Shown here one piece after another: positions 1 to 64,000 of a stretch of DNA of 64,000 nt. A program made the position numbers and the translations under genes. A model generated the notes under the pieces. That model was not told the DNA's origin, searched no databases, and worked only from the letters and a program-made list of their open reading frames with translations. Positions within the stretch are counted from its first letter, which is position 1, and each line of letters opens with the position of its first letter. The stretch is from Candidatus Dojkabacteria bacterium HGW-Dojkabacteria-1 (lineage in GTDB: Bacteria > Patescibacteriota > Dojkabacteria > SC72), in contig PHAO01000001.1 in NCBI GenBank assembly GCA_002840365.1, positions 652,360 through 716,359 of the forward strand, given 5' to 3'.

Positions 1-42
1 GACTTTCTTTTTGCCATTTTTGGATATTCAGAAATTAAAAAA

Positions 43-129
43 CGGAGAGAGTGGGATTCGAACCCACGATGGTGTTACCACCATACTAGTTTTCAAGACT
101 AGCCTGTTCGGCCACTCCAGCATCTCTCC
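43..129 (-). tRNA. tRNA-Ser (anticodon TGA)
   Basis: Reverse complement folds as a cloverleaf: acceptor GGAGAGA/TCTCTCC with discriminator G, anticodon stem CTAGT/ACTAG with loop CTTGAAA (anticodon UGA), long variable arm TATGGTGGTAACACCATC, T-arm GTGGG-TTCGAAT-CCCAC. Confidence 0.85.
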
Positions 130-210
130 ATAAACTCGCCCATTATATCATGCCTAACAACTTTTTTCTTTTATTTGACTACCATTAATATCTTCAATAT
201 CATCATATAT

Positions 211-1425
211 ATGACTGTCCAGATAAAAAACAAAAAGATATTTATACTCCTTTTACTGCTATCTCTCTTTGTAGCTCCCCTATCAGTATTAGCATCAGAG
301 TTAGATTCTACAAATTTCAAAATTGTCGGAGCTACAACGCAAGGAGGAGGAATACTAGGTACAGCTAGTGGAGATTACTCTGCTTTAATAGGGATTGGAG
401 GTATTTCATCAAATCCAAGAATATATTCAACAAATTACAGACTATATACTAGTCCAGAAAAAGCTTTTGTCCCAGCAGTACCAACTACATCCTGTTTTGA
501 AACAACAACAGATGGATCTTCTAATTGTACAACCGGACCAACAGAGTTAACAACAGGTGGAATGGTTGCAATATGTGGAGCAGGAGGTTGCTACAACAGA
601 GCAAGGTTTGAGATAGATACACAGAACAATCCAACAGACACCCTTTATGCTGTAATGATTTCGGAGGACAACTTTTCTTCTGATATTAGATATGTTGATG
701 CTTCTACCTTTTGGCCAGAGAGTAGTTCTACACATAACTTAAGTGACTTTATGACTAAAACAGATTGGGAAACAGAAACATTTAATATCCAAGGCTTGGC
801 AGCAGGAACTACCTACTATATTAAAATATTTGCTCTTAAAGGAGACTTTACTCAATCAGATGCAGGACCAAGTGCAAATGCAACTACTGCACTAGGTAAT
901 GTTTTCTTTGATATTGATATTGCTGGAGAAACTGGATATACAGCAGAAAGTTCACCTCCCTACTCCATATCCTTTACAGGGGCATACCAATTAATTGGTG
1001 GTTCAGCAGCAATAACTAATGGTAACAGAATATGGATGGATGCTGAAACTAACTCAGAAGGAGGTTTTGCCATTATCATGAATGGACAATATGGAGGTCT
1101 TTACAGTCCTACTACAACACAAACAATTACATCTGCTACTGCAAATCTAGACTCAGTTCCTTCAGGTTTCGGATTACAAAGTGAATACATCGACTATGAT
1201 GACAGTTCTCCTTTGTATGGAGAGATTACAGCTACTACCGATTACAGTGGGAGTATTAATAGTGTAGGAATAATTAGTACCACCCCTAACAAGATATATG
1301 ATGGAGATGGACCAACAGTGGCAGGAAGAATGGCTCTAAAGGTTATAGCTAAGCCAGGAACTTCATATACTCCATCCAATGACTATCAAGAAACTATAAC
1401 CTTAATATTTGTACCTAGATATTAA
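211..1425 (+). CDS. Secreted Thr/Ser/Gly-rich cell-surface protein (N-terminal signal peptide, beta-rich/FN3-like region); first gene of a 4-gene surface operon
   Basis: ORF track 175..1425; the likelier start is Met at 211 (MTVQIKNKKIFILLLLLSLFVAPLSVLASE, positively charged n-region then hydrophobic core then ASE). Composition is dominated by T/S/G/N with no catalytic motifs. C-terminus SYTPSNDYQETITLIFVPRY resembles the C-terminus of the next gene. Confidence 0.6.
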   Translation: MTVQIKNKKIFILLLLLSLFVAPLSVLASELDSTNFKIVGATTQGGGILGTASGDYSALIGIGGISSNPRIYSTNYRLYTSPEKAFVPAVPTTSCFETTTDGSSNCTTGPTELTTGGMVAICGAGGCYNRARFEIDTQNNPTDTLYAVMISEDNFSSDIRYVDASTFWPESSSTHNLSDFMTKTDWETETFNIQGLAAGTTYYIKIFALKGDFTQSDAGPSANATTALGNVFFDIDIAGETGYTAESSPPYSISFTGAYQLIGGSAAITNGNRIWMDAETNSEGGFAIIMNGQYGGLYSPTTTQTITSATANLDSVPSGFGLQSEYIDYDDSSPLYGEITATTDYSGSINSVGIISTTPNKIYDGDGPTVAGRMALKVIAKPGTSYTPSNDYQETITLIFVPRY

Positions 1426-1512
1426 AAATACCTATTGACATGGAAATAAAGTATAGGTAATCTGTAATCAGAATAAAGATAGTAGTTTTAATAATTTTTT
1501 ACTCTGCCCAAT

Positions 1513-2628
1513 GTGAGAAGCTTGAAAACCCTCTTAAGAATAGGAATTCCCACATTATTAATAGTAGCTTTTGGTTCTTTCTTCATATACTTTTCATCAC
1601 AAGCAGCTTCATTAACAGCTGTATATGTATTCTTTAGTAGAATTCAAGCTGGATTAGATGGTTCAGGCGCAAATGCAGTTCAATTAATCCTAGCAGTAGC
1701 CCCAGCACAAAGTATGGGTTCTGGAGGTACAGTAACAATAGAATTTCCAGATGCAGGAGATACAACATGGTGTAGAGCTGCAGGTACTATGACTGCAACT
1801 GGAGTTACCTCATCAGCTGCTGATATGTCTGCAACAAACTGGACAATAGATAGCGCTCTTCCTGGCACCCTTTCGGCTTCATGCTCACAAGGTTCTGGTG
1901 CAGGCTCTGTTGATACAATTACAATAACAGGAGTTGGCGCTTTAACTGCAAATGAAACATATGGTGTACAGATTACAACCAGTACTGGTAGATTGGGAAC
2001 AAATGGTACCCCAGGACAACACGAATTAACAGTAACCGTTTCTAGTGGAGCTACAATTGACTCAAAAACATTCAAAGTTCAATTAGTATCAAATGATCAA
2101 GTAGTAGTTAGTGCTACTGTTTCAGATGCCCCAAGTGTTACATGTTCTATTAGTAGCAACTCTGTAAACTTAGGAACTCTTTACCCAGGGGGTGCATATG
2201 CCGTAGGTTCACATACAATAACAACAAATACTTCAGTAGCAGGATATTATTGGGCTGCGTATGGTACAGGGGATGGTTCTAGTGATGCTGGTTTATGGAA
2301 ATCAGCAGCAACGACTCACCTTATTCAATCAGGTCCAGGAGCAACTCTTGATTTAACAGTCCCAGGAAGTGAAGGTTTCGGAATGACAGTATCTGACCCA
2401 GATGCTGGAGGTTCTGCCGTTGTACCTTCAAATTTCTCTGATGCTTCAGCTGGAACATTTGGTACTCTTGATCGATTATATGCAGGAGCAAAGCTAATTC
2501 TTTACCAGAATGGTGCACAAGCTAGTGCAGAGGCAGCTACAGTAACTTACGGAGCTAGAGCAGGAGCATCTGCACCTGCAGGTTCATACCAGGAAACAGT
2601 CACCTTTATATGTGGTGGTTACTACTAG
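1513..2628 (+). CDS. Secreted Thr/Ser/Gly/Ala-rich cell-surface protein, paralog-like of the upstream gene
   Basis: N-terminal hydrophobic signal/anchor (IGIPTLLIVAFGSFFIYF). Low-complexity T/S/G/A-rich body. C-terminus ...SYQETVTFICGGYY shares a Y-Q-E-T-[IV]-T-x-I motif with gene 1. Confidence 0.6.
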   Translation: MRSLKTLLRIGIPTLLIVAFGSFFIYFSSQAASLTAVYVFFSRIQAGLDGSGANAVQLILAVAPAQSMGSGGTVTIEFPDAGDTTWCRAAGTMTATGVTSSAADMSATNWTIDSALPGTLSASCSQGSGAGSVDTITITGVGALTANETYGVQITTSTGRLGTNGTPGQHELTVTVSSGATIDSKTFKVQLVSNDQVVVSATVSDAPSVTCSISSNSVNLGTLYPGGAYAVGSHTITTNTSVAGYYWAAYGTGDGSSDAGLWKSAATTHLIQSGPGATLDLTVPGSEGFGMTVSDPDAGGSAVVPSNFSDASAGTFGTLDRLYAGAKLILYQNGAQASAEAATVTYGARAGASAPAGSYQETVTFICGGYY

Positions 2629-3601
2629 TACTTTGATAATGATATTAAAAATACTTAAGGAATATAACAGAATATTTTTACTGCCCATAATTCTACTCTG
2701 TTTAGGTGCAACCCCTATATTAGCGCAGAGTGCTTTGTCTATCGGAGTTTCCCCTACTTCTAAAGTAATAAAAGTAAGTCCTGGAGATGTTTTTTCTGAT
2801 GAAATTGTATTTTGGAATCTTTCTGAAACTGCAGATACATATTACATATATATAAGAGGATTTAGACAGATTGAGAATCAACCGGGAACTGCAATTATAC
2901 TAACTGATGAAGAAGAATCCAAAGCTTTGTATTCTGCTTCTAAATGGATAACTGTAGACAAGGAATCTATGTATCTTGAACCAAATAAAAATACCAAACT
3001 AAGATATACAATTAATGTACCAAGAGATATTACAAATGGTGAATATAATGCTCAAATATTTCTCATTTCCGAGTCAGAAGGTGGAGCCCAAGGAACTATG
3101 ACCTTTGCAAATCTTGCAGCAGGAACCCCTATCTTACTTCAAGTAGGAGATGAGTTTGTAGAAAATGCAGAACTTCTTCGCTTTATGGCAGACAAAAAGA
3201 CCTATGAAAGAGTAAATGTAGACTTTCTTACACAAATTAAAAACTTAGGTGATACACACATTACACCAGCAGGAGAAATAGTTATTGAGAATATTTTTAA
3301 ACAGGAAGTTGCTAGAATACCCTTTAACAGAAACAGACAAAGCTTACTAAGAGATAATCTAGGTAACTATATCGATAACTGGAGTCAATCAGGATATATT
3401 TCACCTGCAAAAATGCTAACAATCGGCCCTATGAAAGCCAAATTGTTAGTAACATACAGAAGTATGCAACCAGGCTTTGCAACCCTCTCTGCAGAAACAA
3501 CCTTTTGGATTATTCCATGGAAATTAATCATCGCTATCTGTGTGGTTCTTCTTACTGGTATAATCATATTTGTAAGTAAGAAGAAAATTCAAAGAAGATA
3601 A
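2612..3601 (+). CDS. Cell-surface protein with N-terminal signal peptide and C-terminal transmembrane anchor
   Basis: Signal peptide (RIFLLPIILLCLGATPILAQS) and C-terminal TM helix plus basic tail (IIPWKLIIAICVVLLTGIIIFVSKKKIQRR). Start overlaps the previous gene's end, suggesting an operon. Confidence 0.6.
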   Translation: MVVTTSTLIMILKILKEYNRIFLLPIILLCLGATPILAQSALSIGVSPTSKVIKVSPGDVFSDEIVFWNLSETADTYYIYIRGFRQIENQPGTAIILTDEEESKALYSASKWITVDKESMYLEPNKNTKLRYTINVPRDITNGEYNAQIFLISESEGGAQGTMTFANLAAGTPILLQVGDEFVENAELLRFMADKKTYERVNVDFLTQIKNLGDTHITPAGEIVIENIFKQEVARIPFNRNRQSLLRDNLGNYIDNWSQSGYISPAKMLTIGPMKAKLLVTYRSMQPGFATLSAETTFWIIPWKLIIAICVVLLTGIIIFVSKKKIQRR

Positions 3602-4497
3602 TGAAACTGATTAAAATATTCTTTACATTAATATTTTTGTATACCCTTTTAGGTATACCCTACTCCTTTGCTAATAGCCTTTATCCTGCAATAAACGAAG
3701 TTAAACTACCTCAAGGACAAAGAGCTATTGCTATGGTCACCTTTGAAAACAAAGAGGAGAGAGATACAGAGATATTACTTTCTGTATATGAATACAATCC
3801 AAAAACTGATGAAATCATTAAAGATAGTAGAAATAACTTTCTTAAAGTAGATACAGACACATTTGTAGTAAAAGCTAAGGAAAAGAAGGAGATACCATAT
3901 GAAATAGTGCCTGTTTCTAACCTACAATTAGGAACATATTTCAATATATTGGTACTAACAGAAGTAAGTAGTACAAAGGATGTATATATAGATAAAGGGA
4001 TATCACAACTAGTTGTTTTACATGTTGTAGATCCGTATGGAGAGGTGCAGGGTGTAACGACAAGTGACTACTCTGTAAGGATAGATGTCGTACAGAAAGG
4101 GATACCATTTTTAACACCAGTAGAGCTAAGATATACGATTGTAAATAATTCGAAGTATGTAATAACTCCAGGAGGGAGATTAGAGATATTCAACAAAAGA
4201 AGTAATTACAAACCAGAATATATATATGTTAATCAAGAAAAGACAAGACTTTATCCAGGAGAAAAGATAGAGAAAAAAGTTTCAGTAAAAAATTGGAATT
4301 TTTCTGATCTTTTTTCTGAGAGGATTGTAATTGGAAATATTAGTAGTGGTTTAGACAGTAGTGTTAAAACTGTACAGACGACTATAAATAGCTATGTATA
4401 TGAGATACTTGGAGTATTAACAATTGGTATAGTTACAATCTTACTAATAAAATCCCTAAAGGAAGATACTAAAAAGAAATCTAAAACATCTTCATAA
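3601..4497 (+). CDS. Cell-surface protein with signal peptide and C-terminal TM anchor (second of a pair)
   Basis: ATGA start/stop overlap with the previous gene. N-terminal signal (IFFTLIFLYTLLGIPYSFANS) and C-terminal TM plus K-rich tail (VLTIGIVTILLIKSLKEDTKKKSK). Confidence 0.6.
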   Translation: MKLIKIFFTLIFLYTLLGIPYSFANSLYPAINEVKLPQGQRAIAMVTFENKEERDTEILLSVYEYNPKTDEIIKDSRNNFLKVDTDTFVVKAKEKKEIPYEIVPVSNLQLGTYFNILVLTEVSSTKDVYIDKGISQLVVLHVVDPYGEVQGVTTSDYSVRIDVVQKGIPFLTPVELRYTIVNNSKYVITPGGRLEIFNKRSNYKPEYIYVNQEKTRLYPGEKIEKKVSVKNWNFSDLFSERIVIGNISSGLDSSVKTVQTTINSYVYEILGVLTIGIVTILLIKSLKEDTKKKSKTSS

Positions 4498-5380
4498 CAT
4501 CCTGAGTGGTTCTAAACCCTATCTTAGAAACTTTTCTTAATTCTTCAGCACCGTATTTTGATACAAACTGTTTAGCTTCATACAATACATTTGATGCACC
4601 CTTAGGAAATACAAAATCATATTCTCTGTTCATTTTCTCCCACTCTTCTAAAAATATGCCTCTTGCAATTATAGAGGCTGCAGCAACAGCTATATCTGCC
4701 TCTCCTTTGTGATACTGTTCTAATTCAACCTTCTTACCTAGTTCTCCTAATTCATTTAGTACCCTACTCTTTGATGAGGAGAACTGATCAATTACAACAT
4801 GTTTACACTCTACATTTTTGTTTTGTAAATCCAAAAGGGCATCCTCTATAACCAGGCTATGTTGTTTTGCGAGGAGTATAGAGGCATTACCATACTTTGA
4901 TGAAAGTTCATTGTACTCCTCCGGTTGAACAATACTACTGTAATAGTAAGGATACTCTTTAACAGCTTGGAAAAATTTCTGTATTTTTACATCACTAAAC
5001 TTTTTAGAATCACCAAAACCTAAAAGTCTAATCTTTTTTGCGAACTCTTCATCCACAAAACAAGCCACTACAACTAATGGACCAAAGTAGTCTCCCTTAC
5101 CTACTTCATCTACACCAATATGAGGAAGAAACTCTTCTGTATTCTCCTCTACTTCTTCCTTGATATTAGCAATTACAGAAGTGAAGTCTTCCCTTCCTTG
5201 GAACACTAACTTACCACTAGAATATATTATTGCTACAGAGCCCTGAGGGCTTTTTAAGCGATATTTAACATACAGATTACTATCTGATTCCTCCATCCAG
5301 TTATTAGCTAAAAGAACCTCTCTTGCTCTTTCTTGTTCTTCTTTGCTTAATGATATTGTAAATGTATTTTGACTACCCAT
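4481..5380 (-). CDS. rnhC: Ribonuclease HIII
   Basis: About 300 aa with an N-terminal extra domain then the RNase HII/HIII catalytic motif IGVDEVGKGDYFGPLVVVACFVDEE (DExGxGDYFGPL). Confidence 0.75.
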   Translation of the reverse strand: MGSQNTFTISLSKEEQERAREVLLANNWMEESDSNLYVKYRLKSPQGSVAIIYSSGKLVFQGREDFTSVIANIKEEVEENTEEFLPHIGVDEVGKGDYFGPLVVVACFVDEEFAKKIRLLGFGDSKKFSDVKIQKFFQAVKEYPYYYSSIVQPEEYNELSSKYGNASILLAKQHSLVIEDALLDLQNKNVECKHVVIDQFSSSKSRVLNELGELGKKVELEQYHKGEADIAVAAASIIARGIFLEEWEKMNREYDFVFPKGASNVLYEAKQFVSKYGAEELRKVSKIGFRTTQDVMKMF

Positions 5381-5381
5381 A

Positions 5382-6824
5382 TTAGACCTTTTCTATAGTT
5401 TGACCTTGAGGAGTATCTAATACCTTATACCCCTTCTCTGATATTAAGTCCCTTATCCTGTCTGATTCTAGGAAGTTTTTCTCCTCTCTTGCTTTCCTTC
5501 TCTCTTCTAAAAGAGACTGTACCTCTAAAGGCAAACTCTCTTCTTCCTTTTGGATGTTTTCTAGATTAAAACCCAATACCCTATCAAAATCATATACTGT
5601 TGCTAGAATATCTTCTGATTTGTTGTTTGATTTTAATAGGTCATTTAAAATTGCAAATGCTTCTGACATATTTAAATTGTCGTTTAATGCTTTCTCAAAT
5701 CTGACTCTGTATTCAGGTAATACATTACCATGAGAATTACTACTCTCTTTTAGACTTAATACTTTGTTAAAGATTTTTAATCTTGCATTCCTTGCACCAT
5801 CTAGAGCTTCTTTTGAGAACCTAAGTTGAACTCTGTAGTTTACTGATACAAACAAATATCTTAAATCAAGAGGGTCGTAACCTTGAGATATTAGCTCAGG
5901 AAGAGTTAGCGCTCCCCCTTTACTCTTAGAAAGTTTTCCATCATCACTATCTACTATGAACTCATTATGTATCCAATACTTAACAACAGGATGACCACAA
6001 GCACCAATATTTTGTGCTCTTTCATTTGGGTGATGAACAGATATATGGTCTACTCCACCTGTATGTATATCAAAATGCTCTCCTAATTTCTCTATACCCA
6101 TTGCTGAACACTCAATATGCCATCCAGGGAAACCATCTCCCCATGGAGATTCCCAATGCATTAAATGGTTTGCATATTTACCTGCTCTTTTCATCCAAAG
6201 GACAAAGTCTGCAGGGTTTTTCTTTTCAGGGTCTACTTCTACATCTTCTCTTGAGGCTATATTCTTCTCATCTAAATTCTGTCCTGTAAATATTGTATAG
6301 TCTTCTATTTTTGTAATATCAAAATATACAGCCAAGCCTGTTTCATATGTGTATCCCTTTGCTTCCATCTCTTTTATTTTCCCTATCATTTGCTCCACAT
6401 ATGAAGTAGCTCTTAACCATCCATAGTTATGTAATTGATTAACCTCCCAATTTGGATCTACCTTATCACCACTTGGGGAAAGAATATTTAAGTTATGGAA
6501 ATCCTCCAATACCGTCTTTATATATTGATTAGATATATCAAGAGGGTCTTTACCTGTTTGAGAAGCAGCTCTCTCTATCTTGTCCTCACCAAAATCTTCA
6601 TCCTCTGTCATATGGCCAACATCTGTAAAGTTCATAACCCTGTTTACTTTGTAACCAAGGTAAAGCAATGCTCTATGTAATACATCCCAACTTACATACG
6701 CACGAATATTACCTACATGCATTCTACTGTAAACTGTAGGACCACAGTTATACATCGAAATTTCACCTGATTTAATAGGCTCTATCTCAACTACTTTCCT
6801 ATCTAATGTGGAATACAGTTTCAT
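5382..6824 (-). CDS. cysS: Cysteinyl-tRNA synthetase
   Basis: CGPTVYSRMHVGNIRAY (HIGH-class motif), GWHIECSAM, and KLSKSKG (KMSKS motif). The 480-aa length is typical. Confidence 0.9.
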   Translation of the reverse strand: MKLYSTLDRKVVEIEPIKSGEISMYNCGPTVYSRMHVGNIRAYVSWDVLHRALLYLGYKVNRVMNFTDVGHMTEDEDFGEDKIERAASQTGKDPLDISNQYIKTVLEDFHNLNILSPSGDKVDPNWEVNQLHNYGWLRATSYVEQMIGKIKEMEAKGYTYETGLAVYFDITKIEDYTIFTGQNLDEKNIASREDVEVDPEKKNPADFVLWMKRAGKYANHLMHWESPWGDGFPGWHIECSAMGIEKLGEHFDIHTGGVDHISVHHPNERAQNIGACGHPVVKYWIHNEFIVDSDDGKLSKSKGGALTLPELISQGYDPLDLRYLFVSVNYRVQLRFSKEALDGARNARLKIFNKVLSLKESSNSHGNVLPEYRVRFEKALNDNLNMSEAFAILNDLLKSNNKSEDILATVYDFDRVLGFNLENIQKEEESLPLEVQSLLEERRKAREEKNFLESDRIRDLISEKGYKVLDTPQGQTIEKV

Positions 6825-6841
6825 TTGTATATATGAATATA

Positions 6842-7462
6842 TTAAATATCTCTTCTACCTTCTAATGCTCTCTTAAGAGTTAACCTGTCTGCATACTCTA
6901 AATCTGCGCCTGTGGGTAGTCCCATCGCTAATCTAGTTACCTTTATTTTACCCTCTTTTAATTGCATATCAAACATATCTAGGATGTAACTTGCCGTAGC
7001 CTCTCCCTCTAAGCTTGGATTAGTTGCAACTATGATTTCTAGAGATTCTTCTTTAAGTAATTCCTTAACTCTTCTTTCTAAATCTTTGAATCTTAGTTCT
7101 TCTGCTCCTATTCCCTCTGCTGGAGATATTACACCACCAAGAACAAAGTAAAGACCTTCATATATTGCAGAATTCTCAAATGCAACTACATCGAGTGGTT
7201 CTTCTACAATACATAGTTTTGTTTTATCTCTTTTTTCACTACCACAGATATCACAAACTCCCTTGTCAGAGACATTGAAACATTGGGAACAGAACATAGT
7301 GTTTTTGTCCATATCCAAGAGAGCTTGACCAAGCTTTGAAGCTTCCTTGTTAGGAGAACGAAGATAGTGGTAAGTCATTCTAGCTGCAGATTTAGGACCC
7401 ACTCCAGGTAATTTACTAAGTTCATTGATTACTTTTTCAACAGACAAAGGAAGTACAGACAT
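6842..7462 (-). CDS. recR: Recombination protein RecR
   Basis: N-terminal HhH (LPGVGPKSAARM), a C4 zinc finger (CSQC...CDIC), and a Toprim region. It follows dnaX-ybaB in the conserved order. Confidence 0.9.
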   Translation of the reverse strand: MSVLPLSVEKVINELSKLPGVGPKSAARMTYHYLRSPNKEASKLGQALLDMDKNTMFCSQCFNVSDKGVCDICGSEKRDKTKLCIVEEPLDVVAFENSAIYEGLYFVLGGVISPAEGIGAEELRFKDLERRVKELLKEESLEIIVATNPSLEGEATASYILDMFDMQLKEGKIKVTRLAMGLPTGADLEYADRLTLKRALEGRRDI

Positions 7463-7463
7463 A

Positions 7464-7754
7464 TTATCCTAATATATTTTTGAGTTGATCTAAGTCCATA
7501 TCTTTTGCCATTTCCTTTTGTAAATTCTTTTGATAGTCTTTGAATGCCTCTTTCATATCCTTTTTAAACCTATCCACCATATCGATATCCATTAATTGAT
7601 CATCTACCCATATATCTTCAAACTCTTGAGCTCCATTCATGAATAGTTTTAACATTCCATCTTTAGATTCCCCTGAGATTTTCTTTTCTCTCATTTTGTT
7701 TTGAATCTTTTTAGCCTCTTGTTGCATCTTTATTATCTCAATAGGATTTAACAT
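7464..7754 (-). CDS. ybaB: Nucleoid-associated protein YbaB/EbfC
   Basis: A 96-aa K/E-rich protein between dnaX and recR in the conserved dnaX-ybaB-recR arrangement. Start/stop is adjacent to recR. Confidence 0.75.
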   Translation of the reverse strand: MLNPIEIIKMQQEAKKIQNKMREKKISGESKDGMLKLFMNGAQEFEDIWVDDQLMDIDMVDRFKKDMKEAFKDYQKNLQKEMAKDMDLDQLKNILG

Positions 7755-7808
7755 TACAAAAATGTAAAAATTTAATATCTAAAGGATTATACCCTAAAAA
7801 GGAGATGA

Positions 7809-9407
7809 TTACATTCCAGCAAAGATTGCTTCTACATCTGCACCAAGGTTCTTTTTCTTAAATTCAGGCTTAGATTTATCTTCTTTTTTCTCCTCCGGTT
7901 CCTTTTTTTCAATTACAGGAATATTTTTCAATACTACATCTGCACTAGATTGTAATTTGGGCTTTACAGTATCATTTACAGTACAGCTTACTCTACAACT
8001 AACACCAAGTACCTCATTTATCGTTGTACATATTATCTGCTTACTAGCATAGTCCTCTATTTGGTCCTTGTAGAACTTAAATGGTACTTCAATATTTAAT
8101 AAATCACCATTAACCTCTACTGCTTTAGATACGCTTAGGAATGCTGAAAGTGTATTGTTTTGTGGTTTCACCCTATCTACAATATCTTTCCATTTCTTCT
8201 GAATATCATTTACATTAAGTACATTTGCGTCGGAATTTATAACCTCTACCTTTTCACTTTTCTTTTCTAGAATAGTGCCTGTTTTATGAGTGTCTTTCTT
8301 TTTGGTTTTCTTTTCTTTTGGTTTTTCTTCAACGATTTTTTCCTCAGAGCAAAAGGTTGGGATAAGCATTTGAACAACTAATATCGGGCTAGAAGTACTC
8401 TTTAAATCTCTTTCAGCATTAATGAATGCATTAATCAGAGAAACTAAAGTTTTTTGGTCCATATCTTTAGAGAATGGATATTGAGGAGTACTAAATCCTG
8501 AAAGTTTCGCTACTAGAATCTCTCTTAATATTTCCAATGTATATGAGACGAACTGACTAAGATTAGTACCTTTAACCTCCAACTCTTTTATACTATCCAA
8601 TGCTATTTTTGCATCTCCCTCGATTAGTGCTCCAAGAAGATTATTAACTATATTCAATTCTGGTAATCCTAAAACTTGCCTTGTTTCTTCCTCTGTTATC
8701 TCTTTAGAGCTACCCTCTTTTGGTTGTCCATTTACAACCACATCCAACAAAGAAAGGGCATCTCGGTAGCTTCCTTTGGAATTTCTAACTAATATATCCA
8801 TAGCTCCTTCCTCTATCTTTAATTTTTCTTTCTTCACTATTTCCTTAAGAGTCTTTCTTATCTCTTCATCACTTCCAAGCCTAAAATCATATCTTTGACA
8901 CCTGGAAAGTATCGTAGCTGGTAATTTATGTACATCCGTTGTAGCAAGTATGAATATTATGTGTGCAGGAGGCTCCTCTAATGTCTTTAGAAGTGCATTG
9001 AATGCCTCATTGGTTAACATATGCACCTCATCGATTATGTATACCTTAAAACGTCCCTCAGAGGGAGAGAACTCTATTCTTTCCTTAAGCTCCCTTATCT
9101 GATCAATACCTCTATTAGAAGCTGCATCAATTTCTATCAGATCTAAAAAGTTACCATTAGAAATCGAATTACATATTTCACACTTATTACAAGGATTACC
9201 ATCCTTTAGTGGAGAACCACAATTTACAGCTTTAGCCAGTATTCTTGCTGTGCTTGTTTTACCAGTACCCCTTGAACCAACCAAAAGGTATGCATGAGAA
9301 AGTTGATCTTTCTTTATTGCATTCTTAAGTATTTTGGTGATGTGATCTTGACCAACGAGTTCGTCAAAATTCTGAGAGCGATATTTTCTATACAAGACAG
9401 TGGACAT
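7809..9407 (-). CDS. dnaX: DNA polymerase III subunit gamma/tau
   Basis: AAA+ Walker A LVGSRGTGKTSTARILAKAVNC, zinc module CNKCEIC, and clamp-loader box IDEVHML. Confidence 0.9.
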   Translation of the reverse strand: MSTVLYRKYRSQNFDELVGQDHITKILKNAIKKDQLSHAYLLVGSRGTGKTSTARILAKAVNCGSPLKDGNPCNKCEICNSISNGNFLDLIEIDAASNRGIDQIRELKERIEFSPSEGRFKVYIIDEVHMLTNEAFNALLKTLEEPPAHIIFILATTDVHKLPATILSRCQRYDFRLGSDEEIRKTLKEIVKKEKLKIEEGAMDILVRNSKGSYRDALSLLDVVVNGQPKEGSSKEITEEETRQVLGLPELNIVNNLLGALIEGDAKIALDSIKELEVKGTNLSQFVSYTLEILREILVAKLSGFSTPQYPFSKDMDQKTLVSLINAFINAERDLKSTSSPILVVQMLIPTFCSEEKIVEEKPKEKKTKKKDTHKTGTILEKKSEKVEVINSDANVLNVNDIQKKWKDIVDRVKPQNNTLSAFLSVSKAVEVNGDLLNIEVPFKFYKDQIEDYASKQIICTTINEVLGVSCRVSCTVNDTVKPKLQSSADVVLKNIPVIEKKEPEEKKEDKSKPEFKKKNLGADVEAIFAGM

Positions 9408-9481
9408 AGTGACTACATATTAAACTAGAGTTTAAAACCTAACAAGTGAAAATTATTTATACACTAACTTTCTCCTTTCTT

Positions 9482-11863
9482 TTACTTACTTTTTAATTTT
9501 TCTACTGCTTCTGAAAGAAGCTGTGTATACAAACCGTAACCAATTGAGTTAATGGTACCACTCTGTTTTTTACCTAATATATCTCCAGCTCCTCTAATTT
9601 CCAAATCCCTATTAGAAAGCAGAAAGCCGGAACCAAGTGCTTGAGATTCTTTAATTGCTTCAAGTCTCAGTGCACTATCTCCTTTGAGAGATTCATAGAA
9701 GAAACAAGCGTAGGCCTGTCTTTGTCCCCTACCTACCCTTCCCCTGATTTGATACATTTGTGAAAGCCCTAACCTATTTACATCATCTACTATTAAGGTG
9801 TTGGCATTTGAGATATCTAAACCATTTTCAATTATTGTTGTACACAAAAGAACATCTATCTCTCCACCTAAAAATGAATCCATTACCTTTATTAATTTCT
9901 CTCCAGAAAGTCTACCATGAGCGACCTCTATTCTTACCTTTGGAATCATTTCTTTTATTCTTTGTGCTACAAATTGAATATTTTCGATACTGTTATGAAG
10001 ATAGTAGACCTGGCCTCCTCTTTGCACTTCCCTTTCTATACACCCCTTTATCTTCTCAAAACTAAATGGAGAAAATTCATTTCGTATCTCTACTCTTCCT
10101 TGTGGTGCTATTGCTAATACTGAAATATCTCTTACACCAAGCAAGGAAAGGTTTAGTGTTCTTGGTATTGGAGTTGCTGTCATAGAGAGAACATGTGTAT
10201 CTACCCTACTGCTTTTAAGTTTCTCTTTCTGCTTTACTCCGAACTTCTGCTCCTCATCAACGATAATTAATCCTAAATTTTTAAATTTAACATTTTCAGA
10301 AAGTATTGCATGTGTCCCTATCAATACATCGACTTTACCTTTCCAAAGCTCAGATATTGTTTTTTCTCTTTCTTTAAAATCTTGCAATCTTGATATCAAG
10401 GATATGTTAAATGGATATTTTTTAAATCTTTCCTTAAAAACTCTTAAGTGCTGATTCGCGAGTACAGTTGTTGGTGCTAACACTGCAACCTGCATTCCTG
10501 CATTGGCTACTGCAAAGGCTGCTCTCATGGCAATTTCTGTTTTACCGAAACCTACATCCCCTACAAGCAACCTATCCATTGGTTTTTCTTTTTGTAAATC
10601 TAAGGAAATTTTCTTCGTCGCTATATATTGATCCTCAGTATCTGTAAATTCAAATTCATTCGCAAATTTCCAATATTCATCACTACTTTCTTCGTCTTTA
10701 AGAATCTTAGTTCCTTTAGATATTTCTCTTAGTGCATATATTTGTAAAAGTTCTTTAGCAATGTTCTCTACATCTTCTTTTGCTTTGGAGGATATCCTAC
10801 TCCAAAGACCACTGTTTAGACCAGTTAATCTAGGTTGATATTTACCACTAGAGATATATTTCATAACCTTGGAGGATGCAGACAAGGGTATATACAGCCT
10901 ATCATTTCCCGCATATGCTATCTCAATATATTGGCCACCATCCCTATCAATGACATCAACAAATTTCCCGATTCCATGATCTTCGTGTACAACAAAATCC
11001 CCCGGAATTATTTTCTTTAAGATTTCTACAGATGATGGATCAATTTTCTTACTCTTGTATACATTCCCTAAATCAAACTCTCCTAATATTTCTCTATCTG
11101 TAAGAAACAGTATCTTACTTGGTTCATACACAAATCCAGAGTTGAGAGAGGCCTCTACAGAGTTATCTACCTCATATACCCTATCTATCCCCTCTATACT
11201 TGTCTCGTACTTGAAAATGTTTTTAGATATGTACCATACTTCATATCCTCTCTTTTTGTAATCATTAAGAATATTTATACTTGTTTTCTTACCAGAGTAG
11301 ATACTTAGATTTGGCAATCTCCCTATACCAATATCTACACAATCCTCCCCGAAAGCATCTTTTGCATTTCTTAAAAGTAACATATCCTTACTACTTTCAT
11401 TGGCAACTACACCATGATTCTCATCTACAATTCTTACAAACTCAACTCCTCCGACTCTCTTTCTACTCTCTGGTTCAAGTTTTTCTATACTTTCTATCTC
11501 ATTTCCAAAAAGAATTACTCTAAATATATTTTTAGAGCTAAAAGGCCAAATGATTACTGTCTCACCCAATACAGATATCTCTCCTGTATTCCATACTCTC
11601 TCTACATTTATATATCCCAAATCAATATATTGGTTAATGTCCCACCTATCGCCTACTTTAAGTGAACGAAACTTAGGGCTGTATTCGCTATCGAGGGGTA
11701 GTATACAAACCGCTCTCTTAAGTTTAAGCCCTATTAACTCTGCCACTAATTCCTCATATTCGTTTGGTATATATACTGTAGATTGAGTTGTTAGTTGAGG
11801 TATTTTAAATTTCTTTTCAAAATCTGAAAGAAATGTTTTAATCATGACAGGTAATTCTATCAA
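9482..11863 (-). CDS. mfd: Transcription-repair coupling factor Mfd, shortened form lacking most UvrB-homology N-terminal domains
   Basis: RNAP-interaction (CarD-like) motif FVVHEDHGIGKF. SF2 helicase motifs LLVGDVGFGKTEIAMRAAF, DEEQKFG, SMTATPIPRTL, and RGRVGRG. It is 793 aa versus about 1150 aa for canonical Mfd. Confidence 0.8.
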   Translation of the reverse strand: MIELPVMIKTFLSDFEKKFKIPQLTTQSTVYIPNEYEELVAELIGLKLKRAVCILPLDSEYSPKFRSLKVGDRWDINQYIDLGYINVERVWNTGEISVLGETVIIWPFSSKNIFRVILFGNEIESIEKLEPESRKRVGGVEFVRIVDENHGVVANESSKDMLLLRNAKDAFGEDCVDIGIGRLPNLSIYSGKKTSINILNDYKKRGYEVWYISKNIFKYETSIEGIDRVYEVDNSVEASLNSGFVYEPSKILFLTDREILGEFDLGNVYKSKKIDPSSVEILKKIIPGDFVVHEDHGIGKFVDVIDRDGGQYIEIAYAGNDRLYIPLSASSKVMKYISSGKYQPRLTGLNSGLWSRISSKAKEDVENIAKELLQIYALREISKGTKILKDEESSDEYWKFANEFEFTDTEDQYIATKKISLDLQKEKPMDRLLVGDVGFGKTEIAMRAAFAVANAGMQVAVLAPTTVLANQHLRVFKERFKKYPFNISLISRLQDFKEREKTISELWKGKVDVLIGTHAILSENVKFKNLGLIIVDEEQKFGVKQKEKLKSSRVDTHVLSMTATPIPRTLNLSLLGVRDISVLAIAPQGRVEIRNEFSPFSFEKIKGCIEREVQRGGQVYYLHNSIENIQFVAQRIKEMIPKVRIEVAHGRLSGEKLIKVMDSFLGGEIDVLLCTTIIENGLDISNANTLIVDDVNRLGLSQMYQIRGRVGRGQRQAYACFFYESLKGDSALRLEAIKESQALGSGFLLSNRDLEIRGAGDILGKKQSGTINSIGYGLYTQLLSEAVEKLKSK

Positions 11864-11908
11864 GGAAGTGTATAATTAGAAAGGAGTTTAATTTAAATAC
11901 AAAATCCA

Positions 11909-13114
11909 ATGTTTATTGCACATGGACCCCTCTCATTCATTTTGAATGAAAAGATTCAGAAAAAGGAGATTGAGAAATTAACACCAGGAGAACATATTGG
12001 TATTGCTCTTTTTAGTTTGTTTTTTGGAATATTACCAGATTTTGATTTACTACTGTTGAGTATGACAAAATATCCTCCTTTCCAGCATCATCAGGTATTT
12101 ACACACAGTATATTGTTTTGGATTCTACTTTGGTTACTTTTCAGATTTTTAATATATCTTTTCAAAAATATTACTAAAGGTAAGTACAAAAAGGTTTTAA
12201 GTGATACCTTTTTGAGTGTATTACACAAAACATTTCTGATAGGGACAATGTCACATCTTTTTGGTGATATATTGTTCTCTCATTCTCAAATATTACTTCC
12301 TTTGCAGATGGAAGTAACAATCCTAGGGGAAATATTTAGTAAGAATTACTTTAGTGGACACTTCTTTACTGTAAGTATGACATTAGAGATTCTTATTGTA
12401 ATATTTTTCACATATCTTCTTTACAAAATATTTTTTAAACAAATCAAACTTTTTGAATATTTCCTATTTATACTCGCAGGTTTCTCCACAATCATTCTGT
12501 TCTTAAATATGTATATCTCACTTAATACTTACAACAAGGCAATACATTTTCAAGATGGAATAGTGGTATATGATCAGGATTTTGACACGATAATTGATTA
12601 TCAGGATTCTGATACCGACAATGATGGAGTAAACAATATCGAAAGTATACAAAGAAGCAAACTAGCTTTTGATGTTAGGGAAATTTTAGAAGGTAAGTAC
12701 TTAACCTCCAGTGGTGACTCCATTTGGAGTAGATATATTCATTTGCATGGGGGATTAAATTCTTACAGATTAATATCACAAGCATTCTTTGAACAGAACA
12801 GACCAATAGAGCCAGTTTTAAGAGAGTTTGCACTTAGAGAATACAATATTAGGGAGTATGATATACCCTACTCCTATTCAGATTTACTTTATGGGTATTT
12901 TAAACAGAACAATCTTTTGAAAGATTTTAATGTTAATGTTGAAAGTGGAAGTATATTTTTTGTAGTTGATGATGATACAGTTGTGAATATGGGAATTGTA
13001 TTGGACAACAATATGGTTGGTATTGTGCTTGAGCAAGACACAAGAACAAGGTTACATACATTGGTATCAATTAAGGAAGAGTATTCTAAATATACTATTT
13101 TAGTGGAAAGATAG
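11909..13114 (+). CDS. Hypothetical polytopic membrane protein (His-rich N-terminal membrane domain; acidic D-rich C-terminal domain)
   Basis: About six predicted TM segments with conserved His residues (FIAHGP, FTHSILF, MSHLFGD), reminiscent of membrane-bound metal-dependent hydrolase folds. The soluble C-terminal half carries a DSDTDNDGVNN Ca-binding-like motif. Confidence 0.5.
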   Translation: MFIAHGPLSFILNEKIQKKEIEKLTPGEHIGIALFSLFFGILPDFDLLLLSMTKYPPFQHHQVFTHSILFWILLWLLFRFLIYLFKNITKGKYKKVLSDTFLSVLHKTFLIGTMSHLFGDILFSHSQILLPLQMEVTILGEIFSKNYFSGHFFTVSMTLEILIVIFFTYLLYKIFFKQIKLFEYFLFILAGFSTIILFLNMYISLNTYNKAIHFQDGIVVYDQDFDTIIDYQDSDTDNDGVNNIESIQRSKLAFDVREILEGKYLTSSGDSIWSRYIHLHGGLNSYRLISQAFFEQNRPIEPVLREFALREYNIREYDIPYSYSDLLYGYFKQNNLLKDFNVNVESGSIFFVVDDDTVVNMGIVLDNNMVGIVLEQDTRTRLHTLVSIKEEYSKYTILVER

Positions 13115-13652
13115 TGGAGAGTAGCTCTTGAGCTGCAGTTTCTGTAACAAAGAGAAGCTCTTCATAATCCTTCTTTGAGTATTTCCTTATCACGTACTCT
13201 TCGCCGGGAATGTTTCTGTCTCCTCTATTCTCAATCCCTATTCGAACTCTCCAGAAATCTGTAGAACCAAGGGATTGTTCTACACTTAATACTCCGTTGT
13301 GACCTTTTGGTGATTTTTCTCTTTGTATTTTGTATTTACCTAATTGAATATCTAAATCATCATGTAGAAGTACAAATTGATCAACATTGAATTTTTTAAT
13401 AATGGCTTTTACTGCACTCCCTGACCTATTCATATATGTAAGAGGTTTTTGTAATATACAGACTAGTTCTCCTCCCTCTTTAACTTTTGATATCTCCGAA
13501 TGAAAGAGTTTTTCTTCATTCTCCCAATCTGATACTTGATATCCTTTTTCAGAAAGATTCCATTTCAGGGATTCTAAACAAAGAAAACCTGCATTGTGAG
13601 GTGTATTCTCATATTCTTTTCCTGGATTTCCTAAACCTGTAATTAGCAACAT
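13095..13652 (-). CDS. pth: Peptidyl-tRNA hydrolase
   Basis: N-terminus MLLITGLGNPGKEYENTPHNAGF matches the Pth signature (GLGNPG...RHN[AV]GF). Confidence 0.9.
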   Translation of the reverse strand: MLLITGLGNPGKEYENTPHNAGFLCLESLKWNLSEKGYQVSDWENEEKLFHSEISKVKEGGELVCILQKPLTYMNRSGSAVKAIIKKFNVDQFVLLHDDLDIQLGKYKIQREKSPKGHNGVLSVEQSLGSTDFWRVRIGIENRGDRNIPGEEYVIRKYSKKDYEELLFVTETAAQELLSTIFPLK

Positions 13653-14086
13653 ATTTTTTTAAATCTTACAAGTAATTCTTCTTGTTGAAGAAACATTTTC
13701 TCATTAGGAGAATCATTCATACTTTCTGTATGATCTTGTCCTAATATATGTAGTGTACCATGAATTATCAATCTAAGGATTTCTTCTTCAAAGGCATCTT
13801 CTTGGAAAGATTTGTATACATACTCTGGAGATATATATATTTCTCCTTTCCTTCCGTCTTCAATATTAAAAGAAAGTACATCTGTTGGAGCATCAATCTC
13901 CCTATATCTCTTGTTTAAATCTTGGATATATTCAGGTTCTACAAATACAATGTTGATTTCTTCTAATGGATATTCAGAGAATATTCTCTCATATGCCTTT
14001 TGTATATCTTCAAAAGAGATACTAAATGTAGGCTCTATTTCTGAGACCAATTCTTTATTAAATATTTGTAATGATATTTCTTTCAT
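13643..14086 (-). CDS. ybeY: Endoribonuclease YbeY (rRNA maturation factor)
   Basis: Zinc-binding motif HGTLHILGQDH (HxxxHxxGxxH) and 147-aa size. Confidence 0.85.
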   Translation of the reverse strand: MKEISLQIFNKELVSEIEPTFSISFEDIQKAYERIFSEYPLEEINIVFVEPEYIQDLNKRYREIDAPTDVLSFNIEDGRKGEIYISPEYVYKSFQEDAFEEEILRLIIHGTLHILGQDHTESMNDSPNEKMFLQQEELLVRFKKICC

Positions 14087-14529
14087 TAAGAAAGTAATTC
14101 TTGAACTATTTCTCTCACCTTATTCCCATCTGCCTTTCCATTTAATTCTTTCATAGCAATTCCCATTACTTTTCCCATATCTCTCATATCTTGAGCGTTT
14201 GATGTTTCTACAGCCTTCTTTACAATCTCCCTAACTTTAGATTCATCTAAGAGTGCTGGTAGGTATTTTTCAAGTACTTCTAGTTGAGACTTTTCTTTCT
14301 CAACTAAATCATTTCTGTTCATTTTGGTGAATTCATTTATGGAGTCTTGGATTTTCTTACTTTCTTTTCTCAGTACTTTAACAATCTCATCCTCGGAAAG
14401 TTTATCTCCCTTGGAAATTTCTTCATTCTTCACTACAGCCAAGACCATTTTGAGGATTTCAGATTCTGAAGTATTACCTGCTTTACTAGCAGAGAACATA
14501 TCTTTACGGATATCATCTAAAAGAGGCAT
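14086..14529 (-). CDS. yqeY: GatB/YqeY domain protein
   Basis: A 147-aa K/E-rich helical protein with a GatB/YqeY-like pattern (DIRKDMFSASKAG...VVKNEEISKG...KELNGKADGNKVREIVQELL). It is adjacent to rpsU, as in many bacteria. Confidence 0.7.
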   Translation of the reverse strand: MPLLDDIRKDMFSASKAGNTSESEILKMVLAVVKNEEISKGDKLSEDEIVKVLRKESKKIQDSINEFTKMNRNDLVEKEKSQLEVLEKYLPALLDESKVREIVKKAVETSNAQDMRDMGKVMGIAMKELNGKADGNKVREIVQELLS

Positions 14530-14546
14530 ATTAAAAAAGTAAAAAA

Positions 14547-14747
14547 TTACTTAGCTCTTCTTCTTGCAGTTCTTCTTCTTCTCTTCATTTTAGCCCACTC
14601 TCTTCTTTTCTGGATGTCTAAGTCAGACTCCTTGATTCTGAATACTTTCTCTCTGTATGTCTCCAAAATCTTCTCTCTCATGACTTCTCTGTGGAGTCTT
14701 TTGAGTGCACTATCTATATTTTCGTTGGCATGAACTATTACAGCCAT
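14547..14747 (-). CDS. rpsU: 30S ribosomal protein S21
   Basis: A 66-aa highly basic protein with a C-terminal RRRTARRRAK run. The N-terminal region (ENIDSALKRLHR) is S21-like. Confidence 0.7.
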   Translation of the reverse strand: MAVIVHANENIDSALKRLHREVMREKILETYREKVFRIKESDLDIQKRREWAKMKRRRRTARRRAK

Positions 14748-14793
14748 TAGGTCTATACTTTAAATTAAAGCGATTGGATTATATCACACATTT

Positions 14794-16383
14794 TTACTTG
14801 TTTGCTACTTTCTTTTCAAAATTGTCCCTATACTTGTAGTTTGGTGCTTTCTTTTGCATTGTGAAAACTCCGTTTGGGGCATTGTAAATTAACACTCCAA
14901 AGAATACTAATGCAAATCCTGCAATTATCCTTGATATTGTAGTATCAAATATACCTGTTTGTGGTACTTCTCCTGGTTCACCTGGTTGCTCTGGTTGTTC
15001 AGGTTCTTCCCCTATTTCACAATCTGCCGTTATATTTGCTGTGGCGACAACTGCAGCAGAACCGACAGGAGTTAAGGTTACTGTGTTAGCATATGTATCA
15101 AAGTTATCTTTATCAATTACCACTTTATATGTATACGTTTTTGTTGCTCCTGCAGCAACAGAAAGAGCTGGACTAAAGGTCCATGTAATCTTCTTTGCAG
15201 CATACGTACCAGGCGCCGTTATTGAAGATGTTTGTACAAAGCTATCTTGAACTTTACTATCCATTACATCTTCAATCTTAGAAATTGTTCCAGCTCCATC
15301 ACCAGTGTTTCTAACTGTAATTGTATATGTTAGTTCTGATTTAGGATTTGTAGTACCGGCATCGATACACTGCTCTACAACTCCCTTTGTAATACTCCAG
15401 TTAGGATTTGTTTGTTGAGGTAGTACAGTAAAAGTTGTTGTCAAAGCACATGCAGCACTTGCAGCACCCTTTTTGTCTTTCCAAGACATAGAGAGTGTGT
15501 ATGTTCCTGGTGCCAACCTACTATTTGCAGTACTTAATGTACCAGAGATAGTTGTCTCTGTTGTAGCTTCTGCAAGAGTTATACAACCTACAGTTTGTCC
15601 TGTTGTACATACCGGTATATTGTCATTTCCTTTTTTTACAGATATTGATGCTTTGTCGATACCATCCGTATCTTTAGCTTTAGCACTAAAGGTAATATTG
15701 TTCTCATATGCGATATTACCAGTTGGTCTTGTTACCCAACTACCACCATCACAAACATTGGCTGGTGTACAATCATCTTTCGCATATGGATTCTTACACT
15801 CATCTTTCTTACCGTAACAGATATGTCCTGGTTTGTATTCCTCTATTGAGACAGAGCCATCGCTGATATTACACATAGCTATCCATTCCTTACATGTTCC
15901 TCTTGCTTTCGCATCTACTTTGCTTTGAGTATCTGAAGGAAATTTACAATTTACTCCACAACCATTGCTCCATGACTGACATGTACATTTTACAACTGGA
16001 ACATCTTCACAGCTTCCATATCCCCCATTATTGGAACACAAAGACTCACACCCTGTAGATGCGCTTCCAACCACCCATTGCCCATTACAACACTGGCATC
16101 TTACGCAACCATTTTGAACTTTGTTACCACAGCAATTAGACCTATTATCTCTACAAGCTTGAGCTTTACCAGGCTCCGCATACCAATCCAAACAATTTGC
16201 AGAAAGTGCAACCGTTGCGGATGAAGAACATCCACCAGGTACTGTGGCACCAGCATCACTATCAGTAGGATCTAATCTACTCTCTTCATTTACTCTCCAT
16301 ATTAAAAAACCTAGTGCAACAGAAAGAACTATTATCGCTATTGCAAATACAATCTTACTAGTCTTTGTTAATCTAACAGCCAT
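14794..16383 (-). CDS. Cys-rich cell-surface protein with an N-terminal signal anchor, a DUF11-like repeat region and a C-terminal sorting-signal-like segment
   Basis: N-terminal TM (IVFAIAIIVLSVALGFLIW). More than 40 Cys in the first 200 aa (CCGNKVQNGCVRCQCCNG...). Conserved-repeat-domain-like stretch TYTITVRNTGDGAGT. C-terminus PEQPEQPGEPGEVPQTG is followed by a hydrophobic stretch and a basic tail. Confidence 0.6.
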   Translation of the reverse strand: MAVRLTKTSKIVFAIAIIVLSVALGFLIWRVNEESRLDPTDSDAGATVPGGCSSSATVALSANCLDWYAEPGKAQACRDNRSNCCGNKVQNGCVRCQCCNGQWVVGSASTGCESLCSNNGGYGSCEDVPVVKCTCQSWSNGCGVNCKFPSDTQSKVDAKARGTCKEWIAMCNISDGSVSIEEYKPGHICYGKKDECKNPYAKDDCTPANVCDGGSWVTRPTGNIAYENNITFSAKAKDTDGIDKASISVKKGNDNIPVCTTGQTVGCITLAEATTETTISGTLSTANSRLAPGTYTLSMSWKDKKGAASAACALTTTFTVLPQQTNPNWSITKGVVEQCIDAGTTNPKSELTYTITVRNTGDGAGTISKIEDVMDSKVQDSFVQTSSITAPGTYAAKKITWTFSPALSVAAGATKTYTYKVVIDKDNFDTYANTVTLTPVGSAAVVATANITADCEIGEEPEQPEQPGEPGEVPQTGIFDTTISRIIAGFALVFFGVLIYNAPNGVFTMQKKAPNYKYRDNFEKKVANK

Positions 16384-16420
16384 TTAGAGCAGTAAATAAA
16401 TTTTTCTATTTAAAGATATA

Positions 16421-17563
16421 CTATCTAAACCAACTCTGCAACTGGTCTATATTGATTATATCCTTGAGCATGATACCTATAATTAGGAGTATGAGAAATA
16501 TGAAGCTAATATTGATAATTATAGTTTCTAATTTCTCGTTCAAATCTTTTCTTAATATTGATTCTATTGTTAGAATCATTACCCTACCACCATCCAATGC
16601 AGGTATTGGTAACAAATTTATAATTGCTAAAGATACAGAAAGGTCTGCTATGATACCAAGGAAGATGAATATTCCTAAGTTTTTAAAGTAATCTATTACA
16701 AAGTATATTCCTACTGGTCCACTGACTGTATTAGAAAGTGTTGAGTAATCACCTGTTTTCTGAGCCTCAGAGAAAAGACTTCCTAGGACAATTCCTGTCA
16801 GTTTCAATACATTTATTACATGGGTAAAACCTCCGAAAATTTTGTTGTCATTATAGTCAAGATATACAGCATAGTTGTCTCCTACATACATCCCTATCTT
16901 CCCCTCTTCATCCACTGGAACTAAGAATATACTACATTCCTCTGTTTCAAATTCACAGGCAAAGATTTCTATATCAACACTTTTTATATCTTTAAGATAT
17001 TCTCTGAACTGATCGTAGTCATCTATCTTTTCATCATTAATACTCCTTATATATCCCCTTTTGAAGAGACCACTTTCTATTGCAGGACTATCTTCTGTTA
17101 ATTCATATGGTAAATCAGAAACCCTTTCTTGAGTAATTGTTGCTCCTACAGGATTAAAGTTTGAATATTCTCTACCGATATTTAATCTCCAATCACTTCC
17201 TGCAAGAAAGATTGTATAGAAGATTACTGCAAGGACAATATTCATTGTCACACCTGCAAACATTACAAAGATTTGTGCTAACTTGCTTTTGTTTTTAAGA
17301 TTTCCCTTGTCTTCTAAGGTTTCTTTTTCTGTAGTAGGATCTCCATCTCCTAATATTTTTACAAATCCTCCAAATGGCAAGATTCTAATATTGTAAGTAG
17401 TTTCTTTAATTTTTTTAGAGAATATTTTTGGTCCAAAACCTATTGAGAAATCAAAGACCTTTGCTTTAACAAGCTTTGCAGCAAGAAAATGTCCTAATTC
17501 GTGTACGAATGTTAGGATGCTAATTACAAGAAGAAGGAGAAGTATATTTATTATTACCGACAT
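16421..17563 (-). CDS. rseP: Site-2 protease / RseP-family zinc metalloprotease (M50 with PDZ)
   Basis: HELGHFLAAK (HExxH) in the first TM helix, a central PDZ-like region, and a C-terminal LDGG motif (PIPALDGGRV). Confidence 0.85.
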   Translation of the reverse strand: MSVIINILLLLLVISILTFVHELGHFLAAKLVKAKVFDFSIGFGPKIFSKKIKETTYNIRILPFGGFVKILGDGDPTTEKETLEDKGNLKNKSKLAQIFVMFAGVTMNIVLAVIFYTIFLAGSDWRLNIGREYSNFNPVGATITQERVSDLPYELTEDSPAIESGLFKRGYIRSINDEKIDDYDQFREYLKDIKSVDIEIFACEFETEECSIFLVPVDEEGKIGMYVGDNYAVYLDYNDNKIFGGFTHVINVLKLTGIVLGSLFSEAQKTGDYSTLSNTVSGPVGIYFVIDYFKNLGIFIFLGIIADLSVSLAIINLLPIPALDGGRVMILTIESILRKDLNEKLETIIINISFIFLILLIIGIMLKDIINIDQLQSWFR

Positions 17564-17580
17564 ATTCTAGATATATGAGA

Positions 17581-18126
17581 TTAAAATGACATTAGTTCTT
17601 TTTCTTTATTTTCTTTTAATTCCTCAATTTTTGTATTACTGTCTTTTACTATCTTTTCAACTTCCGTTCTTAATCTATCTGCATCGTCTTCAGAAAAACC
17701 TGAGCCTAATGATTCATCTATATCTTTCATAAATTTTTGTCTTACTTGTCTTACTGCAATACGAGCATCTTCTACTCTTTCTTTCATAACTTTTACATAG
17801 TCTTTTCTTCTTTCCTCTGTGAGTTCAGGAATAGTTACTCTTATATGATCACCTTCTGATATTGCACTAAAGCCTAAATTCGCAGAAGTTATACCACTTA
17901 CAATACCATCCATAATGGATTTATCCCAAGGTATAACTAAAAGAGATCTTGTATCTGAAGCATTAATAGTTGCGTAATTTTTTAATGGAGCCTCTGTTCC
18001 ATATGCTTTTACATTTATATCTTGAACTAATTCAGGAGTTGCCCTCCCTGTCCTTATTTGAGAGAGATCTTCAACAAGATTCTCTACACACTTTTGAATA
18101 TCTGTTTTAAAACTTTCAATATCCAT
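17581..18126 (-). CDS. frr: Ribosome recycling factor
   Basis: 181 aa with a conserved R-rich C-terminal half (RKDYVKVMKERVEDARIAVRQVRQ) and a typical N-terminal region. Confidence 0.9.
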   Translation of the reverse strand: MDIESFKTDIQKCVENLVEDLSQIRTGRATPELVQDINVKAYGTEAPLKNYATINASDTRSLLVIPWDKSIMDGIVSGITSANLGFSAISEGDHIRVTIPELTEERRKDYVKVMKERVEDARIAVRQVRQKFMKDIDESLGSGFSEDDADRLRTEVEKIVKDSNTKIEELKENKEKELMSF

Positions 18127-18197
18127 AAAAGAAGCTTAAAAACTTATATCATATGATATTCTATATTGATTAGAATCACAATATGTGAAAGCCTTTA

Positions 18198-18226
18198 TTG
18201 ACTTAGAAGAGATGAAGAAGAATAAT
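18198..18226 (+). promoter_or_regulatory. Candidate sigma70-type promoter for the 18253 gene (TTGACT -17 nt- AATAAT)
   Basis: TTGACT at 18198-18203, a 17-nt spacer, then AATAAT at 18221-18226, about 27 nt upstream of the ATG. Confidence 0.25.
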
Positions 18227-18252
18227 AGGAGAATAAATTTATTGGTTTTTTT

Positions 18253-18894
18253 ATGTCAGACCTAGAAATTAAAGATACAAGAGATTCTACAGGAATTAAT
18301 GACTTAATGGCAGTATTAGAAGAAGGATATCCAAATGCTCATATTAAATTTCTTGACTATACCCAATCTTATGGTCCTGATAGTGAGAATCACCAGTTTC
18401 AACAGAAGGGAGATGGTGAAACATTTGTTAATCCTTTTGGAGATAAGGGTGGGCATTACAGAGCAGAACTTTTTGTACACGGAATTAGAAATTCTCTTGT
18501 AGATCCTGAAAATGAAGAGAACAAAATATTAATATATCCTTCTTTTGATAAGGAGGGAAATGTTGCTACAATAAGATTACTTAAATATCCAAGTACCCTA
18601 CTTCAAAAAATAAAAGAAGATTTTTTGCTTAGAAAAGATTCTCTAAATATTCCAAACGATACACAAAGGATTAGTAAAATCCCAAAAATTAGAAATGGGG
18701 AGCCGATCGGGAAAGACGGTGAGATTACATGCTTTGATCCTTTGTTAAATTCAGAGTCTACAAATAGAATTTTATATAGTCCTGAGAAAATTAACAAAAT
18801 AAAAAGTAATTCTAAACCTATTCAATGGGGAAAAAGCAAATCAATCTATCCTTATGAAAATAACAGTGGACAAAGAATCTTTCTTTTAGTTTAG
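18253..18894 (+). CDS. Hypothetical protein (no recognisable domain) on the opposite strand inside the rpsB-tsf-frr block
   Basis: A 213-aa ORF with normal hydrophilic composition and no TM segment. It sits in the slot where pyrH normally lies. Confidence 0.5.
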   Translation: MSDLEIKDTRDSTGINDLMAVLEEGYPNAHIKFLDYTQSYGPDSENHQFQQKGDGETFVNPFGDKGGHYRAELFVHGIRNSLVDPENEENKILIYPSFDKEGNVATIRLLKYPSTLLQKIKEDFLLRKDSLNIPNDTQRISKIPKIRNGEPIGKDGEITCFDPLLNSESTNRILYSPEKINKIKSNSKPIQWGKSKSIYPYENNSGQRIFLLV

Positions 18895-18906
18895 AATACT
18901 TAAATA

Positions 18907-19623
18907 CTACTTACCAAATTCCCAGATGAGTATTCTTCTTATCTCAATTGGTTCTCCCAATTTTGATATTGCCTCATCCAAGAGATTTTTTATAGTCTTA
19001 CTCTCGTCTTTAAACCATTTCTGTTCTAAAAGACATTTCTCTTCGAGATATTTGTTTAATTTCCCTTCTACTATTTTCTCTGCAATGTTTGCAGGTTTGC
19101 CTTCTGCTTCTGCTTCTTTTGTAAATATTCCTTTTAATTCTTCCAATTTTTCAGCAGGAATACTCTCTTGTGATACATATGTTGGTTTCATTGCAGCTAC
19201 TTGAAGTGCTACCTCATGTACAAATGTTCTAAAATCCTCGTTTCTTGCAACAAAATCTGTCTTACATGTTGCTTCTACGAGTGCTACTAATTTTTGTTCT
19301 TTACCATGTACATATGTTTCTATAAGGCCCTCACCTACTTCGGCTACAGTATCTGGTTCAATAGGTTCATCCCATCCTCTTTCTTTTATTATTGATACTG
19401 CTTTTTCAAAATCTTTCTCTGCCTCTTCGAATGCAAGCTTACAAAGACCAATCTTTGCCCCTGTAAGATTATGTAATCTGTTAATTACATCACTTCTACT
19501 ATTGATGTACTCTATTGCCTTGTTCATATCTCCTCCACTTTTAGCTAATGCCTCTTTACAAAGTGCCATACCAGCAGAAGTTTTTGCTCTAAGTAACTTT
19601 ATATCCTCTATTGTTGCTCCCAT
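18907..19623 (-). CDS. tsf: Elongation factor Ts (short form)
   Basis: N-terminal UBA-like motif LRAKTSAGMALCKEALAKSGGDMNKAIEYI, directly downstream of rpsB. Confidence 0.85.
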   Translation of the reverse strand: MGATIEDIKLLRAKTSAGMALCKEALAKSGGDMNKAIEYINSRSDVINRLHNLTGAKIGLCKLAFEEAEKDFEKAVSIIKERGWDEPIEPDTVAEVGEGLIETYVHGKEQKLVALVEATCKTDFVARNEDFRTFVHEVALQVAAMKPTYVSQESIPAEKLEELKGIFTKEAEAEGKPANIAEKIVEGKLNKYLEEKCLLEQKWFKDESKTIKNLLDEAISKLGEPIEIRRILIWEFGK

Positions 19624-19641
19624 TTTCAGTATTGTCTTAAG

Positions 19642-20793
19642 TTATTTAATAGCTTTAAGAATTTCTTCTACCGCCTTCTCTCCTACACCTTTGATACCTT
19701 TAAGGTCATCTTTTGTTTTTCCTGCCAAGTCTTCAACTGTTTCGATTCCTGATTCTTTTAATGCCTTCTCTATTCTTACTGAAAGACCTAAGTCTTCAAT
19801 TTTTCTAGAATTAGATTCTGCTTTTACTGCTTCTGCTGCTGCTATTTCCTCTTCTATATTCTTCTCTCTCTTTACTACTCTTACAACTCCTGAAGTTTGT
19901 ACATCGGTCTTTCCCTCTCTCATAGCTTTCATTCTTAATCTTTCTTCTTCTTCCATTTTTTCTTGTCTTTCTTTTTCTTCAATATATCTTGTTTGAAGAT
20001 TTCTTAAGTTTGCTTCATGGTTTGTTCTTAAAGCTCTAAGAGATTCTGATTTTTTACCATCTTTTATTACCTCTTCAAAGAGTGAAACGAAAAGTGAAAT
20101 ACTCTTTATAGAGTCATCATTTGCCGGAATTGGATAATCTACTAAATCAGGATCACAGTTCGTATCTATTAATGCTAATACAGGGATACCTGCGATTTTA
20201 GCCTCATTGATAGCATTCTTTTCTACCTTACTATCTATTACTATCAACATCTTTGGCAATTCATCCATGAACTTTATACCTTCATATACCTTGTTCATTC
20301 TTTGAACCTGTCTTTCCATTAAAAGAATTTCTTTTTTAACAAGATCTTCACCACCTGATGCAAGATTTTCTTCCATTCTTACTAATCCTTGAATACTCTT
20401 TCTCATATGATCGAAGTTTGTGAAAAGTCCACCTGGCCATCTTTTGGTTATATAGAAGGCGCCAGATTCTTTTGCACTCTTTTCAATCAATCCTGCAGCT
20501 TGACCTTTAGTTCCTACAATTAATACATTACCTTTATCAACAATATTGTTTAAATCTGTTAATGCTACTTCAAGAAGCTTTCTTGTTTTTACAAGGTCAA
20601 TGATATGTACACCATTTCTGGTTTCATATATGAATTTCTTCATCTTTGGATTCCAAGCACTTCCTTTGTGTCCGAAGTGAGATCCTGCTTGAAGGAATGT
20701 AATTAATTCTGGGATTTGAACTTTTAGGCTTTTCTTTTCTGTCTCTGCCTTAGGTGTTACAGCCTTTTTTGAGACTTCTTTTGTTTTTTCCAT
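19642..20793 (-). CDS. rpsB: 30S ribosomal protein S2 with an about 130-aa C-terminal extension ending in a helix-hairpin-helix (RNAP alpha-CTD-like) domain
   Basis: S2 core (HFGHKGSAWNPKMKKFIY...IVGTKGQAA...ALIDTNCDP). Then a KE-rich linker and LSVRIEKALKESGIETVEDLAGKTKDDLKGIKGVGEKAVEEILKAI, which resembles the RpoA alpha-CTD HhH. Confidence 0.85.
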   Translation of the reverse strand: MEKTKEVSKKAVTPKAETEKKSLKVQIPELITFLQAGSHFGHKGSAWNPKMKKFIYETRNGVHIIDLVKTRKLLEVALTDLNNIVDKGNVLIVGTKGQAAGLIEKSAKESGAFYITKRWPGGLFTNFDHMRKSIQGLVRMEENLASGGEDLVKKEILLMERQVQRMNKVYEGIKFMDELPKMLIVIDSKVEKNAINEAKIAGIPVLALIDTNCDPDLVDYPIPANDDSIKSISLFVSLFEEVIKDGKKSESLRALRTNHEANLRNLQTRYIEEKERQEKMEEEERLRMKAMREGKTDVQTSGVVRVVKREKNIEEEIAAAEAVKAESNSRKIEDLGLSVRIEKALKESGIETVEDLAGKTKDDLKGIKGVGEKAVEEILKAIK

Positions 20794-20911
20794 TTGTTTT
20801 TCCTTTTTACACCTATCTCTTGTGGGTAGAATTTTCTCTATCCAGGAAATATCAGAGATATGTGAGATTAATTAAATACGACCCTGATTATATACTCTAA
20901 GTACATATTTT

Positions 20912-21553
20912 TCAACCCATTACATTAACAGTATCCCATCTATTTTTTCCAATAATTAGGTGATCTAAGAGTTGAATTCCAACTAATTCCAAGGACTCTA
21001 GTATTCTCTTTGTAAAAAGTACATCCTCATTACTTGGAGTACTATCTCCAGAGGGATGATTATGTGCTATTAATATGAATGAAGAATTGTTAACTATTGC
21101 TGGATACAGCACCTCCCTTGGAAGAACATTTGCACAGTTAATGCTACCAACAGCAACTGTTTCTCTTGAGATATACTCAAATCTCGAATTAAGACAAAGG
21201 ATATCAACTTTTTCTTTCTTTAAATTTTCCATATCTTTAAAGATTTCGTAGGCATCTTTTGATTGTGTAATTCTTACTTTTTGAGAATCAAATATCCCAT
21301 AGACCCTTCTTCCTAACTCTATTCCTGCAACTATCCTTGTTGCTGTAACAATACCTACTCCCCTTACTTTCACCATTTCTTTTACATTAATATCTCCCCC
21401 ATCCTTTAAAGATTTTCTTACAAAAGACAGAGTACATTTAGATATTTTTTGGAAATTACTACCTTTTATACCACTACCAACCAGTAATTGAATTAATTCT
21501 GAGTCGGAAAGAGAGTCAACGCCTTTAAGGAAAAGTTTTTCTCTTGGTAGCAT
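20912..21553 (-). CDS. radC: RadC-like JAB-domain protein (UPF0758)
   Basis: JAMM/JAB motif HNHPSGDSTPSNEDVLFTKRI plus an N-terminal HhH-like region. Confidence 0.85.
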   Translation of the reverse strand: MLPREKLFLKGVDSLSDSELIQLLVGSGIKGSNFQKISKCTLSFVRKSLKDGGDINVKEMVKVRGVGIVTATRIVAGIELGRRVYGIFDSQKVRITQSKDAYEIFKDMENLKKEKVDILCLNSRFEYISRETVAVGSINCANVLPREVLYPAIVNNSSFILIAHNHPSGDSTPSNEDVLFTKRILESLELVGIQLLDHLIIGKNRWDTVNVMG

Positions 21554-21587
21554 ATACTAAATATATACTACAAAGATGAAGTAGTAC

Positions 21588-23711
21588 TTACTTTTTACTT
21601 ACTTTCTTCTTAACACTCTTTTTGATGTATTTGCAATCGGGATATCCACTACAGCCAACAAATGCTCTACCCCACTTACTTCTTCTTTCTACAAGATTTT
21701 TCCCACATTCAGGACATATTTCATTTAGCAGAAGGGGTACTGTTCCTTTGCACTCAGGATATCTTTCACATGCCCAGAATTTACCGTATTTACTGTTCTT
21801 CAATACAAGTTTAGATTCACATTTTGGACATTTCTCGGGTTTGGCATACTTCTTCAAATCCAAATTCTCTTCTCCACCACTTAAATCTTTCATACCCTTA
21901 CACTCGGGGAATCTACTACAACTGAGGAATTTCCCATACCTACCAAGTCTTACAATCATTTCACTTCCACATTCGCTACACTTTTCCTCTGACTTGGAAA
22001 GAATTACAACATCATCTTTAGAAACATTAATATCTGCCTTCTCGATGTCCTCGATAAGGGGTTTGTACTCTTTGTCGATGAAAGGAACATACTGAACTTT
22101 ACCCTGCGCAATACCATCTAATTTTTCTTCTACTCCTGCTGTATATTTGTAATCTACTAATTCTTTAAAATTGTTTTTTAGAAAGTGAGTAACGACTCTA
22201 CCGATATCCTTTGGTAGAAGATATTTTCCTTCTTTTTCGACATATTCTCTGGCTTGTATAGTACTAATAATTGTTGCATATGTGGAAGGTCTACCAATTC
22301 CAAGAGATTCTAATTTTTTCACCAAGGATGCTTCCGTATATCTTGGTTTCGGTTGTGTGAATTTTTGTTCTGTAACGAAATCTTTCTTATCAAAGATATC
22401 TTCTTTCTTAACATTATTAATCTCTTGTAATAGCTCTTCTTCATCTCCATTTCCACCATATACTACTCTAAATCCATCAAAAAGTGTTTTTTGAGCACCA
22501 ACAGAGAAGGTATATATATTTTTTAGCTTGTTTGTAGGCTCAAAATAGAGAGTAATATTCTCCACTCTCTTCTCTTTCATCTGTGAAGATACAGCTCTTT
22601 TCCAAATTAAATCGTAAAGTCTTGCTTCAGATTCTCCGAATTTACCCTTGATATATTCTCTTGTTATACCAAAGTCTGATGGCCTTATTGCTTCATGTGC
22701 TTCTTGTGCATTCTTGCTTCTGTTTTTGTAATATCTTGCTGATTCTGGAAGATATTCTTTTCCATATCTAGATGGTATGAGGTTTCGAATTTCATTTATT
22801 GCTTTTTGAGAAAGAGATACTGAGTCTGTTCTCATGTATGTAATGTAACCTGCTTGATACAGGATTTGAGCTGTAGCCATGGTCTTTTTTGCAGAATATC
22901 CCAAAACATTGTTTGCTGCTTGTTGAAGTGTGGATGTTGTATATGGAGGATATGGACTCTTCTTTAATTCCTTTTTTACAAGATCAACTACTTTATATTT
23001 TGATTCACCTAGCTCCTCTTGTAATTTTGTTACTTCTTCCTGTGTTTTAGGTATATATTTTTTAGAATCTTTCTTTATTAACTTTATCCTTAATTTTTCA
23101 CTCTCTTTTGTCACATCTACAAAAAACTCCCAGTATTCATCTGGTTTAAATGCCTCTCTTTCCTCCTCTCTCTCTACAATCAACCGAAGAGCTACTGACT
23201 GCACTCTACCCGCAGAGAGTCCATACCATATTTTTTTCCAAAGTAATTCTGAAAGTTTGTAGCCAAAGAGCCTATCAAGAACTCTTCGTGCTTTTTGAGC
23301 TTCTACAAGATTCTCGTTTACCTCATTTGGTGTTTTTAAGGCTTCTGTTATTGCATCCTTCGTTATTTCATGGAAGGTTACTCTTTTCGCACCTTTAATT
23401 GAAAGAGATGTCTTAACATGCCACGCAATAGCTTCTCCTTCTCTATCAGGGTCCATTGCAAGATATACATTCCCTTCTTTAGGAATTGCCTTTTTTAAAT
23501 CTTTTAGTATTTTTCCTTTACCATATATTGTTTCAAAGAGTGGTTCATATTTATTTTCAACATCCACCCCTAATTTACTTTTAGGTAAATCGATAACGTG
23601 ACCAACAGTGGCCATGACTTTATAATCAGGACCTAAATACTTATTTATTGTCTTTGCCTTTGCAGGTGACTCTACTATTAAAAGGTTTTTGTATTTTGTT
23701 TGTTTTGCCAT
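21588..23711 (-). CDS. topA: DNA topoisomerase I
   Basis: Toprim N-terminus LLIVESPAKAKTINKYLG, an active-site Tyr region, and three C-terminal C4 zinc ribbons (CSECG...C, CPKCES...C, CPECG...C). Confidence 0.9.
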   Translation of the reverse strand: MAKQTKYKNLLIVESPAKAKTINKYLGPDYKVMATVGHVIDLPKSKLGVDVENKYEPLFETIYGKGKILKDLKKAIPKEGNVYLAMDPDREGEAIAWHVKTSLSIKGAKRVTFHEITKDAITEALKTPNEVNENLVEAQKARRVLDRLFGYKLSELLWKKIWYGLSAGRVQSVALRLIVEREEEREAFKPDEYWEFFVDVTKESEKLRIKLIKKDSKKYIPKTQEEVTKLQEELGESKYKVVDLVKKELKKSPYPPYTTSTLQQAANNVLGYSAKKTMATAQILYQAGYITYMRTDSVSLSQKAINEIRNLIPSRYGKEYLPESARYYKNRSKNAQEAHEAIRPSDFGITREYIKGKFGESEARLYDLIWKRAVSSQMKEKRVENITLYFEPTNKLKNIYTFSVGAQKTLFDGFRVVYGGNGDEEELLQEINNVKKEDIFDKKDFVTEQKFTQPKPRYTEASLVKKLESLGIGRPSTYATIISTIQAREYVEKEGKYLLPKDIGRVVTHFLKNNFKELVDYKYTAGVEEKLDGIAQGKVQYVPFIDKEYKPLIEDIEKADINVSKDDVVILSKSEEKCSECGSEMIVRLGRYGKFLSCSRFPECKGMKDLSGGEENLDLKKYAKPEKCPKCESKLVLKNSKYGKFWACERYPECKGTVPLLLNEICPECGKNLVERRSKWGRAFVGCSGYPDCKYIKKSVKKKVSKK

Positions 23712-23793
23712 ATTGCGAGCTAAAAATACACAATGTTTCTAATTATGTCAAACTTGCCTTTACATATATTACATTATTTTTATGAAATTTCAC

Positions 23794-25812
23794 TTACTCA
23801 ACAAAACCATTTTGAACCATCCAAGTAATCATTTCTCTCATAACGGCAGATGCATTAGAACTTGATCCTCCATCTTCTAGAAATACTGTAAATGAGTATT
23901 TTGGCTTATCAAATGGGAAAAATCCAGCAACCCAAGCATGTGTATCCTCATATATTCCCTTCTCATTTACCTTACCGAATTCTGCAGTACCTGTTTTTGC
24001 AGCTACTTTGGTACCAGTGTTAGAAAGTGACCCTACTATACCTCTTGAACCATTTACAGTCTCCCACATACCTTTTCTTACGATTTCCAAAGAGCTTTGA
24101 GATGCAATGTTTTCTTGCAAAGGCTCAAACTTAACAGGATATTCAAATCCTTTCTCATCAACAAACTTTTTTGCAACATGAGGGGTATACAACGTTCCAC
24201 CATTTGCTATTGCTGCCATCCAATTAGACATCTGTATAGGGGTTACTAAAGTAATACCCTGACCTATTACTGAGTTACATGAATCTCCTTCTGGGTACCA
24301 TATTGGTTCAAGCCATGGACTTGTTGTCTTAGCAAGCTTTATCTTGTTCTCAGGAGAAGGCAATCTCCCTGGAGCTTCTCCTGGAATATCAATTTTTGTA
24401 TACGCCCCTATACCGAATTTCTCTAGGTATGGTACTAATTTATTCATATCCCAATCCCTTATCAACTCACAAAAAAATATATTTGAAGAGACTGCTAATG
24501 CATCAACAACAGTTAAAGAACCATATACATTCTTCCTATACTCTTGAAAAGGCGCTCCATTAGAGAAGGAGTAACCTGCTCTACTTACATATACTGTATT
24601 TCTAGTTATCACCTTTGAATCTAATCCTGCAGTAGCAATGACGGTTTTAAATGTTGAACCTGGTGGCATTTGTGCAGCGATTGCTCTGTTAAGTAAAGGA
24701 TTTCTTTTGTCATTGATAATTTGTGAATATTCACTTTGGGATATTCCTCCTACAAAGAGATTACCGTTGTAACTTGGATAGCTTACAATTGCCAATATCT
24801 CTCCTGTATTAACATCCTGTATTATGCCTGCTCCTCCAGCTGCATCATGTTTTGTAACAGCATCTGCTAACAGTTCATACATCTTAATTTGAATATCTTT
24901 CTTTATCGTAAGGTAAAGAGTTTTTCCTGCCTGTGGTGTTTTCAAAATATATGGCTCCTTTGAGACAGATCTTCCCAATGCATCTATTTCCTCTGCTAAT
25001 TGACCACCTATCCCTCTAAATTCTTCGTTGTAATATCTCTCAACCCCTATCTTACCTACGGTATCACCCATTCCAATGCCTTCAAGAATCTCAATATCTC
25101 TAGCAGATGCTTCACCTGTATATCCTAATATATGAGTGAAGTATTCGTTGTAAAGATATTTTCTTTTATTACCATTATCTATTGTAATACCAGGAATTTC
25201 TTGCATTCTTGCTTTGATTTTTATTGCAACATCATTATCTATATCCGAAGCTAGTAGAATCTTACTGAAATATGGACTAGACATATATATAGAGTAAACC
25301 CTATCAGAAAGGGAGTCATAGACCTCTTCAGAGTTAACAGCAACTTGCCTCCAATTATCACCAAGCATACCCCCGAGGGTATCCATACTTGCTCCAAGTT
25401 TTTCATTGTCTAGTTGACCATCTTTCTCTATATATGACTCAATAGAGAGGTATACATTCATAGATGCAACATTTTCGACTAATTTTACACCATCAGCATC
25501 GAATATTATTCCTCTTTCAGCGGGTATCTTTGATATCCTTACCTTATTTATCTCTGACCTTTGTGCCATCTTAGCCCCTTCAACAATTTGAAGTTTTGCA
25601 ATACTTGTTATCAAAAGGCCAAAGCTAAGGAAGAAGAAGATGAAGGCATATATGAAGTTCCAAGGAGAAACATCTGAATCTGGAGAACCCTTGAAAAGAC
25701 CACGTTTAACAATATCTTTGAATCCCTGCGCCTTAGAATCATTCCATACGCTAGAAGGTTTTGAAAGTTTCTTGTTCTCTAATTTTTTATCAATACTAAA
25801 TGATGAAGCCAT
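23794..25812 (-). CDS. mrdA: Penicillin-binding protein 2 (elongasome transpeptidase)
   Basis: N-terminal TM, transpeptidase motifs PPGSTFK, SSN and KTGTA, immediately downstream of mreBCD. Confidence 0.85.
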   Translation of the reverse strand: MASSFSIDKKLENKKLSKPSSVWNDSKAQGFKDIVKRGLFKGSPDSDVSPWNFIYAFIFFFLSFGLLITSIAKLQIVEGAKMAQRSEINKVRISKIPAERGIIFDADGVKLVENVASMNVYLSIESYIEKDGQLDNEKLGASMDTLGGMLGDNWRQVAVNSEEVYDSLSDRVYSIYMSSPYFSKILLASDIDNDVAIKIKARMQEIPGITIDNGNKRKYLYNEYFTHILGYTGEASARDIEILEGIGMGDTVGKIGVERYYNEEFRGIGGQLAEEIDALGRSVSKEPYILKTPQAGKTLYLTIKKDIQIKMYELLADAVTKHDAAGGAGIIQDVNTGEILAIVSYPSYNGNLFVGGISQSEYSQIINDKRNPLLNRAIAAQMPPGSTFKTVIATAGLDSKVITRNTVYVSRAGYSFSNGAPFQEYRKNVYGSLTVVDALAVSSNIFFCELIRDWDMNKLVPYLEKFGIGAYTKIDIPGEAPGRLPSPENKIKLAKTTSPWLEPIWYPEGDSCNSVIGQGITLVTPIQMSNWMAAIANGGTLYTPHVAKKFVDEKGFEYPVKFEPLQENIASQSSLEIVRKGMWETVNGSRGIVGSLSNTGTKVAAKTGTAEFGKVNEKGIYEDTHAWVAGFFPFDKPKYSFTVFLEDGGSSSNASAVMREMITWMVQNGFVE

Positions 25813-25814
25813 AC

Positions 25815-26312
25815 CTATCTAAGCCTAATTTTCTCAAAATTATTACTATCTCTAAATGAGAACAGTATTCTATCTATGAGAATACAAATTAATACTGAAA
25901 TTAGGCTGTTAAAAACAAATTTAAATATATCTGACCAGCTAAAGGAAGGGACTACGCTATCTTGTAAAATTGATGCTAGAAATGGGTTAAGTATATATCC
26001 GAAGAGAAATACAAAAAATATTACTGAGTATCTAGAACTTGTTCGATCAAGTGGAACCATTAAGCTAATTAAAAAGAATACAAAAAGAACAGTTCCTAAA
26101 ACTAGTATATTAAAACCTAGTGGTAGATGCAAAGTTACGTCTAGTGCAAGCCCAGTTAATATTACAATTAATGAAGAAAGCTTAAAATCAATCCTACCCC
26201 AAATATTGATTATTACTAACAGGGCAACAGAAAAGGCGAAGAGCGAAAGAAACATATGCTCTAAGAAAACAACTAAGAAAACCGCAATTATACCTAAAAG
26301 TACTCCTATCAT
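25815..26312 (-). CDS. mreD: Rod shape-determining protein MreD
   Basis: A 165-aa protein with about five TM helices, located between mreC and mrdA. Confidence 0.6.
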   Translation of the reverse strand: MIGVLLGIIAVFLVVFLEHMFLSLFAFSVALLVIINIWGRIDFKLSSLIVILTGLALDVTLHLPLGFNILVLGTVLFVFFLISLMVPLDRTSSRYSVIFFVFLFGYILNPFLASILQDSVVPSFSWSDIFKFVFNSLISVLICILIDRILFSFRDSNNFEKIRLR

Positions 26313-26313
26313 A

Positions 26314-27129
26314 TTAATCTATTCTAACAAATACAGTTAATAAATTGGCGTAATCAAAAGATGGAGAGACAAAACCCGATTTTGACGTAGCAGCAGGATT
26401 TTTTGAGAGTGCAACTACCCTACCTACTATCAGTAAATCCCCTATTCTCTCATCTCTTATAACTACAATATCACCATCAGAAACATCAGCATTTGCACCT
26501 ATGTTCTCTATCCTAATACCATCTAAACTACCTGTAATAACTGCTCTGGACTTAATATACCCATCTAAGTTACTAATTTCTTGCAAATTGGCTGGTACAA
26601 TGACTACTTCATATGTACTCATTCTGTTAATAGGTAATCTAACAAGAGAACCTGCCCTATCTAAACTTGATATAACTCCAACAAAAGTATTTCCAACAGA
26701 AACAACATCTCCCTCTTTAAGACCATCTTTTATTCCTGTATTTATATAAAGATCGCCTTTCTCAGACATACCTAATACCTTTGAAACTACATATTTGTAC
26801 TCAGGTATAACTATCGAGGAATTTTCTTTTAAAGCTTTGAACTCTTCATAGTCTATTAATATTTCTTTTGTAGATTTAAGCTCAATAATTTCCTCCTTCA
26901 ATGCTTTGTATTCCTCTATGTATGTTGATGCGTCAAACAGAGCTTTACTCCAATTAGAAACGGAGGAGCTAATGTCCCTTGCTACAAAAGATACTGGCTC
27001 AAATACATATGCAAATGGAATTCTTAGATATGATGAAAATGGCAACCTACCTACGAGTAGTAATAATAGTCCTAAGAGTAAAAGCAGAATTGGTTGAAGA
27101 GATTTTATCTTTAATATCGTTTTTTTCAT
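26314..27129 (-). CDS. mreC: Rod shape-determining protein MreC
   Basis: N-terminal TM, a coiled-coil segment (EEYKALKEEIIELKSTKE), then beta-rich domains. Follows mreB. Confidence 0.75.
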   Translation of the reverse strand: MKKTILKIKSLQPILLLLLGLLLLLVGRLPFSSYLRIPFAYVFEPVSFVARDISSSVSNWSKALFDASTYIEEYKALKEEIIELKSTKEILIDYEEFKALKENSSIVIPEYKYVVSKVLGMSEKGDLYINTGIKDGLKEGDVVSVGNTFVGVISSLDRAGSLVRLPINRMSTYEVVIVPANLQEISNLDGYIKSRAVITGSLDGIRIENIGANADVSDGDIVVIRDERIGDLLIVGRVVALSKNPAATSKSGFVSPSFDYANLLTVFVRID

Positions 27130-27144
27130 TTGAAAAGAATTAGG

Positions 27145-28200
27145 TTAAATAAGTTCTTCCCAAGATTTTTGTACTTTTTCGAGCAAATCAATGTGATCTA
27201 ACATCGATGCTGTTCCTCTTGCAACTGCAGAGAGTGGATCATCTACTATTTTAACGGGTATATTTAATTCTTCCATCCAAAATTCATCCAAACCTTTGAT
27301 TAATGCTCCACCACCAGCAACATGTATTCCATCATTGTATATATCCTTAAGAAGTTCTGGTGGAGTATCTTCTATTGCATCCTTTACTGCTTCAGTTATT
27401 TGACCCAAAGAAACCATAATAGCTTCTCTAACCTCTGTACTACTAAACTTGATTGATTTTGGAAGACCTGTTAACAAATCCCTTCCTTGAAGAGTAATCT
27501 CCTTTTCCTCTTTCATAGGAGATGCTGAGCCTATCTCTATCTTTACATCTTCAGCAGTTCTTTCTCCGATAAGGATGTTGTATTTATCTCTTACATAGTT
27601 CACTACATCTTGGTTCATCTCATCCCCAGCTATTCTTACAGTATTATCTACAACAATATCTCCTAAAGAAAGCACAGCTATACCAGTTGTACCACCTCCA
27701 ATATCCACTATCATACTTCCTGATGCTTCCTCTATTGGCAATCCTACTCCAATTGCGGCAGCCATAGATTCTTCTACAATAAAGACATCTCTTGCTCCAG
27801 CAGTTTTTGCGGCATCAATTACGGCTTGCCTTTCCACTTCTGTAACAGACGATGGCACTCCTACTACTACTCTTGGCTTTGGTATTTTGAAACCTTTTAC
27901 ATAGTTTTTGTGTGCACTATTAATAAAATGGTGAATCATAGCCTGAGTAGTATCAAAATCTGAGATTACTCCATCTTTTAATGGCCTAACTGCAACAATG
28001 TTTGCAGGTGTTCTACCAATCATCTCCCTTGCCTGTTGTCCAACAGCCAATACAAGCTTTGATCTTTTATCTATAGCAACAACAGAAGGTTCTGATACAA
28101 CAATACCTTCACCACGAAGATATACCATCGTGTTTGCAGTACCTAAATCTATTCCTAGATCATATGTAAATATTTCCCAAACAGAATCAAAAAGAGACAT
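27145..28200 (-). CDS. mreB: Rod shape-determining protein MreB (actin homolog)
   Basis: GIDLGTANTMVY phosphate-1, DIGGGTTGIAV phosphate-2, and GGGALIKGL adenosine motif. Confidence 0.9.
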   Translation of the reverse strand: MSLFDSVWEIFTYDLGIDLGTANTMVYLRGEGIVVSEPSVVAIDKRSKLVLAVGQQAREMIGRTPANIVAVRPLKDGVISDFDTTQAMIHHFINSAHKNYVKGFKIPKPRVVVGVPSSVTEVERQAVIDAAKTAGARDVFIVEESMAAAIGVGLPIEEASGSMIVDIGGGTTGIAVLSLGDIVVDNTVRIAGDEMNQDVVNYVRDKYNILIGERTAEDVKIEIGSASPMKEEKEITLQGRDLLTGLPKSIKFSSTEVREAIMVSLGQITEAVKDAIEDTPPELLKDIYNDGIHVAGGGALIKGLDEFWMEELNIPVKIVDDPLSAVARGTASMLDHIDLLEKVQKSWEELI

Positions 28201-28272
28201 TAAAAAATGTAATCACCTTAATTGAATGATTTTATCACTAAAATTTACTCAAGACGAGGAAATTATATACAC

Positions 28273-28488
28273 TTATTCCTGTGCTTCTTTCTGAAGCCTT
28301 TTGTAACACTTCATACAGGTATATATACTCTGAACATCACCTTCTATATCAACCTTAATCTTTCTAAGGTTTGGTTTAAAGGTACGTGTACTTCTTGGAG
28401 CCTTGTATTTCCAACCAATCGAGTGATGATGTTGGATTCTTCTCCCAGCAGCTGTAGATTTTCCACACAATTCACAAACTTTTGCCAT
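28273..28488 (-). CDS. rpmB: 50S ribosomal protein L28
   Basis: A 71-aa basic protein: MAKVCELCGKSTAAGRRIQHHHS...FKPNLRKIKV, with L28 N-terminal pattern and a zinc-ribbon variant. Confidence 0.8.
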   Translation of the reverse strand: MAKVCELCGKSTAAGRRIQHHHSIGWKYKAPRSTRTFKPNLRKIKVDIEGDVQSIYTCMKCYKRLQKEAQE

Positions 28489-28518
28489 TTCTTTCTTAAT
28501 TGAACATTTATAAGCTAG

Positions 28519-29187
28519 ATGATATTATCAAAAAGATTTCTATTTATCAAGCTTATCATGACAGAAACTTCACTAATACAAGAATATATATATTGGATAT
28601 TGGTAGCTATACCCTCTATTTTGGTTGCTGCGACTGTACATGAATACGCTCACGCATATACTGCATTCAGACTTGGAGACGCAACAGCCAAGGCCGAAGG
28701 TAGGCTTACACTTAATCCATTAAAACATATAGATCCAATTGGAGCAATATTTATGATTCTCTTCAGATTCGGATGGAGTAAACCCGTTCCTATCAATGAA
28801 TACAACTTTGAAAAGAGAGAATTATATACAGCTATCGTTGCTTTTGCTGGTCCACTTTCAAACCTACTACTCGCATTTATTACTGGATTAGTATTTAGAA
28901 TTCTTCCAGAAGATACTCATTTTCTTATAGTGTTTCTACTATATTCCTTTGCCACTATAAATATCGCTTTAGCTGTATTCAACCTTATCCCTATCCCACC
29001 ACTTGATGGCCACAAAATAGTGAGAGCTTTATTACCAGCCAAACTTCGATACTATTGGGAATATTTAGAAAGATATGCAATATTTCTAATACTTCTTTTG
29101 ATATTACCATTTTCGCCCCTTTCAAAAATTGTATTCCCATTCATAGGAAGAACTCTTACAGCAATCCTTACCTTGCTTGGATTTTAA
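28519..29187 (+). CDS. Site-2 protease family (M50) membrane metalloprotease, small form
   Basis: HEYAHAYTAF (HExxH) inside TM1, a multi-TM body, and a later PIPPLDGHKI (LDG) motif. The start could alternatively be Met at 28558. Confidence 0.7.
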   Translation: MILSKRFLFIKLIMTETSLIQEYIYWILVAIPSILVAATVHEYAHAYTAFRLGDATAKAEGRLTLNPLKHIDPIGAIFMILFRFGWSKPVPINEYNFEKRELYTAIVAFAGPLSNLLLAFITGLVFRILPEDTHFLIVFLLYSFATINIALAVFNLIPIPPLDGHKIVRALLPAKLRYYWEYLERYAIFLILLLILPFSPLSKIVFPFIGRTLTAILTLLGF

Positions 29188-29225
29188 TATCCTTTGATAT
29201 AGCTAGCAAAATATTATAAAATATA

Positions 29226-29365
29226 CTGTCCCGGTTGGGAAAAGAGGTTCATAGCTCTACAAGCAAGAGCTCGGGTTTCCAAAATCTCTTAAACCCTTGG
29301 GTTTAAGTTGAGGAAACCCACCTATTCGGTAAGGGCTCTATGATCCCTCTCCGACCGGGCGTTTT
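29226..29365 (+). ncRNA. Candidate structured small RNA (multi-hairpin, closed by a long terminal stem, ending in a T-run); identity unassigned
   Basis: Terminal pairings CCCGGT(29228-33)/ACCGGG(29352-57), GAGG/CCTC and TCATAG/CTATGA enclose internal hairpins AGCTCT-acaagca-AGAGCT, GGGTTT-12nt-AAACCC and TGGGTTT-9nt-AAACCCA. It is followed by CGTTTTT and is GC-rich relative to context. Confidence 0.35.
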
Positions 29366-29409
29366 TATTGACTATATCCCCTGTATATATTAAACTTGCC
29401 TTGTAAATT

Positions 29410-29483
29410 GCCGAAGTAGCTCAGTTGGTCAGAGCAATTGTTTTGTAAACAATAGGTCGAGAGTTCGAATCTCTCCTTCGGCT
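29410..29483 (+). tRNA. tRNA-Thr (anticodon TGT)
   Basis: Acceptor GCCGAAG/CTTCGGC, D-arm GCTC-AGTTGGTCA-GAGC, anticodon stem ATTGT/ACAAT with loop TTTGTAA, T-arm GAGAG-TTCGAAT-CTCTC. CCA is encoded after the discriminator T. Confidence 0.85.
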
Positions 29484-29490
29484 CCATTGT

Positions 29491-29573
29491 GCAGAGGTGG
29501 CGGAGTGGTCAAACGCATCGGACTGTAAATCCGACTCCTTCGGGATTCACTGGTTCAAATCCAGTCCTCTGCA
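29491..29573 (+). tRNA. tRNA-Tyr (anticodon GTA)
   Basis: Acceptor GCAGAGG/CCTCTGC with discriminator A, anticodon stem TCGGA/TCCGA with loop CTGTAAA, long variable arm CTCCTTCGGGATTC, T-arm ACTGG-TTCAAAT-CCAGT. Confidence 0.85.
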
Positions 29574-29640
29574 TATTCCCCTATTGTATTTTTTCATATC
29601 TAATATATACTTTTTAGTATATAAATTTAGCTTTTCGTAT

Positions 29641-30366
29641 ATGAACGATATGATGGGCTTTATCATAGGTATTGTATTTGTAATTGTCCCTATAGCAATA
29701 GTAGGAACAGTTGTATATATGATAGTTCAATCAGCTAAAAACAAGGATGCTAAATTTAAAATATCTGCGAAAACACTCTTTCAAATCTACCTTTTCTTGA
29801 TATCTTTCTTAACTTTAATAATTGCAGTAATTGGTGGTGCAACAGCAATTAAAGCTGCACTTTCATATCAATTTGGAATACCCTTTTCATATACACTTTA
29901 TAAGGCAAATGATTTCACAGAAGCTAAAATGTATGATCCTTACCTTGCCAGAGAAAACTTCACTCCTTGCTACGAAGGAGACCCTATGGTCTTTGGTTCA
30001 AACGAATACTGTTTTAATACACAACTACAAAAGACAGATTTAATTAATGGTCTCACCATATTTGTATCAATGGTTATACTCTTTGCTATACATCAATTTG
30101 CAATAACAAGAATCAAAGGTAAAGAGAAGCTACAATGGCTTTACAAACTATATACCTTTGCATCGTTAATACTGTATAGCATCATTGGATTAGTCTCAAT
30201 TCCAACCTCTATATATCAACTTACTAATTTCCTTTTAGCCGAGCCTGAGAAATATGTTCAATCTACTCCAGAGGCTCCTGCAATGGTTTTAGGAGTAGCA
30301 ATCCTATCTGTACCTCTCTGGATATATTTTCTTAAGAAGACTTCAGATATTAAGGAAGAGGATTAG
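29641..30366 (+). CDS. Hypothetical multi-pass membrane protein
   Basis: The ORF-track start (29497) overlaps tRNA-Tyr, so the in-frame Met at 29641 (MNDMMGFIIGIVFVIVPIAIVG...) was chosen. About six predicted TM helices and no known motifs. Confidence 0.55.
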   Translation: MNDMMGFIIGIVFVIVPIAIVGTVVYMIVQSAKNKDAKFKISAKTLFQIYLFLISFLTLIIAVIGGATAIKAALSYQFGIPFSYTLYKANDFTEAKMYDPYLARENFTPCYEGDPMVFGSNEYCFNTQLQKTDLINGLTIFVSMVILFAIHQFAITRIKGKEKLQWLYKLYTFASLILYSIIGLVSIPTSIYQLTNFLLAEPEKYVQSTPEAPAMVLGVAILSVPLWIYFLKKTSDIKEED

Positions 30367-30370
30367 GTCT

Positions 30371-30399
30371 TTAGAAAAGTTTTAAATTTGTAGTATAAT
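30371..30399 (+). promoter_or_regulatory. Candidate sigma70 promoter for tRNA-Thr(GGT) (TTAGAA -17 nt- TATAAT)
   Basis: TATAAT at 30394-30399, 12 nt upstream of the tRNA 5' end. TTAGAA at 30371-30376 with a 17-nt spacer. Confidence 0.4.
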
Positions 30400-30410
30400 C
30401 ATTTCCATAC

Positions 30411-30484
30411 GCTGGATTAGCTCAGTTGGTTAGAGCACATTCATGGTAAGAATGAGGTCCTGAGTTCGACTCTCAGATCCAGCT
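30411..30484 (+). tRNA. tRNA-Thr (anticodon GGT)
   Basis: Acceptor GCTGGAT/ATCCAGC, D-arm GCTC-AGTTGGTTA-GAGC, anticodon stem CATTC/GAATG with loop ATGGTAA, T-arm CTGAG-TTCGACT-CTCAG. CCA is encoded. Confidence 0.85.
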
Positions 30485-30722
30485 CCATTTTTTCAGAAGT
30501 TAGAAAGCAAACAAAAACACACTCAACCTTTTAAAAAGGTCTTTTTAAAAGTATTTTACTTTAGGTTTTCGTTAATCGTATGGCATTAAACTACTTACCA
30601 AAGTTACATACTAAATAGTATCATAAAAAAAGAGGAAAAACATTTGACCTAACCCTTATATTTACATATAATACTCTGTATTTCCCATAAAATCCTAATT
30701 ATTAATTTTGACGCGTAAAAAG

Positions 30723-30887
30723 ATGGCAAAGGTTAAGAGAGATATAATAGCTTTGAAGTGTACAGAATGCGATAGTAGAAACTATACATCTTACAAAACA
30801 AAGAATATTAAGGAAAAAATTGAAAAGAAAAAATATTGTCCTGTATGTCAAAAACATACTTCACATAAGGAGACTAAGGTTAAATAA
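30723..30887 (+). CDS. rpmG: 50S ribosomal protein L33
   Basis: A 54-aa ORF, below the ORF-track length cutoff: MAKVKRDIIALKCTECDSRNYTSYKTKNIKEKIEKKKYCPVCQKHTSHKETKVK. It has a C4 zinc ribbon and the classic position upstream of tRNA-Trp-secE-nusG. Confidence 0.75.
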   Translation: MAKVKRDIIALKCTECDSRNYTSYKTKNIKEKIEKKKYCPVCQKHTSHKETKVK

Positions 30888-30907
30888 TTTAGCTGTTTTA
30901 CAGACAA

Positions 30908-30979
30908 GGGCCCATAGTTTCAATGGTAAAACAGTGGTCTCCAAAACCATAGTTCTCCGTTCGAGTCGGAGTGGGCCTG
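30908..30979 (+). tRNA. tRNA-Trp (anticodon CCA)
   Basis: Acceptor GGGCCCA/TGGGCCT with discriminator G, anticodon stem GTGGT/ACCAT with loop CTCCAAA, T-arm CTCCG-TTCGAGT-CGGAG. The conserved position is between rpmG and secE. Confidence 0.8.
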
Positions 30980-30989
30980 CTTAAAAAAT

Positions 30990-31199
30990 ATGAATATAAT
31001 AAGAAATATAATAACAGAATTAAAACAGACAGAGTGGCCCAGTATGGACCAATTGGCAAAATTAACGATATATACACTGATTCTTTGTGGTATAATCGCT
31101 TTGCTAATACTCGGTATTGATCTTGTTCTTTTCTGGTTAAGAGACCTTTGGTTTGGTGAACAAGATGCAACAATAAGTAATTTAATATTAAATCTATAA
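30990..31199 (+). CDS. secE: Preprotein translocase subunit SecE
   Basis: A 69-aa protein with a single C-terminal TM (LTIYTLILCGIIALLILGIDLVLFWL) and the E-x-x-K-V-x-WP-like N-terminal region (ELKQTEWPSMDQL). Immediately upstream of nusG. Confidence 0.8.
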   Translation: MNIIRNIITELKQTEWPSMDQLAKLTIYTLILCGIIALLILGIDLVLFWLRDLWFGEQDATISNLILNL

Positions 31200-31207
31200 A
31201 ATTAGGA

Positions 31208-31759
31208 ATGGCAGACGAAGTAAAAAAAGTAAATCCTAAAGCTAAGTGGTACGTTCTAAATATTAGAACTGGATATGAAAATAGTATTAAGAAGGAATTA
31301 CAACAAAGAATTGAAGCAACAGGATTACAGAACAAAATTGAAGAAATTTTAGTACCTGTTCAAAAGAAAATTTTTGTTAAAAAAGGTAAACAGGATGTTA
31401 AGGAAGATAAGCTATTCCCTGGATATGTATTAATAAAAATGGAATTAAATGAGAATACTTGGGACATAGTTAAGAATACTGAAGGAGTAAGAGGTTTTGT
31501 AAAGACAGATAAATATCCAAAACCACTACCCGAAGCAGAAGTAAAAGCCATTATGAAATTCATGGAAGTAGAACAACCTTCATACCAAAGCTCATTTAGC
31601 GTTGGCGAAGCAGTTAAGATTACAGATGGAGCATTTGCAGGTTTCATTGGTAGTGTTCAAGCAATTGATAATACAAAAGGTAAGATAAAAGTCCTCATAT
31701 CTTTCCTTGGTAGAGAAGCACCTGTTGAACTTGATTTCTCACAAGTCAACAAGCTTTAA
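31208..31759 (+). CDS. nusG: Transcription termination/antitermination factor NusG
   Basis: NGN domain (KWYVLNIRTGYENSIKKEL...FPGYVLIKM) and C-terminal KOW (FSVGEAVKITDGAFAGFIGSVQAID). Confidence 0.9.
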   Translation: MADEVKKVNPKAKWYVLNIRTGYENSIKKELQQRIEATGLQNKIEEILVPVQKKIFVKKGKQDVKEDKLFPGYVLIKMELNENTWDIVKNTEGVRGFVKTDKYPKPLPEAEVKAIMKFMEVEQPSYQSSFSVGEAVKITDGAFAGFIGSVQAIDNTKGKIKVLISFLGREAPVELDFSQVNKL

Positions 31760-31783
31760 AATATATATTTGATTAGTACTAAT

Positions 31784-32209
31784 ATGGCAAAGGAAATAAA
31801 AAAGATAATAAAGATTACAATTCCAGCAGGACAAGCAACACCTGCACCTCCAATTGGTCCAACATTGGCACCATATGGAATCTCAACTCAGGAATTTTGT
31901 ACTCAATTTAACGAAAAAACAAGAGAGGGAAATGGTATTCTTACACCTGTAATAATTACAATCTATGAAGATAGATCGTTTGATTTCATAACTAAGACTC
32001 CTCCTACATCAGAATTGATTAGAAGAGAGATAAAGATAAAGAAAGGTTCTGCAAGACCTAACTTAGATAAAGTTGGAAAACTTTCTAAGGAGCAAATTCT
32101 AAAAATTGTAGAGGTAAAGATGCCCGACTTAAACACTTCAGACCCTGAGCAAGCAGCAAAGATTGTAGCGGGAACTGCAAGACAGATGGGTGTAGAAACA
32201 GAAATATAA
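31784..32209 (+). CDS. rplK: 50S ribosomal protein L11
   Basis: MAKEIKKIIKITIPAGQATPAPPIGPTLAPYGI matches the L11 N-terminal signature. The start is taken at MAKE, internal to ORF-track 31769. Confidence 0.9.
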   Translation: MAKEIKKIIKITIPAGQATPAPPIGPTLAPYGISTQEFCTQFNEKTREGNGILTPVIITIYEDRSFDFITKTPPTSELIRREIKIKKGSARPNLDKVGKLSKEQILKIVEVKMPDLNTSDPEQAAKIVAGTARQMGVETEI

Positions 32210-32227
32210 CGTATTAATAAAAATAGA

Positions 32228-32917
32228 ATGAAAAGAGGTAAAAAATATACAAAAGTAGTAAAGAACCTAGATAGGACAGTAGCATATACAGTAGAGTCTG
32301 CTGTTAAGGAGGCTAAAAAGACTTCTTACAGTAGCTTTGTTGGTACATTAGAGGTTCACTTTGATATTAAGATTCCAAAGGACAAAGATCCAAAATCTAT
32401 CAAAGGAGCATTAGCACTCCCCCACTCTAGTGGAAGTAAGAATGTAAAAGTTGCAGTATTTGCAACACCTGATATGGATAAAATAGCTACAGATGCTGGT
32501 GCAGATTTTGTTGGATTAGATAGTCTAATTAAAGATATTAAAGCAGGTAAGATTGAATTTGATGTCGCAATTGCTACTCCATCTGTAATGCCAAAGATTG
32601 CAATATTAGGTAAAGAATTAGGTCCAAAAGGATTAATGCCTAATCCCAAAAACGGGACTGTAACAGATGATATTGCTCAAGCAGTAAGTGAATACAAAAA
32701 AGGTAAACAGACATTCGCATGTGATACCTCAGGGGTTATTCATATGACAGCAGGAAAACTAGATTTGGATGATGAAAAATTGGTAGAAAATGTACACGCA
32801 TGTGTAATTGCTTTAGAAGAAGTATTAGGAAAAGTATATACCCAAGCAATAGACAGGATGCATTTAGCACCAACAATGGGGCCTAGCTTCAAGATTGAGT
32901 ACAGCAAACCAGAATAG
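32228..32917 (+). CDS. rplA: 50S ribosomal protein L1
   Basis: 229 aa with L1 pattern (KRGKKYTKVVKNLD...FDVAIATPSVMPKIAILGKELGPKGLMPNPKNGTVT). Confidence 0.9.
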   Translation: MKRGKKYTKVVKNLDRTVAYTVESAVKEAKKTSYSSFVGTLEVHFDIKIPKDKDPKSIKGALALPHSSGSKNVKVAVFATPDMDKIATDAGADFVGLDSLIKDIKAGKIEFDVAIATPSVMPKIAILGKELGPKGLMPNPKNGTVTDDIAQAVSEYKKGKQTFACDTSGVIHMTAGKLDLDDEKLVENVHACVIALEEVLGKVYTQAIDRMHLAPTMGPSFKIEYSKPE

Positions 32918-32940
32918 CATATTCAAAAAAATAAGTATTA

Positions 32941-32966
32941 AAGACCTCTTTTAAGAGGTCTTTTTG
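32941..32966 (+). terminator. Rho-independent terminator-like hairpin after rplA
   Basis: AAGACCTCTT-tt-AAGAGGTCTT perfect 10-bp stem followed by TTTTGTTTG. Confidence 0.6.
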
Positions 32967-32985
32967 TTTGATATGCTAAATATCC

Positions 32986-33014
32986 TTTACCAAAGGGCTT
33001 TTTTCAAGTATAAT
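32986..33014 (+). promoter_or_regulatory. Candidate internal promoter (PL10-like) in the rplA-rplJ spacer
   Basis: TATAAT at 33009-33014. TTTACC 17 nt upstream is a weak -35. The position is analogous to the E. coli rplJ promoter. Confidence 0.3.
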
Positions 33015-33083
33015 TCGTCGCAACAAACCAACCGGTATTGTTAGCTCTCGAAAAATCCGACAAAAACATTACAAGGAGAAATC

Positions 33084-33281
33084 ATGACCCCAACAGCACG
33101 TACGAACGGTAACGTTAATTGTGTTGATTGCACTCGCGAAGGCGCTGAGTGCGAAGGTTGTAAAACCGATGGATTGACTGCCGCTGACCTCATAGGGGTC
33201 TACACAGAGGGGATGTCAATTGAGGAATTGGCAGAATTTTATGAGAATATCTTGGAAACGGAGGATTTAAAGCCGATATAA
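33084..33281 (+). CDS. Small Cys-containing acidic protein (CxxC-x6-CxxC) encoded in the rplA-rplJ leader region; GC-rich relative to genome
   Basis: Consensus Shine-Dalgarno AAGGAG sits 5 nt upstream of the ATG, which is rare in this window. The ORF is about 50% GC against roughly 33% background. Product: MTPTARTNGNVNCVDCTREGAECEGCKTDG...EELAEFYENILETEDLKPI. Confidence 0.45.
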   Translation: MTPTARTNGNVNCVDCTREGAECEGCKTDGLTAADLIGVYTEGMSIEELAEFYENILETEDLKPI

Positions 33282-33310
33282 TTGTTTTAATATTGGTAAT
33301 TAGGTTGGTT

Positions 33311-33372
33311 TGACAAGAGAGAACGGTAGATTGCTTTCTACATCGCATCATATTGCCGTTCTCTCTTGACCA
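33311..33372 (+). promoter_or_regulatory. Stable stem-loop in the rplJ 5' leader (candidate L10 autoregulatory leader element or attenuator)
   Basis: CAAGAGAGAACGG (33315-27) pairs perfectly with CCGTTCTCTCTTG (33356-68), a 13-bp stem with a 28-nt loop, about 115 nt upstream of the rplJ start. Confidence 0.4.
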
Positions 33373-33486
33373 ATCCTAAGTATATCATATATAATCACCT
33401 CAGTAATTATCCTAAGAAACATGGTACAAAAATAAATCCATGCGAGGAAATTGATAATTCAACATATTAATTAAGTAATACATACG

Positions 33487-34008
33487 ATGTCTAAAAGTCG
33501 TACCCAAAAGGAAGAGTTACTTAAAAAGTATAAAGATTTAATAGAATCTAAATCTGGATACCTTTTAGTAAACTCCGATAAGATTGATACTGCAACAGTA
33601 ACAGGTCTTAAAATACAACTAAAGGATGTAGATGCAAACTTTACAGTTGTAAAAAACAGTATTTTTAAAGTAGCTTTGCAAGAAACAGATCAACCATTAC
33701 AAGTACAGGAATTTGATGGTCCAACAGCTATCATTTCATTTGAAGAAGATCCAACAGCACCAGCAAAGCTAGTAAAGAAGATGCAAAAAGAAACAGAACT
33801 CTTAGAGCCAAGAAGCGGTGTATATGAGGGAGAGTTCTTAAGTGCAGAAAGAGTTATGCAATTAGCAGAAATTCCATCAAGAGAAGTTCTATTATCAAGA
33901 CTTGTTGGAACTATGAATGCTCCTTTAACTGGCTTTATGAATGCAGTTACAGGTAACGTAAGAGGTTTAACAGTAGTACTAAAAGGTATTGCTGAAAGTA
34001 AATCGTAA
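33487..34008 (+). CDS. rplJ: 50S ribosomal protein L10
   Basis: 173 aa with L10 pattern ([29 protein letters not shown]...). Confidence 0.9.
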
Positions 34009-34040
34009 TATATTTTAATTTAATTTATTTATTTACCCAA

Positions 34041-34445
34041 ATGTCAGACGAAGCAAAAACACTTCCAACATTAACAGAGAATGCACAGAAAGTAATCGAA
34101 ATGGTTGAAAAAATGACCGTTTTAGAACTTGCAGACCTTGTTAAGGTTATGGAAGACAAGTTTGGAGTAAGTGCAGCTGCTCCAGTAGCAGTAGCAGCAG
34201 CTCCAGCAGAAGCAGCTCCAGTAGAAGAAGAGAAATCTTCATTCAACATTGTTCTTAAAGATGCAGGAGCAAACAAGATTGGTGTAATCAAGGTAGTAAG
34301 AGAGATTACAGAGCTTGGATTAAAAGAAGCTAAAGATCTTGTAGAAGCAGCTCCTCAAACAGTAAAAGAATCTGTTAAGAAGGAAGATGCAGAAGCTATT
34401 AAAGCTAAATTTGAAGAAGCAGGTGCAACTGTAGAGTTAGCATAA
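34041..34445 (+). CDS. rplL: 50S ribosomal protein L7/L12
   Basis: Ala/Pro-rich hinge ([20 protein letters not shown]) and conserved CTD ([27 protein letters not shown]...[16 protein letters not shown]). Confidence 0.9.
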
Positions 34446-34466
34446 TTGCATATCAAATTAAGAAAT

Positions 34467-34494
34467 TAAAGAGGTCTTTATGACCTCTTTTTTC
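34467..34494 (+). terminator. Rho-independent terminator after rplL
   Basis: AAAGAGGTC-ttta-GACCTCTTT stem followed by TTTTCTTT. Confidence 0.6.
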
Positions 34495-34503
34495 TTTATA
34501 TAT

Positions 34504-34534
34504 ATTCGACAATACATACTAATACAAAGTATAA
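34504..34534 (+). promoter_or_regulatory. Candidate promoter of the 7TM/ATP-grasp operon
   Basis: TTCGAC at 34504-09, a 19-nt spacer, then TATAAT at 34529-34, about 38 nt upstream of the 34572 start. Confidence 0.3.
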
Positions 34535-34571
34535 TGATGCGGGAATATTCTAATTTTTCAATGTATTATAT

Positions 34572-35237
34572 ATGTTTGAAACTTCAGGCTTAACAGAATG
34601 GATATTACAACATGGAGTATCAAAAATGGCACTTGAGTTACTCATAGCAGTAGCTGTTTTAGCTACTATTGTCAGTATAGCAAGATACGTTATTGGCTCT
34701 AAAACATATGGTATATATGCACCAATACTTTTGGCAATTGCATATTCATATACTGGATTAAAATATGGCCTAGCTATTACCATTATTGTAATACTAACAT
34801 CCCTACTCTCTTACAATGTACTCAAGAGAATTAGAATGCACTACATTACTCGTATTGCTACAAACTATACAATTTTAGCAATGGTATTAGTTCTTTTCTT
34901 TGTGTTGATAGATATGTTTGGATTGGGGTTAGAGAATATGGCAAATATACCACCACTAGCTTTCATCTCTATCGCAGCTCTCTCAGACTTTTTCATCAAA
35001 CAGTATGTTAAAAAATCTTTTGCAGGTTCAATATTAACCTTAACAGGAACAATATTAGTGGCTGCAATCGGATGGTTTGTAATAACTAGGGAAATTATCT
35101 CTGAATATATGATAAACAATCTTTGGGTTCTCCCCTTGCTAACATTAGTAAACTTACTACTCGGTCAGTTTACAGGTTTAAGAATCAAGGATTACTTTAG
35201 ATTCAAACTATCAAACAGAGATGATTCATCTAATTAA
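34572..35237 (+). CDS. Stand-alone 7-transmembrane protein (7TM module of the kind found fused to inactive transglutaminase in ATP-grasp-associated systems)
   Basis: A 221-aa protein with seven hydrophobic helices (ALELLIAVAVLATIVSIA; IYAPILLAIAYSY; LAITIIVILTSLLSY; ILAMVLVLFFVLIDMF; PLAFISIAALSDFFI; ILTLTGTILVAAIGWFVI; LWVLPLLTLVNLLLGQF). Its 3' end overlaps the next ATP-grasp gene by 17 nt. Confidence 0.65.
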   Translation: MFETSGLTEWILQHGVSKMALELLIAVAVLATIVSIARYVIGSKTYGIYAPILLAIAYSYTGLKYGLAITIIVILTSLLSYNVLKRIRMHYITRIATNYTILAMVLVLFFVLIDMFGLGLENMANIPPLAFISIAALSDFFIKQYVKKSFAGSILTLTGTILVAAIGWFVITREIISEYMINNLWVLPLLTLVNLLLGQFTGLRIKDYFRFKLSNRDDSSN

Positions 35238-36696
35238 CAACAAATACAAACAGGTTTTAGGATTAAACAGAAGGAACCAAGAGTATGTAAGACCTTATAA
35301 TTCTCCCTCTGCGAAAGCTATTGCAGATAACAAGATTCTTACAAAGAGAATTCTCAAAAAAGAATTCATTCAGACTCCTGATGTATACAAATTAATTAGA
35401 ACAAAAAAACAACTACAGTTTCTAGATTGGGATAGCCTTCCAAAGAGTTTTGTAATAAAGCCTAACAAGGGAACAGGTGGAAACGGAATAATAGTCTTCT
35501 ATGGAAAAAAGAAAGGCCAAGAGGCTTGGATTAGGCCTAATGGCACCATTATGAGTAAAAGAGATATCATTCTTCACATTGAAAATATTCTCGAAGGAAG
35601 ATTCTCAATGGGTTCGAAAAACGACATTGCAATAATAGAAGAAAGAATAAAGACCGATCCACTCCTTAAGCAGTACTCTTACAAAGGTGTTCCTGATATT
35701 AGAATAATCTGTTTTAATCAGGTCCCAGTAATGGGAATGCTTAGATTACCTACTAAAAGGTCAAATGGTACTGCAAACTTACATTCAGGTGCAATATGTA
35801 CAGGTATAGATATGGAATCAGGAATAACTACCTACTCTATGCATATGCAAGCATCAGCTTTTAGATCAGATTCATATAAACTAATAGATTCAACATTAGA
35901 TTTACAAGAAAACAAACAATTAAGTGGAGTACAAATACCATATTGGAATGAAATGTTAGAGATTGCACTTAAGTGTCAAAAAGCTAGTAGACTTGGGTAT
36001 ATAGGGGTAGACATAGCAATAGATGCAGAAAAAGGTCCAGTAGTATTTGAAATAAATGCAAGACCAGGACTTGGCATACAAGTCGCTAATCAAGCAGGTC
36101 TAAGATGGAGATTAGAAAAGGTTAAAGATTTGAAAATAAAGAGCATAAAGCATGGAATTAGAGTTTCAAAAAATCTCTTTGGTGGTGAAATTGAGGAAAG
36201 TATTGAAGCAATTAGTGGTAGAAAAGTTCTAAATATTACAGAAAGAATATCTGTATTTAACAAAGGTACTGATGTATTAAAAATTAAAAGAACAAAAAAT
36301 ATTAAAAAGGAAATAGTTAAAGCATTCATGGATACAGGAATACTTACATCAAGAATCTCCTCTACCCTTGCAAACAGAATAGGGTATCTAAAAGCTACTA
36401 AAGATTTCGAAAACTTTGATATTCCTAAGAGATTTACCAGTTTTAAGGAGGCTCAGGAATATATTGATAAGTATGAGAAAGAGATATGTGAACATCCTGA
36501 TATAAAAAGATTAGCTAAAATCCTAGAAGATGGTGAGATAAAGATAAGGCCTGTTTTTGATATACCAATAAAAATTTCTGATACAGTTAAAGTAACAGAA
36601 TTTGTATCTACGGACGCAGAAGATAGTACATATCAAGTAGTACTTGGTAGATCTGATCTTTCTGGATATTTGATTGATACAAGCAATACCTTCTAA
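35221..36696 (+). CDS. ATP-grasp amidoligase 1: alpha-L-glutamate-ligase-like (RimK-related) domain fused to a C-terminal retropepsin-like (ATP-dependent Zn-protease-type) domain
   Basis: N-terminus LGLNRRNQEYVRPYNSPSAKAIADNKILTKRIL...FVIKPNKGTGGNGIIVF...DIRIICFN...FEINARPGLGIQ is typical of the alpha-L-glutamate ligase-like family. The C-terminal roughly 180 aa end in YQVVLGRSDLSGYLIDTSNTF, which resembles the retropepsin-like domain of these systems. Confidence 0.75.
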   Translation: MIHLINNKYKQVLGLNRRNQEYVRPYNSPSAKAIADNKILTKRILKKEFIQTPDVYKLIRTKKQLQFLDWDSLPKSFVIKPNKGTGGNGIIVFYGKKKGQEAWIRPNGTIMSKRDIILHIENILEGRFSMGSKNDIAIIEERIKTDPLLKQYSYKGVPDIRIICFNQVPVMGMLRLPTKRSNGTANLHSGAICTGIDMESGITTYSMHMQASAFRSDSYKLIDSTLDLQENKQLSGVQIPYWNEMLEIALKCQKASRLGYIGVDIAIDAEKGPVVFEINARPGLGIQVANQAGLRWRLEKVKDLKIKSIKHGIRVSKNLFGGEIEESIEAISGRKVLNITERISVFNKGTDVLKIKRTKNIKKEIVKAFMDTGILTSRISSTLANRIGYLKATKDFENFDIPKRFTSFKEAQEYIDKYEKEICEHPDIKRLAKILEDGEIKIRPVFDIPIKISDTVKVTEFVSTDAEDSTYQVVLGRSDLSGYLIDTSNTF

Positions 36697-36714
36697 TATA
36701 TTTTAGGAAAATAT

Positions 36715-37695
36715 ATGCAAAAAACTTACGAACAATATTTACAAGAAGCAGGAAACGTACATCTTGCCTACTATATTGAAGCTGCAGATATTTTAGGAAT
36801 TAAATACGAAATAGTTAAGAAATCCTTAATGGCTAGATTTGAATACAACAACAGACACTGGTTTATCATTAATACTGCAACACCTCTTACTAATACAACA
36901 AGTACGACTATAGCTAAAAGAAAAAATCTTACTAATGAGGTATTAGCGAAAGCAGGAATTGCAGTACCAAAACAGGTACCACTAAGAGATAAGAAAGATG
37001 CAGTAAAGTTTTTTGATGAATATAAAAATATTGTCATAAAGCCATCTCAACAACTTGGAGGGATAGGCGTTACCCTACTTCCCAAAGATAAGAGACAGGT
37101 AGAAAAAGCCTTTAAGCATGCTCTCTCAAAATCAAAATCAGGAGATACAGCAAAAGTAATAGGAGAAGAATTCATAGAAGGAGAAAATTATAGACTTCTG
37201 GTTGTTGGTGATTCTGTTGTAGGCATTGTAAGAAGAAAGGCAGCATTTGTCATAGGTAATGGAAAGGATAATATTAAAAAATTGATTGAAGAGAAGAATA
37301 CTTTAAGAAAACAAAATATGCTTAAACCAATTCTCATAGATAACGAGGTAAAGCTGAGATTGGAAAATTTAAAAATAAATCTAAGATATATTCCAAAAGA
37401 TGGTGAGGAAGTTTTATTAAGATATAACTGTAACCTAACAACTGGTGGTACTACACAAGAGTGTGCTAGTGAGGCACATCAGTACTATAAAGATTTAGCT
37501 ATTAATGCTGTAAAAGCAATTGGTACACAGTTTGGTGGAGTAGATATAATTACTCCTGATATTACACAACCTGCCAAATGTGGTGTGAATGAAATAAACT
37601 ACAACCCTGGACTTCGTTTACACTATAAGGCAGACGAAGGAGAGGCCGTAAAGGTTGCTGTTCCAATAATGGAATATATAGTAAATAATATTTAA
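36715..37695 (+). CDS. ATP-grasp amidoligase 2: cyanophycin-synthetase-like ATP-grasp (G-domain only, no Mur-ligase domain)
   Basis: ILGIKYEIV...FIINTATPLTNTTSTTIAKRKNLTNEVLAKAGIAVPK, VIKPSQQLGGIGVTL, GENYRLLVVGDSVVGIVRRKAAFVIGNGKDNIKKLIEEKN, and EINYNPGLRLH. The pattern parallels the CphA N-terminal ATP-grasp region. Confidence 0.75.
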   Translation: MQKTYEQYLQEAGNVHLAYYIEAADILGIKYEIVKKSLMARFEYNNRHWFIINTATPLTNTTSTTIAKRKNLTNEVLAKAGIAVPKQVPLRDKKDAVKFFDEYKNIVIKPSQQLGGIGVTLLPKDKRQVEKAFKHALSKSKSGDTAKVIGEEFIEGENYRLLVVGDSVVGIVRRKAAFVIGNGKDNIKKLIEEKNTLRKQNMLKPILIDNEVKLRLENLKINLRYIPKDGEEVLLRYNCNLTTGGTTQECASEAHQYYKDLAINAVKAIGTQFGGVDIITPDITQPAKCGVNEINYNPGLRLHYKADEGEAVKVAVPIMEYIVNNI

Positions 37696-37705
37696 TGCCC
37701 AAAAC

Positions 37706-39400
37706 ATGTCAAAAACTATACAAGGTTTAAATCTAGAATCACAATTTACAACAGTAAAGATAGAATTAAAAGGTAAAGATATTGGGCAAATAACAAAGCT
37801 TCTAGACACTATTAGCTCTTTTCACCCTATTTTCTTTAAAGAATATATTCTCTCAAGTGAAGAATTAAGCATTCGTTCAAAGCTTCCTGCAATATGGAGA
37901 GAATCTGATGAATATATTCAAAAGCTCTCAAGTGGAGACATTACATATGAGAAAGCATATGAAGGAGTTGTTAATACAGTAATTACTAAAAGAGTTAAGT
38001 CCATGTCTACAATTCCCCTACTACATGCTGCTCATAATAAGAATATTGAAACAAGCTTAGCAGTTATAAATAGAAACATTGTGGAAGGATATGAACTTGG
38101 ATATAGCAATACTTTTAACAGATACTATGTAATAGGCTGTGGTAAAGGATCACAAATAACAGGTTCTATTGCTTCAAGTAAAGATGCCGCTATAGCACAA
38201 AAAATACAGAGAGATAAATGGTCTACAAATACCATAATAGAAAGATTAGGATTACCAATGCCAAAGTGGCAGATATTGGATAAAGAGAGTGACATAGAAA
38301 AGGTTTGGAAGGAGTATGAGAAGCCAGTCGTTATTAAGCCCACTGGTTTAACAGGTGGTAAAGGAGTAACAGTAGGAATAGAGAATATTGAGAATGCAAA
38401 GAAAGCTTTTAATAGGGCAAAAAAAGAGACAAGCAATAAAGTTCGGTCCCCTTGGCAAACTAAAATTATGATTCAGGAACAGGTCGCAGGAGAAGATTAC
38501 AGGCTTTTAGTTATAAATGGTAAGTTAGAAGTAGCTACAAAAAGAATACCCGCATTTGTTGTTGGAGATGGGAAGAAAAACATTAAGGAATTAATTGAAG
38601 AAACAAATTCTGATCCAAGAAGAGATGTCACAAATCCAGCTCACATACTCAAACCAATTGTAATTGATGAGCCTCTGTTAGATCTATTAGAAAAAAACAA
38701 ATTAACTCTTGAATCTATCCCAGAGAAAGATATGAAAGTCTTTGTAAGAAATATCGCAAGTATGAGTCAAGGTGGAATAACAGAAGATTTTACAGATAAT
38801 GTAAGTAAGGAAATTAAAATTTTGGTAGAGAGTATTGCTCAATCAATACATGCATTTACACTTGGAGTAGATGTAATGTGTAAGGATTCGTCTAAACCAC
38901 TTACTAAAGAAAATGGCGCTATACTAGAGATTAATACTATGCCAGAGGCATATTTGAATCTTTTCCCTGTATTGGGTAAAGAAAGAGGATACGTTGCAGA
39001 CAGATTTGTCGATGGACTACTTTCAGAAAATAAATGTCAAAAGTATGTAGTTGTGGGACAAAGTATTAATGACATACCAACAACATTAAGGAAATGGTGG
39101 AGACAAGACAAGAATCAAAATATTGGAGAGATAATTGAAGACAGATACTATGTAAATGGCCTTCAGATTAACGATGGACTAGAAAGATGGCATGCATTTG
39201 AAGCAATTAAGTGTAACGCTTCATTAGATACAATAATATTACACCATAGAGATTGGAATAATGTTAAAGAGGATGGTTTGGGTTTTGACCATATTAATAC
39301 ACTGTATATAACAAAAGATATGGCTAGAGAGAAAGAGTACATGAAGTTAATGAAGAAATATAAAGGTATGAAGTTAATAGATAATATTAAAATAATATAA
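37706..39400 (+). CDS. ATP-grasp amidoligase 3: CphA-like ATP-grasp with about 190-aa N-terminal and about 130-aa C-terminal extra domains
   Basis: Central region PVVIKPTGLTGGKGVTVGIEN, GEDYRLLVINGKLEVATKRIPAFVVGDGKKNIKELIEETNSDPRR, and GAILEINTMPE. The N-terminal domain precedes the ligase core as in CphA. No Mur-ligase motifs. Confidence 0.7.
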   Translation: MSKTIQGLNLESQFTTVKIELKGKDIGQITKLLDTISSFHPIFFKEYILSSEELSIRSKLPAIWRESDEYIQKLSSGDITYEKAYEGVVNTVITKRVKSMSTIPLLHAAHNKNIETSLAVINRNIVEGYELGYSNTFNRYYVIGCGKGSQITGSIASSKDAAIAQKIQRDKWSTNTIIERLGLPMPKWQILDKESDIEKVWKEYEKPVVIKPTGLTGGKGVTVGIENIENAKKAFNRAKKETSNKVRSPWQTKIMIQEQVAGEDYRLLVINGKLEVATKRIPAFVVGDGKKNIKELIEETNSDPRRDVTNPAHILKPIVIDEPLLDLLEKNKLTLESIPEKDMKVFVRNIASMSQGGITEDFTDNVSKEIKILVESIAQSIHAFTLGVDVMCKDSSKPLTKENGAILEINTMPEAYLNLFPVLGKERGYVADRFVDGLLSENKCQKYVVVGQSINDIPTTLRKWWRQDKNQNIGEIIEDRYYVNGLQINDGLERWHAFEAIKCNASLDTIILHHRDWNNVKEDGLGFDHINTLYITKDMAREKEYMKLMKKYKGMKLIDNIKII

Positions 39401-39402
39401 AT

Positions 39403-40356
39403 ATGAACTACTTAATTATAGATAAAAGACAAAGAGTCGAAACAGGTAATGAGGACAAAATCGCCACTGCCAATCTAAGACTCATGGAAGAGTTGGATAA
39501 AAAAGGTATACCCCACTCTCTTGCATACAATGATGAACTAGAATTTCAGTTCATTGATGGTGAAACAGTGATAAAAGCGAAAGGTGAAGATATTCGAAAA
39601 TACACTCATATACTGCTTAGAGGGCATGCTTTACATAACGAAATGGAGTATCAATTCAAGAGATACATAGTGGACTATATAGATGAACATAATAGAAAAA
39701 ATCCAAATGAAAAGGTATTAATACAAAATAGTGAAGCTATGAAAAGGTTTCCTTACTACAATAAGATAGCTCTTGCCCTATTCTGCTCTATCAATGATAT
39801 ACCTTACTTCAATACATATTTTAGAACAGATGGAAATTATTTAGCACACAGGGACATACTCGAAGCTTTTCCTCTTATAATTAAGGAGTATGCAGGAGCA
39901 AATAGAGTTGAAATTATTGATGGTAAGGAAAAAATTAAAAAGAACGTCTTTAAAATAAGTAATGAAGATGATTATAGACAGGAGTATTTAAAGGATTTAG
40001 ATCACTCTAGGTTTTTCATACAGGAATTCTCTGATAGCGGTAAGGATATGAGAATCTTCGTAAAATTAGGCAAAGTCATTGGTGGATGGAAGAGAGAGGC
40101 AGTGGATGGTTTCATGACTGTAAAGGATGGAAATTACACTATGTACAACGAACCCGAGAAGGAAATAAAGGAATTTGCTGAAAATGTTGCACAAAAACTC
40201 TCAGCAGATTTTGTAGCAGTAGATATTATGTATATGGGAGACAAACCCTTACTACAGGAGATTAGTTATCACCCAGGTTTCAAAGCATACGAAACAAAAA
40301 TAGAGGGAGAACCTGTAAATATAGCAGAAGCAATAGTAACAGCATTTAAGGAGTAA
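39403..40356 (+). CDS. ATP-grasp amidoligase 4: RimK/glutathione-synthetase-like
   Basis: FFIQEFSDSGKDMRIFVKLGKVIGGWKREAVDGFMTV...AENVAQKLSADFVAVDIMYMGDKPLLQEISYHPGF is a RimK-like C-terminal ATP-grasp core. The start is 2 nt after the previous gene. Confidence 0.7.
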   Translation: MNYLIIDKRQRVETGNEDKIATANLRLMEELDKKGIPHSLAYNDELEFQFIDGETVIKAKGEDIRKYTHILLRGHALHNEMEYQFKRYIVDYIDEHNRKNPNEKVLIQNSEAMKRFPYYNKIALALFCSINDIPYFNTYFRTDGNYLAHRDILEAFPLIIKEYAGANRVEIIDGKEKIKKNVFKISNEDDYRQEYLKDLDHSRFFIQEFSDSGKDMRIFVKLGKVIGGWKREAVDGFMTVKDGNYTMYNEPEKEIKEFAENVAQKLSADFVAVDIMYMGDKPLLQEISYHPGFKAYETKIEGEPVNIAEAIVTAFKE

Positions 40357-41523
40357 CTAAATACCTGCTTTCTTAAATATTGATTTCCAAAGTTCTTTGG
40401 TAGGAACTATGTGAGCATTCGGAATTAACCCTTCATCTACCCATTCACATTGATTAAAATCAATCTTTCCTGCATAGAGCTTTTCATACAATGAAGGATC
40501 TTTTTCAAGTTGCCTAATAACCTTTCTAAATCCTCTGAAATACACAATATCCTTTGCATATATTCCTGGATAACTAGTATCCCCTAGTCCTCTTTTTACC
40601 CTATATACAACATCAAAAGCTGATCTCCTTGGAAGTGCACCTAATACACTGTTATACAACTCTCTAAACGTTAGTTCTTCTCCAATATATATTGCCCATA
40701 CAAGTGCTGCTTTCTCTTTTAACCATCTAAGAGTTAACAAATCCATATTAGATTCATTCCATGTAGCCAAACCCTCCTCGACATCTAGATAACTGGGTAA
40801 ATTGGCTTTTGCTAAAGCATCAAAACCACTCTTCGCACCATTAGTAGACCTAAGAACATGGGTACCAACTTCATGTACAATTGTTTTTCTTAGTTTAAAC
40901 TTTGATCTCTCTATATTTGGATCTAAGAGTACCTGCTTTGTCTTTATACCAACCTTAGCTCCATTTTTTGCAATATTCATAGATTTAGCAACACTCCATC
41001 CATCTAAATATAATTCCTTAAACACAATATCAAAAACCTCTTGTATATCATCAAACCTTAGCATATCCTCAGGTTTAGCCTTTTTCATATTTGCCAACTT
41101 ATATGCATCTACCTTACCCCTTAATACTCTAGTTGCATTTCTAAATAGCTTTGGAGATGGCTTGGAATATTTCTTGTATGAGAGATCTGTAACTAATTCG
41201 TTATTACCTACTGAATGCATAAGGTCGCTAGAGTCTTTTTTAGATTCGATAAGTTGGATATAGAAGTCGGAAATTCTAGGATCTACATCAGTAATTTCTT
41301 TCAATGAAGAAAGTTTCTTAAAAATCTCTTCATTTTTGTTTTTAATTAATCTATATGTAAATTGCGGCTCATAGTTATCTGAGTCGAAAAATTTCTTTTT
41401 CTCTACATCTAAATTAGTAGGAGTAAACACTAAGCCAATGGGAATTCTTAATTGTGAGAGGTGATTTGTAACCTCCTCGAGCTTCATTGTTGATTTATCC
41501 TTTTTAGAGAAGATATTTACCAT
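40357..41523 (-). CDS. DUF1704 / QEGLA-motif zinc metallopeptidase (MATCAP-like carboxypeptidase family)
   Basis: TIVHEVGTHVLRSTNG (HExxxH-type zinc site) and downstream DVEEGLATWNE (QEGLA-like motif). About 390 aa, typical for this family. Convergent with the ATP-grasp operon and co-directional with the MreB paralog upstream. Confidence 0.65.
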   Translation of the reverse strand: MVNIFSKKDKSTMKLEEVTNHLSQLRIPIGLVFTPTNLDVEKKKFFDSDNYEPQFTYRLIKNKNEEIFKKLSSLKEITDVDPRISDFYIQLIESKKDSSDLMHSVGNNELVTDLSYKKYSKPSPKLFRNATRVLRGKVDAYKLANMKKAKPEDMLRFDDIQEVFDIVFKELYLDGWSVAKSMNIAKNGAKVGIKTKQVLLDPNIERSKFKLRKTIVHEVGTHVLRSTNGAKSGFDALAKANLPSYLDVEEGLATWNESNMDLLTLRWLKEKAALVWAIYIGEELTFRELYNSVLGALPRRSAFDVVYRVKRGLGDTSYPGIYAKDIVYFRGFRKVIRQLEKDPSLYEKLYAGKIDFNQCEWVDEGLIPNAHIVPTKELWKSIFKKAGI

Positions 41524-41540
41524 TACAAGAATAAAAAATA

Positions 41541-42557
41541 TTAATTATACCCCTTGTTAAAAGAGAATACTCTTTCTCCTGTCACCATTAATTCTAATGC
41601 TATACCAGTACCCTTTACAACACAATACATAGGTTCATCTGCAACATGGGCAGGGACACCTATTGCCTTTGTAAATAGCTTATCAAGGTTTCTTAATTTT
41701 GAAGTACCACCACTCATAACCATTCCCCTGTCCATAATATCTGCTGAAAGCTCAGGTGGAGTTTTCTCCAATACACCCTTAATACTATTAATAATACTTA
41801 ACAATGGTCTTTTCACTGCAAATGCAACATCATTGGAATCAATATTAATTGCTTTTGGAAGACCAGCCCCTACATCCCTTCCTCTAACTTCCATACTCTT
41901 CGGGTTCTTTATTTCAATTGCACTTCCAATCCTTATCTTAATATTCTCTGCAGTTTGCTCTCCAATCAATACACCCTTCTTCTTACGCATATAGTTTATT
42001 ATTGCCTCATTAATAGCATCTCCAGCAATCCTTAGTGAGTCATACTCTACAATACCATCCAAAGAAAGAACCGCTATCTCTGCAGTACCACCTCCTAAAT
42101 TCACAATCATATTCCCTGAAGAAGTCTCTATTGGTAGACCAGCACCAAGTGCTGCTAAAAGAGGTTCTGGTAACATAGTAACTTGCCTTGCACCTGCATT
42201 ACTTGCTGCTTTAATAACTGCTCTTTGCTCAACAGTGGTAATACCTGCAGGTACACTTATCACAACCTCTGGTTTAAAAAATCTAGATTTACCAAGAGCT
42301 TTATTCAAAAAATACTTAAGCAAAGCTTCCGTTACTCTAGAGTCTGCGATTACACCATTTCTCATTGGCCTTCTTGCAACAATATTCTCAGGAGTCTTAC
42401 CAATCATTCTTTTAGCTTCAGAACCTACTGCTATAACCTTATAATTATTTACATCTATTGCAACAACAGTTGGCTCAACAAAGGATATCCCTTCCCCTTG
42501 GACAAATACTATTGAATTAGCAGTACCTAAATCTATACCTAACTTCTTTCCTAACAT
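41541..42557 (-). CDS. Second MreB-family actin homolog (paralog of mreB at 27145)
   Basis: LGIDLGTANSIVFVQGEGI, NLGGGTAEIAVLSL, and MSGGTSKLRNL actin-fold motifs. About 45-50% identity to the first MreB by eye. The next gene on the same strand, 17 nt downstream, is the DUF1704 peptidase. Confidence 0.8.
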   Translation of the reverse strand: MLGKKLGIDLGTANSIVFVQGEGISFVEPTVVAIDVNNYKVIAVGSEAKRMIGKTPENIVARRPMRNGVIADSRVTEALLKYFLNKALGKSRFFKPEVVISVPAGITTVEQRAVIKAASNAGARQVTMLPEPLLAALGAGLPIETSSGNMIVNLGGGTAEIAVLSLDGIVEYDSLRIAGDAINEAIINYMRKKKGVLIGEQTAENIKIRIGSAIEIKNPKSMEVRGRDVGAGLPKAINIDSNDVAFAVKRPLLSIINSIKGVLEKTPPELSADIMDRGMVMSGGTSKLRNLDKLFTKAIGVPAHVADEPMYCVVKGTGIALELMVTGERVFSFNKGYN

Positions 42558-42612
42558 GACTCGATTATATCACTAAGATACTGTTTTTAGAAAAGTTAGT
42601 TAAATTAGAAAT

Positions 42613-44211
42613 ATGATATACTTAGACACAATGACAAAAGAAAAGAGGAACAAAAAAATCCTTACTTTAATATCAATAATTGCATCTGTTTCTGTTTACA
42701 TAGGAGCTGTCTTAGTATATCTGTATGCAAATGGTTGGAGAATAGATCCCTTTAATCAACAAGTTATCAAAACAGGAGTACTTACAGTAGAATCAGATCC
42801 TTTCTTAGCCTCACTTTTTATAGAGGGAGAAAGCAGAGGAAGAACACCACGAAGCACAAGTCTTCATGTTGGAGAATACAATATTTCTGTACGAAGAGAT
42901 GGATATTTAGAATGGCAAAAGAGAGTTGAAATTAAGGAGGAGAAGTCTACTAATGTATACCCATGGCTTATAAGGGAGAGGATAGAAAAACAGAATCTCT
43001 CTACTATCGAAGGGAGAAAATATTTACAAAGCTGGGAAAGTGAAAACAGCGATAGAATATTAATCCTTACAAGTAAATTGAATGAGGAGACTACACTTTT
43101 TGATTTTGAACTATGGCTATACATAGTGAACACAACCTTTTGGGACCTAAGTTCTAATCCAAAAGTTGTACTCTCATTTCAATCCGCACAAGAACCTACA
43201 ATTGACCTACTCTCCTCTCCAGCTGGAGTATATTGGCTACTTAAATATACCCAAGATAGCATCAGTACTTCATACCTATTAGATACTTCTAAAAGTACTA
43301 CTTTAGAAAACTTAGTAGTACTAAACACCTCTCCTTTTGACTCATACGAAATTAGTTGGGCTAGAAACAATCAATATTTAATGTTTGAATCAGACCAAGA
43401 TTTAATTTCCTTTAGTATAGATAGACAAAATAGATATCTTTTAATAAAGAAGACAGCTGATAACCAATATATCTGGAATACCGACGAACAAGGATACTTC
43501 TATATATTAGAGAGTGCATTGGAAAATGAAACCGAAAGAGTATATGCATATGTTTTAACTCAACAAGAAATGGATGGCTCTAATCCCAAGGTTTTAGTAA
43601 GTGACCTATTCTTTCAAAAGAATAAAGATTACTTGACCAGATATATAGAGGATACAACACCTTTTAGATTTACTGCTTTTACCAATTCTACTGCAAGTAC
43701 ACGCAGTGTTGGTAAGGTTGAACACATTAGAGTAAATCAAAGTGCGCAGGGAATATATATTCAAACCTCAGTAGCTTCTTACTGGTACAATATGAAAACA
43801 AAGAGATATCATATGATTACTCCATTCAAGTCTGAATTTGTTTCTTTTGCCCCAGATAATAGTAAATTAATTTACAAAGATGAGAATGAATACAGTATCT
43901 TTACTTTCCTTAAAGAAGAAAGCAATCCTAATGTAGAAATTGGAGCTAAAAGAATTGATAATCTCTCCCTGAGCAATGGAAAGATACTTGGTTGGCTATC
44001 AAATTCTTCATATATCTACTTTGTAGAAGATAATCGCTTGTATATTGCTGATAAAGACGGAGATAACAAAACATTAATTTTAAGTAGTGTCGATACAAAT
44101 TTACACTTAGGAATGACATCCTCTAGAGATTACCTCTTTACTATATCTATCTTAGTAAACCCGGTAGATGGACAAGAGATAATATCAATAGACAGGTATC
44201 TAGTTCACTAA
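42613..44211 (+). CDS. Membrane-anchored PEGA-domain protein with large beta-rich extracytoplasmic region
   Basis: N-terminal TM (ILTLISIIASVSVYIGAVLVYLY). PEGA-like domain (SDPFLASLFIEGESRGRTPRSTSLHVGEYNISVRRDGYLEWQKRVEI). The remainder is Y/S/T/N-rich and repetitive. Confidence 0.55.
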   Translation: MIYLDTMTKEKRNKKILTLISIIASVSVYIGAVLVYLYANGWRIDPFNQQVIKTGVLTVESDPFLASLFIEGESRGRTPRSTSLHVGEYNISVRRDGYLEWQKRVEIKEEKSTNVYPWLIRERIEKQNLSTIEGRKYLQSWESENSDRILILTSKLNEETTLFDFELWLYIVNTTFWDLSSNPKVVLSFQSAQEPTIDLLSSPAGVYWLLKYTQDSISTSYLLDTSKSTTLENLVVLNTSPFDSYEISWARNNQYLMFESDQDLISFSIDRQNRYLLIKKTADNQYIWNTDEQGYFYILESALENETERVYAYVLTQQEMDGSNPKVLVSDLFFQKNKDYLTRYIEDTTPFRFTAFTNSTASTRSVGKVEHIRVNQSAQGIYIQTSVASYWYNMKTKRYHMITPFKSEFVSFAPDNSKLIYKDENEYSIFTFLKEESNPNVEIGAKRIDNLSLSNGKILGWLSNSSYIYFVEDNRLYIADKDGDNKTLILSSVDTNLHLGMTSSRDYLFTISILVNPVDGQEIISIDRYLVH

Positions 44212-44214
44212 GTC

Positions 44215-45816
44215 TTACTTCTTCATCTGTACCTTGTCAGTAGCATAGAAGTTCTTCTTGAACCCCCTACCTAACATCATTTCAGTATCTGCCTGAAGAT
44301 ACGGTATGAATCCAAAGGACAACATCTGTACTGCAATTAAAGCGACTTCTCCGAAATCTATAAGGTGTCTCCACCATTTCCAATCTGAAGGTATTGGTGT
44401 AATTTTTCTCCTATAGTACACTATAAATACATTACATATAAGTAAGGTTGTAAGTAAAAAGCTCATTGCATTAGGAAGATTGTAAGAAGCAGAACTAAAC
44501 AAATAGTCCTTACTAATCAATCCCAAAAGATTTAAACCAAATGTCATAAGATATACAACAGTTGTAAAAAATATATATGTTCTGTACATAGCAAAAAATA
44601 TAAATATTTTCTTGTATACAGGTATGCTCTTCTCATATATTAGAGATGCTAATGTTGTGGGAAATATAATAACACCCCACCCCCATCTATGCTGCTGTTT
44701 GTAAAAAGATTTATATGATTTAATAGTACTTTCATTTTCAACTGCATCACTATGAGTTGGAATATATACCTCTTCACCCTGAAATTCCCCCTTAAAACGA
44801 ATAAGGGCATTCCAAAAGAATGTTGAATCATCAATACCAAGCTGTGGATCCCAATAGTGAACCTCTTTCAATGTTTTTAAATTTACAACATAAGAAGAAA
44901 ATGTTTCTTTTGCACTTAAAACATTCTTTACAAAAGGCATATGTTCATACTTTTCAGTAACCCAAGTATGTAAAATTACTAATGTGAGCATTGAAGATTG
45001 AACCCTAATCAATGTAGGTACTCTCCATATATTGTTGTTTAATGTATATACAGCACTTGTGTAGTATCTTTTTTCAGGATTTTCTACTGTTAGATATTTG
45101 TAAGTAATTGCAGATAGATACTTTGGATCTGGCCTGAGGTCACAGTCACAAGTAATTAAGAGATATTTTGAAATATCCTTTCCCTCTGATTCTAGTTTCT
45201 GTACAAACTTTCTTGTTGCCCAGTTAATATTTGCTCCCTTTACTCCTGTAGCTTCTCCCTCAATATCTTTGGGATGGACATAATACTGCATACTTGCAAA
45301 TTTATCTCCATATTTCTCTTTCAATATCTTGAAATTGGGTATTTGTATATCATCAGCTGTTCTTTCCTCCATAGCAACAACTACATGTATCTTGTCCGCA
45401 CCAACATCACTCTTACTCCATGCTTCAAAAGATGGTTCTAAAACATCCAAACCCTCCTTGTATACAGGACAAAGATATATGTAACTTAATTCATCAAATC
45501 CTTCTTTGTTCCCTTCCTTAATCTTTGCGACAAAATCTGTATTTAAATCTCTTTTCATTCTACTTACACCAATGGCTATACCAATTACGAACTTCACTCC
45601 CCTATACATCCAATATATGATTAAGAAGGAAACATAGAAAACAAATATCCGTTCTAAACCGAATAGGCCAAGTAGAATTGGTGAAAGAACAAGTAACCAA
45701 ACTAAAAACCCTGGTACAATTTCCAATGTTCTTCTTAACCATTTAGGTGTTTGAGCAGGATACCCATCTACCCTGTCTGGAGCTTTTAATTCCTCAAGTC
45801 TTGGTTTCTCGTTCAT
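44215..45816 (-). CDS. Family-2 glycosyltransferase, processive membrane synthase type (cellulose/chitin/hyaluronan-synthase-like)
   Basis: N-terminal TMs, DCD (LITCDCDLRP), QQHRWGWG (QxxRW), KGANINWA, and four C-terminal TM helices. Confidence 0.75.
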   Translation of the reverse strand: MNEKPRLEELKAPDRVDGYPAQTPKWLRRTLEIVPGFLVWLLVLSPILLGLFGLERIFVFYVSFLIIYWMYRGVKFVIGIAIGVSRMKRDLNTDFVAKIKEGNKEGFDELSYIYLCPVYKEGLDVLEPSFEAWSKSDVGADKIHVVVAMEERTADDIQIPNFKILKEKYGDKFASMQYYVHPKDIEGEATGVKGANINWATRKFVQKLESEGKDISKYLLITCDCDLRPDPKYLSAITYKYLTVENPEKRYYTSAVYTLNNNIWRVPTLIRVQSSMLTLVILHTWVTEKYEHMPFVKNVLSAKETFSSYVVNLKTLKEVHYWDPQLGIDDSTFFWNALIRFKGEFQGEEVYIPTHSDAVENESTIKSYKSFYKQQHRWGWGVIIFPTTLASLIYEKSIPVYKKIFIFFAMYRTYIFFTTVVYLMTFGLNLLGLISKDYLFSSASYNLPNAMSFLLTTLLICNVFIVYYRRKITPIPSDWKWWRHLIDFGEVALIAVQMLSFGFIPYLQADTEMMLGRGFKKNFYATDKVQMKK

Positions 45817-45846
45817 TTGTATATTAAAAGAAATTATCTTTACAAA

Positions 45847-45920
45847 CGCACCCGACCGGAATCGAACCAGTAACCTACGCGTTAGGAGTGCGTTGCTCTA
45901 TCCTATTGAGCTACGGGTGC
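45847..45920 (-). tRNA. tRNA-Arg (anticodon CCT)
   Basis: The reverse complement folds with acceptor GCACCCG/CGGGTGC, D-arm GCTC-AATAGGATA-GAGC, anticodon loop CTCCTAA, and T-arm ACTGG-TTCGATT-CCGGT. Confidence 0.8.
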
Positions 45921-45941
45921 AAGCGCATAATTATATCATTT

Positions 45942-46139
45942 CTAATGATTTTGTTTTAAGCGTACAAGAAATTCTTTTACTGAAGTTTCGTAAGCTTGTG
46001 GTGTTTTGTGCTCCTCTGTTTGAGATTTAAACCATGAAAAGAAAAAAGTTGAGGATACTCTAAGGGCTTCTTGTTCAGAAAAACCGCTAGCAAGAAGTAT
46101 ATTAACAAACTTTTCTTGAATACTTCGAAATTCTTCCAT
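45942..46139 (-). CDS. Possible small protein (65 aa), hypothetical
   Basis: An ORF with balanced composition immediately downstream of the 46141..46509 gene on the same strand. An overlapping alternative frame (45977..46222) makes the assignment uncertain. Confidence 0.3.
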   Translation of the reverse strand: MEEFRSIQEKFVNILLASGFSEQEALRVSSTFFFSWFKSQTEEHKTPQAYETSVKEFLVRLKQNH

Positions 46140-46140
46140 T

Positions 46141-46509
46141 CTATCTTTGTTGAAGATATCCTATTACAATACCTGCAACTACTCCAATACCTGTAGTAAA
46201 CCCCACTATTGTACATCCACATCCATGAGCAGGATCAGGATGTTGACCTGCCACTAAATTTTTTCTTTCAAGATTGTAATATATGTTTGTCAGGATAAGG
46301 CCAATACCAAATCCCGCAACAGCCCCTATTCCTGCATATATACCAACTAACTCGAAATTAGTCTCAAGTAAGCTCTGAGTCCAAGGCTTTGATAGCTCAT
46401 ATGACTCTGATACGACTTGATTACCAAACATCTCACTCATTATTTCAAGTGTTCTGTTTTCTGCTTCTGAAGCTATTTCTATATTGTTACTTAATATTTC
46501 TTGGTTCAC
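46141..46509 (-). CDS. Hypothetical small membrane protein (two TM helices)
   Basis: Acidic N-terminal half, then two Gly-rich TM helices (LVGIYAGIGAVAGFGIGLILTNIYY; TIVGFTTGIGVVAGIVIGYL) separated by HPDPAHGCGC. Confidence 0.5.
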   Translation of the reverse strand: MNQEILSNNIEIASEAENRTLEIMSEMFGNQVVSESYELSKPWTQSLLETNFELVGIYAGIGAVAGFGIGLILTNIYYNLERKNLVAGQHPDPAHGCGCTIVGFTTGIGVVAGIVIGYLQQR

Positions 46510-46555
46510 TATAGGGGCAAATTATATCACATTTCATGGTATAATAAAGGCTGCT

Positions 46556-49417
46556 ATGAGTGAAGAAAGTATAAAAATAAAGGGTGCAAGAGAACACAAT
46601 CTTAAAAACATTTCTCTTGAAATACCTAAAAACAAATTAATAGTATTTACAGGTGTTTCAGGAAGTGGGAAATCATCCCTGGCTTTTGATACTCTGTATG
46701 CAGAAGGACAAAGAAGATATGTTGAATCCCTCTCCTCTTACGCTAGACAATTTTTGGGGTTGATGCACAAACCAGATGTAGATTCCATTACGGGTCTTTC
46801 CCCAGCAATCTCAATTGATCAAAAAACTACCAGTAGCAATCCTAGGTCAACTGTAGGAACCATTACAGAAATATATGGATATCTCAGATTGTTGTTTGGT
46901 CATATAGGAAAAGCATACTGTCCAAACTGTGGAACATTGATTTCTTCACAAAGTATACAAGAAATTTCTGAACAAATATTGAAAAAAGTCTCAAAGGAAG
47001 ACGCAAGATTTCAAGTATTAGCGCCATTAGTTAAAGGTCGTAAAGGAGAGTACAAGGCACTCCTATCAAAACTTCTTACAAAAGGTTTCTCAAGAGTAAT
47101 TATCGATGGGAATTTGTATCACCTAGATGATGTAGAGAACCTAAATTTAGAATCTAATGTAAAGCATACAATTGATTTAGTAGTTGACAGACTGGACAGT
47201 CAAATGCTAAAAGACGACAAAGATTCGTTCTCTAAAAGACTTAACGACTCATTAGAGTTAGCTACTTCCATGTCTGATGGAGAGGTAAAAATGAAAATTG
47301 ATGAAGAAGAATTCTTTTTCTCAGAGAAAAATACCTGTTTTAATTGTCAAATATCATATCCAAAAATCTCACCTGCATCATTTTCTTTTAACTCACCAGA
47401 AGGTGCATGTTCAAAGTGTGCTGGCTTAGGAAGTATAAATGAGATAGATATTACAAAAACATATAATCCTAATTTAACAATAAACGAGGGAGGAATATTC
47501 CCATGGGGAAATAGGACTACAAAAGATTCTTGGACAAAAAGAATCTTGGATAGTGTAGCGAAAGAGCATAATTTCGATCTTAAAACTCCAATTGCGAAAT
47601 ATCCTAAAGAGATTTTTGACTTAATATTTTTTGGATATGGAGCTAAAGATTCTTATAAAATCCTTTATACAAACAGATTCGGAAGAGAAAGAGTTTACGA
47701 TACTCAATATGAGGGAGTTGTAAGTGAATTAGAAAGACTTTACAAGGAAACAGATTCTGAATTCAGAAGGGCTGAAATAGAGAAATATATGACAGAAAGA
47801 ACTTGTGATATGTGTAAGGGAAATAGGCTCAAACCTTACTCTCTCGGTGTAAGAATTGGAAAGTTGAATATAATTGAGATGACAGATTTGACAATAGAAA
47901 GACTAAAAAAATATTTAAAGAACCTCGAACTAGAAGGAGGTAGTAAAGAAATTGCCAAACCAATATTAAAAGAGATAAATAGTAGATTGGAATTTCTCTC
48001 TAATGTTGGGCTAACATATATAACCCTATCTAGAAAAGCGAACACCCTCTCTGGTGGAGAATCACAGAGAATTAGATTAGCTTCACAAATTGGAACTGGA
48101 CTCTCAGGTGTTTTGTATGTATTAGACGAACCTTCAATAGGGTTACATCCAAGAGATGTAGACAAACTTCTAACTTCGATTGAATCACTTAGAGATACTG
48201 GTAATACTGTTGTTGTAGTTGAACATGATGAAGAAACAATGGAAAGGGCTGACTGGATAGTCGATATTGGACCAAAGGCAGGTGAACATGGAGGAGAAAT
48301 TGTAGCTGAAGGTAAGATAAAAGATATCAAGCAGTCTAACTCTTTAACTGCGAAATACCTTAAAAAAGAGCTTCAGGTAGGGCAAGAGATAGGGAGACCC
48401 CTACTACTCACAAATAGCACATCAGAGAAGCTTTCTTTGAAAGGTGTTCGTACTCATAATCTTAAAGATGTAAATATTGATATCCCACTGAAAACTTTAA
48501 CCTGTATTACAGGAGTGTCAGGAAGTGGTAAGTCTTCTTTAATTAATGACACACTTTATCCTGCCTTAATGAATATAAAGATGCATGGTAAACAAATAGA
48601 GGGACAATACAACGAGTTAAATGGCGTAGAAAACATTGATAAAGTAATAGGAATTGATCAAAAGCCAATAGGAAAGACACCTAGATCTAACCCTGCAACA
48701 TATACAGGCTTGTTTACATATATTAGGGAAATATTTGCACAAACCCAAGAAGCCAGAACAAGGGGATACAAGGCAGGAAGATTTAGCTTCAATGTTAAGG
48801 GAGGAAGATGCGAAAAATGTAAAGGAGACGGACAAATACGCGTAGAAATGCAATTTCTACCTGATATGTATATCCTTTGTGATGAATGTAATGGTAAAAG
48901 GTATAATAATGATGCTTTGAGTATTGACTACAAGGGAAAAAATATCGCAGATATTCTTGAGATGACCGTAGACAATGCCTTAGATTTTTTCAAAGATATT
49001 CCATCTCTAAAAAATAAGCTGAAAATTTTAGAAGAGGTTGGACTTGGATATCTCAGATTAGGACAGTCAGCTCTTACACTCTCAGGGGGAGAATCACAGA
49101 GAATTAAACTAGCAAAAGAACTTTCTAAACAAACTAGAGGGCATACTCTATACATTCTTGACGAACCAACTACAGGTCTTCACTTCTATGATGTAGACAA
49201 GCTTCTCACATTGGTAAAGAAACTAGTTTCGAAAGGAAATACTGTACTCATTATCGAGCATAATCTGGATGTAATTAGATATGCAGATTGGATAATAGAT
49301 CTTGGTCCTGAAGGAGGTGAAAAAGGAGGAGAAATTGTTGCAGAGGGTAACCTAGAAGACATAATGAATAACCCAAAGAGCTGGACAGGTATGTGGCTTA
49401 AGAGAAAATTACTCTAA
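46556..49417 (+). CDS. uvrA: Excinuclease ABC subunit A
   Basis: Start taken at [24 protein letters not shown]. Two ABC modules ([12 protein letters not shown] and [12 protein letters not shown]), zinc fingers (CPNCG, CFNCQ...[14 protein letters not shown]), and signature LSGGESQRI twice. Confidence 0.9.
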
Positions 49418-49858
49418 ACTGTATACATAATCGGTTAACCACTTACATCTTGTATTTACATCAACCAATTGCTCCTTTGTAAGCCTTTCCCATGGTTCAA
49501 CATCTTCGTTGTAGGCCTTGTCTAACTCCATTAATGCTTCAGGAAACCAATCATTCTCTTGACCGTTTATCATATATGTATCGAAAGCTTTCCTTTGAAC
49601 TTCCCTAGCCCATTCATATGCACTTTTGGGTTTCTTTTCCTCTACAAATTGATTAAAGTTGAAAAATTCATCAAGTGGAATATCTATATCAAGTAGAATG
49701 GACCTTAAATATGCAAGATTGTTATCTCTCTGAAAGATTTTAATTCTCCATCCATTTTGTAAAGCAACCCTTATCACATCAAGACTGTATACAAATGCCT
49801 CTCTTTCTCCTCTAGTCATTAGCTTGGTATCTACTTTTTCCCCTTCCATATACTTCAC
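49409..49858 (-). CDS. Hypothetical protein (149 aa)
   Basis: A clean ORF between uvrA and proS with no TM segment and no recognisable motif. Confidence 0.5.
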   Translation of the reverse strand: MKYMEGEKVDTKLMTRGEREAFVYSLDVIRVALQNGWRIKIFQRDNNLAYLRSILLDIDIPLDEFFNFNQFVEEKKPKSAYEWAREVQRKAFDTYMINGQENDWFPEALMELDKAYNEDVEPWERLTKEQLVDVNTRCKWLTDYVYSLE

Positions 49859-50111
49859 CTCTCAAATATTTTACTTGTATATTATATCTCTTTTTGAAAA
49901 TTTTCTTAAGTGGTGAAACTTCCGTCACCATTTTGACCCTCTTTGAATTCAGCATACCCGAGAAGACACTAGTTCAAACATTGAAAACATCTAAGAATAG
50001 GTTACTGGATAGACCTTTCCTCTTACCGATGTTCAAATATTAGATATACTAAGTATACGGATTGAGAACAAATCAGAATTAACATTGATGATATAATTTC
50101 GCCAAGTTTCA

Positions 50112-51578
50112 CTAGTAAGGGATAGCAAATACCCACTCGTCCGCTGTTTCCTTACCACAATATATACAATTACCCTCGCCTTCCTTTGAGAAGCATCTAG
50201 TGGTTGCCTTTGTTTCGTACTTAATATTTTCCTCGCATTCTTCCCTACCACACCAATATGCCTTTACAAAGCCTTTTTTACCTTTTAATATCTTCTTAAA
50301 TTCTGTATATGATGATACTTCATGGGTGTTGTTTTGAAGAATTTCGGTAGATCTTTTTAGTAAATTTTGTTGAATTTCTTCTAGCAATGCAAGGACTCTA
50401 ACTCCAATTTCTCTTGAATTAACGCTGTTTTTCTCATTTGTATCTCTTCGAACAATTACTACCTCATCTTTTTCTATATCTCTTTTCCCAATTTCAATTC
50501 TAATAGGGACACCCTTCTTCTCCCACTCATTGAATTTGAAACCGGGTGATAAAAATTCTCTCTGATCTAATTCTACACCATCAACTACTTTTGAAATTTC
50601 TTCATAAAGATTTTCTGAGAACTGCAAAACTTCGTTTTGTGATTCATCATTGAAGATAGGGATTATAGCTATTTTTATAGGCGCAATTCTTGGAGGCAAA
50701 ATCAAGCCCAAATCATCGCTATGAGACATTATTACCGCACCCATCATCCTCGTACTTACACCCCAACTTGTTTGCCATGGATGCTTCGTTTTACCATCAT
50801 CATCTGCAAACGATATTCCAAATACCTTTGCAAAATTCTGACCTAAGTCATGGGATGTTCCAAATTGTAATGCTTTACCATCTTGCATAAGTGCTTCTAC
50901 TCCATAGGTGTTTAAAGCTCCTGCAAATTTCTCAGATTCAGACTTTCTACCCGAGTATACCTCTAGTGCTAAGACTTCCTTAGCGAAGTCAGAATACATC
51001 TTAAGGGCTCTTAATACTTCTTTTTCAGATTCCCCATGGGTAGCATGAACTGTATGACCTTCCTGCCAAAGAAATTCTGTAGTTCTTAAAAATGGTCTTG
51101 TTCTTTTCTCCCATCTGACAATATTGGCCCATTGATTTATACGAAGTGGTAAATCTCTCCAAGAGGATATCCATCTTGAGAATGTATCATACATGATAGT
51201 TTCAGAAGTTGGCCTTACAACCAATTCTTCTTCTAATTTCGCTTCAGGATCCACTATTACACCCTTTCCATCTTCAGATTCCTTTAATCTGTAGTGAGTT
51301 ACTACTGCACACTCTTTGGCAAATCCTTTTACATGACTTGCTTCTTTAGAGAAGAATGATTTAGGTATAAAGATTGGGAAATACGCATTCTTAGCACCAC
51401 TCTCTTTAATTCTCCTATCTAATTCTTTTTGTATATTCTCCCATATAGCAAAACCATATGGTTTGATTACCATACAGCCACGAACAGAGGAATTTTCTGC
51501 TAAATCAGCTCTTTCAATGACATCTAAGTACCACTGAGAGTAATTCTCACTTCTTGGTGTAATACCTTTGTTTGACAT
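50112..51578 (-). CDS. proS: Prolyl-tRNA synthetase (archaeal/eukaryote-like type, C-terminal Zn-binding domain)
   Basis: Class II motifs (FRDLPLRINQWANIVRWE; GYGFAIWE; HDLGQNFAK), anticodon-binding domain, and C-terminal CGREEC...CIYCG...IPY ending in Tyr. Confidence 0.85.
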   Translation of the reverse strand: MSNKGITPRSENYSQWYLDVIERADLAENSSVRGCMVIKPYGFAIWENIQKELDRRIKESGAKNAYFPIFIPKSFFSKEASHVKGFAKECAVVTHYRLKESEDGKGVIVDPEAKLEEELVVRPTSETIMYDTFSRWISSWRDLPLRINQWANIVRWEKRTRPFLRTTEFLWQEGHTVHATHGESEKEVLRALKMYSDFAKEVLALEVYSGRKSESEKFAGALNTYGVEALMQDGKALQFGTSHDLGQNFAKVFGISFADDDGKTKHPWQTSWGVSTRMMGAVIMSHSDDLGLILPPRIAPIKIAIIPIFNDESQNEVLQFSENLYEEISKVVDGVELDQREFLSPGFKFNEWEKKGVPIRIEIGKRDIEKDEVVIVRRDTNEKNSVNSREIGVRVLALLEEIQQNLLKRSTEILQNNTHEVSSYTEFKKILKGKKGFVKAYWCGREECEENIKYETKATTRCFSKEGEGNCIYCGKETADEWVFAIPY

Positions 51579-51606
51579 AATGCGTGTATTTTACACTAAT
51601 TATATG

Positions 51607-52995
51607 TTAATACACAATTCTTGGATCAAATCCCCAATGCTGAGCAGCCTTTGCAAGTGCGGATTCGGGATGTTCAACAATCCACTTCTTAATATCCCCT
51701 TTCTCCATAGCAATATCTCTAGCTTGTACCACAGCCTCTACACCGGCTTCAATGCCCCATGGATGTCCTAATGTTCCACCACCTGCTTGTATAACTAAAT
51801 CTTCACCAAGTTGTGTAATTGATTCCCCTATAGTTCCAGCGTGAAGACCACCTGAAGCAGTATGCCAAACACCCTTCATACCAAACCAATTTTGACCAAG
51901 GGTAATATGCGATTCTGGTGTAATATCAGCCTGTAGAGCTTCTTGTATTAGTTTTGGTTCACCATAGTTTTCCATTTTTGTTTTAGGAGCACCACCATGT
52001 AACGAATCTACACCAAGTAGTCTCATTATCTTTGCAATAACGACCATAGACATAGAGAAATCTAATATCTCCCCCTTATCATGTACCCCAGGACCAGATT
52101 CTCTATCAAGTAAGCCATGCATTGCTCTGTGAGCATGTATAGCCAATCCAGGATTGTGTTTTCTCATGGTTTGTACTGCTGTAAAACCAGTGGTAACAAC
52201 ATCTATCATCATCCACCTACCACCTTCCTTCTTAATCATATCTGCCCTATCAAGCATAATATCTAAATCTGAGTGAGTAACATTACATAGATAGAATTTC
52301 TTTTTACCAGATTTCTTTTCAATATCTCTTTGTACTGCATGAACTCTCTTACATCTATCCTCAAACTTGTTAAAGTAAAGGCTTGTTAAATTTTCATCAT
52401 CCTTTATACCTTGATATTCACCATTTGCAGCAGTAAAAAGAACTTTCGCTAATTCTGCTTGTTCTTTTGCTGTCCTACCTACCTTAGGTTTAGGTACTGT
52501 ACAAAGCATTGGCCCACTTGGTAGTTCCATAAAGTCTCTAACTCCCTTAATACCAAACATTGGTCCAGGAAAGCTTTTGACAAGACTTTCAGGAAATCTT
52601 ACATCGATAAGTCTAAATGCTTTAAGCATTTTCATACTATCAATATTTCCTGCAATTCCTGCTAATATCCCTGACATATTACCCTCTTCAAAGATTTCCT
52701 TCTTATATGCTATCTTGAATGTTTTTGTTTTAGGATCTAAATCATATGCGATAGCTTTAAGTTTGTCAGCCATTTTTATACCGGAGTTTTTACCTGCATA
52801 TACCTCAGTCCATGTACCTGTTGAGCTTTCAGCTGCACAACTTGCTGCAGCATCCTCAAACTTATCATCAGAGATACCATCTGCCAATTCAATATCTAGG
52901 TATGTAATTAAGTAATCTTTGTCAGGATTTTTTGGTTTCCAACCTTTAGGGGCTAGATAATCGAGCTGAACAGCCACGGGCAGTAAAAAAAACAA
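51607..52995 (-). CDS. rbcL: Ribulose-1,5-bisphosphate carboxylase/oxygenase large subunit, form II/III-like
   Basis: GIKDDENLTS (GxDFxKDDE), VPKPKVGRT (catalytic KPK), GGGTLGHPWGIEAG, and dimer-interface residues. No small-subunit gene is adjacent. Confidence 0.85.
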   Translation of the reverse strand: MFFLLPVAVQLDYLAPKGWKPKNPDKDYLITYLDIELADGISDDKFEDAAASCAAESSTGTWTEVYAGKNSGIKMADKLKAIAYDLDPKTKTFKIAYKKEIFEEGNMSGILAGIAGNIDSMKMLKAFRLIDVRFPESLVKSFPGPMFGIKGVRDFMELPSGPMLCTVPKPKVGRTAKEQAELAKVLFTAANGEYQGIKDDENLTSLYFNKFEDRCKRVHAVQRDIEKKSGKKKFYLCNVTHSDLDIMLDRADMIKKEGGRWMMIDVVTTGFTAVQTMRKHNPGLAIHAHRAMHGLLDRESGPGVHDKGEILDFSMSMVVIAKIMRLLGVDSLHGGAPKTKMENYGEPKLIQEALQADITPESHITLGQNWFGMKGVWHTASGGLHAGTIGESITQLGEDLVIQAGGGTLGHPWGIEAGVEAVVQARDIAMEKGDIKKWIVEHPESALAKAAQHWGFDPRIVY

Positions 52996-52996
52996 T

Positions 52997-53476
52997 TTAA
53001 TTGTTCTTTAATTCTACATTAGGCTCATCATTCTGTAAATCAAAATATCTTTGTAAATCAGAGAGGATTTCTTCTTCTTTCAAAGTAAAATCTGATTTAC
53101 TTAAAATCCATTGATGATTTGTTGCATGATTGGAAAGAATTTCTTCTAATACAATATTTTGGTCGTCACTCATCGTAGAACCTGCGAGAAGAATACCTCC
53201 CTCACTTGGATGCTCTCTTAAAATAACTTCTTTTAATATCTTTGATCCCAAAACTTCATTGCCAAGATTTTCGTCTAATATTACAAAAGGAATAAGGCCC
53301 TCAGAGTATATTTGTTCTAAAGCAAAAAGTACTTCTTCCTCCATTTCACCCTCTGTAACCATTAATATTTTCGCAGGGGATAACCTACTTGCAAAGAGTT
53401 CATAGTCCCAAGCCTTATGTTCATCATCATCTACTATTAGAAAGGCCAATTTCTCTTGGAGAATAGCTTTATTCAT
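52997..53476 (-). CDS. Stand-alone degenerate receiver (CheY/REC-like) domain protein, paralog A
   Basis: LAFLIVDDDEHKAW...LIPFVILDENLGNEVLGSKILKEVI...ILLAGSTMSD resembles REC beta1 (DD), beta3 (LD) and beta4 (T/S). It is paralogous to the next gene (GLIPFVILDENLG vs GLIPLIILEQYLG). Confidence 0.5.
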   Translation of the reverse strand: MNKAILQEKLAFLIVDDDEHKAWDYELFASRLSPAKILMVTEGEMEEEVLFALEQIYSEGLIPFVILDENLGNEVLGSKILKEVILREHPSEGGILLAGSTMSDDQNIVLEEILSNHATNHQWILSKSDFTLKEEEILSDLQRYFDLQNDEPNVELKNN

Positions 53477-53559
53477 ATCTTTTGTAATCGATATTAGTAT
53501 TATAGGATATCATAATTCTTTTATCTCTACCACTTGAAAAGTCTAGTAATAATTGGAAA

Positions 53560-54006
53560 TTACCGTATTAGTTTGTATTCTAAATTTGTCTCTATCAAGT
53601 ATTCACTACATACTTCCTCTATATCATTTGGATGCGCTCCACACCCTACGCACCAATCACTCCCTTCCACAATACTTTCTAATATTTCTCTTTGCCCATC
53701 AATACAACCATTTCCATCTGGAAGAACAATTCCCCTTTTCACTTCAGAAGAATCGAGTGCTTTCATAAAGATATCAGTTCCTACACAATAGTGTTTACCA
53801 AGGTATTGTTCAAGTATTATTAATGGAATTAACCCTTCTCTTGAAGATTGTAATATTGCTTCTTGCAGTTCAAAAAGCATATCTCCCTCTGAAATGATAA
53901 TTGGTATTTTATCGTTGTATTCAAAATATCTTATAACTTTAGCTTTCTTGGAAGGTTTAATATTCACTATTATTGGAGAGAATCTGGACAGTAGATCTTG
54001 ATTCAT
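53560..54006 (-). CDS. Stand-alone degenerate receiver-like domain protein, paralog B (Cys-rich C-terminus)
   Basis: Shares the core with paralog A but lacks the N-terminal acidic DD pair. It has a C-terminal CIDGQ...WCVGCGAHP cluster. Confidence 0.5.
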   Translation of the reverse strand: MNQDLLSRFSPIIVNIKPSKKAKVIRYFEYNDKIPIIISEGDMLFELQEAILQSSREGLIPLIILEQYLGKHYCVGTDIFMKALDSSEVKRGIVLPDGNGCIDGQREILESIVEGSDWCVGCGAHPNDIEEVCSEYLIETNLEYKLIR

Positions 54007-54110
54007 TCACTCTCTTTTCTTCACCTTATATACTCAAGGGTTTGCACTAGTCAAAGATAGCACACGAAGAATAAGAAGCAAAGGAAAGTTAGATGCATAA
54101 ATAATTAATA

Positions 54111-54184
54111 TCGGGATGACCTGATTTGAACAGGCGACCTCTACGTCCCGAACGTAGCGTTCTAGCCATCTGAACTACATCCCG
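54111..54184 (-). tRNA. tRNA-Pro (anticodon CGG)
   Basis: The reverse complement gives C1-G72 acceptor CGGGATG/CATCCCG with discriminator A, anticodon stem CTACG/CGTAG with loop TTCGGGA, and T-arm GCCTG-TTCAAAT-CAGGT. Confidence 0.8.
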
Positions 54185-54187
54185 GAA

Positions 54188-55981
54188 TTACATCCTTTCT
54201 ACTACATTAATACCTAAGATATTTAATCCATGCTGCATTGTTTTTGCTGTTGCATCAACAACTAAAAGAAGATTATCTTTATCTTCAGAATCTAAAATTC
54301 TTACATTTTGATAGAAAGAATTAAAAGCTTGAGCTAAGTCAAACAGATATGAGGCAAGTGTACTAGGAGTATAGTTTACAGACGAGCTTAGCAGTGTGTT
54401 TTGATATCTGACAATTTGCCTAATTAATCCCTCTGTTTCAACCGCTAGGGAGAAATCAGTGGAGAATGAACTCAAAAGATTCTGACTCTCAAGTAAAGAT
54501 TTGGATCTTGCGTATACATAAAGAAGATATGGACCTGTATCACCATCGAAGCTAATAGATTTGTCGAAATCAAAAACCACATCTTTACCTACTGATACTT
54601 TCAAAAATGCATATTTGATTGCCGCTACTGCTATTCTATCGCTTTTTTCCTCTATTTCCTCTGGAGCAAACTTTCCTGTTTCCTTCATTAGTTCAGAGAC
54701 CTTCTCTTTTGTTTCATCTAACAACCATTCCCCTCCAATTATCTTACCTTTCCTGCTTGACATTTTTTCTGCCCCAGGGAGCTTAACCATACCATGAGGG
54801 AAGTGCTTAGACCTATTAGCAACCTCAGGTTCTATTTGCGAAAGAGCCTCTAAAACCACTTTAAAGTAGGCCGATTGTTCATCGGCAGTTATCATTATGG
54901 ATTCGTCTAACTCCCTCTCTTCAAACTTCTTAAATGCCAAAGCAAGCTCCTTTGCTTCATAGGTTGGAAGTCCTTCTTTGTTTATAAACACTCTGGTGTG
55001 AAGTCCCTTTGATTCGTCACCCTTAAATATTACTGACCCATCATCCTCTTGGAAAACACTCTTACCGTTGGGCTTTGTATTTTCTTCAACTATTTTCAAT
55101 CCAATATCACTCATTGCGCTTTCTAGGTAGTAATTATCAAATTTGGTTCCTGTTCTAGCATAAATTCTTTCAAAGTATTCCATACACCACTCTTTCCCAA
55201 GCATATACCACTCTCGCATTCCTATAGATTCAAAATCATCAAAATGTTCTTGAGTCTCAATTGAAGGGATATAGAATGAGAAAATATAGCTATTAATCTC
55301 CCTTATCTCCGCTATTGCCTTTTCTTCTTTTAAATCATCATAATGATTAAACCCGAGCATGTATGCATCTCCAAGATAGGATACTCTTTCTGAGAGTTCT
55401 TTCTCTTTGAGATCAACAAAGGAGATACCATCCTTTTCCAAGAGCAACTTTAAACCATACATTGTTTTAGCAACATGTAATCCTACATCCCCTTGATAGT
55501 TGGCACGATATACTTGGGCTCCTAGAGCCTCTTGTAGCCTTGCAAATGATTCTCCAACCATATTGGTATACAAATGCCCAATATGAAGTGTTTTAAAGGG
55601 GTTGGGGTCTGTGTATTCAATCATGCATTTCTCACCCCTCCTTGTATTCATTTTAAAATATTCAGAGCCTTTCTGAGATATTTCTTGTATTCGATTAAGA
55701 AGGAACTTCTTTGAAAGGTAGAAATTAATAAAGCCAGGACCAGCAACTTCGACCTTCTCGAGATCCTCTCCTAATGGATATATTTCTTGAATTTTTTGAG
55801 CTAATTCTCTGGGAGATAGGTTTAAATCCTTTGATACCTGAAGTGCAATATTCGAAGTGAAGTCCCCACGGCTTAAATCTTGTGGCTCTTCTACAACAAT
55901 ATTATCTATATCCAAACCCAGATTATTTAATATTGTTCGAAGATTTTCTGTAATTTCTTCTTTTATCTTTATCATATTCAC
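54188..55981 (-). CDS. argS: Arginyl-tRNA synthetase
   Basis: PNPFKTLHIGHL (HIGH), a class I catalytic core, and the DALR anticodon-binding C-terminus. The 597-aa length is typical. Confidence 0.9.
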   Translation of the reverse strand: MNMIKIKEEITENLRTILNNLGLDIDNIVVEEPQDLSRGDFTSNIALQVSKDLNLSPRELAQKIQEIYPLGEDLEKVEVAGPGFINFYLSKKFLLNRIQEISQKGSEYFKMNTRRGEKCMIEYTDPNPFKTLHIGHLYTNMVGESFARLQEALGAQVYRANYQGDVGLHVAKTMYGLKLLLEKDGISFVDLKEKELSERVSYLGDAYMLGFNHYDDLKEEKAIAEIREINSYIFSFYIPSIETQEHFDDFESIGMREWYMLGKEWCMEYFERIYARTGTKFDNYYLESAMSDIGLKIVEENTKPNGKSVFQEDDGSVIFKGDESKGLHTRVFINKEGLPTYEAKELALAFKKFEERELDESIMITADEQSAYFKVVLEALSQIEPEVANRSKHFPHGMVKLPGAEKMSSRKGKIIGGEWLLDETKEKVSELMKETGKFAPEEIEEKSDRIAVAAIKYAFLKVSVGKDVVFDFDKSISFDGDTGPYLLYVYARSKSLLESQNLLSSFSTDFSLAVETEGLIRQIVRYQNTLLSSSVNYTPSTLASYLFDLAQAFNSFYQNVRILDSEDKDNLLLVVDATAKTMQHGLNILGINVVERM

Positions 55982-55998
55982 AAAGTATACTACAAAAA

Positions 55999-56890
<892 letters not shown>

Positions 56891-58357
56891 CTGATATAGG
56901 ATATTTTAACAAACAAAGAAGGATAAGGAGGAACAATATGAGAAATGAAATCTTAGTTGCATTAAATTGTACCTCTAAAGGTCTTATTCTAGAAGATATT
57001 TCAACAATATATTTAAATATATTGAGCTGTACATATGGTAGAAAAAAGAAAAATTGAAACTTAGAAGAAAGAATATTAAGGGAGATAGATACGAGTCCAA
57101 AATAGATTGTACTTCGTATAACTAGTGTTGCTAGAAGGTTACTTATTATCGACACTATAGAAACCTTACCGAAGAAATATATTACAACAGGTAAAGTACA
57201 AATTGCACAGGTTAATGTTGGTATAAAACTATCTTTGATCCAATTTGATTTATAACTGAAACACTTTGGTAAAAAGATGAGTCCTAAGGTAGCACTGGAT
57301 GATAATAAGAAACCGATATCATAAAGAATAAAGGGGTTAAGAATGACAAGAACAGTTATACAAAATATTATTAATACGCCTTTAGAAACATCTCTACCAA
57401 GCAATATTGCAAAGAAATATATACTACTCATAGTTGATGCTCTAACTATTGATGAGGATAATCCCGCAAAGATTGCGAAGATCCAAATTATGAAAATCTT
57501 CAGAAAATATACAAACCTACTCCTTAATTTTCCAAAAATCGTATCTACAAAGGATGCTAGTAGTGAGACATTGTATCCTGAAGCAGAAATTATATGAGAA
57601 AGACCAGATGCTTGTAATGAGGAATTGAATTTTTCTGTAAATACTCTTTTACTTCCAAAGAGAATTCCAACTAAAAGAGAACTCTCTGGTTCAGAGATGC
57701 TTTTGTTTACAATCCTTTCTACTCTAGATCTTATATTTAATATGTTTAATCTTTTGTTTGAACAATCATACTTCCCTATTTCCAATATACTATATATTCC
57801 TTTCCTATAAAGATATTTTTTGTAATCAAAATCTTCAAAACTCTTCGGTTCCACAAGTTTTCCTTGTATAAAGCAGTAATCTCCAGGATGTATCACGCTA
57901 TACTCCTTACTTTTTAGTAATACATTTCCCAGGTTTCTTTGCTTTGGTTGAAGAATATATCTACCCTCCCCCTCTTGCGATATAATACTGCCACTCAAAG
58001 AGACTTCTTTGCCAATGAAACTTTGGATATTTTGAACTTCCCTTACCTTCTTAGAAGAAATGTACGATAGAGAGAAATACAACAAAAAGGCTAGTATAGA
58101 AGATATTAGGAAGGTTGATAATAATTTTTGAACAGTACTTCCCGCCCCTTGTGAAACCAAGAAAGCTCCAAAGAGTATGAATAGAATACAGACTTTACTA
58201 AGAATTGGAGAGGAAATACCCTGATAGATACCCTCTTCAACTGATTTAATAGATAAAAGGGTGACAGTTAGAATTGTAAAACAGGATATTAGTATTCCAA
58301 AGTCCTTGCAAAACAGTATTAAGGTAAGAATTCTTCGTAAAAAGTACTTTATGGCCT

Positions 58358-59050
58358 TTATAAACATATCTGGTCTTTGAATTTGTCAAATGTAGCCTGC
58401 CCTATTCCACTAACATTCATAATGTCTTCTAATTTTTCATATGGCCTACCATCGATAATCTTCTGTGCGGTAGAGGGTCCTACACCATTTAAGGTCTCTA
58501 ATTGTGTCTTACTTGCACTATTTATACTTATACAATCACTCTCCTCTTCTCCAGGCTCTACAGGAGGTTTAGGTTCAGTTATATTAGTAATCTCTTTAGG
58601 TAATTTGAAGTCTATTATCTGGCATATGGAATCCTCTTCGAATGGTATATATACCTTAGAGTTATCTGTAAGTAATGTTGCTAGATTCACTCTCATAGAG
58701 ACATACTTTTGTGCAAAACCGTCAACAAATCCGTTTGCCTTCTTAACAAGATCCACTACCGCGCTATCCTTTTCTAGACAATATACTCCTGGCTTCTTTA
58801 CAGCTCCTGATATATCTACACGTATTGGACATAGTTCTCTCTCTTCATCCTTTTCTATTAATGGTTGTTCTATTTCCGTTTTTTCTTCTTCTACAATACC
58901 TATATCTACAACCTTTTCCCCCTTTATTTCTTCTAATATTACTAATATATCTTCCTTACCCATGGATGCTACTACAAAACCACAAAGAAAACCTAAAAGA
59001 AAAAAAGAGGAAAGGACTAAGATGTTTTTTGTTTTAACAGAGGATTCCAT
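58358..59050 (-). CDS. comEA: Competence protein ComEA (SLBB plus tandem HhH DNA-binding)
   Basis: N-terminal TM and C-terminal INSASKTQLETLNGVGPSTAQKIIDGRPYEKLEDIMNVSGIGQATFDKF (HhH x2). Directly upstream of comEC. Confidence 0.8.
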   Translation of the reverse strand: MESSVKTKNILVLSSFFLLGFLCGFVVASMGKEDILVILEEIKGEKVVDIGIVEEEKTEIEQPLIEKDEERELCPIRVDISGAVKKPGVYCLEKDSAVVDLVKKANGFVDGFAQKYVSMRVNLATLLTDNSKVYIPFEEDSICQIIDFKLPKEITNITEPKPPVEPGEEESDCISINSASKTQLETLNGVGPSTAQKIIDGRPYEKLEDIMNVSGIGQATFDKFKDQICL

Positions 59051-59110
59051 TTACACAATTGTAAATGGTACTTATGAAGTAAAAATGAATATTAATATCC
59101 TCTAGCGCGC

Positions 59111-59737
59111 CTATTCTGTAATTTGTATGCTATTGATTACAATTTTGTTTAAGGGCCTATAGCTTTCGTTTGTCTCTGCTTTCGAAATAGCATCAACAAC
59201 AGAGAACCCGCTTGTGACTCTTCCTATTACAGAATACTCTCCGTTGAATTCACTTTTGTCGGAATTTGGAAGAACTATGAAAAATTGCGATGCATTTGCC
59301 ATTCCTACTGTGTAATCAGAAAAGTTTTCTCTCGTATTCTCTAGGCCTACTATATATCCCGGATCTCCATTACCATCTCCCTTCGCATCACCTGTTTGTA
59401 TCACAAAATCTTTTATTACCTTATGAAATGTTAATCCTTCGTAGTATCTTTCACTTATTAGAAATAGTAGACTGTTAACATTTTGAGGTGCTTTATCTTC
59501 GTACAAATCGATATTTATATCCCCAATGTTTTCTACTTTAATAGTAATGCTGTAATCAACACCCTCTTGTAGAAACTGCCTAGGTTGAGTATATGATCCC
59601 CTGTTATTAGTAAGGGGGCCTGTAGGCGAATACAAACCTGAGTTTAAAGAGAACATTATTATTACGCTTACAACAAGAAGTGCAAATGCTAAAAAAAGAA
59701 ACTTTTTGTTATCTCCCAATGCCTCTTTTACTCCCAT
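59111..59737 (-). CDS. Cyclophilin-type peptidyl-prolyl cis-trans isomerase, membrane-anchored/secreted
   Basis: N-terminal TM (FLFLAFALLVVSVIIMF), then YEGLTFHKVIKDFVIQTGDAKGDGNGDPGY and FSVVDAISK, a PPIase cyclophilin signature. Confidence 0.85.
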   Translation of the reverse strand: MGVKEALGDNKKFLFLAFALLVVSVIIMFSLNSGLYSPTGPLTNNRGSYTQPRQFLQEGVDYSITIKVENIGDINIDLYEDKAPQNVNSLLFLISERYYEGLTFHKVIKDFVIQTGDAKGDGNGDPGYIVGLENTRENFSDYTVGMANASQFFIVLPNSDKSEFNGEYSVIGRVTSGFSVVDAISKAETNESYRPLNKIVINSIQITE

Positions 59738-59754
59738 ATATTTTATTTAAAAAA

Positions 59755-62625
59755 TTATTTAGCCCACCAGAAAGGCTGTTTCTCGCCATCATTGAACCAT
59801 TTTCCATGTCTCATTATTTGATCCATACTTGGACCAGCACTAATATAGTTTATATTAACACTTGAAAGATATGGTGTTAAGTATGGTAGCTTCGTTGTGA
59901 ATATGAATTTGTATTGAAGATATGGATTTTCTACGCTACCAGAAAATGCAGAATATTCATTTTCTTTTATAGGAGATATAAAATGTATATCCTTAATTCT
60001 TGAAGAATCTTGGCTAAGAAGGAAAAGTGTTTCAAGGTTTGTTTCATTATCAATATACAACTGTATTGGTATATGCTCTCTTTGCCATTTATATATTTTT
60101 ACATTTTCACTAAATCCTCCCAAAGGAAATTCTCCTATCCAATCTTTAATTTCCAAAAGACCCGTTACTTTGTTAATCTGAGTAACTTCTCCCTCTAATA
60201 TGTATTTCTTACCCTCTATCTCCTCTTCTAGAACAATAGTTTCACCAACATAAAGGTTTTGAATATAGTTTGAAGACATACTACCTTCCTCTCTTATATA
60301 TATACTCTTGTTTTCAAGTGAGGAGAATGTTGAAGGATTTTGTAATTTAGCAATAAAGGATGGTTTAAATGTATATCTCCTATTACTGACACTAAATACG
60401 GAGTATACGTCTACATTCTCATCTTCAGATATCCTAAAGTTCTCTATAGTACTATTATTAGCTGCTTGTTCATCACTACACCCCATTCCAATATTGTAAT
60501 CACCAACATTATTCAACGAACTAGGTATTTGGGCAGTAGATTTGTTTCCATTTAAATATACAGATATAGATCCATCTTCTACCTTTAAAGCAACATGATT
60601 ATCAATGTTTTGTATATATGAATCATCAGAGAGGATCTTCCTATTTTGATTTTCTACCGATATCTTACCCTCCAATGTACTGTACATAGATATATCACCT
60701 ATTCTTAACAGACATGAGTATGAATTTGTTTCAGGTTTAAACCAAAGATCTGTATATTTTAGATTTTCTAAAGAATAATGCCCTTGTGAATTCTCTAATA
60801 TTGTCGTATTCAAAGACTGCAAACCTGCATCTATGGGATTCTTACTTATATATATCTCTTCTTCTTTATCTCCTTTGTAAAGGAAAGATATTAAATCATA
60901 TCCAACAAGAGAACCACTATCGGTAGTAAGATATATTCCACCATCCTTCTCTTCAATTTGAGGTGTTAGTTTAGAATTGTATATCCACTCCCCCCATTTA
61001 TTTCCTTCATTACTACTTCTGTATGTTAGGTACACATTTGCATATTGAGAATTAGAGACAACCTCATAGCTTGTCAAAAGCCTATTGTATGCCCTTAACA
61101 TTTCAATATATCCGAAAATGCTTGAATTCCCCCCAAGTATAATTGAGCCTAGAGTGTTTTGAGTACCAAATACAACTGGTATTTTTTCTTCCTTACCATC
61201 GATATAAAGGTGGATTTGACTATTATTCAAATCAAATATTACTGCAACATGATTCCATTTGTTATATTCAACAATCATATTTGAATCGAAAGTTTCTCCA
61301 TTACTATTTTGGAAAGAATATTTTCCATTCTTTACTATTAAATTTCCAAGGTTTGATCTAAAGATATTTTCTTGTATATTTTCATCCCTGTATCTCTGAT
61401 ATTTCCAAAGCTCAATAGTGAAGTATGAGCTACTTGCAGAGTTAATATTATACGTCTTAGACTGGCTATCTACTCCAACAGGAAGTTTTTCTAATTTTTC
61501 CTCTACCAATATGCCCAACTTAGAGAATGGTACATGCTTATCTCCTGTTGCTGACCCAAAAGCATTCCAATATATATTCTCTAAGATAGCACTACCCCCT
61601 AGAGGCAATACTCCAGAGATATATTCTCCGCTAAGAAATTCCTTAAGTCTAATTGAATATGTTTGATCTTGGATGGTTCTATCATATACACCCATATCGA
61701 ATGATAAACTACTGTCATGAACTATACTTGGATCTATCCTTATAGGGAAAACTCTTTCCTCACTTAGTAGCCAATTGGCATCCAATATTAACTCATATAT
61801 ATATTCATTCTCCTTCTCCGTTGCCCTTATATCTACGAATACATTACTTGTCTTGTTTCCCAAAGCATCTACAGCAAATTCAGGTAAAAAATGTGCGAAA
61901 TAGTTACCCTGCCCATCTGTTAGATACTGCGTACCCGAAGGAAAGCCTGGAAGACTTGTAATACTTCTCTTGAGCTCAAGTCCTTCATCTAGTGTAATCC
62001 TAAATACATACCTGTTTGCAGGTAATATGCATTCCTTTTCATTACACTCAGAAGTATATTCAGGTAGCTCATTTAAAATTATTTCTTCTTTAAGACCTTT
62101 ACCTTCTACTATTTGATATTCAATATCTATACCTTTGTATATGCCTCTTGAAACAATTGTATCCTTAGAAACAGCTTGAGAATCGTCCCCATATATATTT
62201 TTCCCACTTTGAACAAGCTCTATACTCTTTCTAAGTTCCAAATCTTCGAATTCTTTTCCTGCGATGCTAGAGATTGTCTCATCATATGATATTGTTTCAA
62301 GCCTAAGCTCTAAACCTAATTTCTTTCTTTCAAGTCCTAAGTAATACTTTATTTTCTCCCATATATTTCCTTTTGTTTCTTCAAAAGGATTCTTGTAGGA
62401 CTTTACACTTTCAAACCTTATATATTCCCCATCTATGAAATCTACACTAAATTTTGGATTAACATTTCTAAAATATGTACCTCCTTCTTGAGCTTTAACA
62501 ATATTGCCATTTTCCCTACTAGAGGTTTTCTGTATTAAAAAGAAAATAGAGAAGATTAGAAAGATACCTATTAAAAGGTACCCACTACATATGAGTACTT
62601 TCTTAAAAGTATATTTCTTTTTCAT
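59755..62625 (-). CDS. Large secreted/membrane-anchored protein with two LamG-like (concanavalin A-like lectin) jellyroll domains
   Basis: N-terminal TM (VLICSGYLLIGIFLIFSIFFLI). LamG-type segments NHVAVIFDLNNSQIHLYIDGKEE...GYIEMLRAYNRLLTSYEV and DNHVALKVEDGSISVYLNGNKS. 956 aa. Confidence 0.6.
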   Translation of the reverse strand: MKKKYTFKKVLICSGYLLIGIFLIFSIFFLIQKTSSRENGNIVKAQEGGTYFRNVNPKFSVDFIDGEYIRFESVKSYKNPFEETKGNIWEKIKYYLGLERKKLGLELRLETISYDETISSIAGKEFEDLELRKSIELVQSGKNIYGDDSQAVSKDTIVSRGIYKGIDIEYQIVEGKGLKEEIILNELPEYTSECNEKECILPANRYVFRITLDEGLELKRSITSLPGFPSGTQYLTDGQGNYFAHFLPEFAVDALGNKTSNVFVDIRATEKENEYIYELILDANWLLSEERVFPIRIDPSIVHDSSLSFDMGVYDRTIQDQTYSIRLKEFLSGEYISGVLPLGGSAILENIYWNAFGSATGDKHVPFSKLGILVEEKLEKLPVGVDSQSKTYNINSASSSYFTIELWKYQRYRDENIQENIFRSNLGNLIVKNGKYSFQNSNGETFDSNMIVEYNKWNHVAVIFDLNNSQIHLYIDGKEEKIPVVFGTQNTLGSIILGGNSSIFGYIEMLRAYNRLLTSYEVVSNSQYANVYLTYRSSNEGNKWGEWIYNSKLTPQIEEKDGGIYLTTDSGSLVGYDLISFLYKGDKEEEIYISKNPIDAGLQSLNTTILENSQGHYSLENLKYTDLWFKPETNSYSCLLRIGDISMYSTLEGKISVENQNRKILSDDSYIQNIDNHVALKVEDGSISVYLNGNKSTAQIPSSLNNVGDYNIGMGCSDEQAANNSTIENFRISEDENVDVYSVFSVSNRRYTFKPSFIAKLQNPSTFSSLENKSIYIREEGSMSSNYIQNLYVGETIVLEEEIEGKKYILEGEVTQINKVTGLLEIKDWIGEFPLGGFSENVKIYKWQREHIPIQLYIDNETNLETLFLLSQDSSRIKDIHFISPIKENEYSAFSGSVENPYLQYKFIFTTKLPYLTPYLSSVNINYISAGPSMDQIMRHGKWFNDGEKQPFWWAK

Positions 62626-62628
62626 TTA

Positions 62629-64000
62629 CTATAGCCCCCTGTTATAGTTTAGAGAGATGTCACCAACCCTTACATAATAATTCTCTTTCGAATACATAGA
62701 GAGTCGTAATGTACATGAATCACCTGCTTTCTTACATTGCGTAATATCTACTGCTTTAAGGGTCATTCTTTCCCATGCTCCAGGCATCTTACTTATACCG
62801 TTCTTTGTCTCTGTATCTATACCGCTATCTCCCATAAGGGCTATTTCTACTTTATTGTTTGTAATTGATGCAGAATTCTCTGTCATAAAGTCCAAAGCTA
62901 TTGCATCTTCTTTCCAACTTACAAAGTCACTTGGTAGCGTGATTCTTACTAATATATCGTAATCTTGAAGTGTTTCTCTGTCTGATTTCCATTCGTAGTA
63001 ATTCTTAAATACTCCTCCCGTATTTATAGCATCAGAGGTCATTCTCCCATGATTATCACTTCCATCAGCATATAGGATTGCTCCACTATATTCAGGAGAT
63101 ATTACTACGTTAGATGTTAAATCTCCCATTTCTACCCAATTTATTCCATCATTAGAAAATTCTAACCTCTTCTTTTCAACGTTATACCTTATTCCTCCCT
63201 CACTACTACCACTTCCAAGCCTAATGGTGCCTTTTGTATATATATCATTCCATCTATTACCACTATTTCCTATATCAGAGAACATACCAGACGTGTAAAG
63301 TGTACCTGAGGTTGTTAGACCATCTTTTGTTACCGCAAAATTGTCACTAACTCCTAAAAGTATATTGTTTAATGAGTACTCTTTCGTTGTAGTATTAGAG
63401 CCTACATATGTAAAAGATACAACAGACCACCCACTACCCGTTTCTGGTAGCACCTTCACAATATTATTGTTTGTATTCTCTATGTACATTTCAAGATATG
63501 TAACTCCATTTACATTGTTTATCCTTACTTTCGAGAAATTGTTACCTCCTGAAATGAAGTTTGAGATAATGTTTATATTAGATTCACTCCCCATTCTATT
63601 TACTTCTAATACAGAATTTTGAGATGATCCCAGACTTGTATTACTTATTCTAATTCTCCCAAAGGCTTGGTCAGAATCAGCTTTTGCAACACGATACCAT
63701 CCTGCTTGACCAGTGATAGTGCCCACTGCATTTCCAACAGGAGCATTAATTGATGCCAGGGTCCCTTGTATCTCTTTTATCTGTTTTTCATGTTTCTGGA
63801 GTTCTTTCATGTTTAGGACGCTGATCAGCTCATATACTACAGAAAGTATCTCTCCGTTTTCCCTATACCTTACTAACTCTGGAATATATTTCTCTACCTC
63901 TTCGGCTATTAAACCGAATGTTTTTGGAGTACCTGCAGAATCTGTTTTCCAGTTAAAACTAGTTGGTCTAAGGTTGTAAATTAGACTACTATCTATTTCT
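62629..64000 (-). CDS. Partial CDS (5' end beyond window): protein with a phage-tail-fibre-type intramolecular chaperone / peptidase S74-like segment followed by about 390-aa beta-rich C-terminal region
   Basis: The reading frame stays open upstream of the Met at 63810 to the window edge. The encoded segment ...DSAGTPKTFGLIAEEVEKYIPELVRYRENGEILSVVYELISVLNMKELQKHEKQIKEIQGTL resembles an endosialidase-chaperone (ICA) domain. The ORF-track annotation 62629..63810 is the trimmed portion. Confidence 0.55.
   Translation of the reverse strand, partial: EIDSSLIYNLRPTSFNWKTDSAGTPKTFGLIAEEVEKYIPELVRYRENGEILSVVYELISVLNMKELQKHEKQIKEIQGTLASINAPVGNAVGTITGQAGWYRVAKADSDQAFGRIRISNTSLGSSQNSVLEVNRMGSESNINIISNFISGGNNFSKVRINNVNGVTYLEMYIENTNNNIVKVLPETGSGWSVVSFTYVGSNTTTKEYSLNNILLGVSDNFAVTKDGLTTSGTLYTSGMFSDIGNSGNRWNDIYTKGTIRLGSGSSEGGIRYNVEKKRLEFSNDGINWVEMGDLTSNVVISPEYSGAILYADGSDNHGRMTSDAINTGGVFKNYYEWKSDRETLQDYDILVRITLPSDFVSWKEDAIALDFMTENSASITNNKVEIALMGDSGIDTETKNGISKMPGAWERMTLKAVDITQCKKAGDSCTLRLSMYSKENYYVRVGDISLNYNRGL

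What the first reader, a model, noticed from the sequence alone, without database searches (positions are those of the whole stretch)
40357..42557. MATCAP-like (DUF1704/QEGLA) metallopeptidase co-transcribed with a second MreB paralog, convergent on the ATP-grasp ligase operon
Seen in sequence: on the minus strand, a second actin-like MreB gene (41541-42557) is followed 17 nt later by a 388-aa protein with HEVGTH and EEGLA motifs. Its stop abuts the stop of ATP-grasp ligase 4, in convergent orientation. Established knowledge: the DUF1704 family includes the human tubulin detyrosinating carboxypeptidase MATCAP (KIAA0895L). Tubulin C-terminal tyrosination and glutamylation are performed by ATP-grasp enzymes of the TTL/TTLL family. 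Bacterial QEGLA proteins are reported near alpha-L-glutamate-ligase-like ATP-grasps. Inference, speculative: this could be a bacterial analogue of the cytoskeletal C-terminal-tail code, with ATP-grasp ligases adding residues and a MATCAP-like carboxypeptidase removing them from a cytoskeletal protein (the MreB paralog), a membrane protein tail, or S6-like substrates. The primary elongasome mreBCD-mrdA operon elsewhere in the window (25815-28200) shows this MreB copy is accessory.
Basis: inference. Interest (0 to 1): 0.85.

Follow-up and report, generated by a model that had tools for sequence, protein, structure and literature searches.

The report
MATCAP-like peptidase of ATP-grasp ligase system
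The genes are real, but this MATCAP-like zinc peptidase belongs with the neighbouring membrane-linked peptide-ligase operon, a partnership already predicted in bacteria. Its position behind a second MreB gene is a rearrangement found only in this lineage, not evidence of a bacterial "tubulin code" on MreB.

Summary
Observation confirmed. On the minus strand, mreB2 (41541-42557) is followed 17 nt later by a 388-aa MATCAP/DUF1704 protein (40357-41523). It has HEVGTH and EEGLA motifs, and its stop abuts the stop of the fourth ATP-grasp gene. The organism is a Candidatus Dojkabacteria (WS6, CPR) bacterium.

The peptidase is a sound family member: Pfam 103 bits, invariant HExxxH and Glu, AF2 pLDDT 94, and human MATCAP as the only significant PDB fold match.

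Its functional partner is the convergent operon, which encodes a 7TM protein, an RloC-type ATP-grasp fused to a RimB-like retropepsin domain, two cyanophycin-synthetase-type ATP-grasps and one RimK-type ATP-grasp. Elsewhere MATCAP is co-directional with, or fused to, the same ATPgrasp_ST ligase.

MreB sits next to MATCAP only in Dojkabacteria, where the whole uvrA-rplJ region is syntenic. No MreB occurs in 32 loci outside the class. MreB2 C-termini are non-acidic and their last residues vary.

So the ligase/peptidase writer-eraser logic is supported and was already predicted. MreB2 as substrate is not supported. A better candidate is the cytoplasmic tail of the 7TM protein, which ends in oligo-Glu in sister CPR lineages.

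This is a new variant of a known kind, of moderate interest.

The parts
40357..41523 (-). MATCAP/DUF1704-family zinc carboxypeptidase (388 aa; alternative start M13 at 41487). It has no signal peptide or TM segment. HExxxH is at H217-E218-H222 and the EEGLA motif is at 249-253.
   Evidence: PF08014 at 103.5 bits. 7z5g (human MATCAP) phmmer E 8e-14. H217, E218, H222 and E250 are invariant in 40 diverse homologues. AF2 pLDDT 94.2. Foldseek against PDB gives human MATCAP at E 6e-11 and TM 0.58-0.68, with the next hit at E 0.1.
41541..42557 (-). mreB2, a second canonical MreB paralogue. It lies directly upstream of the peptidase gene and is probably co-transcribed with it.
   Evidence: PF06723 at 431 bits and NF010539 at 432.7 bits. 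It is 46% identical to MreB1. It scores 342 bits to Geobacillus MreB 7zpt. It lies upstream on the same strand in 69-70 of 70 informative Dojkabacteria loci, with its stop overlapping or abutting the MATCAP start in many.
42564..42569 (-). TATAAT (-10-like) hexamer 6 nt upstream of the mreB2 ATG, inside the 55-bp divergent intergenic region shared with the PEGA-domain gene. It suggests a leaderless or very short-leader mreB2-MATCAP transcript.
   Evidence: Read directly from the sequence. This is a consensus match only. The promoter scan, which requires a -35 hexamer as well, did not list it.
34572..35237 (+). 7TM membrane protein (7TM_transglut family, RloB-like but without the transglutaminase domain). 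Its basic-then-acidic C-terminal tail ...RFKLSNRDDSSN is predicted to be cytoplasmic. The gene overlaps the next gene by 17 nt.
   Evidence: PF14402 E 9e-18. NF052267 RloB partial match over residues 22-213. Tail comparison.
35221..36696 (+). ATP-grasp ligase 1: an RloC-type 'alpha-L-glutamate ligase-like' domain (ATPgrasp_ST) fused to a C-terminal RimB/RloA-like retropepsin domain that retains DTG (FMDTGILTS).
   Evidence: PF14397 at 230.7 bits. TIGR02291 at 283.5 bits against a cutoff of 314.2, and RloA3 E 1e-6 for residues 364-491. hhalign of the C-terminal domain against a stand-alone RimB-like protein gives 96.9% probability, E 1.4e-10.
36715..37695 (+). ATP-grasp ligase 2, of the cyanophycin-synthetase / GshAB / Ngg type.
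   Evidence: Partial matches to NF010623 at 214 bits and TIGR02068 at 212 bits. Pfam RimK and GSH-S_ATP.
37706..39400 (+). ATP-grasp ligase 3, of the cyanophycin-synthetase type, with N- and C-terminal extensions (564 aa).
   Evidence: Partial match to NF010623 at 249.9 bits over residues 142-531.
39403..40356 (+). ATP-grasp ligase 4, RimK-like. Its stop codon abuts the stop codon of the peptidase gene in convergent orientation.
   Evidence: PF08443 E 6e-9. Weak matches to MptN and rimK_fam. Sequence.
34468..34535 (+). rplL terminator-like hairpin (34468-34490), followed by a promoter-like site TCGACA-18-TATAAT (34506-34535) that would start the 7TM-ligase operon.
   Evidence: Consensus scan, 11 of 12 matches. 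No functional evidence.

Best explanation
The 388-aa ORF is a cytoplasmic zinc carboxypeptidase of the MATCAP/DUF1704 family. It is the hydrolytic ('eraser' or length-setting) arm of the membrane-associated peptide-ligase system encoded by the convergent operon. That operon encodes a 7TM protein, an RloC-type ATP-grasp fused to a RimB-like retropepsin domain, two cyanophycin-synthetase-type ATP-grasps and one RimK-type ATP-grasp.

Proposed mechanism. The ligases use ATP to add amino acids, most likely acidic ones, one at a time to a C-terminus held at the membrane. That C-terminus is either the cytoplasmic tail of the 7TM protein or a free oligopeptide. The retropepsin-like domain cuts within such chains. 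The MATCAP-like enzyme removes residues from the C-terminal end. This parallels RimB acting against RimK on ribosomal protein S6, and MATCAP/CCP acting against TTL/TTLL on tubulin.

Position behind mreB2. The likely ancestral CPR gene order is 7TM -> ATPgrasp_ST -> MATCAP on one strand. In Dojkabacteria the 7TM-ligase block is inverted relative to MATCAP, which is now expressed from the mreB2 promoter. MreB2 is a transcriptional neighbour, not the likely substrate.

Shown here: family membership, intact metal ligands, the fold, the conserved ligase neighbourhood and the fusions, the lineage limit of MreB adjacency, and the nature of the MreB2 and 7TM tails. Inferred: catalytic activity, the chemistry of the chain, the acceptor, and the rearrangement scenario.
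For: 1. Family and active site. PF08014 at 103.5 bits. HExxxH and the EEG glutamate are invariant in 40 homologues spanning 23-72% identity. AF2 pLDDT is 94. Human MATCAP is the only significant PDB fold match.
2. Rosetta-stone fusions. Single proteins of 780-815 aa carry ATPgrasp_ST at the N-terminus and MATCAP at the C-terminus (loci L093-L099).
3. Ligase neighbourhood. Of 23 non-Dojkabacteria loci of at least 7 kb, 20 have an ATP-grasp adjacent or fused to MATCAP. The usual order is [Transglut_core][holin_4_2-like][7TM_transglut][ATPgrasp_ST][MATCAP], with or without extra RimK- or CphA-like ligases.
4. Interchangeable erasers. In L127 a stand-alone RimB-like retropepsin occupies the MATCAP slot.
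5. Other bacteria. Rhizobial replicons carry FGase - QEGLA - 'glutathione synthase' (ATP-grasp) triplets. In Photobacterium the QEGLA gene and the adjacent GshB-like gene are induced 27-fold and 38-fold at low salinity.
6. Dojkabacteria. The ligase operon is convergent on MATCAP in 67 of 69 informative species.
7. Enzymology of relatives. The human MATCAP-family enzymes TMCP1 and TMCP2 remove C-terminal Tyr and Glu and shorten polyglutamate chains (PMC10499314). RimB and RloA retropepsins cleave poly-Glu (PMC12239564).
8. Against MreB2 as substrate.
Against: There is no biochemistry for any bacterial DUF1704 protein. Within Dojkabacteria, mreB2-MATCAP adjacency is as universal as the ligase adjacency (69-70 of 70 loci), and in many species the mreB2 stop overlaps or abuts the MATCAP start by -4 to +3 nt. 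A functional tie to MreB2, though not necessarily tail modification, therefore cannot be excluded. Rlo-system mutants in P. aeruginosa do show cell-shape defects. Four ligases from three ATP-grasp subfamilies suggest a heteropeptide product whose nature is unknown. The Dojkabacteria 7TM tail does not end in Glu. Three distant MATCAP loci (L094, L103, L119) show no recognisable ligase neighbour.
Confidence: 0.7

Rival explanations
1. One reading: a bacterial cytoskeletal tail code. The ATP-grasp ligases add residues to the C-terminal tail of the MreB2 paralogue, and the MATCAP-like carboxypeptidase removes them.
For: mreB2 and the peptidase gene are adjacent and probably co-transcribed in essentially all Dojkabacteria. 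MreB2 has a conserved short C-terminal extension, GERxFSFN[KR]. MATCAP acts on a cytoskeletal protein in eukaryotes.
Against: No MreB lies next to MATCAP in any of 32 loci outside Dojkabacteria, in three further Microgenomates loci that carry MATCAP, or in rhizobia. The whole uvrA-rplJ region is syntenic in the class, so adjacency there is weak evidence. In the most divergent Dojkabacteria a Wzy_C-like gene separates mreB2 from MATCAP. MreB2 tails are neutral or basic (..DFRR..KSIT..KGYN) and end in no conserved acidic or aromatic residue. No window ligase matches the TTL family.
Confidence: 0.05
2. Tail code on the 7TM membrane protein. The cytoplasmic C-terminal tail of the 7TM protein is the acceptor that the ligases extend and that the two peptidases trim. 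This would control the activity or interactions of the membrane protein.
For: In sister CPR lineages (Microgenomates group), the 7TM proteins of 7TM-ATPgrasp_ST-MATCAP operons end in oligo-Glu. Of the 120 best family hits, 98 end in at least one Glu and 86 in at least two, with a mode of 3-4. Every tail listed with a Glu end fits this pattern. The terminal Glu run persists even when the preceding tail varies (..NSQEEE..PGLEE, RHIEEEE). This matches the Glu-Glu C-terminus of S6 that RimK extends (RimK-RpsF polyglutamylation; the Glu-Glu terminus itself is recalled from memory). The 7TM and ligase-1 genes overlap. Legionella RloB-type proteins never end in two or more Glu (0 of 120). Their locus encodes a stand-alone retropepsin-like protein (annotated 'RimK/LysX family protein', 152 aa) and no MATCAP.
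Against: In Dojkabacteria themselves the acidic patch is capped by 1-4 other residues (..KEDDK..KENVSK..RDDSSN in the window). Microgenomates 7TM variants without terminal Glu still keep ATPgrasp_ST and usually MATCAP. The sequences counted are phylogenetically clustered. An acidic tail could simply be a docking site.
Confidence: 0.25
3. Functional coupling to cell-shape control without tail modification. The ligase/peptidase system makes or remodels an envelope-associated peptide or polymer. Co-expression of the peptidase with MreB2 coordinates this with MreB2-guided wall growth.
For: Rlo operon mutants of P. aeruginosa have altered cell length and width, osmotic sensitivity and ampicillin sensitivity (PMC12239564). 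The Dojkabacteria neighbours are envelope genes: a PEGA-domain protein, a GT2, and a Wzy_C-like insert. mreB2-MATCAP coupling is tight.
Against: There is no comparative support outside one class. Tight gene packing is the rule throughout this small genome. The envelope neighbours are not conserved with MATCAP elsewhere.
Confidence: 0.15
4. Housekeeping peptidase unrelated to either neighbour, for example general peptide recycling.
For: A few distant homologues have no recognisable ligase neighbour (L094, L103, L119).
Against: Fusions with ATPgrasp_ST and the widespread conserved operons argue strongly for a dedicated partner.
Confidence: 0.04

Closest known systems
Human MATCAP1/TMCP1 (KIAA0895L) and TMCP2 (KIAA0895), tubulin carboxypeptidases (PDB 7z5g, 7z6s)
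   Same: Same Pfam family (PF08014). Same HExxxH motif plus the EEG glutamate as metal ligands. Same fold (Foldseek E 6e-11, TM 0.58-0.68). The family is known to remove C-terminal Tyr and Glu and to shorten polyglutamate chains. The opposing enzymes are ATP-grasp ligases in both cases.
   Different: Only about 17-19% identity in the structural alignment. No microtubule or tubulin partner. The bacterial partners are a 7TM protein and RloC-, CphA- and RimK-type ligases, not TTL/TTLL. Substrate and specificity are untested.
[quoted passage not shown]
   Same: DUF1704 family member next to an ATP-grasp gene. Examples are the rhizobial FGase-QEGLA-GshB-like triplet and the Photobacterium pair induced by low salinity.
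   Different: The window protein scores 115 bits against a cutoff of 338.65, so it is not a member of that equivalog. Its motif is EEGLA rather than QEGLA. The partner ligase type differs and a 7TM gene is present. The rhizobial proteins are about 630 aa, with an extra N-terminal region.
RloABC of Pseudomonas aeruginosa (PMC12239564)
   Same: A 7TM_transglut membrane protein, an ATPgrasp_ST/TIGR02291-type ligase and a retropepsin-like peptidase in one locus. The physiological substrate is unknown. The system is linked to envelope, osmotic and cell-shape phenotypes.
   Different: In the window the 7TM protein lacks the periplasmic inactive-transglutaminase domain. The retropepsin is fused to the cytoplasmic ligase (RimB-like, not secreted). 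Three further ATP-grasps and a MATCAP-like peptidase are added.
RimK/RimB and ribosomal protein S6
   Same: An ATP-grasp adds Glu to a protein C-terminus that already ends in Glu, and a retropepsin-like peptidase removes the added residues. This is the writer/eraser logic, and one window ligase is RimK-like.
   Different: No S6 gene is linked. A membrane 7TM partner is present. The second eraser is a metallocarboxypeptidase.
7TM-ATPgrasp_ST-MATCAP operons of Microgenomates-group CPR bacteria, and ATPgrasp_ST-MATCAP fusion proteins
   Same: Same three core components. The ligase carries the same RimB-like C-terminal domain. uvrA lies nearby.
   Different: All genes there are on one strand, with one or two ligases, no MreB, and 7TM tails that end in oligo-Glu. 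The retropepsin-like domain usually has NTG in place of DTG. In Dojkabacteria the ligase block is inverted, expanded to four ligases, and MATCAP follows mreB2.

Membership tests
MATCAP / DUF1704 (Pfam PF08014) | Profile match above the curated threshold | tested here: met
   103.5 bits against a cutoff of 27, covering residues 44-364.
MATCAP / DUF1704 (Pfam PF08014) | HExxxH zinc-binding and catalytic motif | tested here: met
   H217-E218-V-G-T-H222. H217, E218 and H222 are invariant in 40 homologues.
MATCAP / DUF1704 (Pfam PF08014) | Third metal ligand, a Glu in the EEG(LA) motif | tested here: met
   E249-E250-G-L-A. E250 and G251 are invariant. The role of the motif is described in PMC10499314.
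MATCAP / DUF1704 (Pfam PF08014) | MATCAP catalytic-domain fold | tested here: met
   AF2 pLDDT 94.2 and pTM 0.91. Foldseek against PDB gives 7z5g and 7z6s at E 6e-11 to 3e-10 and TM 0.58-0.68, with the next hit at E 0.1.
MATCAP / DUF1704 (Pfam PF08014) | Carboxypeptidase activity that removes C-terminal Tyr/Glu from a protein tail | not testable with these tools
   Requires enzyme assays.
TIGR02421 QEGLA equivalog (NCBIfam) | Score above the equivalog cutoff, and a QEGLA motif | tested here: not met
   115.3 bits against a cutoff of 338.65. The motif reads EEGLA.
RloABC-type system | [quoted passage not shown] | tested here: not met
   Only the 7TM part is present (221 aa; PF14402 profile positions 57-245). 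NF052267 scores 34.8 bits against a cutoff of 900.
RloABC-type system | RloC: a cytoplasmic ATPgrasp_ST / alpha-L-glutamate-ligase-like protein next to the 7TM gene | tested here: met
   PF14397 at 230.7 bits. TIGR02291 at 283.5 bits, just under its cutoff of 314.2. The gene overlaps the 7TM gene.
RloABC-type system | RloA: a secreted retropepsin-like peptidase with a signal peptide | tested here: not met
   The retropepsin-like domain, with DTG, is the C-terminal domain of the cytoplasmic ligase, which makes it RimB-like.
   MreB2 tails read GERxFSFN[KR] followed by GYN, SIT, DFRR, SIS or EISS. They are neutral or basic and the last residue varies.
   MreB adjacency is seen only in Dojkabacteria (69-70 of 70 loci). 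It is absent from all 32 other loci, from three further Microgenomates loci that carry MATCAP, and from rhizobia.
   No TTL match at E <= 0.01 for any of the four window ligases.
MreB (PF06723) | Profile match, and for the 'elongasome' copy, linkage to mreC/mreD/PBP2 | tested here: met
   Both copies are canonical MreB (431 and 454 bits). Only MreB1 is linked to mreC and PBP2.

The most novel reading that the evidence does not exclude
CPR bacteria may run a true protein C-terminal 'tail code' on a 7TM membrane protein. Its genome-encoded cytoplasmic tail is oligo-Glu in Microgenomates-group bacteria and an acidic patch capped by 1-4 residues in Dojkabacteria. ATP-grasp writers would extend it. 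Two erasers would trim it: a RimB-like retropepsin domain and a MATCAP-like carboxypeptidase. In Dojkabacteria the carboxypeptidase might first have to uncap the tail, as detyrosination does for tubulin. The ATP-grasp/DUF1704 gene pair would then be the prokaryotic forerunner of the eukaryotic TTL(L)/MATCAP writer-eraser pair. The 7TM tail would also be the long-sought substrate class for RloC-type ligases. In Dojkabacteria, co-transcription with an MreB paralogue would tie the system to cell-shape control.
Probability: 0.22. Interest if true: 0.8.

Novelty: new variant of a known kind. Interest (0 to 1): 0.42.

Why it matters
Bacterial DUF1704/MATCAP proteins have no known biochemical function. 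The substrate of RloC-type ligases is an explicit open question: PMC12239564 notes that only RpsF and SdeA are known to be polyglutamylated in bacteria.

This locus and its relatives show that the MATCAP-type peptidase is an integral, sometimes fused, partner of a membrane-associated ATP-grasp ligase. They also point to a concrete, testable acceptor, the 7TM protein's C-terminal tail. If that is confirmed, the pairing of an ATP-grasp writer with a MATCAP eraser would predate the eukaryotic tubulin code.

The specific claim that attracted attention, modification of an MreB paralogue, is not supported. As stated, the finding should be downgraded.

Tried and rejected
I used narrower alignments A2 and A3 instead.
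- The genome-contig scan returned only Dojkabacteria, 80 loci at 50-93% identity. Outgroups had to come from the metagenome scan.
- Iyer et al. 2009 (PMC3268129) is the comparative-genomics paper that, from memory, first described these ATP-grasp/7TM/peptidase neighbourhoods. It is not held. Its content is therefore cited only as recollection.
- I tested whether 7TM variants without terminal Glu lack MATCAP. They do not. All four still have ATPgrasp_ST, three of four have MATCAP, and one has a RimB-like gene in its place. There is no simple tail/eraser correlation within Microgenomates.
- L026 and L030 seemed to lack the ligase operon downstream of MATCAP. In L026 a histidine-kinase gene and a YcaO/nitroreductase/C39/ABC cluster are inserted and the locus ends. 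This is not evidence of loss.
- PDB sequence search with the C-terminal domain of ligase 1 found nothing. Pfam hits were sub-threshold. Profile comparison with hhalign was needed.
- The plasmid search for RloB homologues gave only one useful record, from Legionella. The P. aeruginosa RloB tail could not be read.
- The promoter and terminator scans were no better than shuffled controls. They are used only as weak hints.


Full report
OBSERVATION. The window is AT-rich (about 34% GC). Close homologues carry the names Candidatus Dojkabacteria and candidate division WS6, a CPR/Patescibacteria lineage.

On the minus strand, ORF 41541-42557 encodes a 338-aa canonical MreB (PF06723, 431 bits). Seventeen nucleotides downstream, ORF 40357-41523 encodes a 388-aa protein containing IVHEVGTHVLR and DVEEGLATW. 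The peptidase stop codon (40357-40359) directly abuts the stop codon of the RimK-like ATP-grasp gene (ending at 40356) on the plus strand. A first mreB lies in an mreB-mreC-(mreD)-PBP2 operon at 23794-28200. The two MreBs are 46% identical, and both resemble crystallised MreBs.

One refinement concerns the start codon. An internal start at M13 has an AGGA box, and 375-377-aa orthologues exist. Many orthologues, however, use the M1-equivalent start, which overlaps or abuts the mreB2 stop.

WHAT THE PEPTIDASE IS. The protein matches Pfam MATCAP (PF08014) at 103.5 bits. It matches human MATCAP chains by sequence at E 8e-14. An alignment of 40 homologues down to 23% identity keeps H217, E218, H222 (the HExxxH motif) and E250-G251 (the EEG motif) invariant. 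An AlphaFold2 model built on that alignment has pLDDT 94.2. Its only significant PDB neighbours are human MATCAP 7z5g and 7z6s (E 6e-11, TM 0.58-0.68); the next hit has E 0.1.

It is not a member of the proteobacterial QEGLA equivalog TIGR02421 (115 bits against a cutoff of 338.65). The family is large, with 1,817 clusters at 50% identity below E 1e-3. The window's subfamily is essentially confined to Dojkabacteria.

THE CONVERGENT OPERON. Downstream of rplJ-rplL there is a terminator-like hairpin and a promoter-like site. The plus strand then encodes five proteins.
- A 221-aa 7TM_transglut protein without the transglutaminase domain.
- A 491-aa ATPgrasp_ST / 'alpha-L-glutamate ligase-like' protein (TIGR02291, 283.5 bits).
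- Two cyanophycin-synthetase / GshAB / Ngg-type ATP-grasps.
- A RimK-like ATP-grasp.

The C-terminal 130 residues of the first ligase form a RimB/RloA-like retropepsin domain. NCBIfam RloA3 matches at E 1e-6. There are sub-threshold Pfam PF05618 and Asp_protease hits. Profile comparison with a stand-alone RimB-like protein gives 96.9% probability, E 1.4e-10. The domain retains a DTG motif.

The locus is therefore a variant of the RloABC / RimK-RimB type of amidoligase system. In P. aeruginosa that system affects hypo-osmotic tolerance, antibiotic sensitivity, biofilm and cell morphology, and its substrate is unknown (PMC12239564).

WHICH NEIGHBOUR IS THE FUNCTIONAL PARTNER?

Within Dojkabacteria (80 GTDB species loci, 50-93% peptidase identity), the whole region is syntenic. 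The order is rplJ-rplL - 7TM - four ligases, then MATCAP - mreB2 - (TrpRS) - PEGA-domain protein - (GT2) - uvrA, with the ligase block convergent on MATCAP. mreB2 lies upstream on the same strand in 69-70 of 70 informative loci. The ligase operon is convergent in 67 of 69. Because everything is conserved there, adjacency inside the class does not discriminate between the two candidate partners.

Outside the class, the picture is clear. In 32 metagenomic loci carrying more distant homologues (23-34% identity to the query of that scan, P0122, itself 40% identical to the window protein), no MreB gene occurs at all. Of the 23 loci of at least 7 kb, 20 have an ATP-grasp directly adjacent to MATCAP or fused to it.

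The recurrent arrangement is [Transglut_core protein][holin_4_2-like 4TM protein][7TM_transglut][ATPgrasp_ST][MATCAP], with or without extra RimK- or CphA-like ligases, all on one strand. Named 7TM homologues of this type are Pacebacteria, Woesebacteria and other Microgenomates-group CPR bacteria. Loci fetched through the 7TM protein show the same thing. A second arrangement is [transglutaminase-7TM][ATPgrasp_ST-MATCAP fusion of about 800 aa].

In one locus a stand-alone RimB-like retropepsin sits exactly where MATCAP usually is. This suggests the two peptidases are interchangeable.

Rhizobial replicons carry N-formylglutamate amidohydrolase - QEGLA - 'glutathione synthase' triplets. In Photobacterium the QEGLA gene and its GshB-like neighbour are induced 27-fold and 38-fold at low salinity.

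The conserved partner of MATCAP-like proteins is therefore an ATP-grasp ligase, usually with a 7TM protein. It is not a cytoskeletal protein.

THE MreB2 HYPOTHESIS. MreB2 orthologues are highly conserved (69-99% identity). They share a short C-terminal extension, GERxFSFN[KR], followed by 3-4 variable residues (GYN, SIT, DFRR, SIS, EISS). These tails are neutral or basic, and the final residue is N, T, R, S, K, V, Q, Y, E or G. This does not resemble S6 (..EE) or alpha-tubulin (..EEY). None of the window ligases matches the TTL family. In the most divergent Dojkabacteria a Wzy_C-like membrane protein gene is inserted between mreB2 and MATCAP and overlaps the MATCAP start.

Co-transcription of mreB2 and MATCAP is likely. 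The gap runs from -4 to about +90 nt in 64 of 70 loci. A substrate relationship has no sequence support.

A parsimonious history is available. uvrA lies a few genes from the module in both Microgenomates and Dojkabacteria. In Dojkabacteria the 7TM-ligase block is inverted relative to MATCAP, which is left behind mreB2 and dependent on its promoter.

A BETTER CANDIDATE SUBSTRATE. While comparing loci, I found that the 7TM proteins of the Microgenomates-type operons end in runs of glutamate..RFRSLMEEE..RFRSLIEEEE..RHIEE(EE)..NSQEEE..PGLEE. Of the 120 best family hits, 98 end in at least one Glu and 86 in at least two, with a mode of 3-4. The terminal Glu run persists where the rest of the tail varies. 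With seven TM helices and a basic RFR motif just after the last helix, this tail should be cytoplasmic, and so within reach of the ligase and of MATCAP.

This mirrors the RimK substrate S6. Human MATCAP-family enzymes do shorten polyglutamate chains, and RimB/RloA retropepsins cleave poly-Glu. Legionella RloB-type proteins never end in two or more Glu (0 of 120). Their locus has a small stand-alone retropepsin-like gene (annotated 'RimK/LysX family protein') and no MATCAP.

The Dojkabacteria tails keep an acidic patch at the same position, but it is capped by 1-4 residues (..KEDDK..KENVSK..RDDSSN in the window). For the window itself the idea is therefore weaker. It would require uncapping, or a different chemistry that involves the three extra ligases. 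Microgenomates variants without terminal Glu also keep the ligase and usually MATCAP. I rate this a plausible and testable hypothesis at about 0.2-0.25, not a finding.

VERDICT. The general writer/eraser reading is supported, but it restates an association already embodied in family annotation (Pfam, TIGRFAM and, from memory, Iyer et al. 2009, which I could not read). The MreB 'tail code' is not supported.

The locus is a new variant of a known kind of system. It is Rlo/RimK-like, with four ligases, a fused cytoplasmic retropepsin domain, a MATCAP-like carboxypeptidase, and lineage-specific co-transcription with an MreB paralogue. Interest is moderate. Its main value is that the CPR versions suggest a concrete acceptor for an enzyme system whose substrate is unknown.

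Noticed in passing
L102-L122, L093-L099 (7TM genes); proteins P0288-P0407: 7TM_transglut proteins in 7TM-ATPgrasp_ST-MATCAP operons of Microgenomates-group CPR bacteria end in genome-encoded oligo-Glu (2-5 Glu; 86 of 120 end in at least two). Legionella RloB-type proteins do not (0 of 120). This is reminiscent of the S6 C-terminus that RimK extends.
   Followed up: partly
window 36280-36696 (ligase-1 C-terminal domain); L102-L122 orthologues: The RimB-like retropepsin domain fused to the ATPgrasp_ST ligase keeps DTG in Dojkabacteria. In most Microgenomates orthologues it reads NTG, NTS or DTK. There it is probably a catalytically dead peptide-binding domain.
   Followed up: partly
window 40354-40359: The convergent ligase-4 and peptidase genes have abutting stop codons, with no spacer and no terminator-like structure. 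The two transcription units must read into each other, so antisense overlap or transcriptional interference is possible.
   Followed up: no
window 46484-49417 (uvrA); L102-L129: uvrA lies a few genes from the 7TM/ligase/MATCAP module in both Dojkabacteria and Microgenomates. In Microgenomates a uvrC-like gene even sits between the Transglut_core and holin_4_2-like genes of the module. This looks like ancient CPR synteny of unknown meaning.
   Followed up: no
L075-L079, L089, L090 (e.g. L090:8509-10002): In the most divergent Dojkabacteria a 497-aa Wzy_C (O-antigen-ligase-like) membrane protein gene is inserted between mreB2 and MATCAP and overlaps the MATCAP start.
   Followed up: partly
window 41541-41600 (MreB2 C-terminus) and orthologues: MreB2 carries a class-wide conserved C-terminal motif, GERxFSFN[KR], that is absent from MreB1. 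MreB2 is more conserved across the class (69-99%) than the peptidase (50-93%), so it is not a decaying spare copy.
   Followed up: partly
window 42558-42612: Only 55 bp separate the divergent start codons of mreB2 and the PEGA-domain gene. A TATAAT hexamer lies 6 nt upstream of the mreB2 ATG, which suggests a leaderless or near-leaderless mRNA.
   Followed up: no
L026:12380-19449: In one Dojkabacteria species a 7TM histidine kinase gene and a YcaO / nitroreductase / C39-peptidase / ABC-transporter (RiPP-like) cluster are inserted downstream of MATCAP, where the ligase operon normally lies.
   Followed up: partly
window 51607-52995 (-): A RuBisCO large-subunit homologue (PF00016 at 198 bits) lies next to ProRS. 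This is typical of the form II/III or III-like RuBisCO known in CPR genomes.
   Followed up: partly
L123 and L124 (Sinorhizobium pSymA, Shinella plasmid): Rhizobial QEGLA proteins are about 630 aa, with an extra N-terminal region. They sit in a conserved triplet with N-formylglutamate amidohydrolase and a glutathione-synthase-like ATP-grasp, which is a different flavour of the same ligase-peptidase pairing.
   Followed up: no
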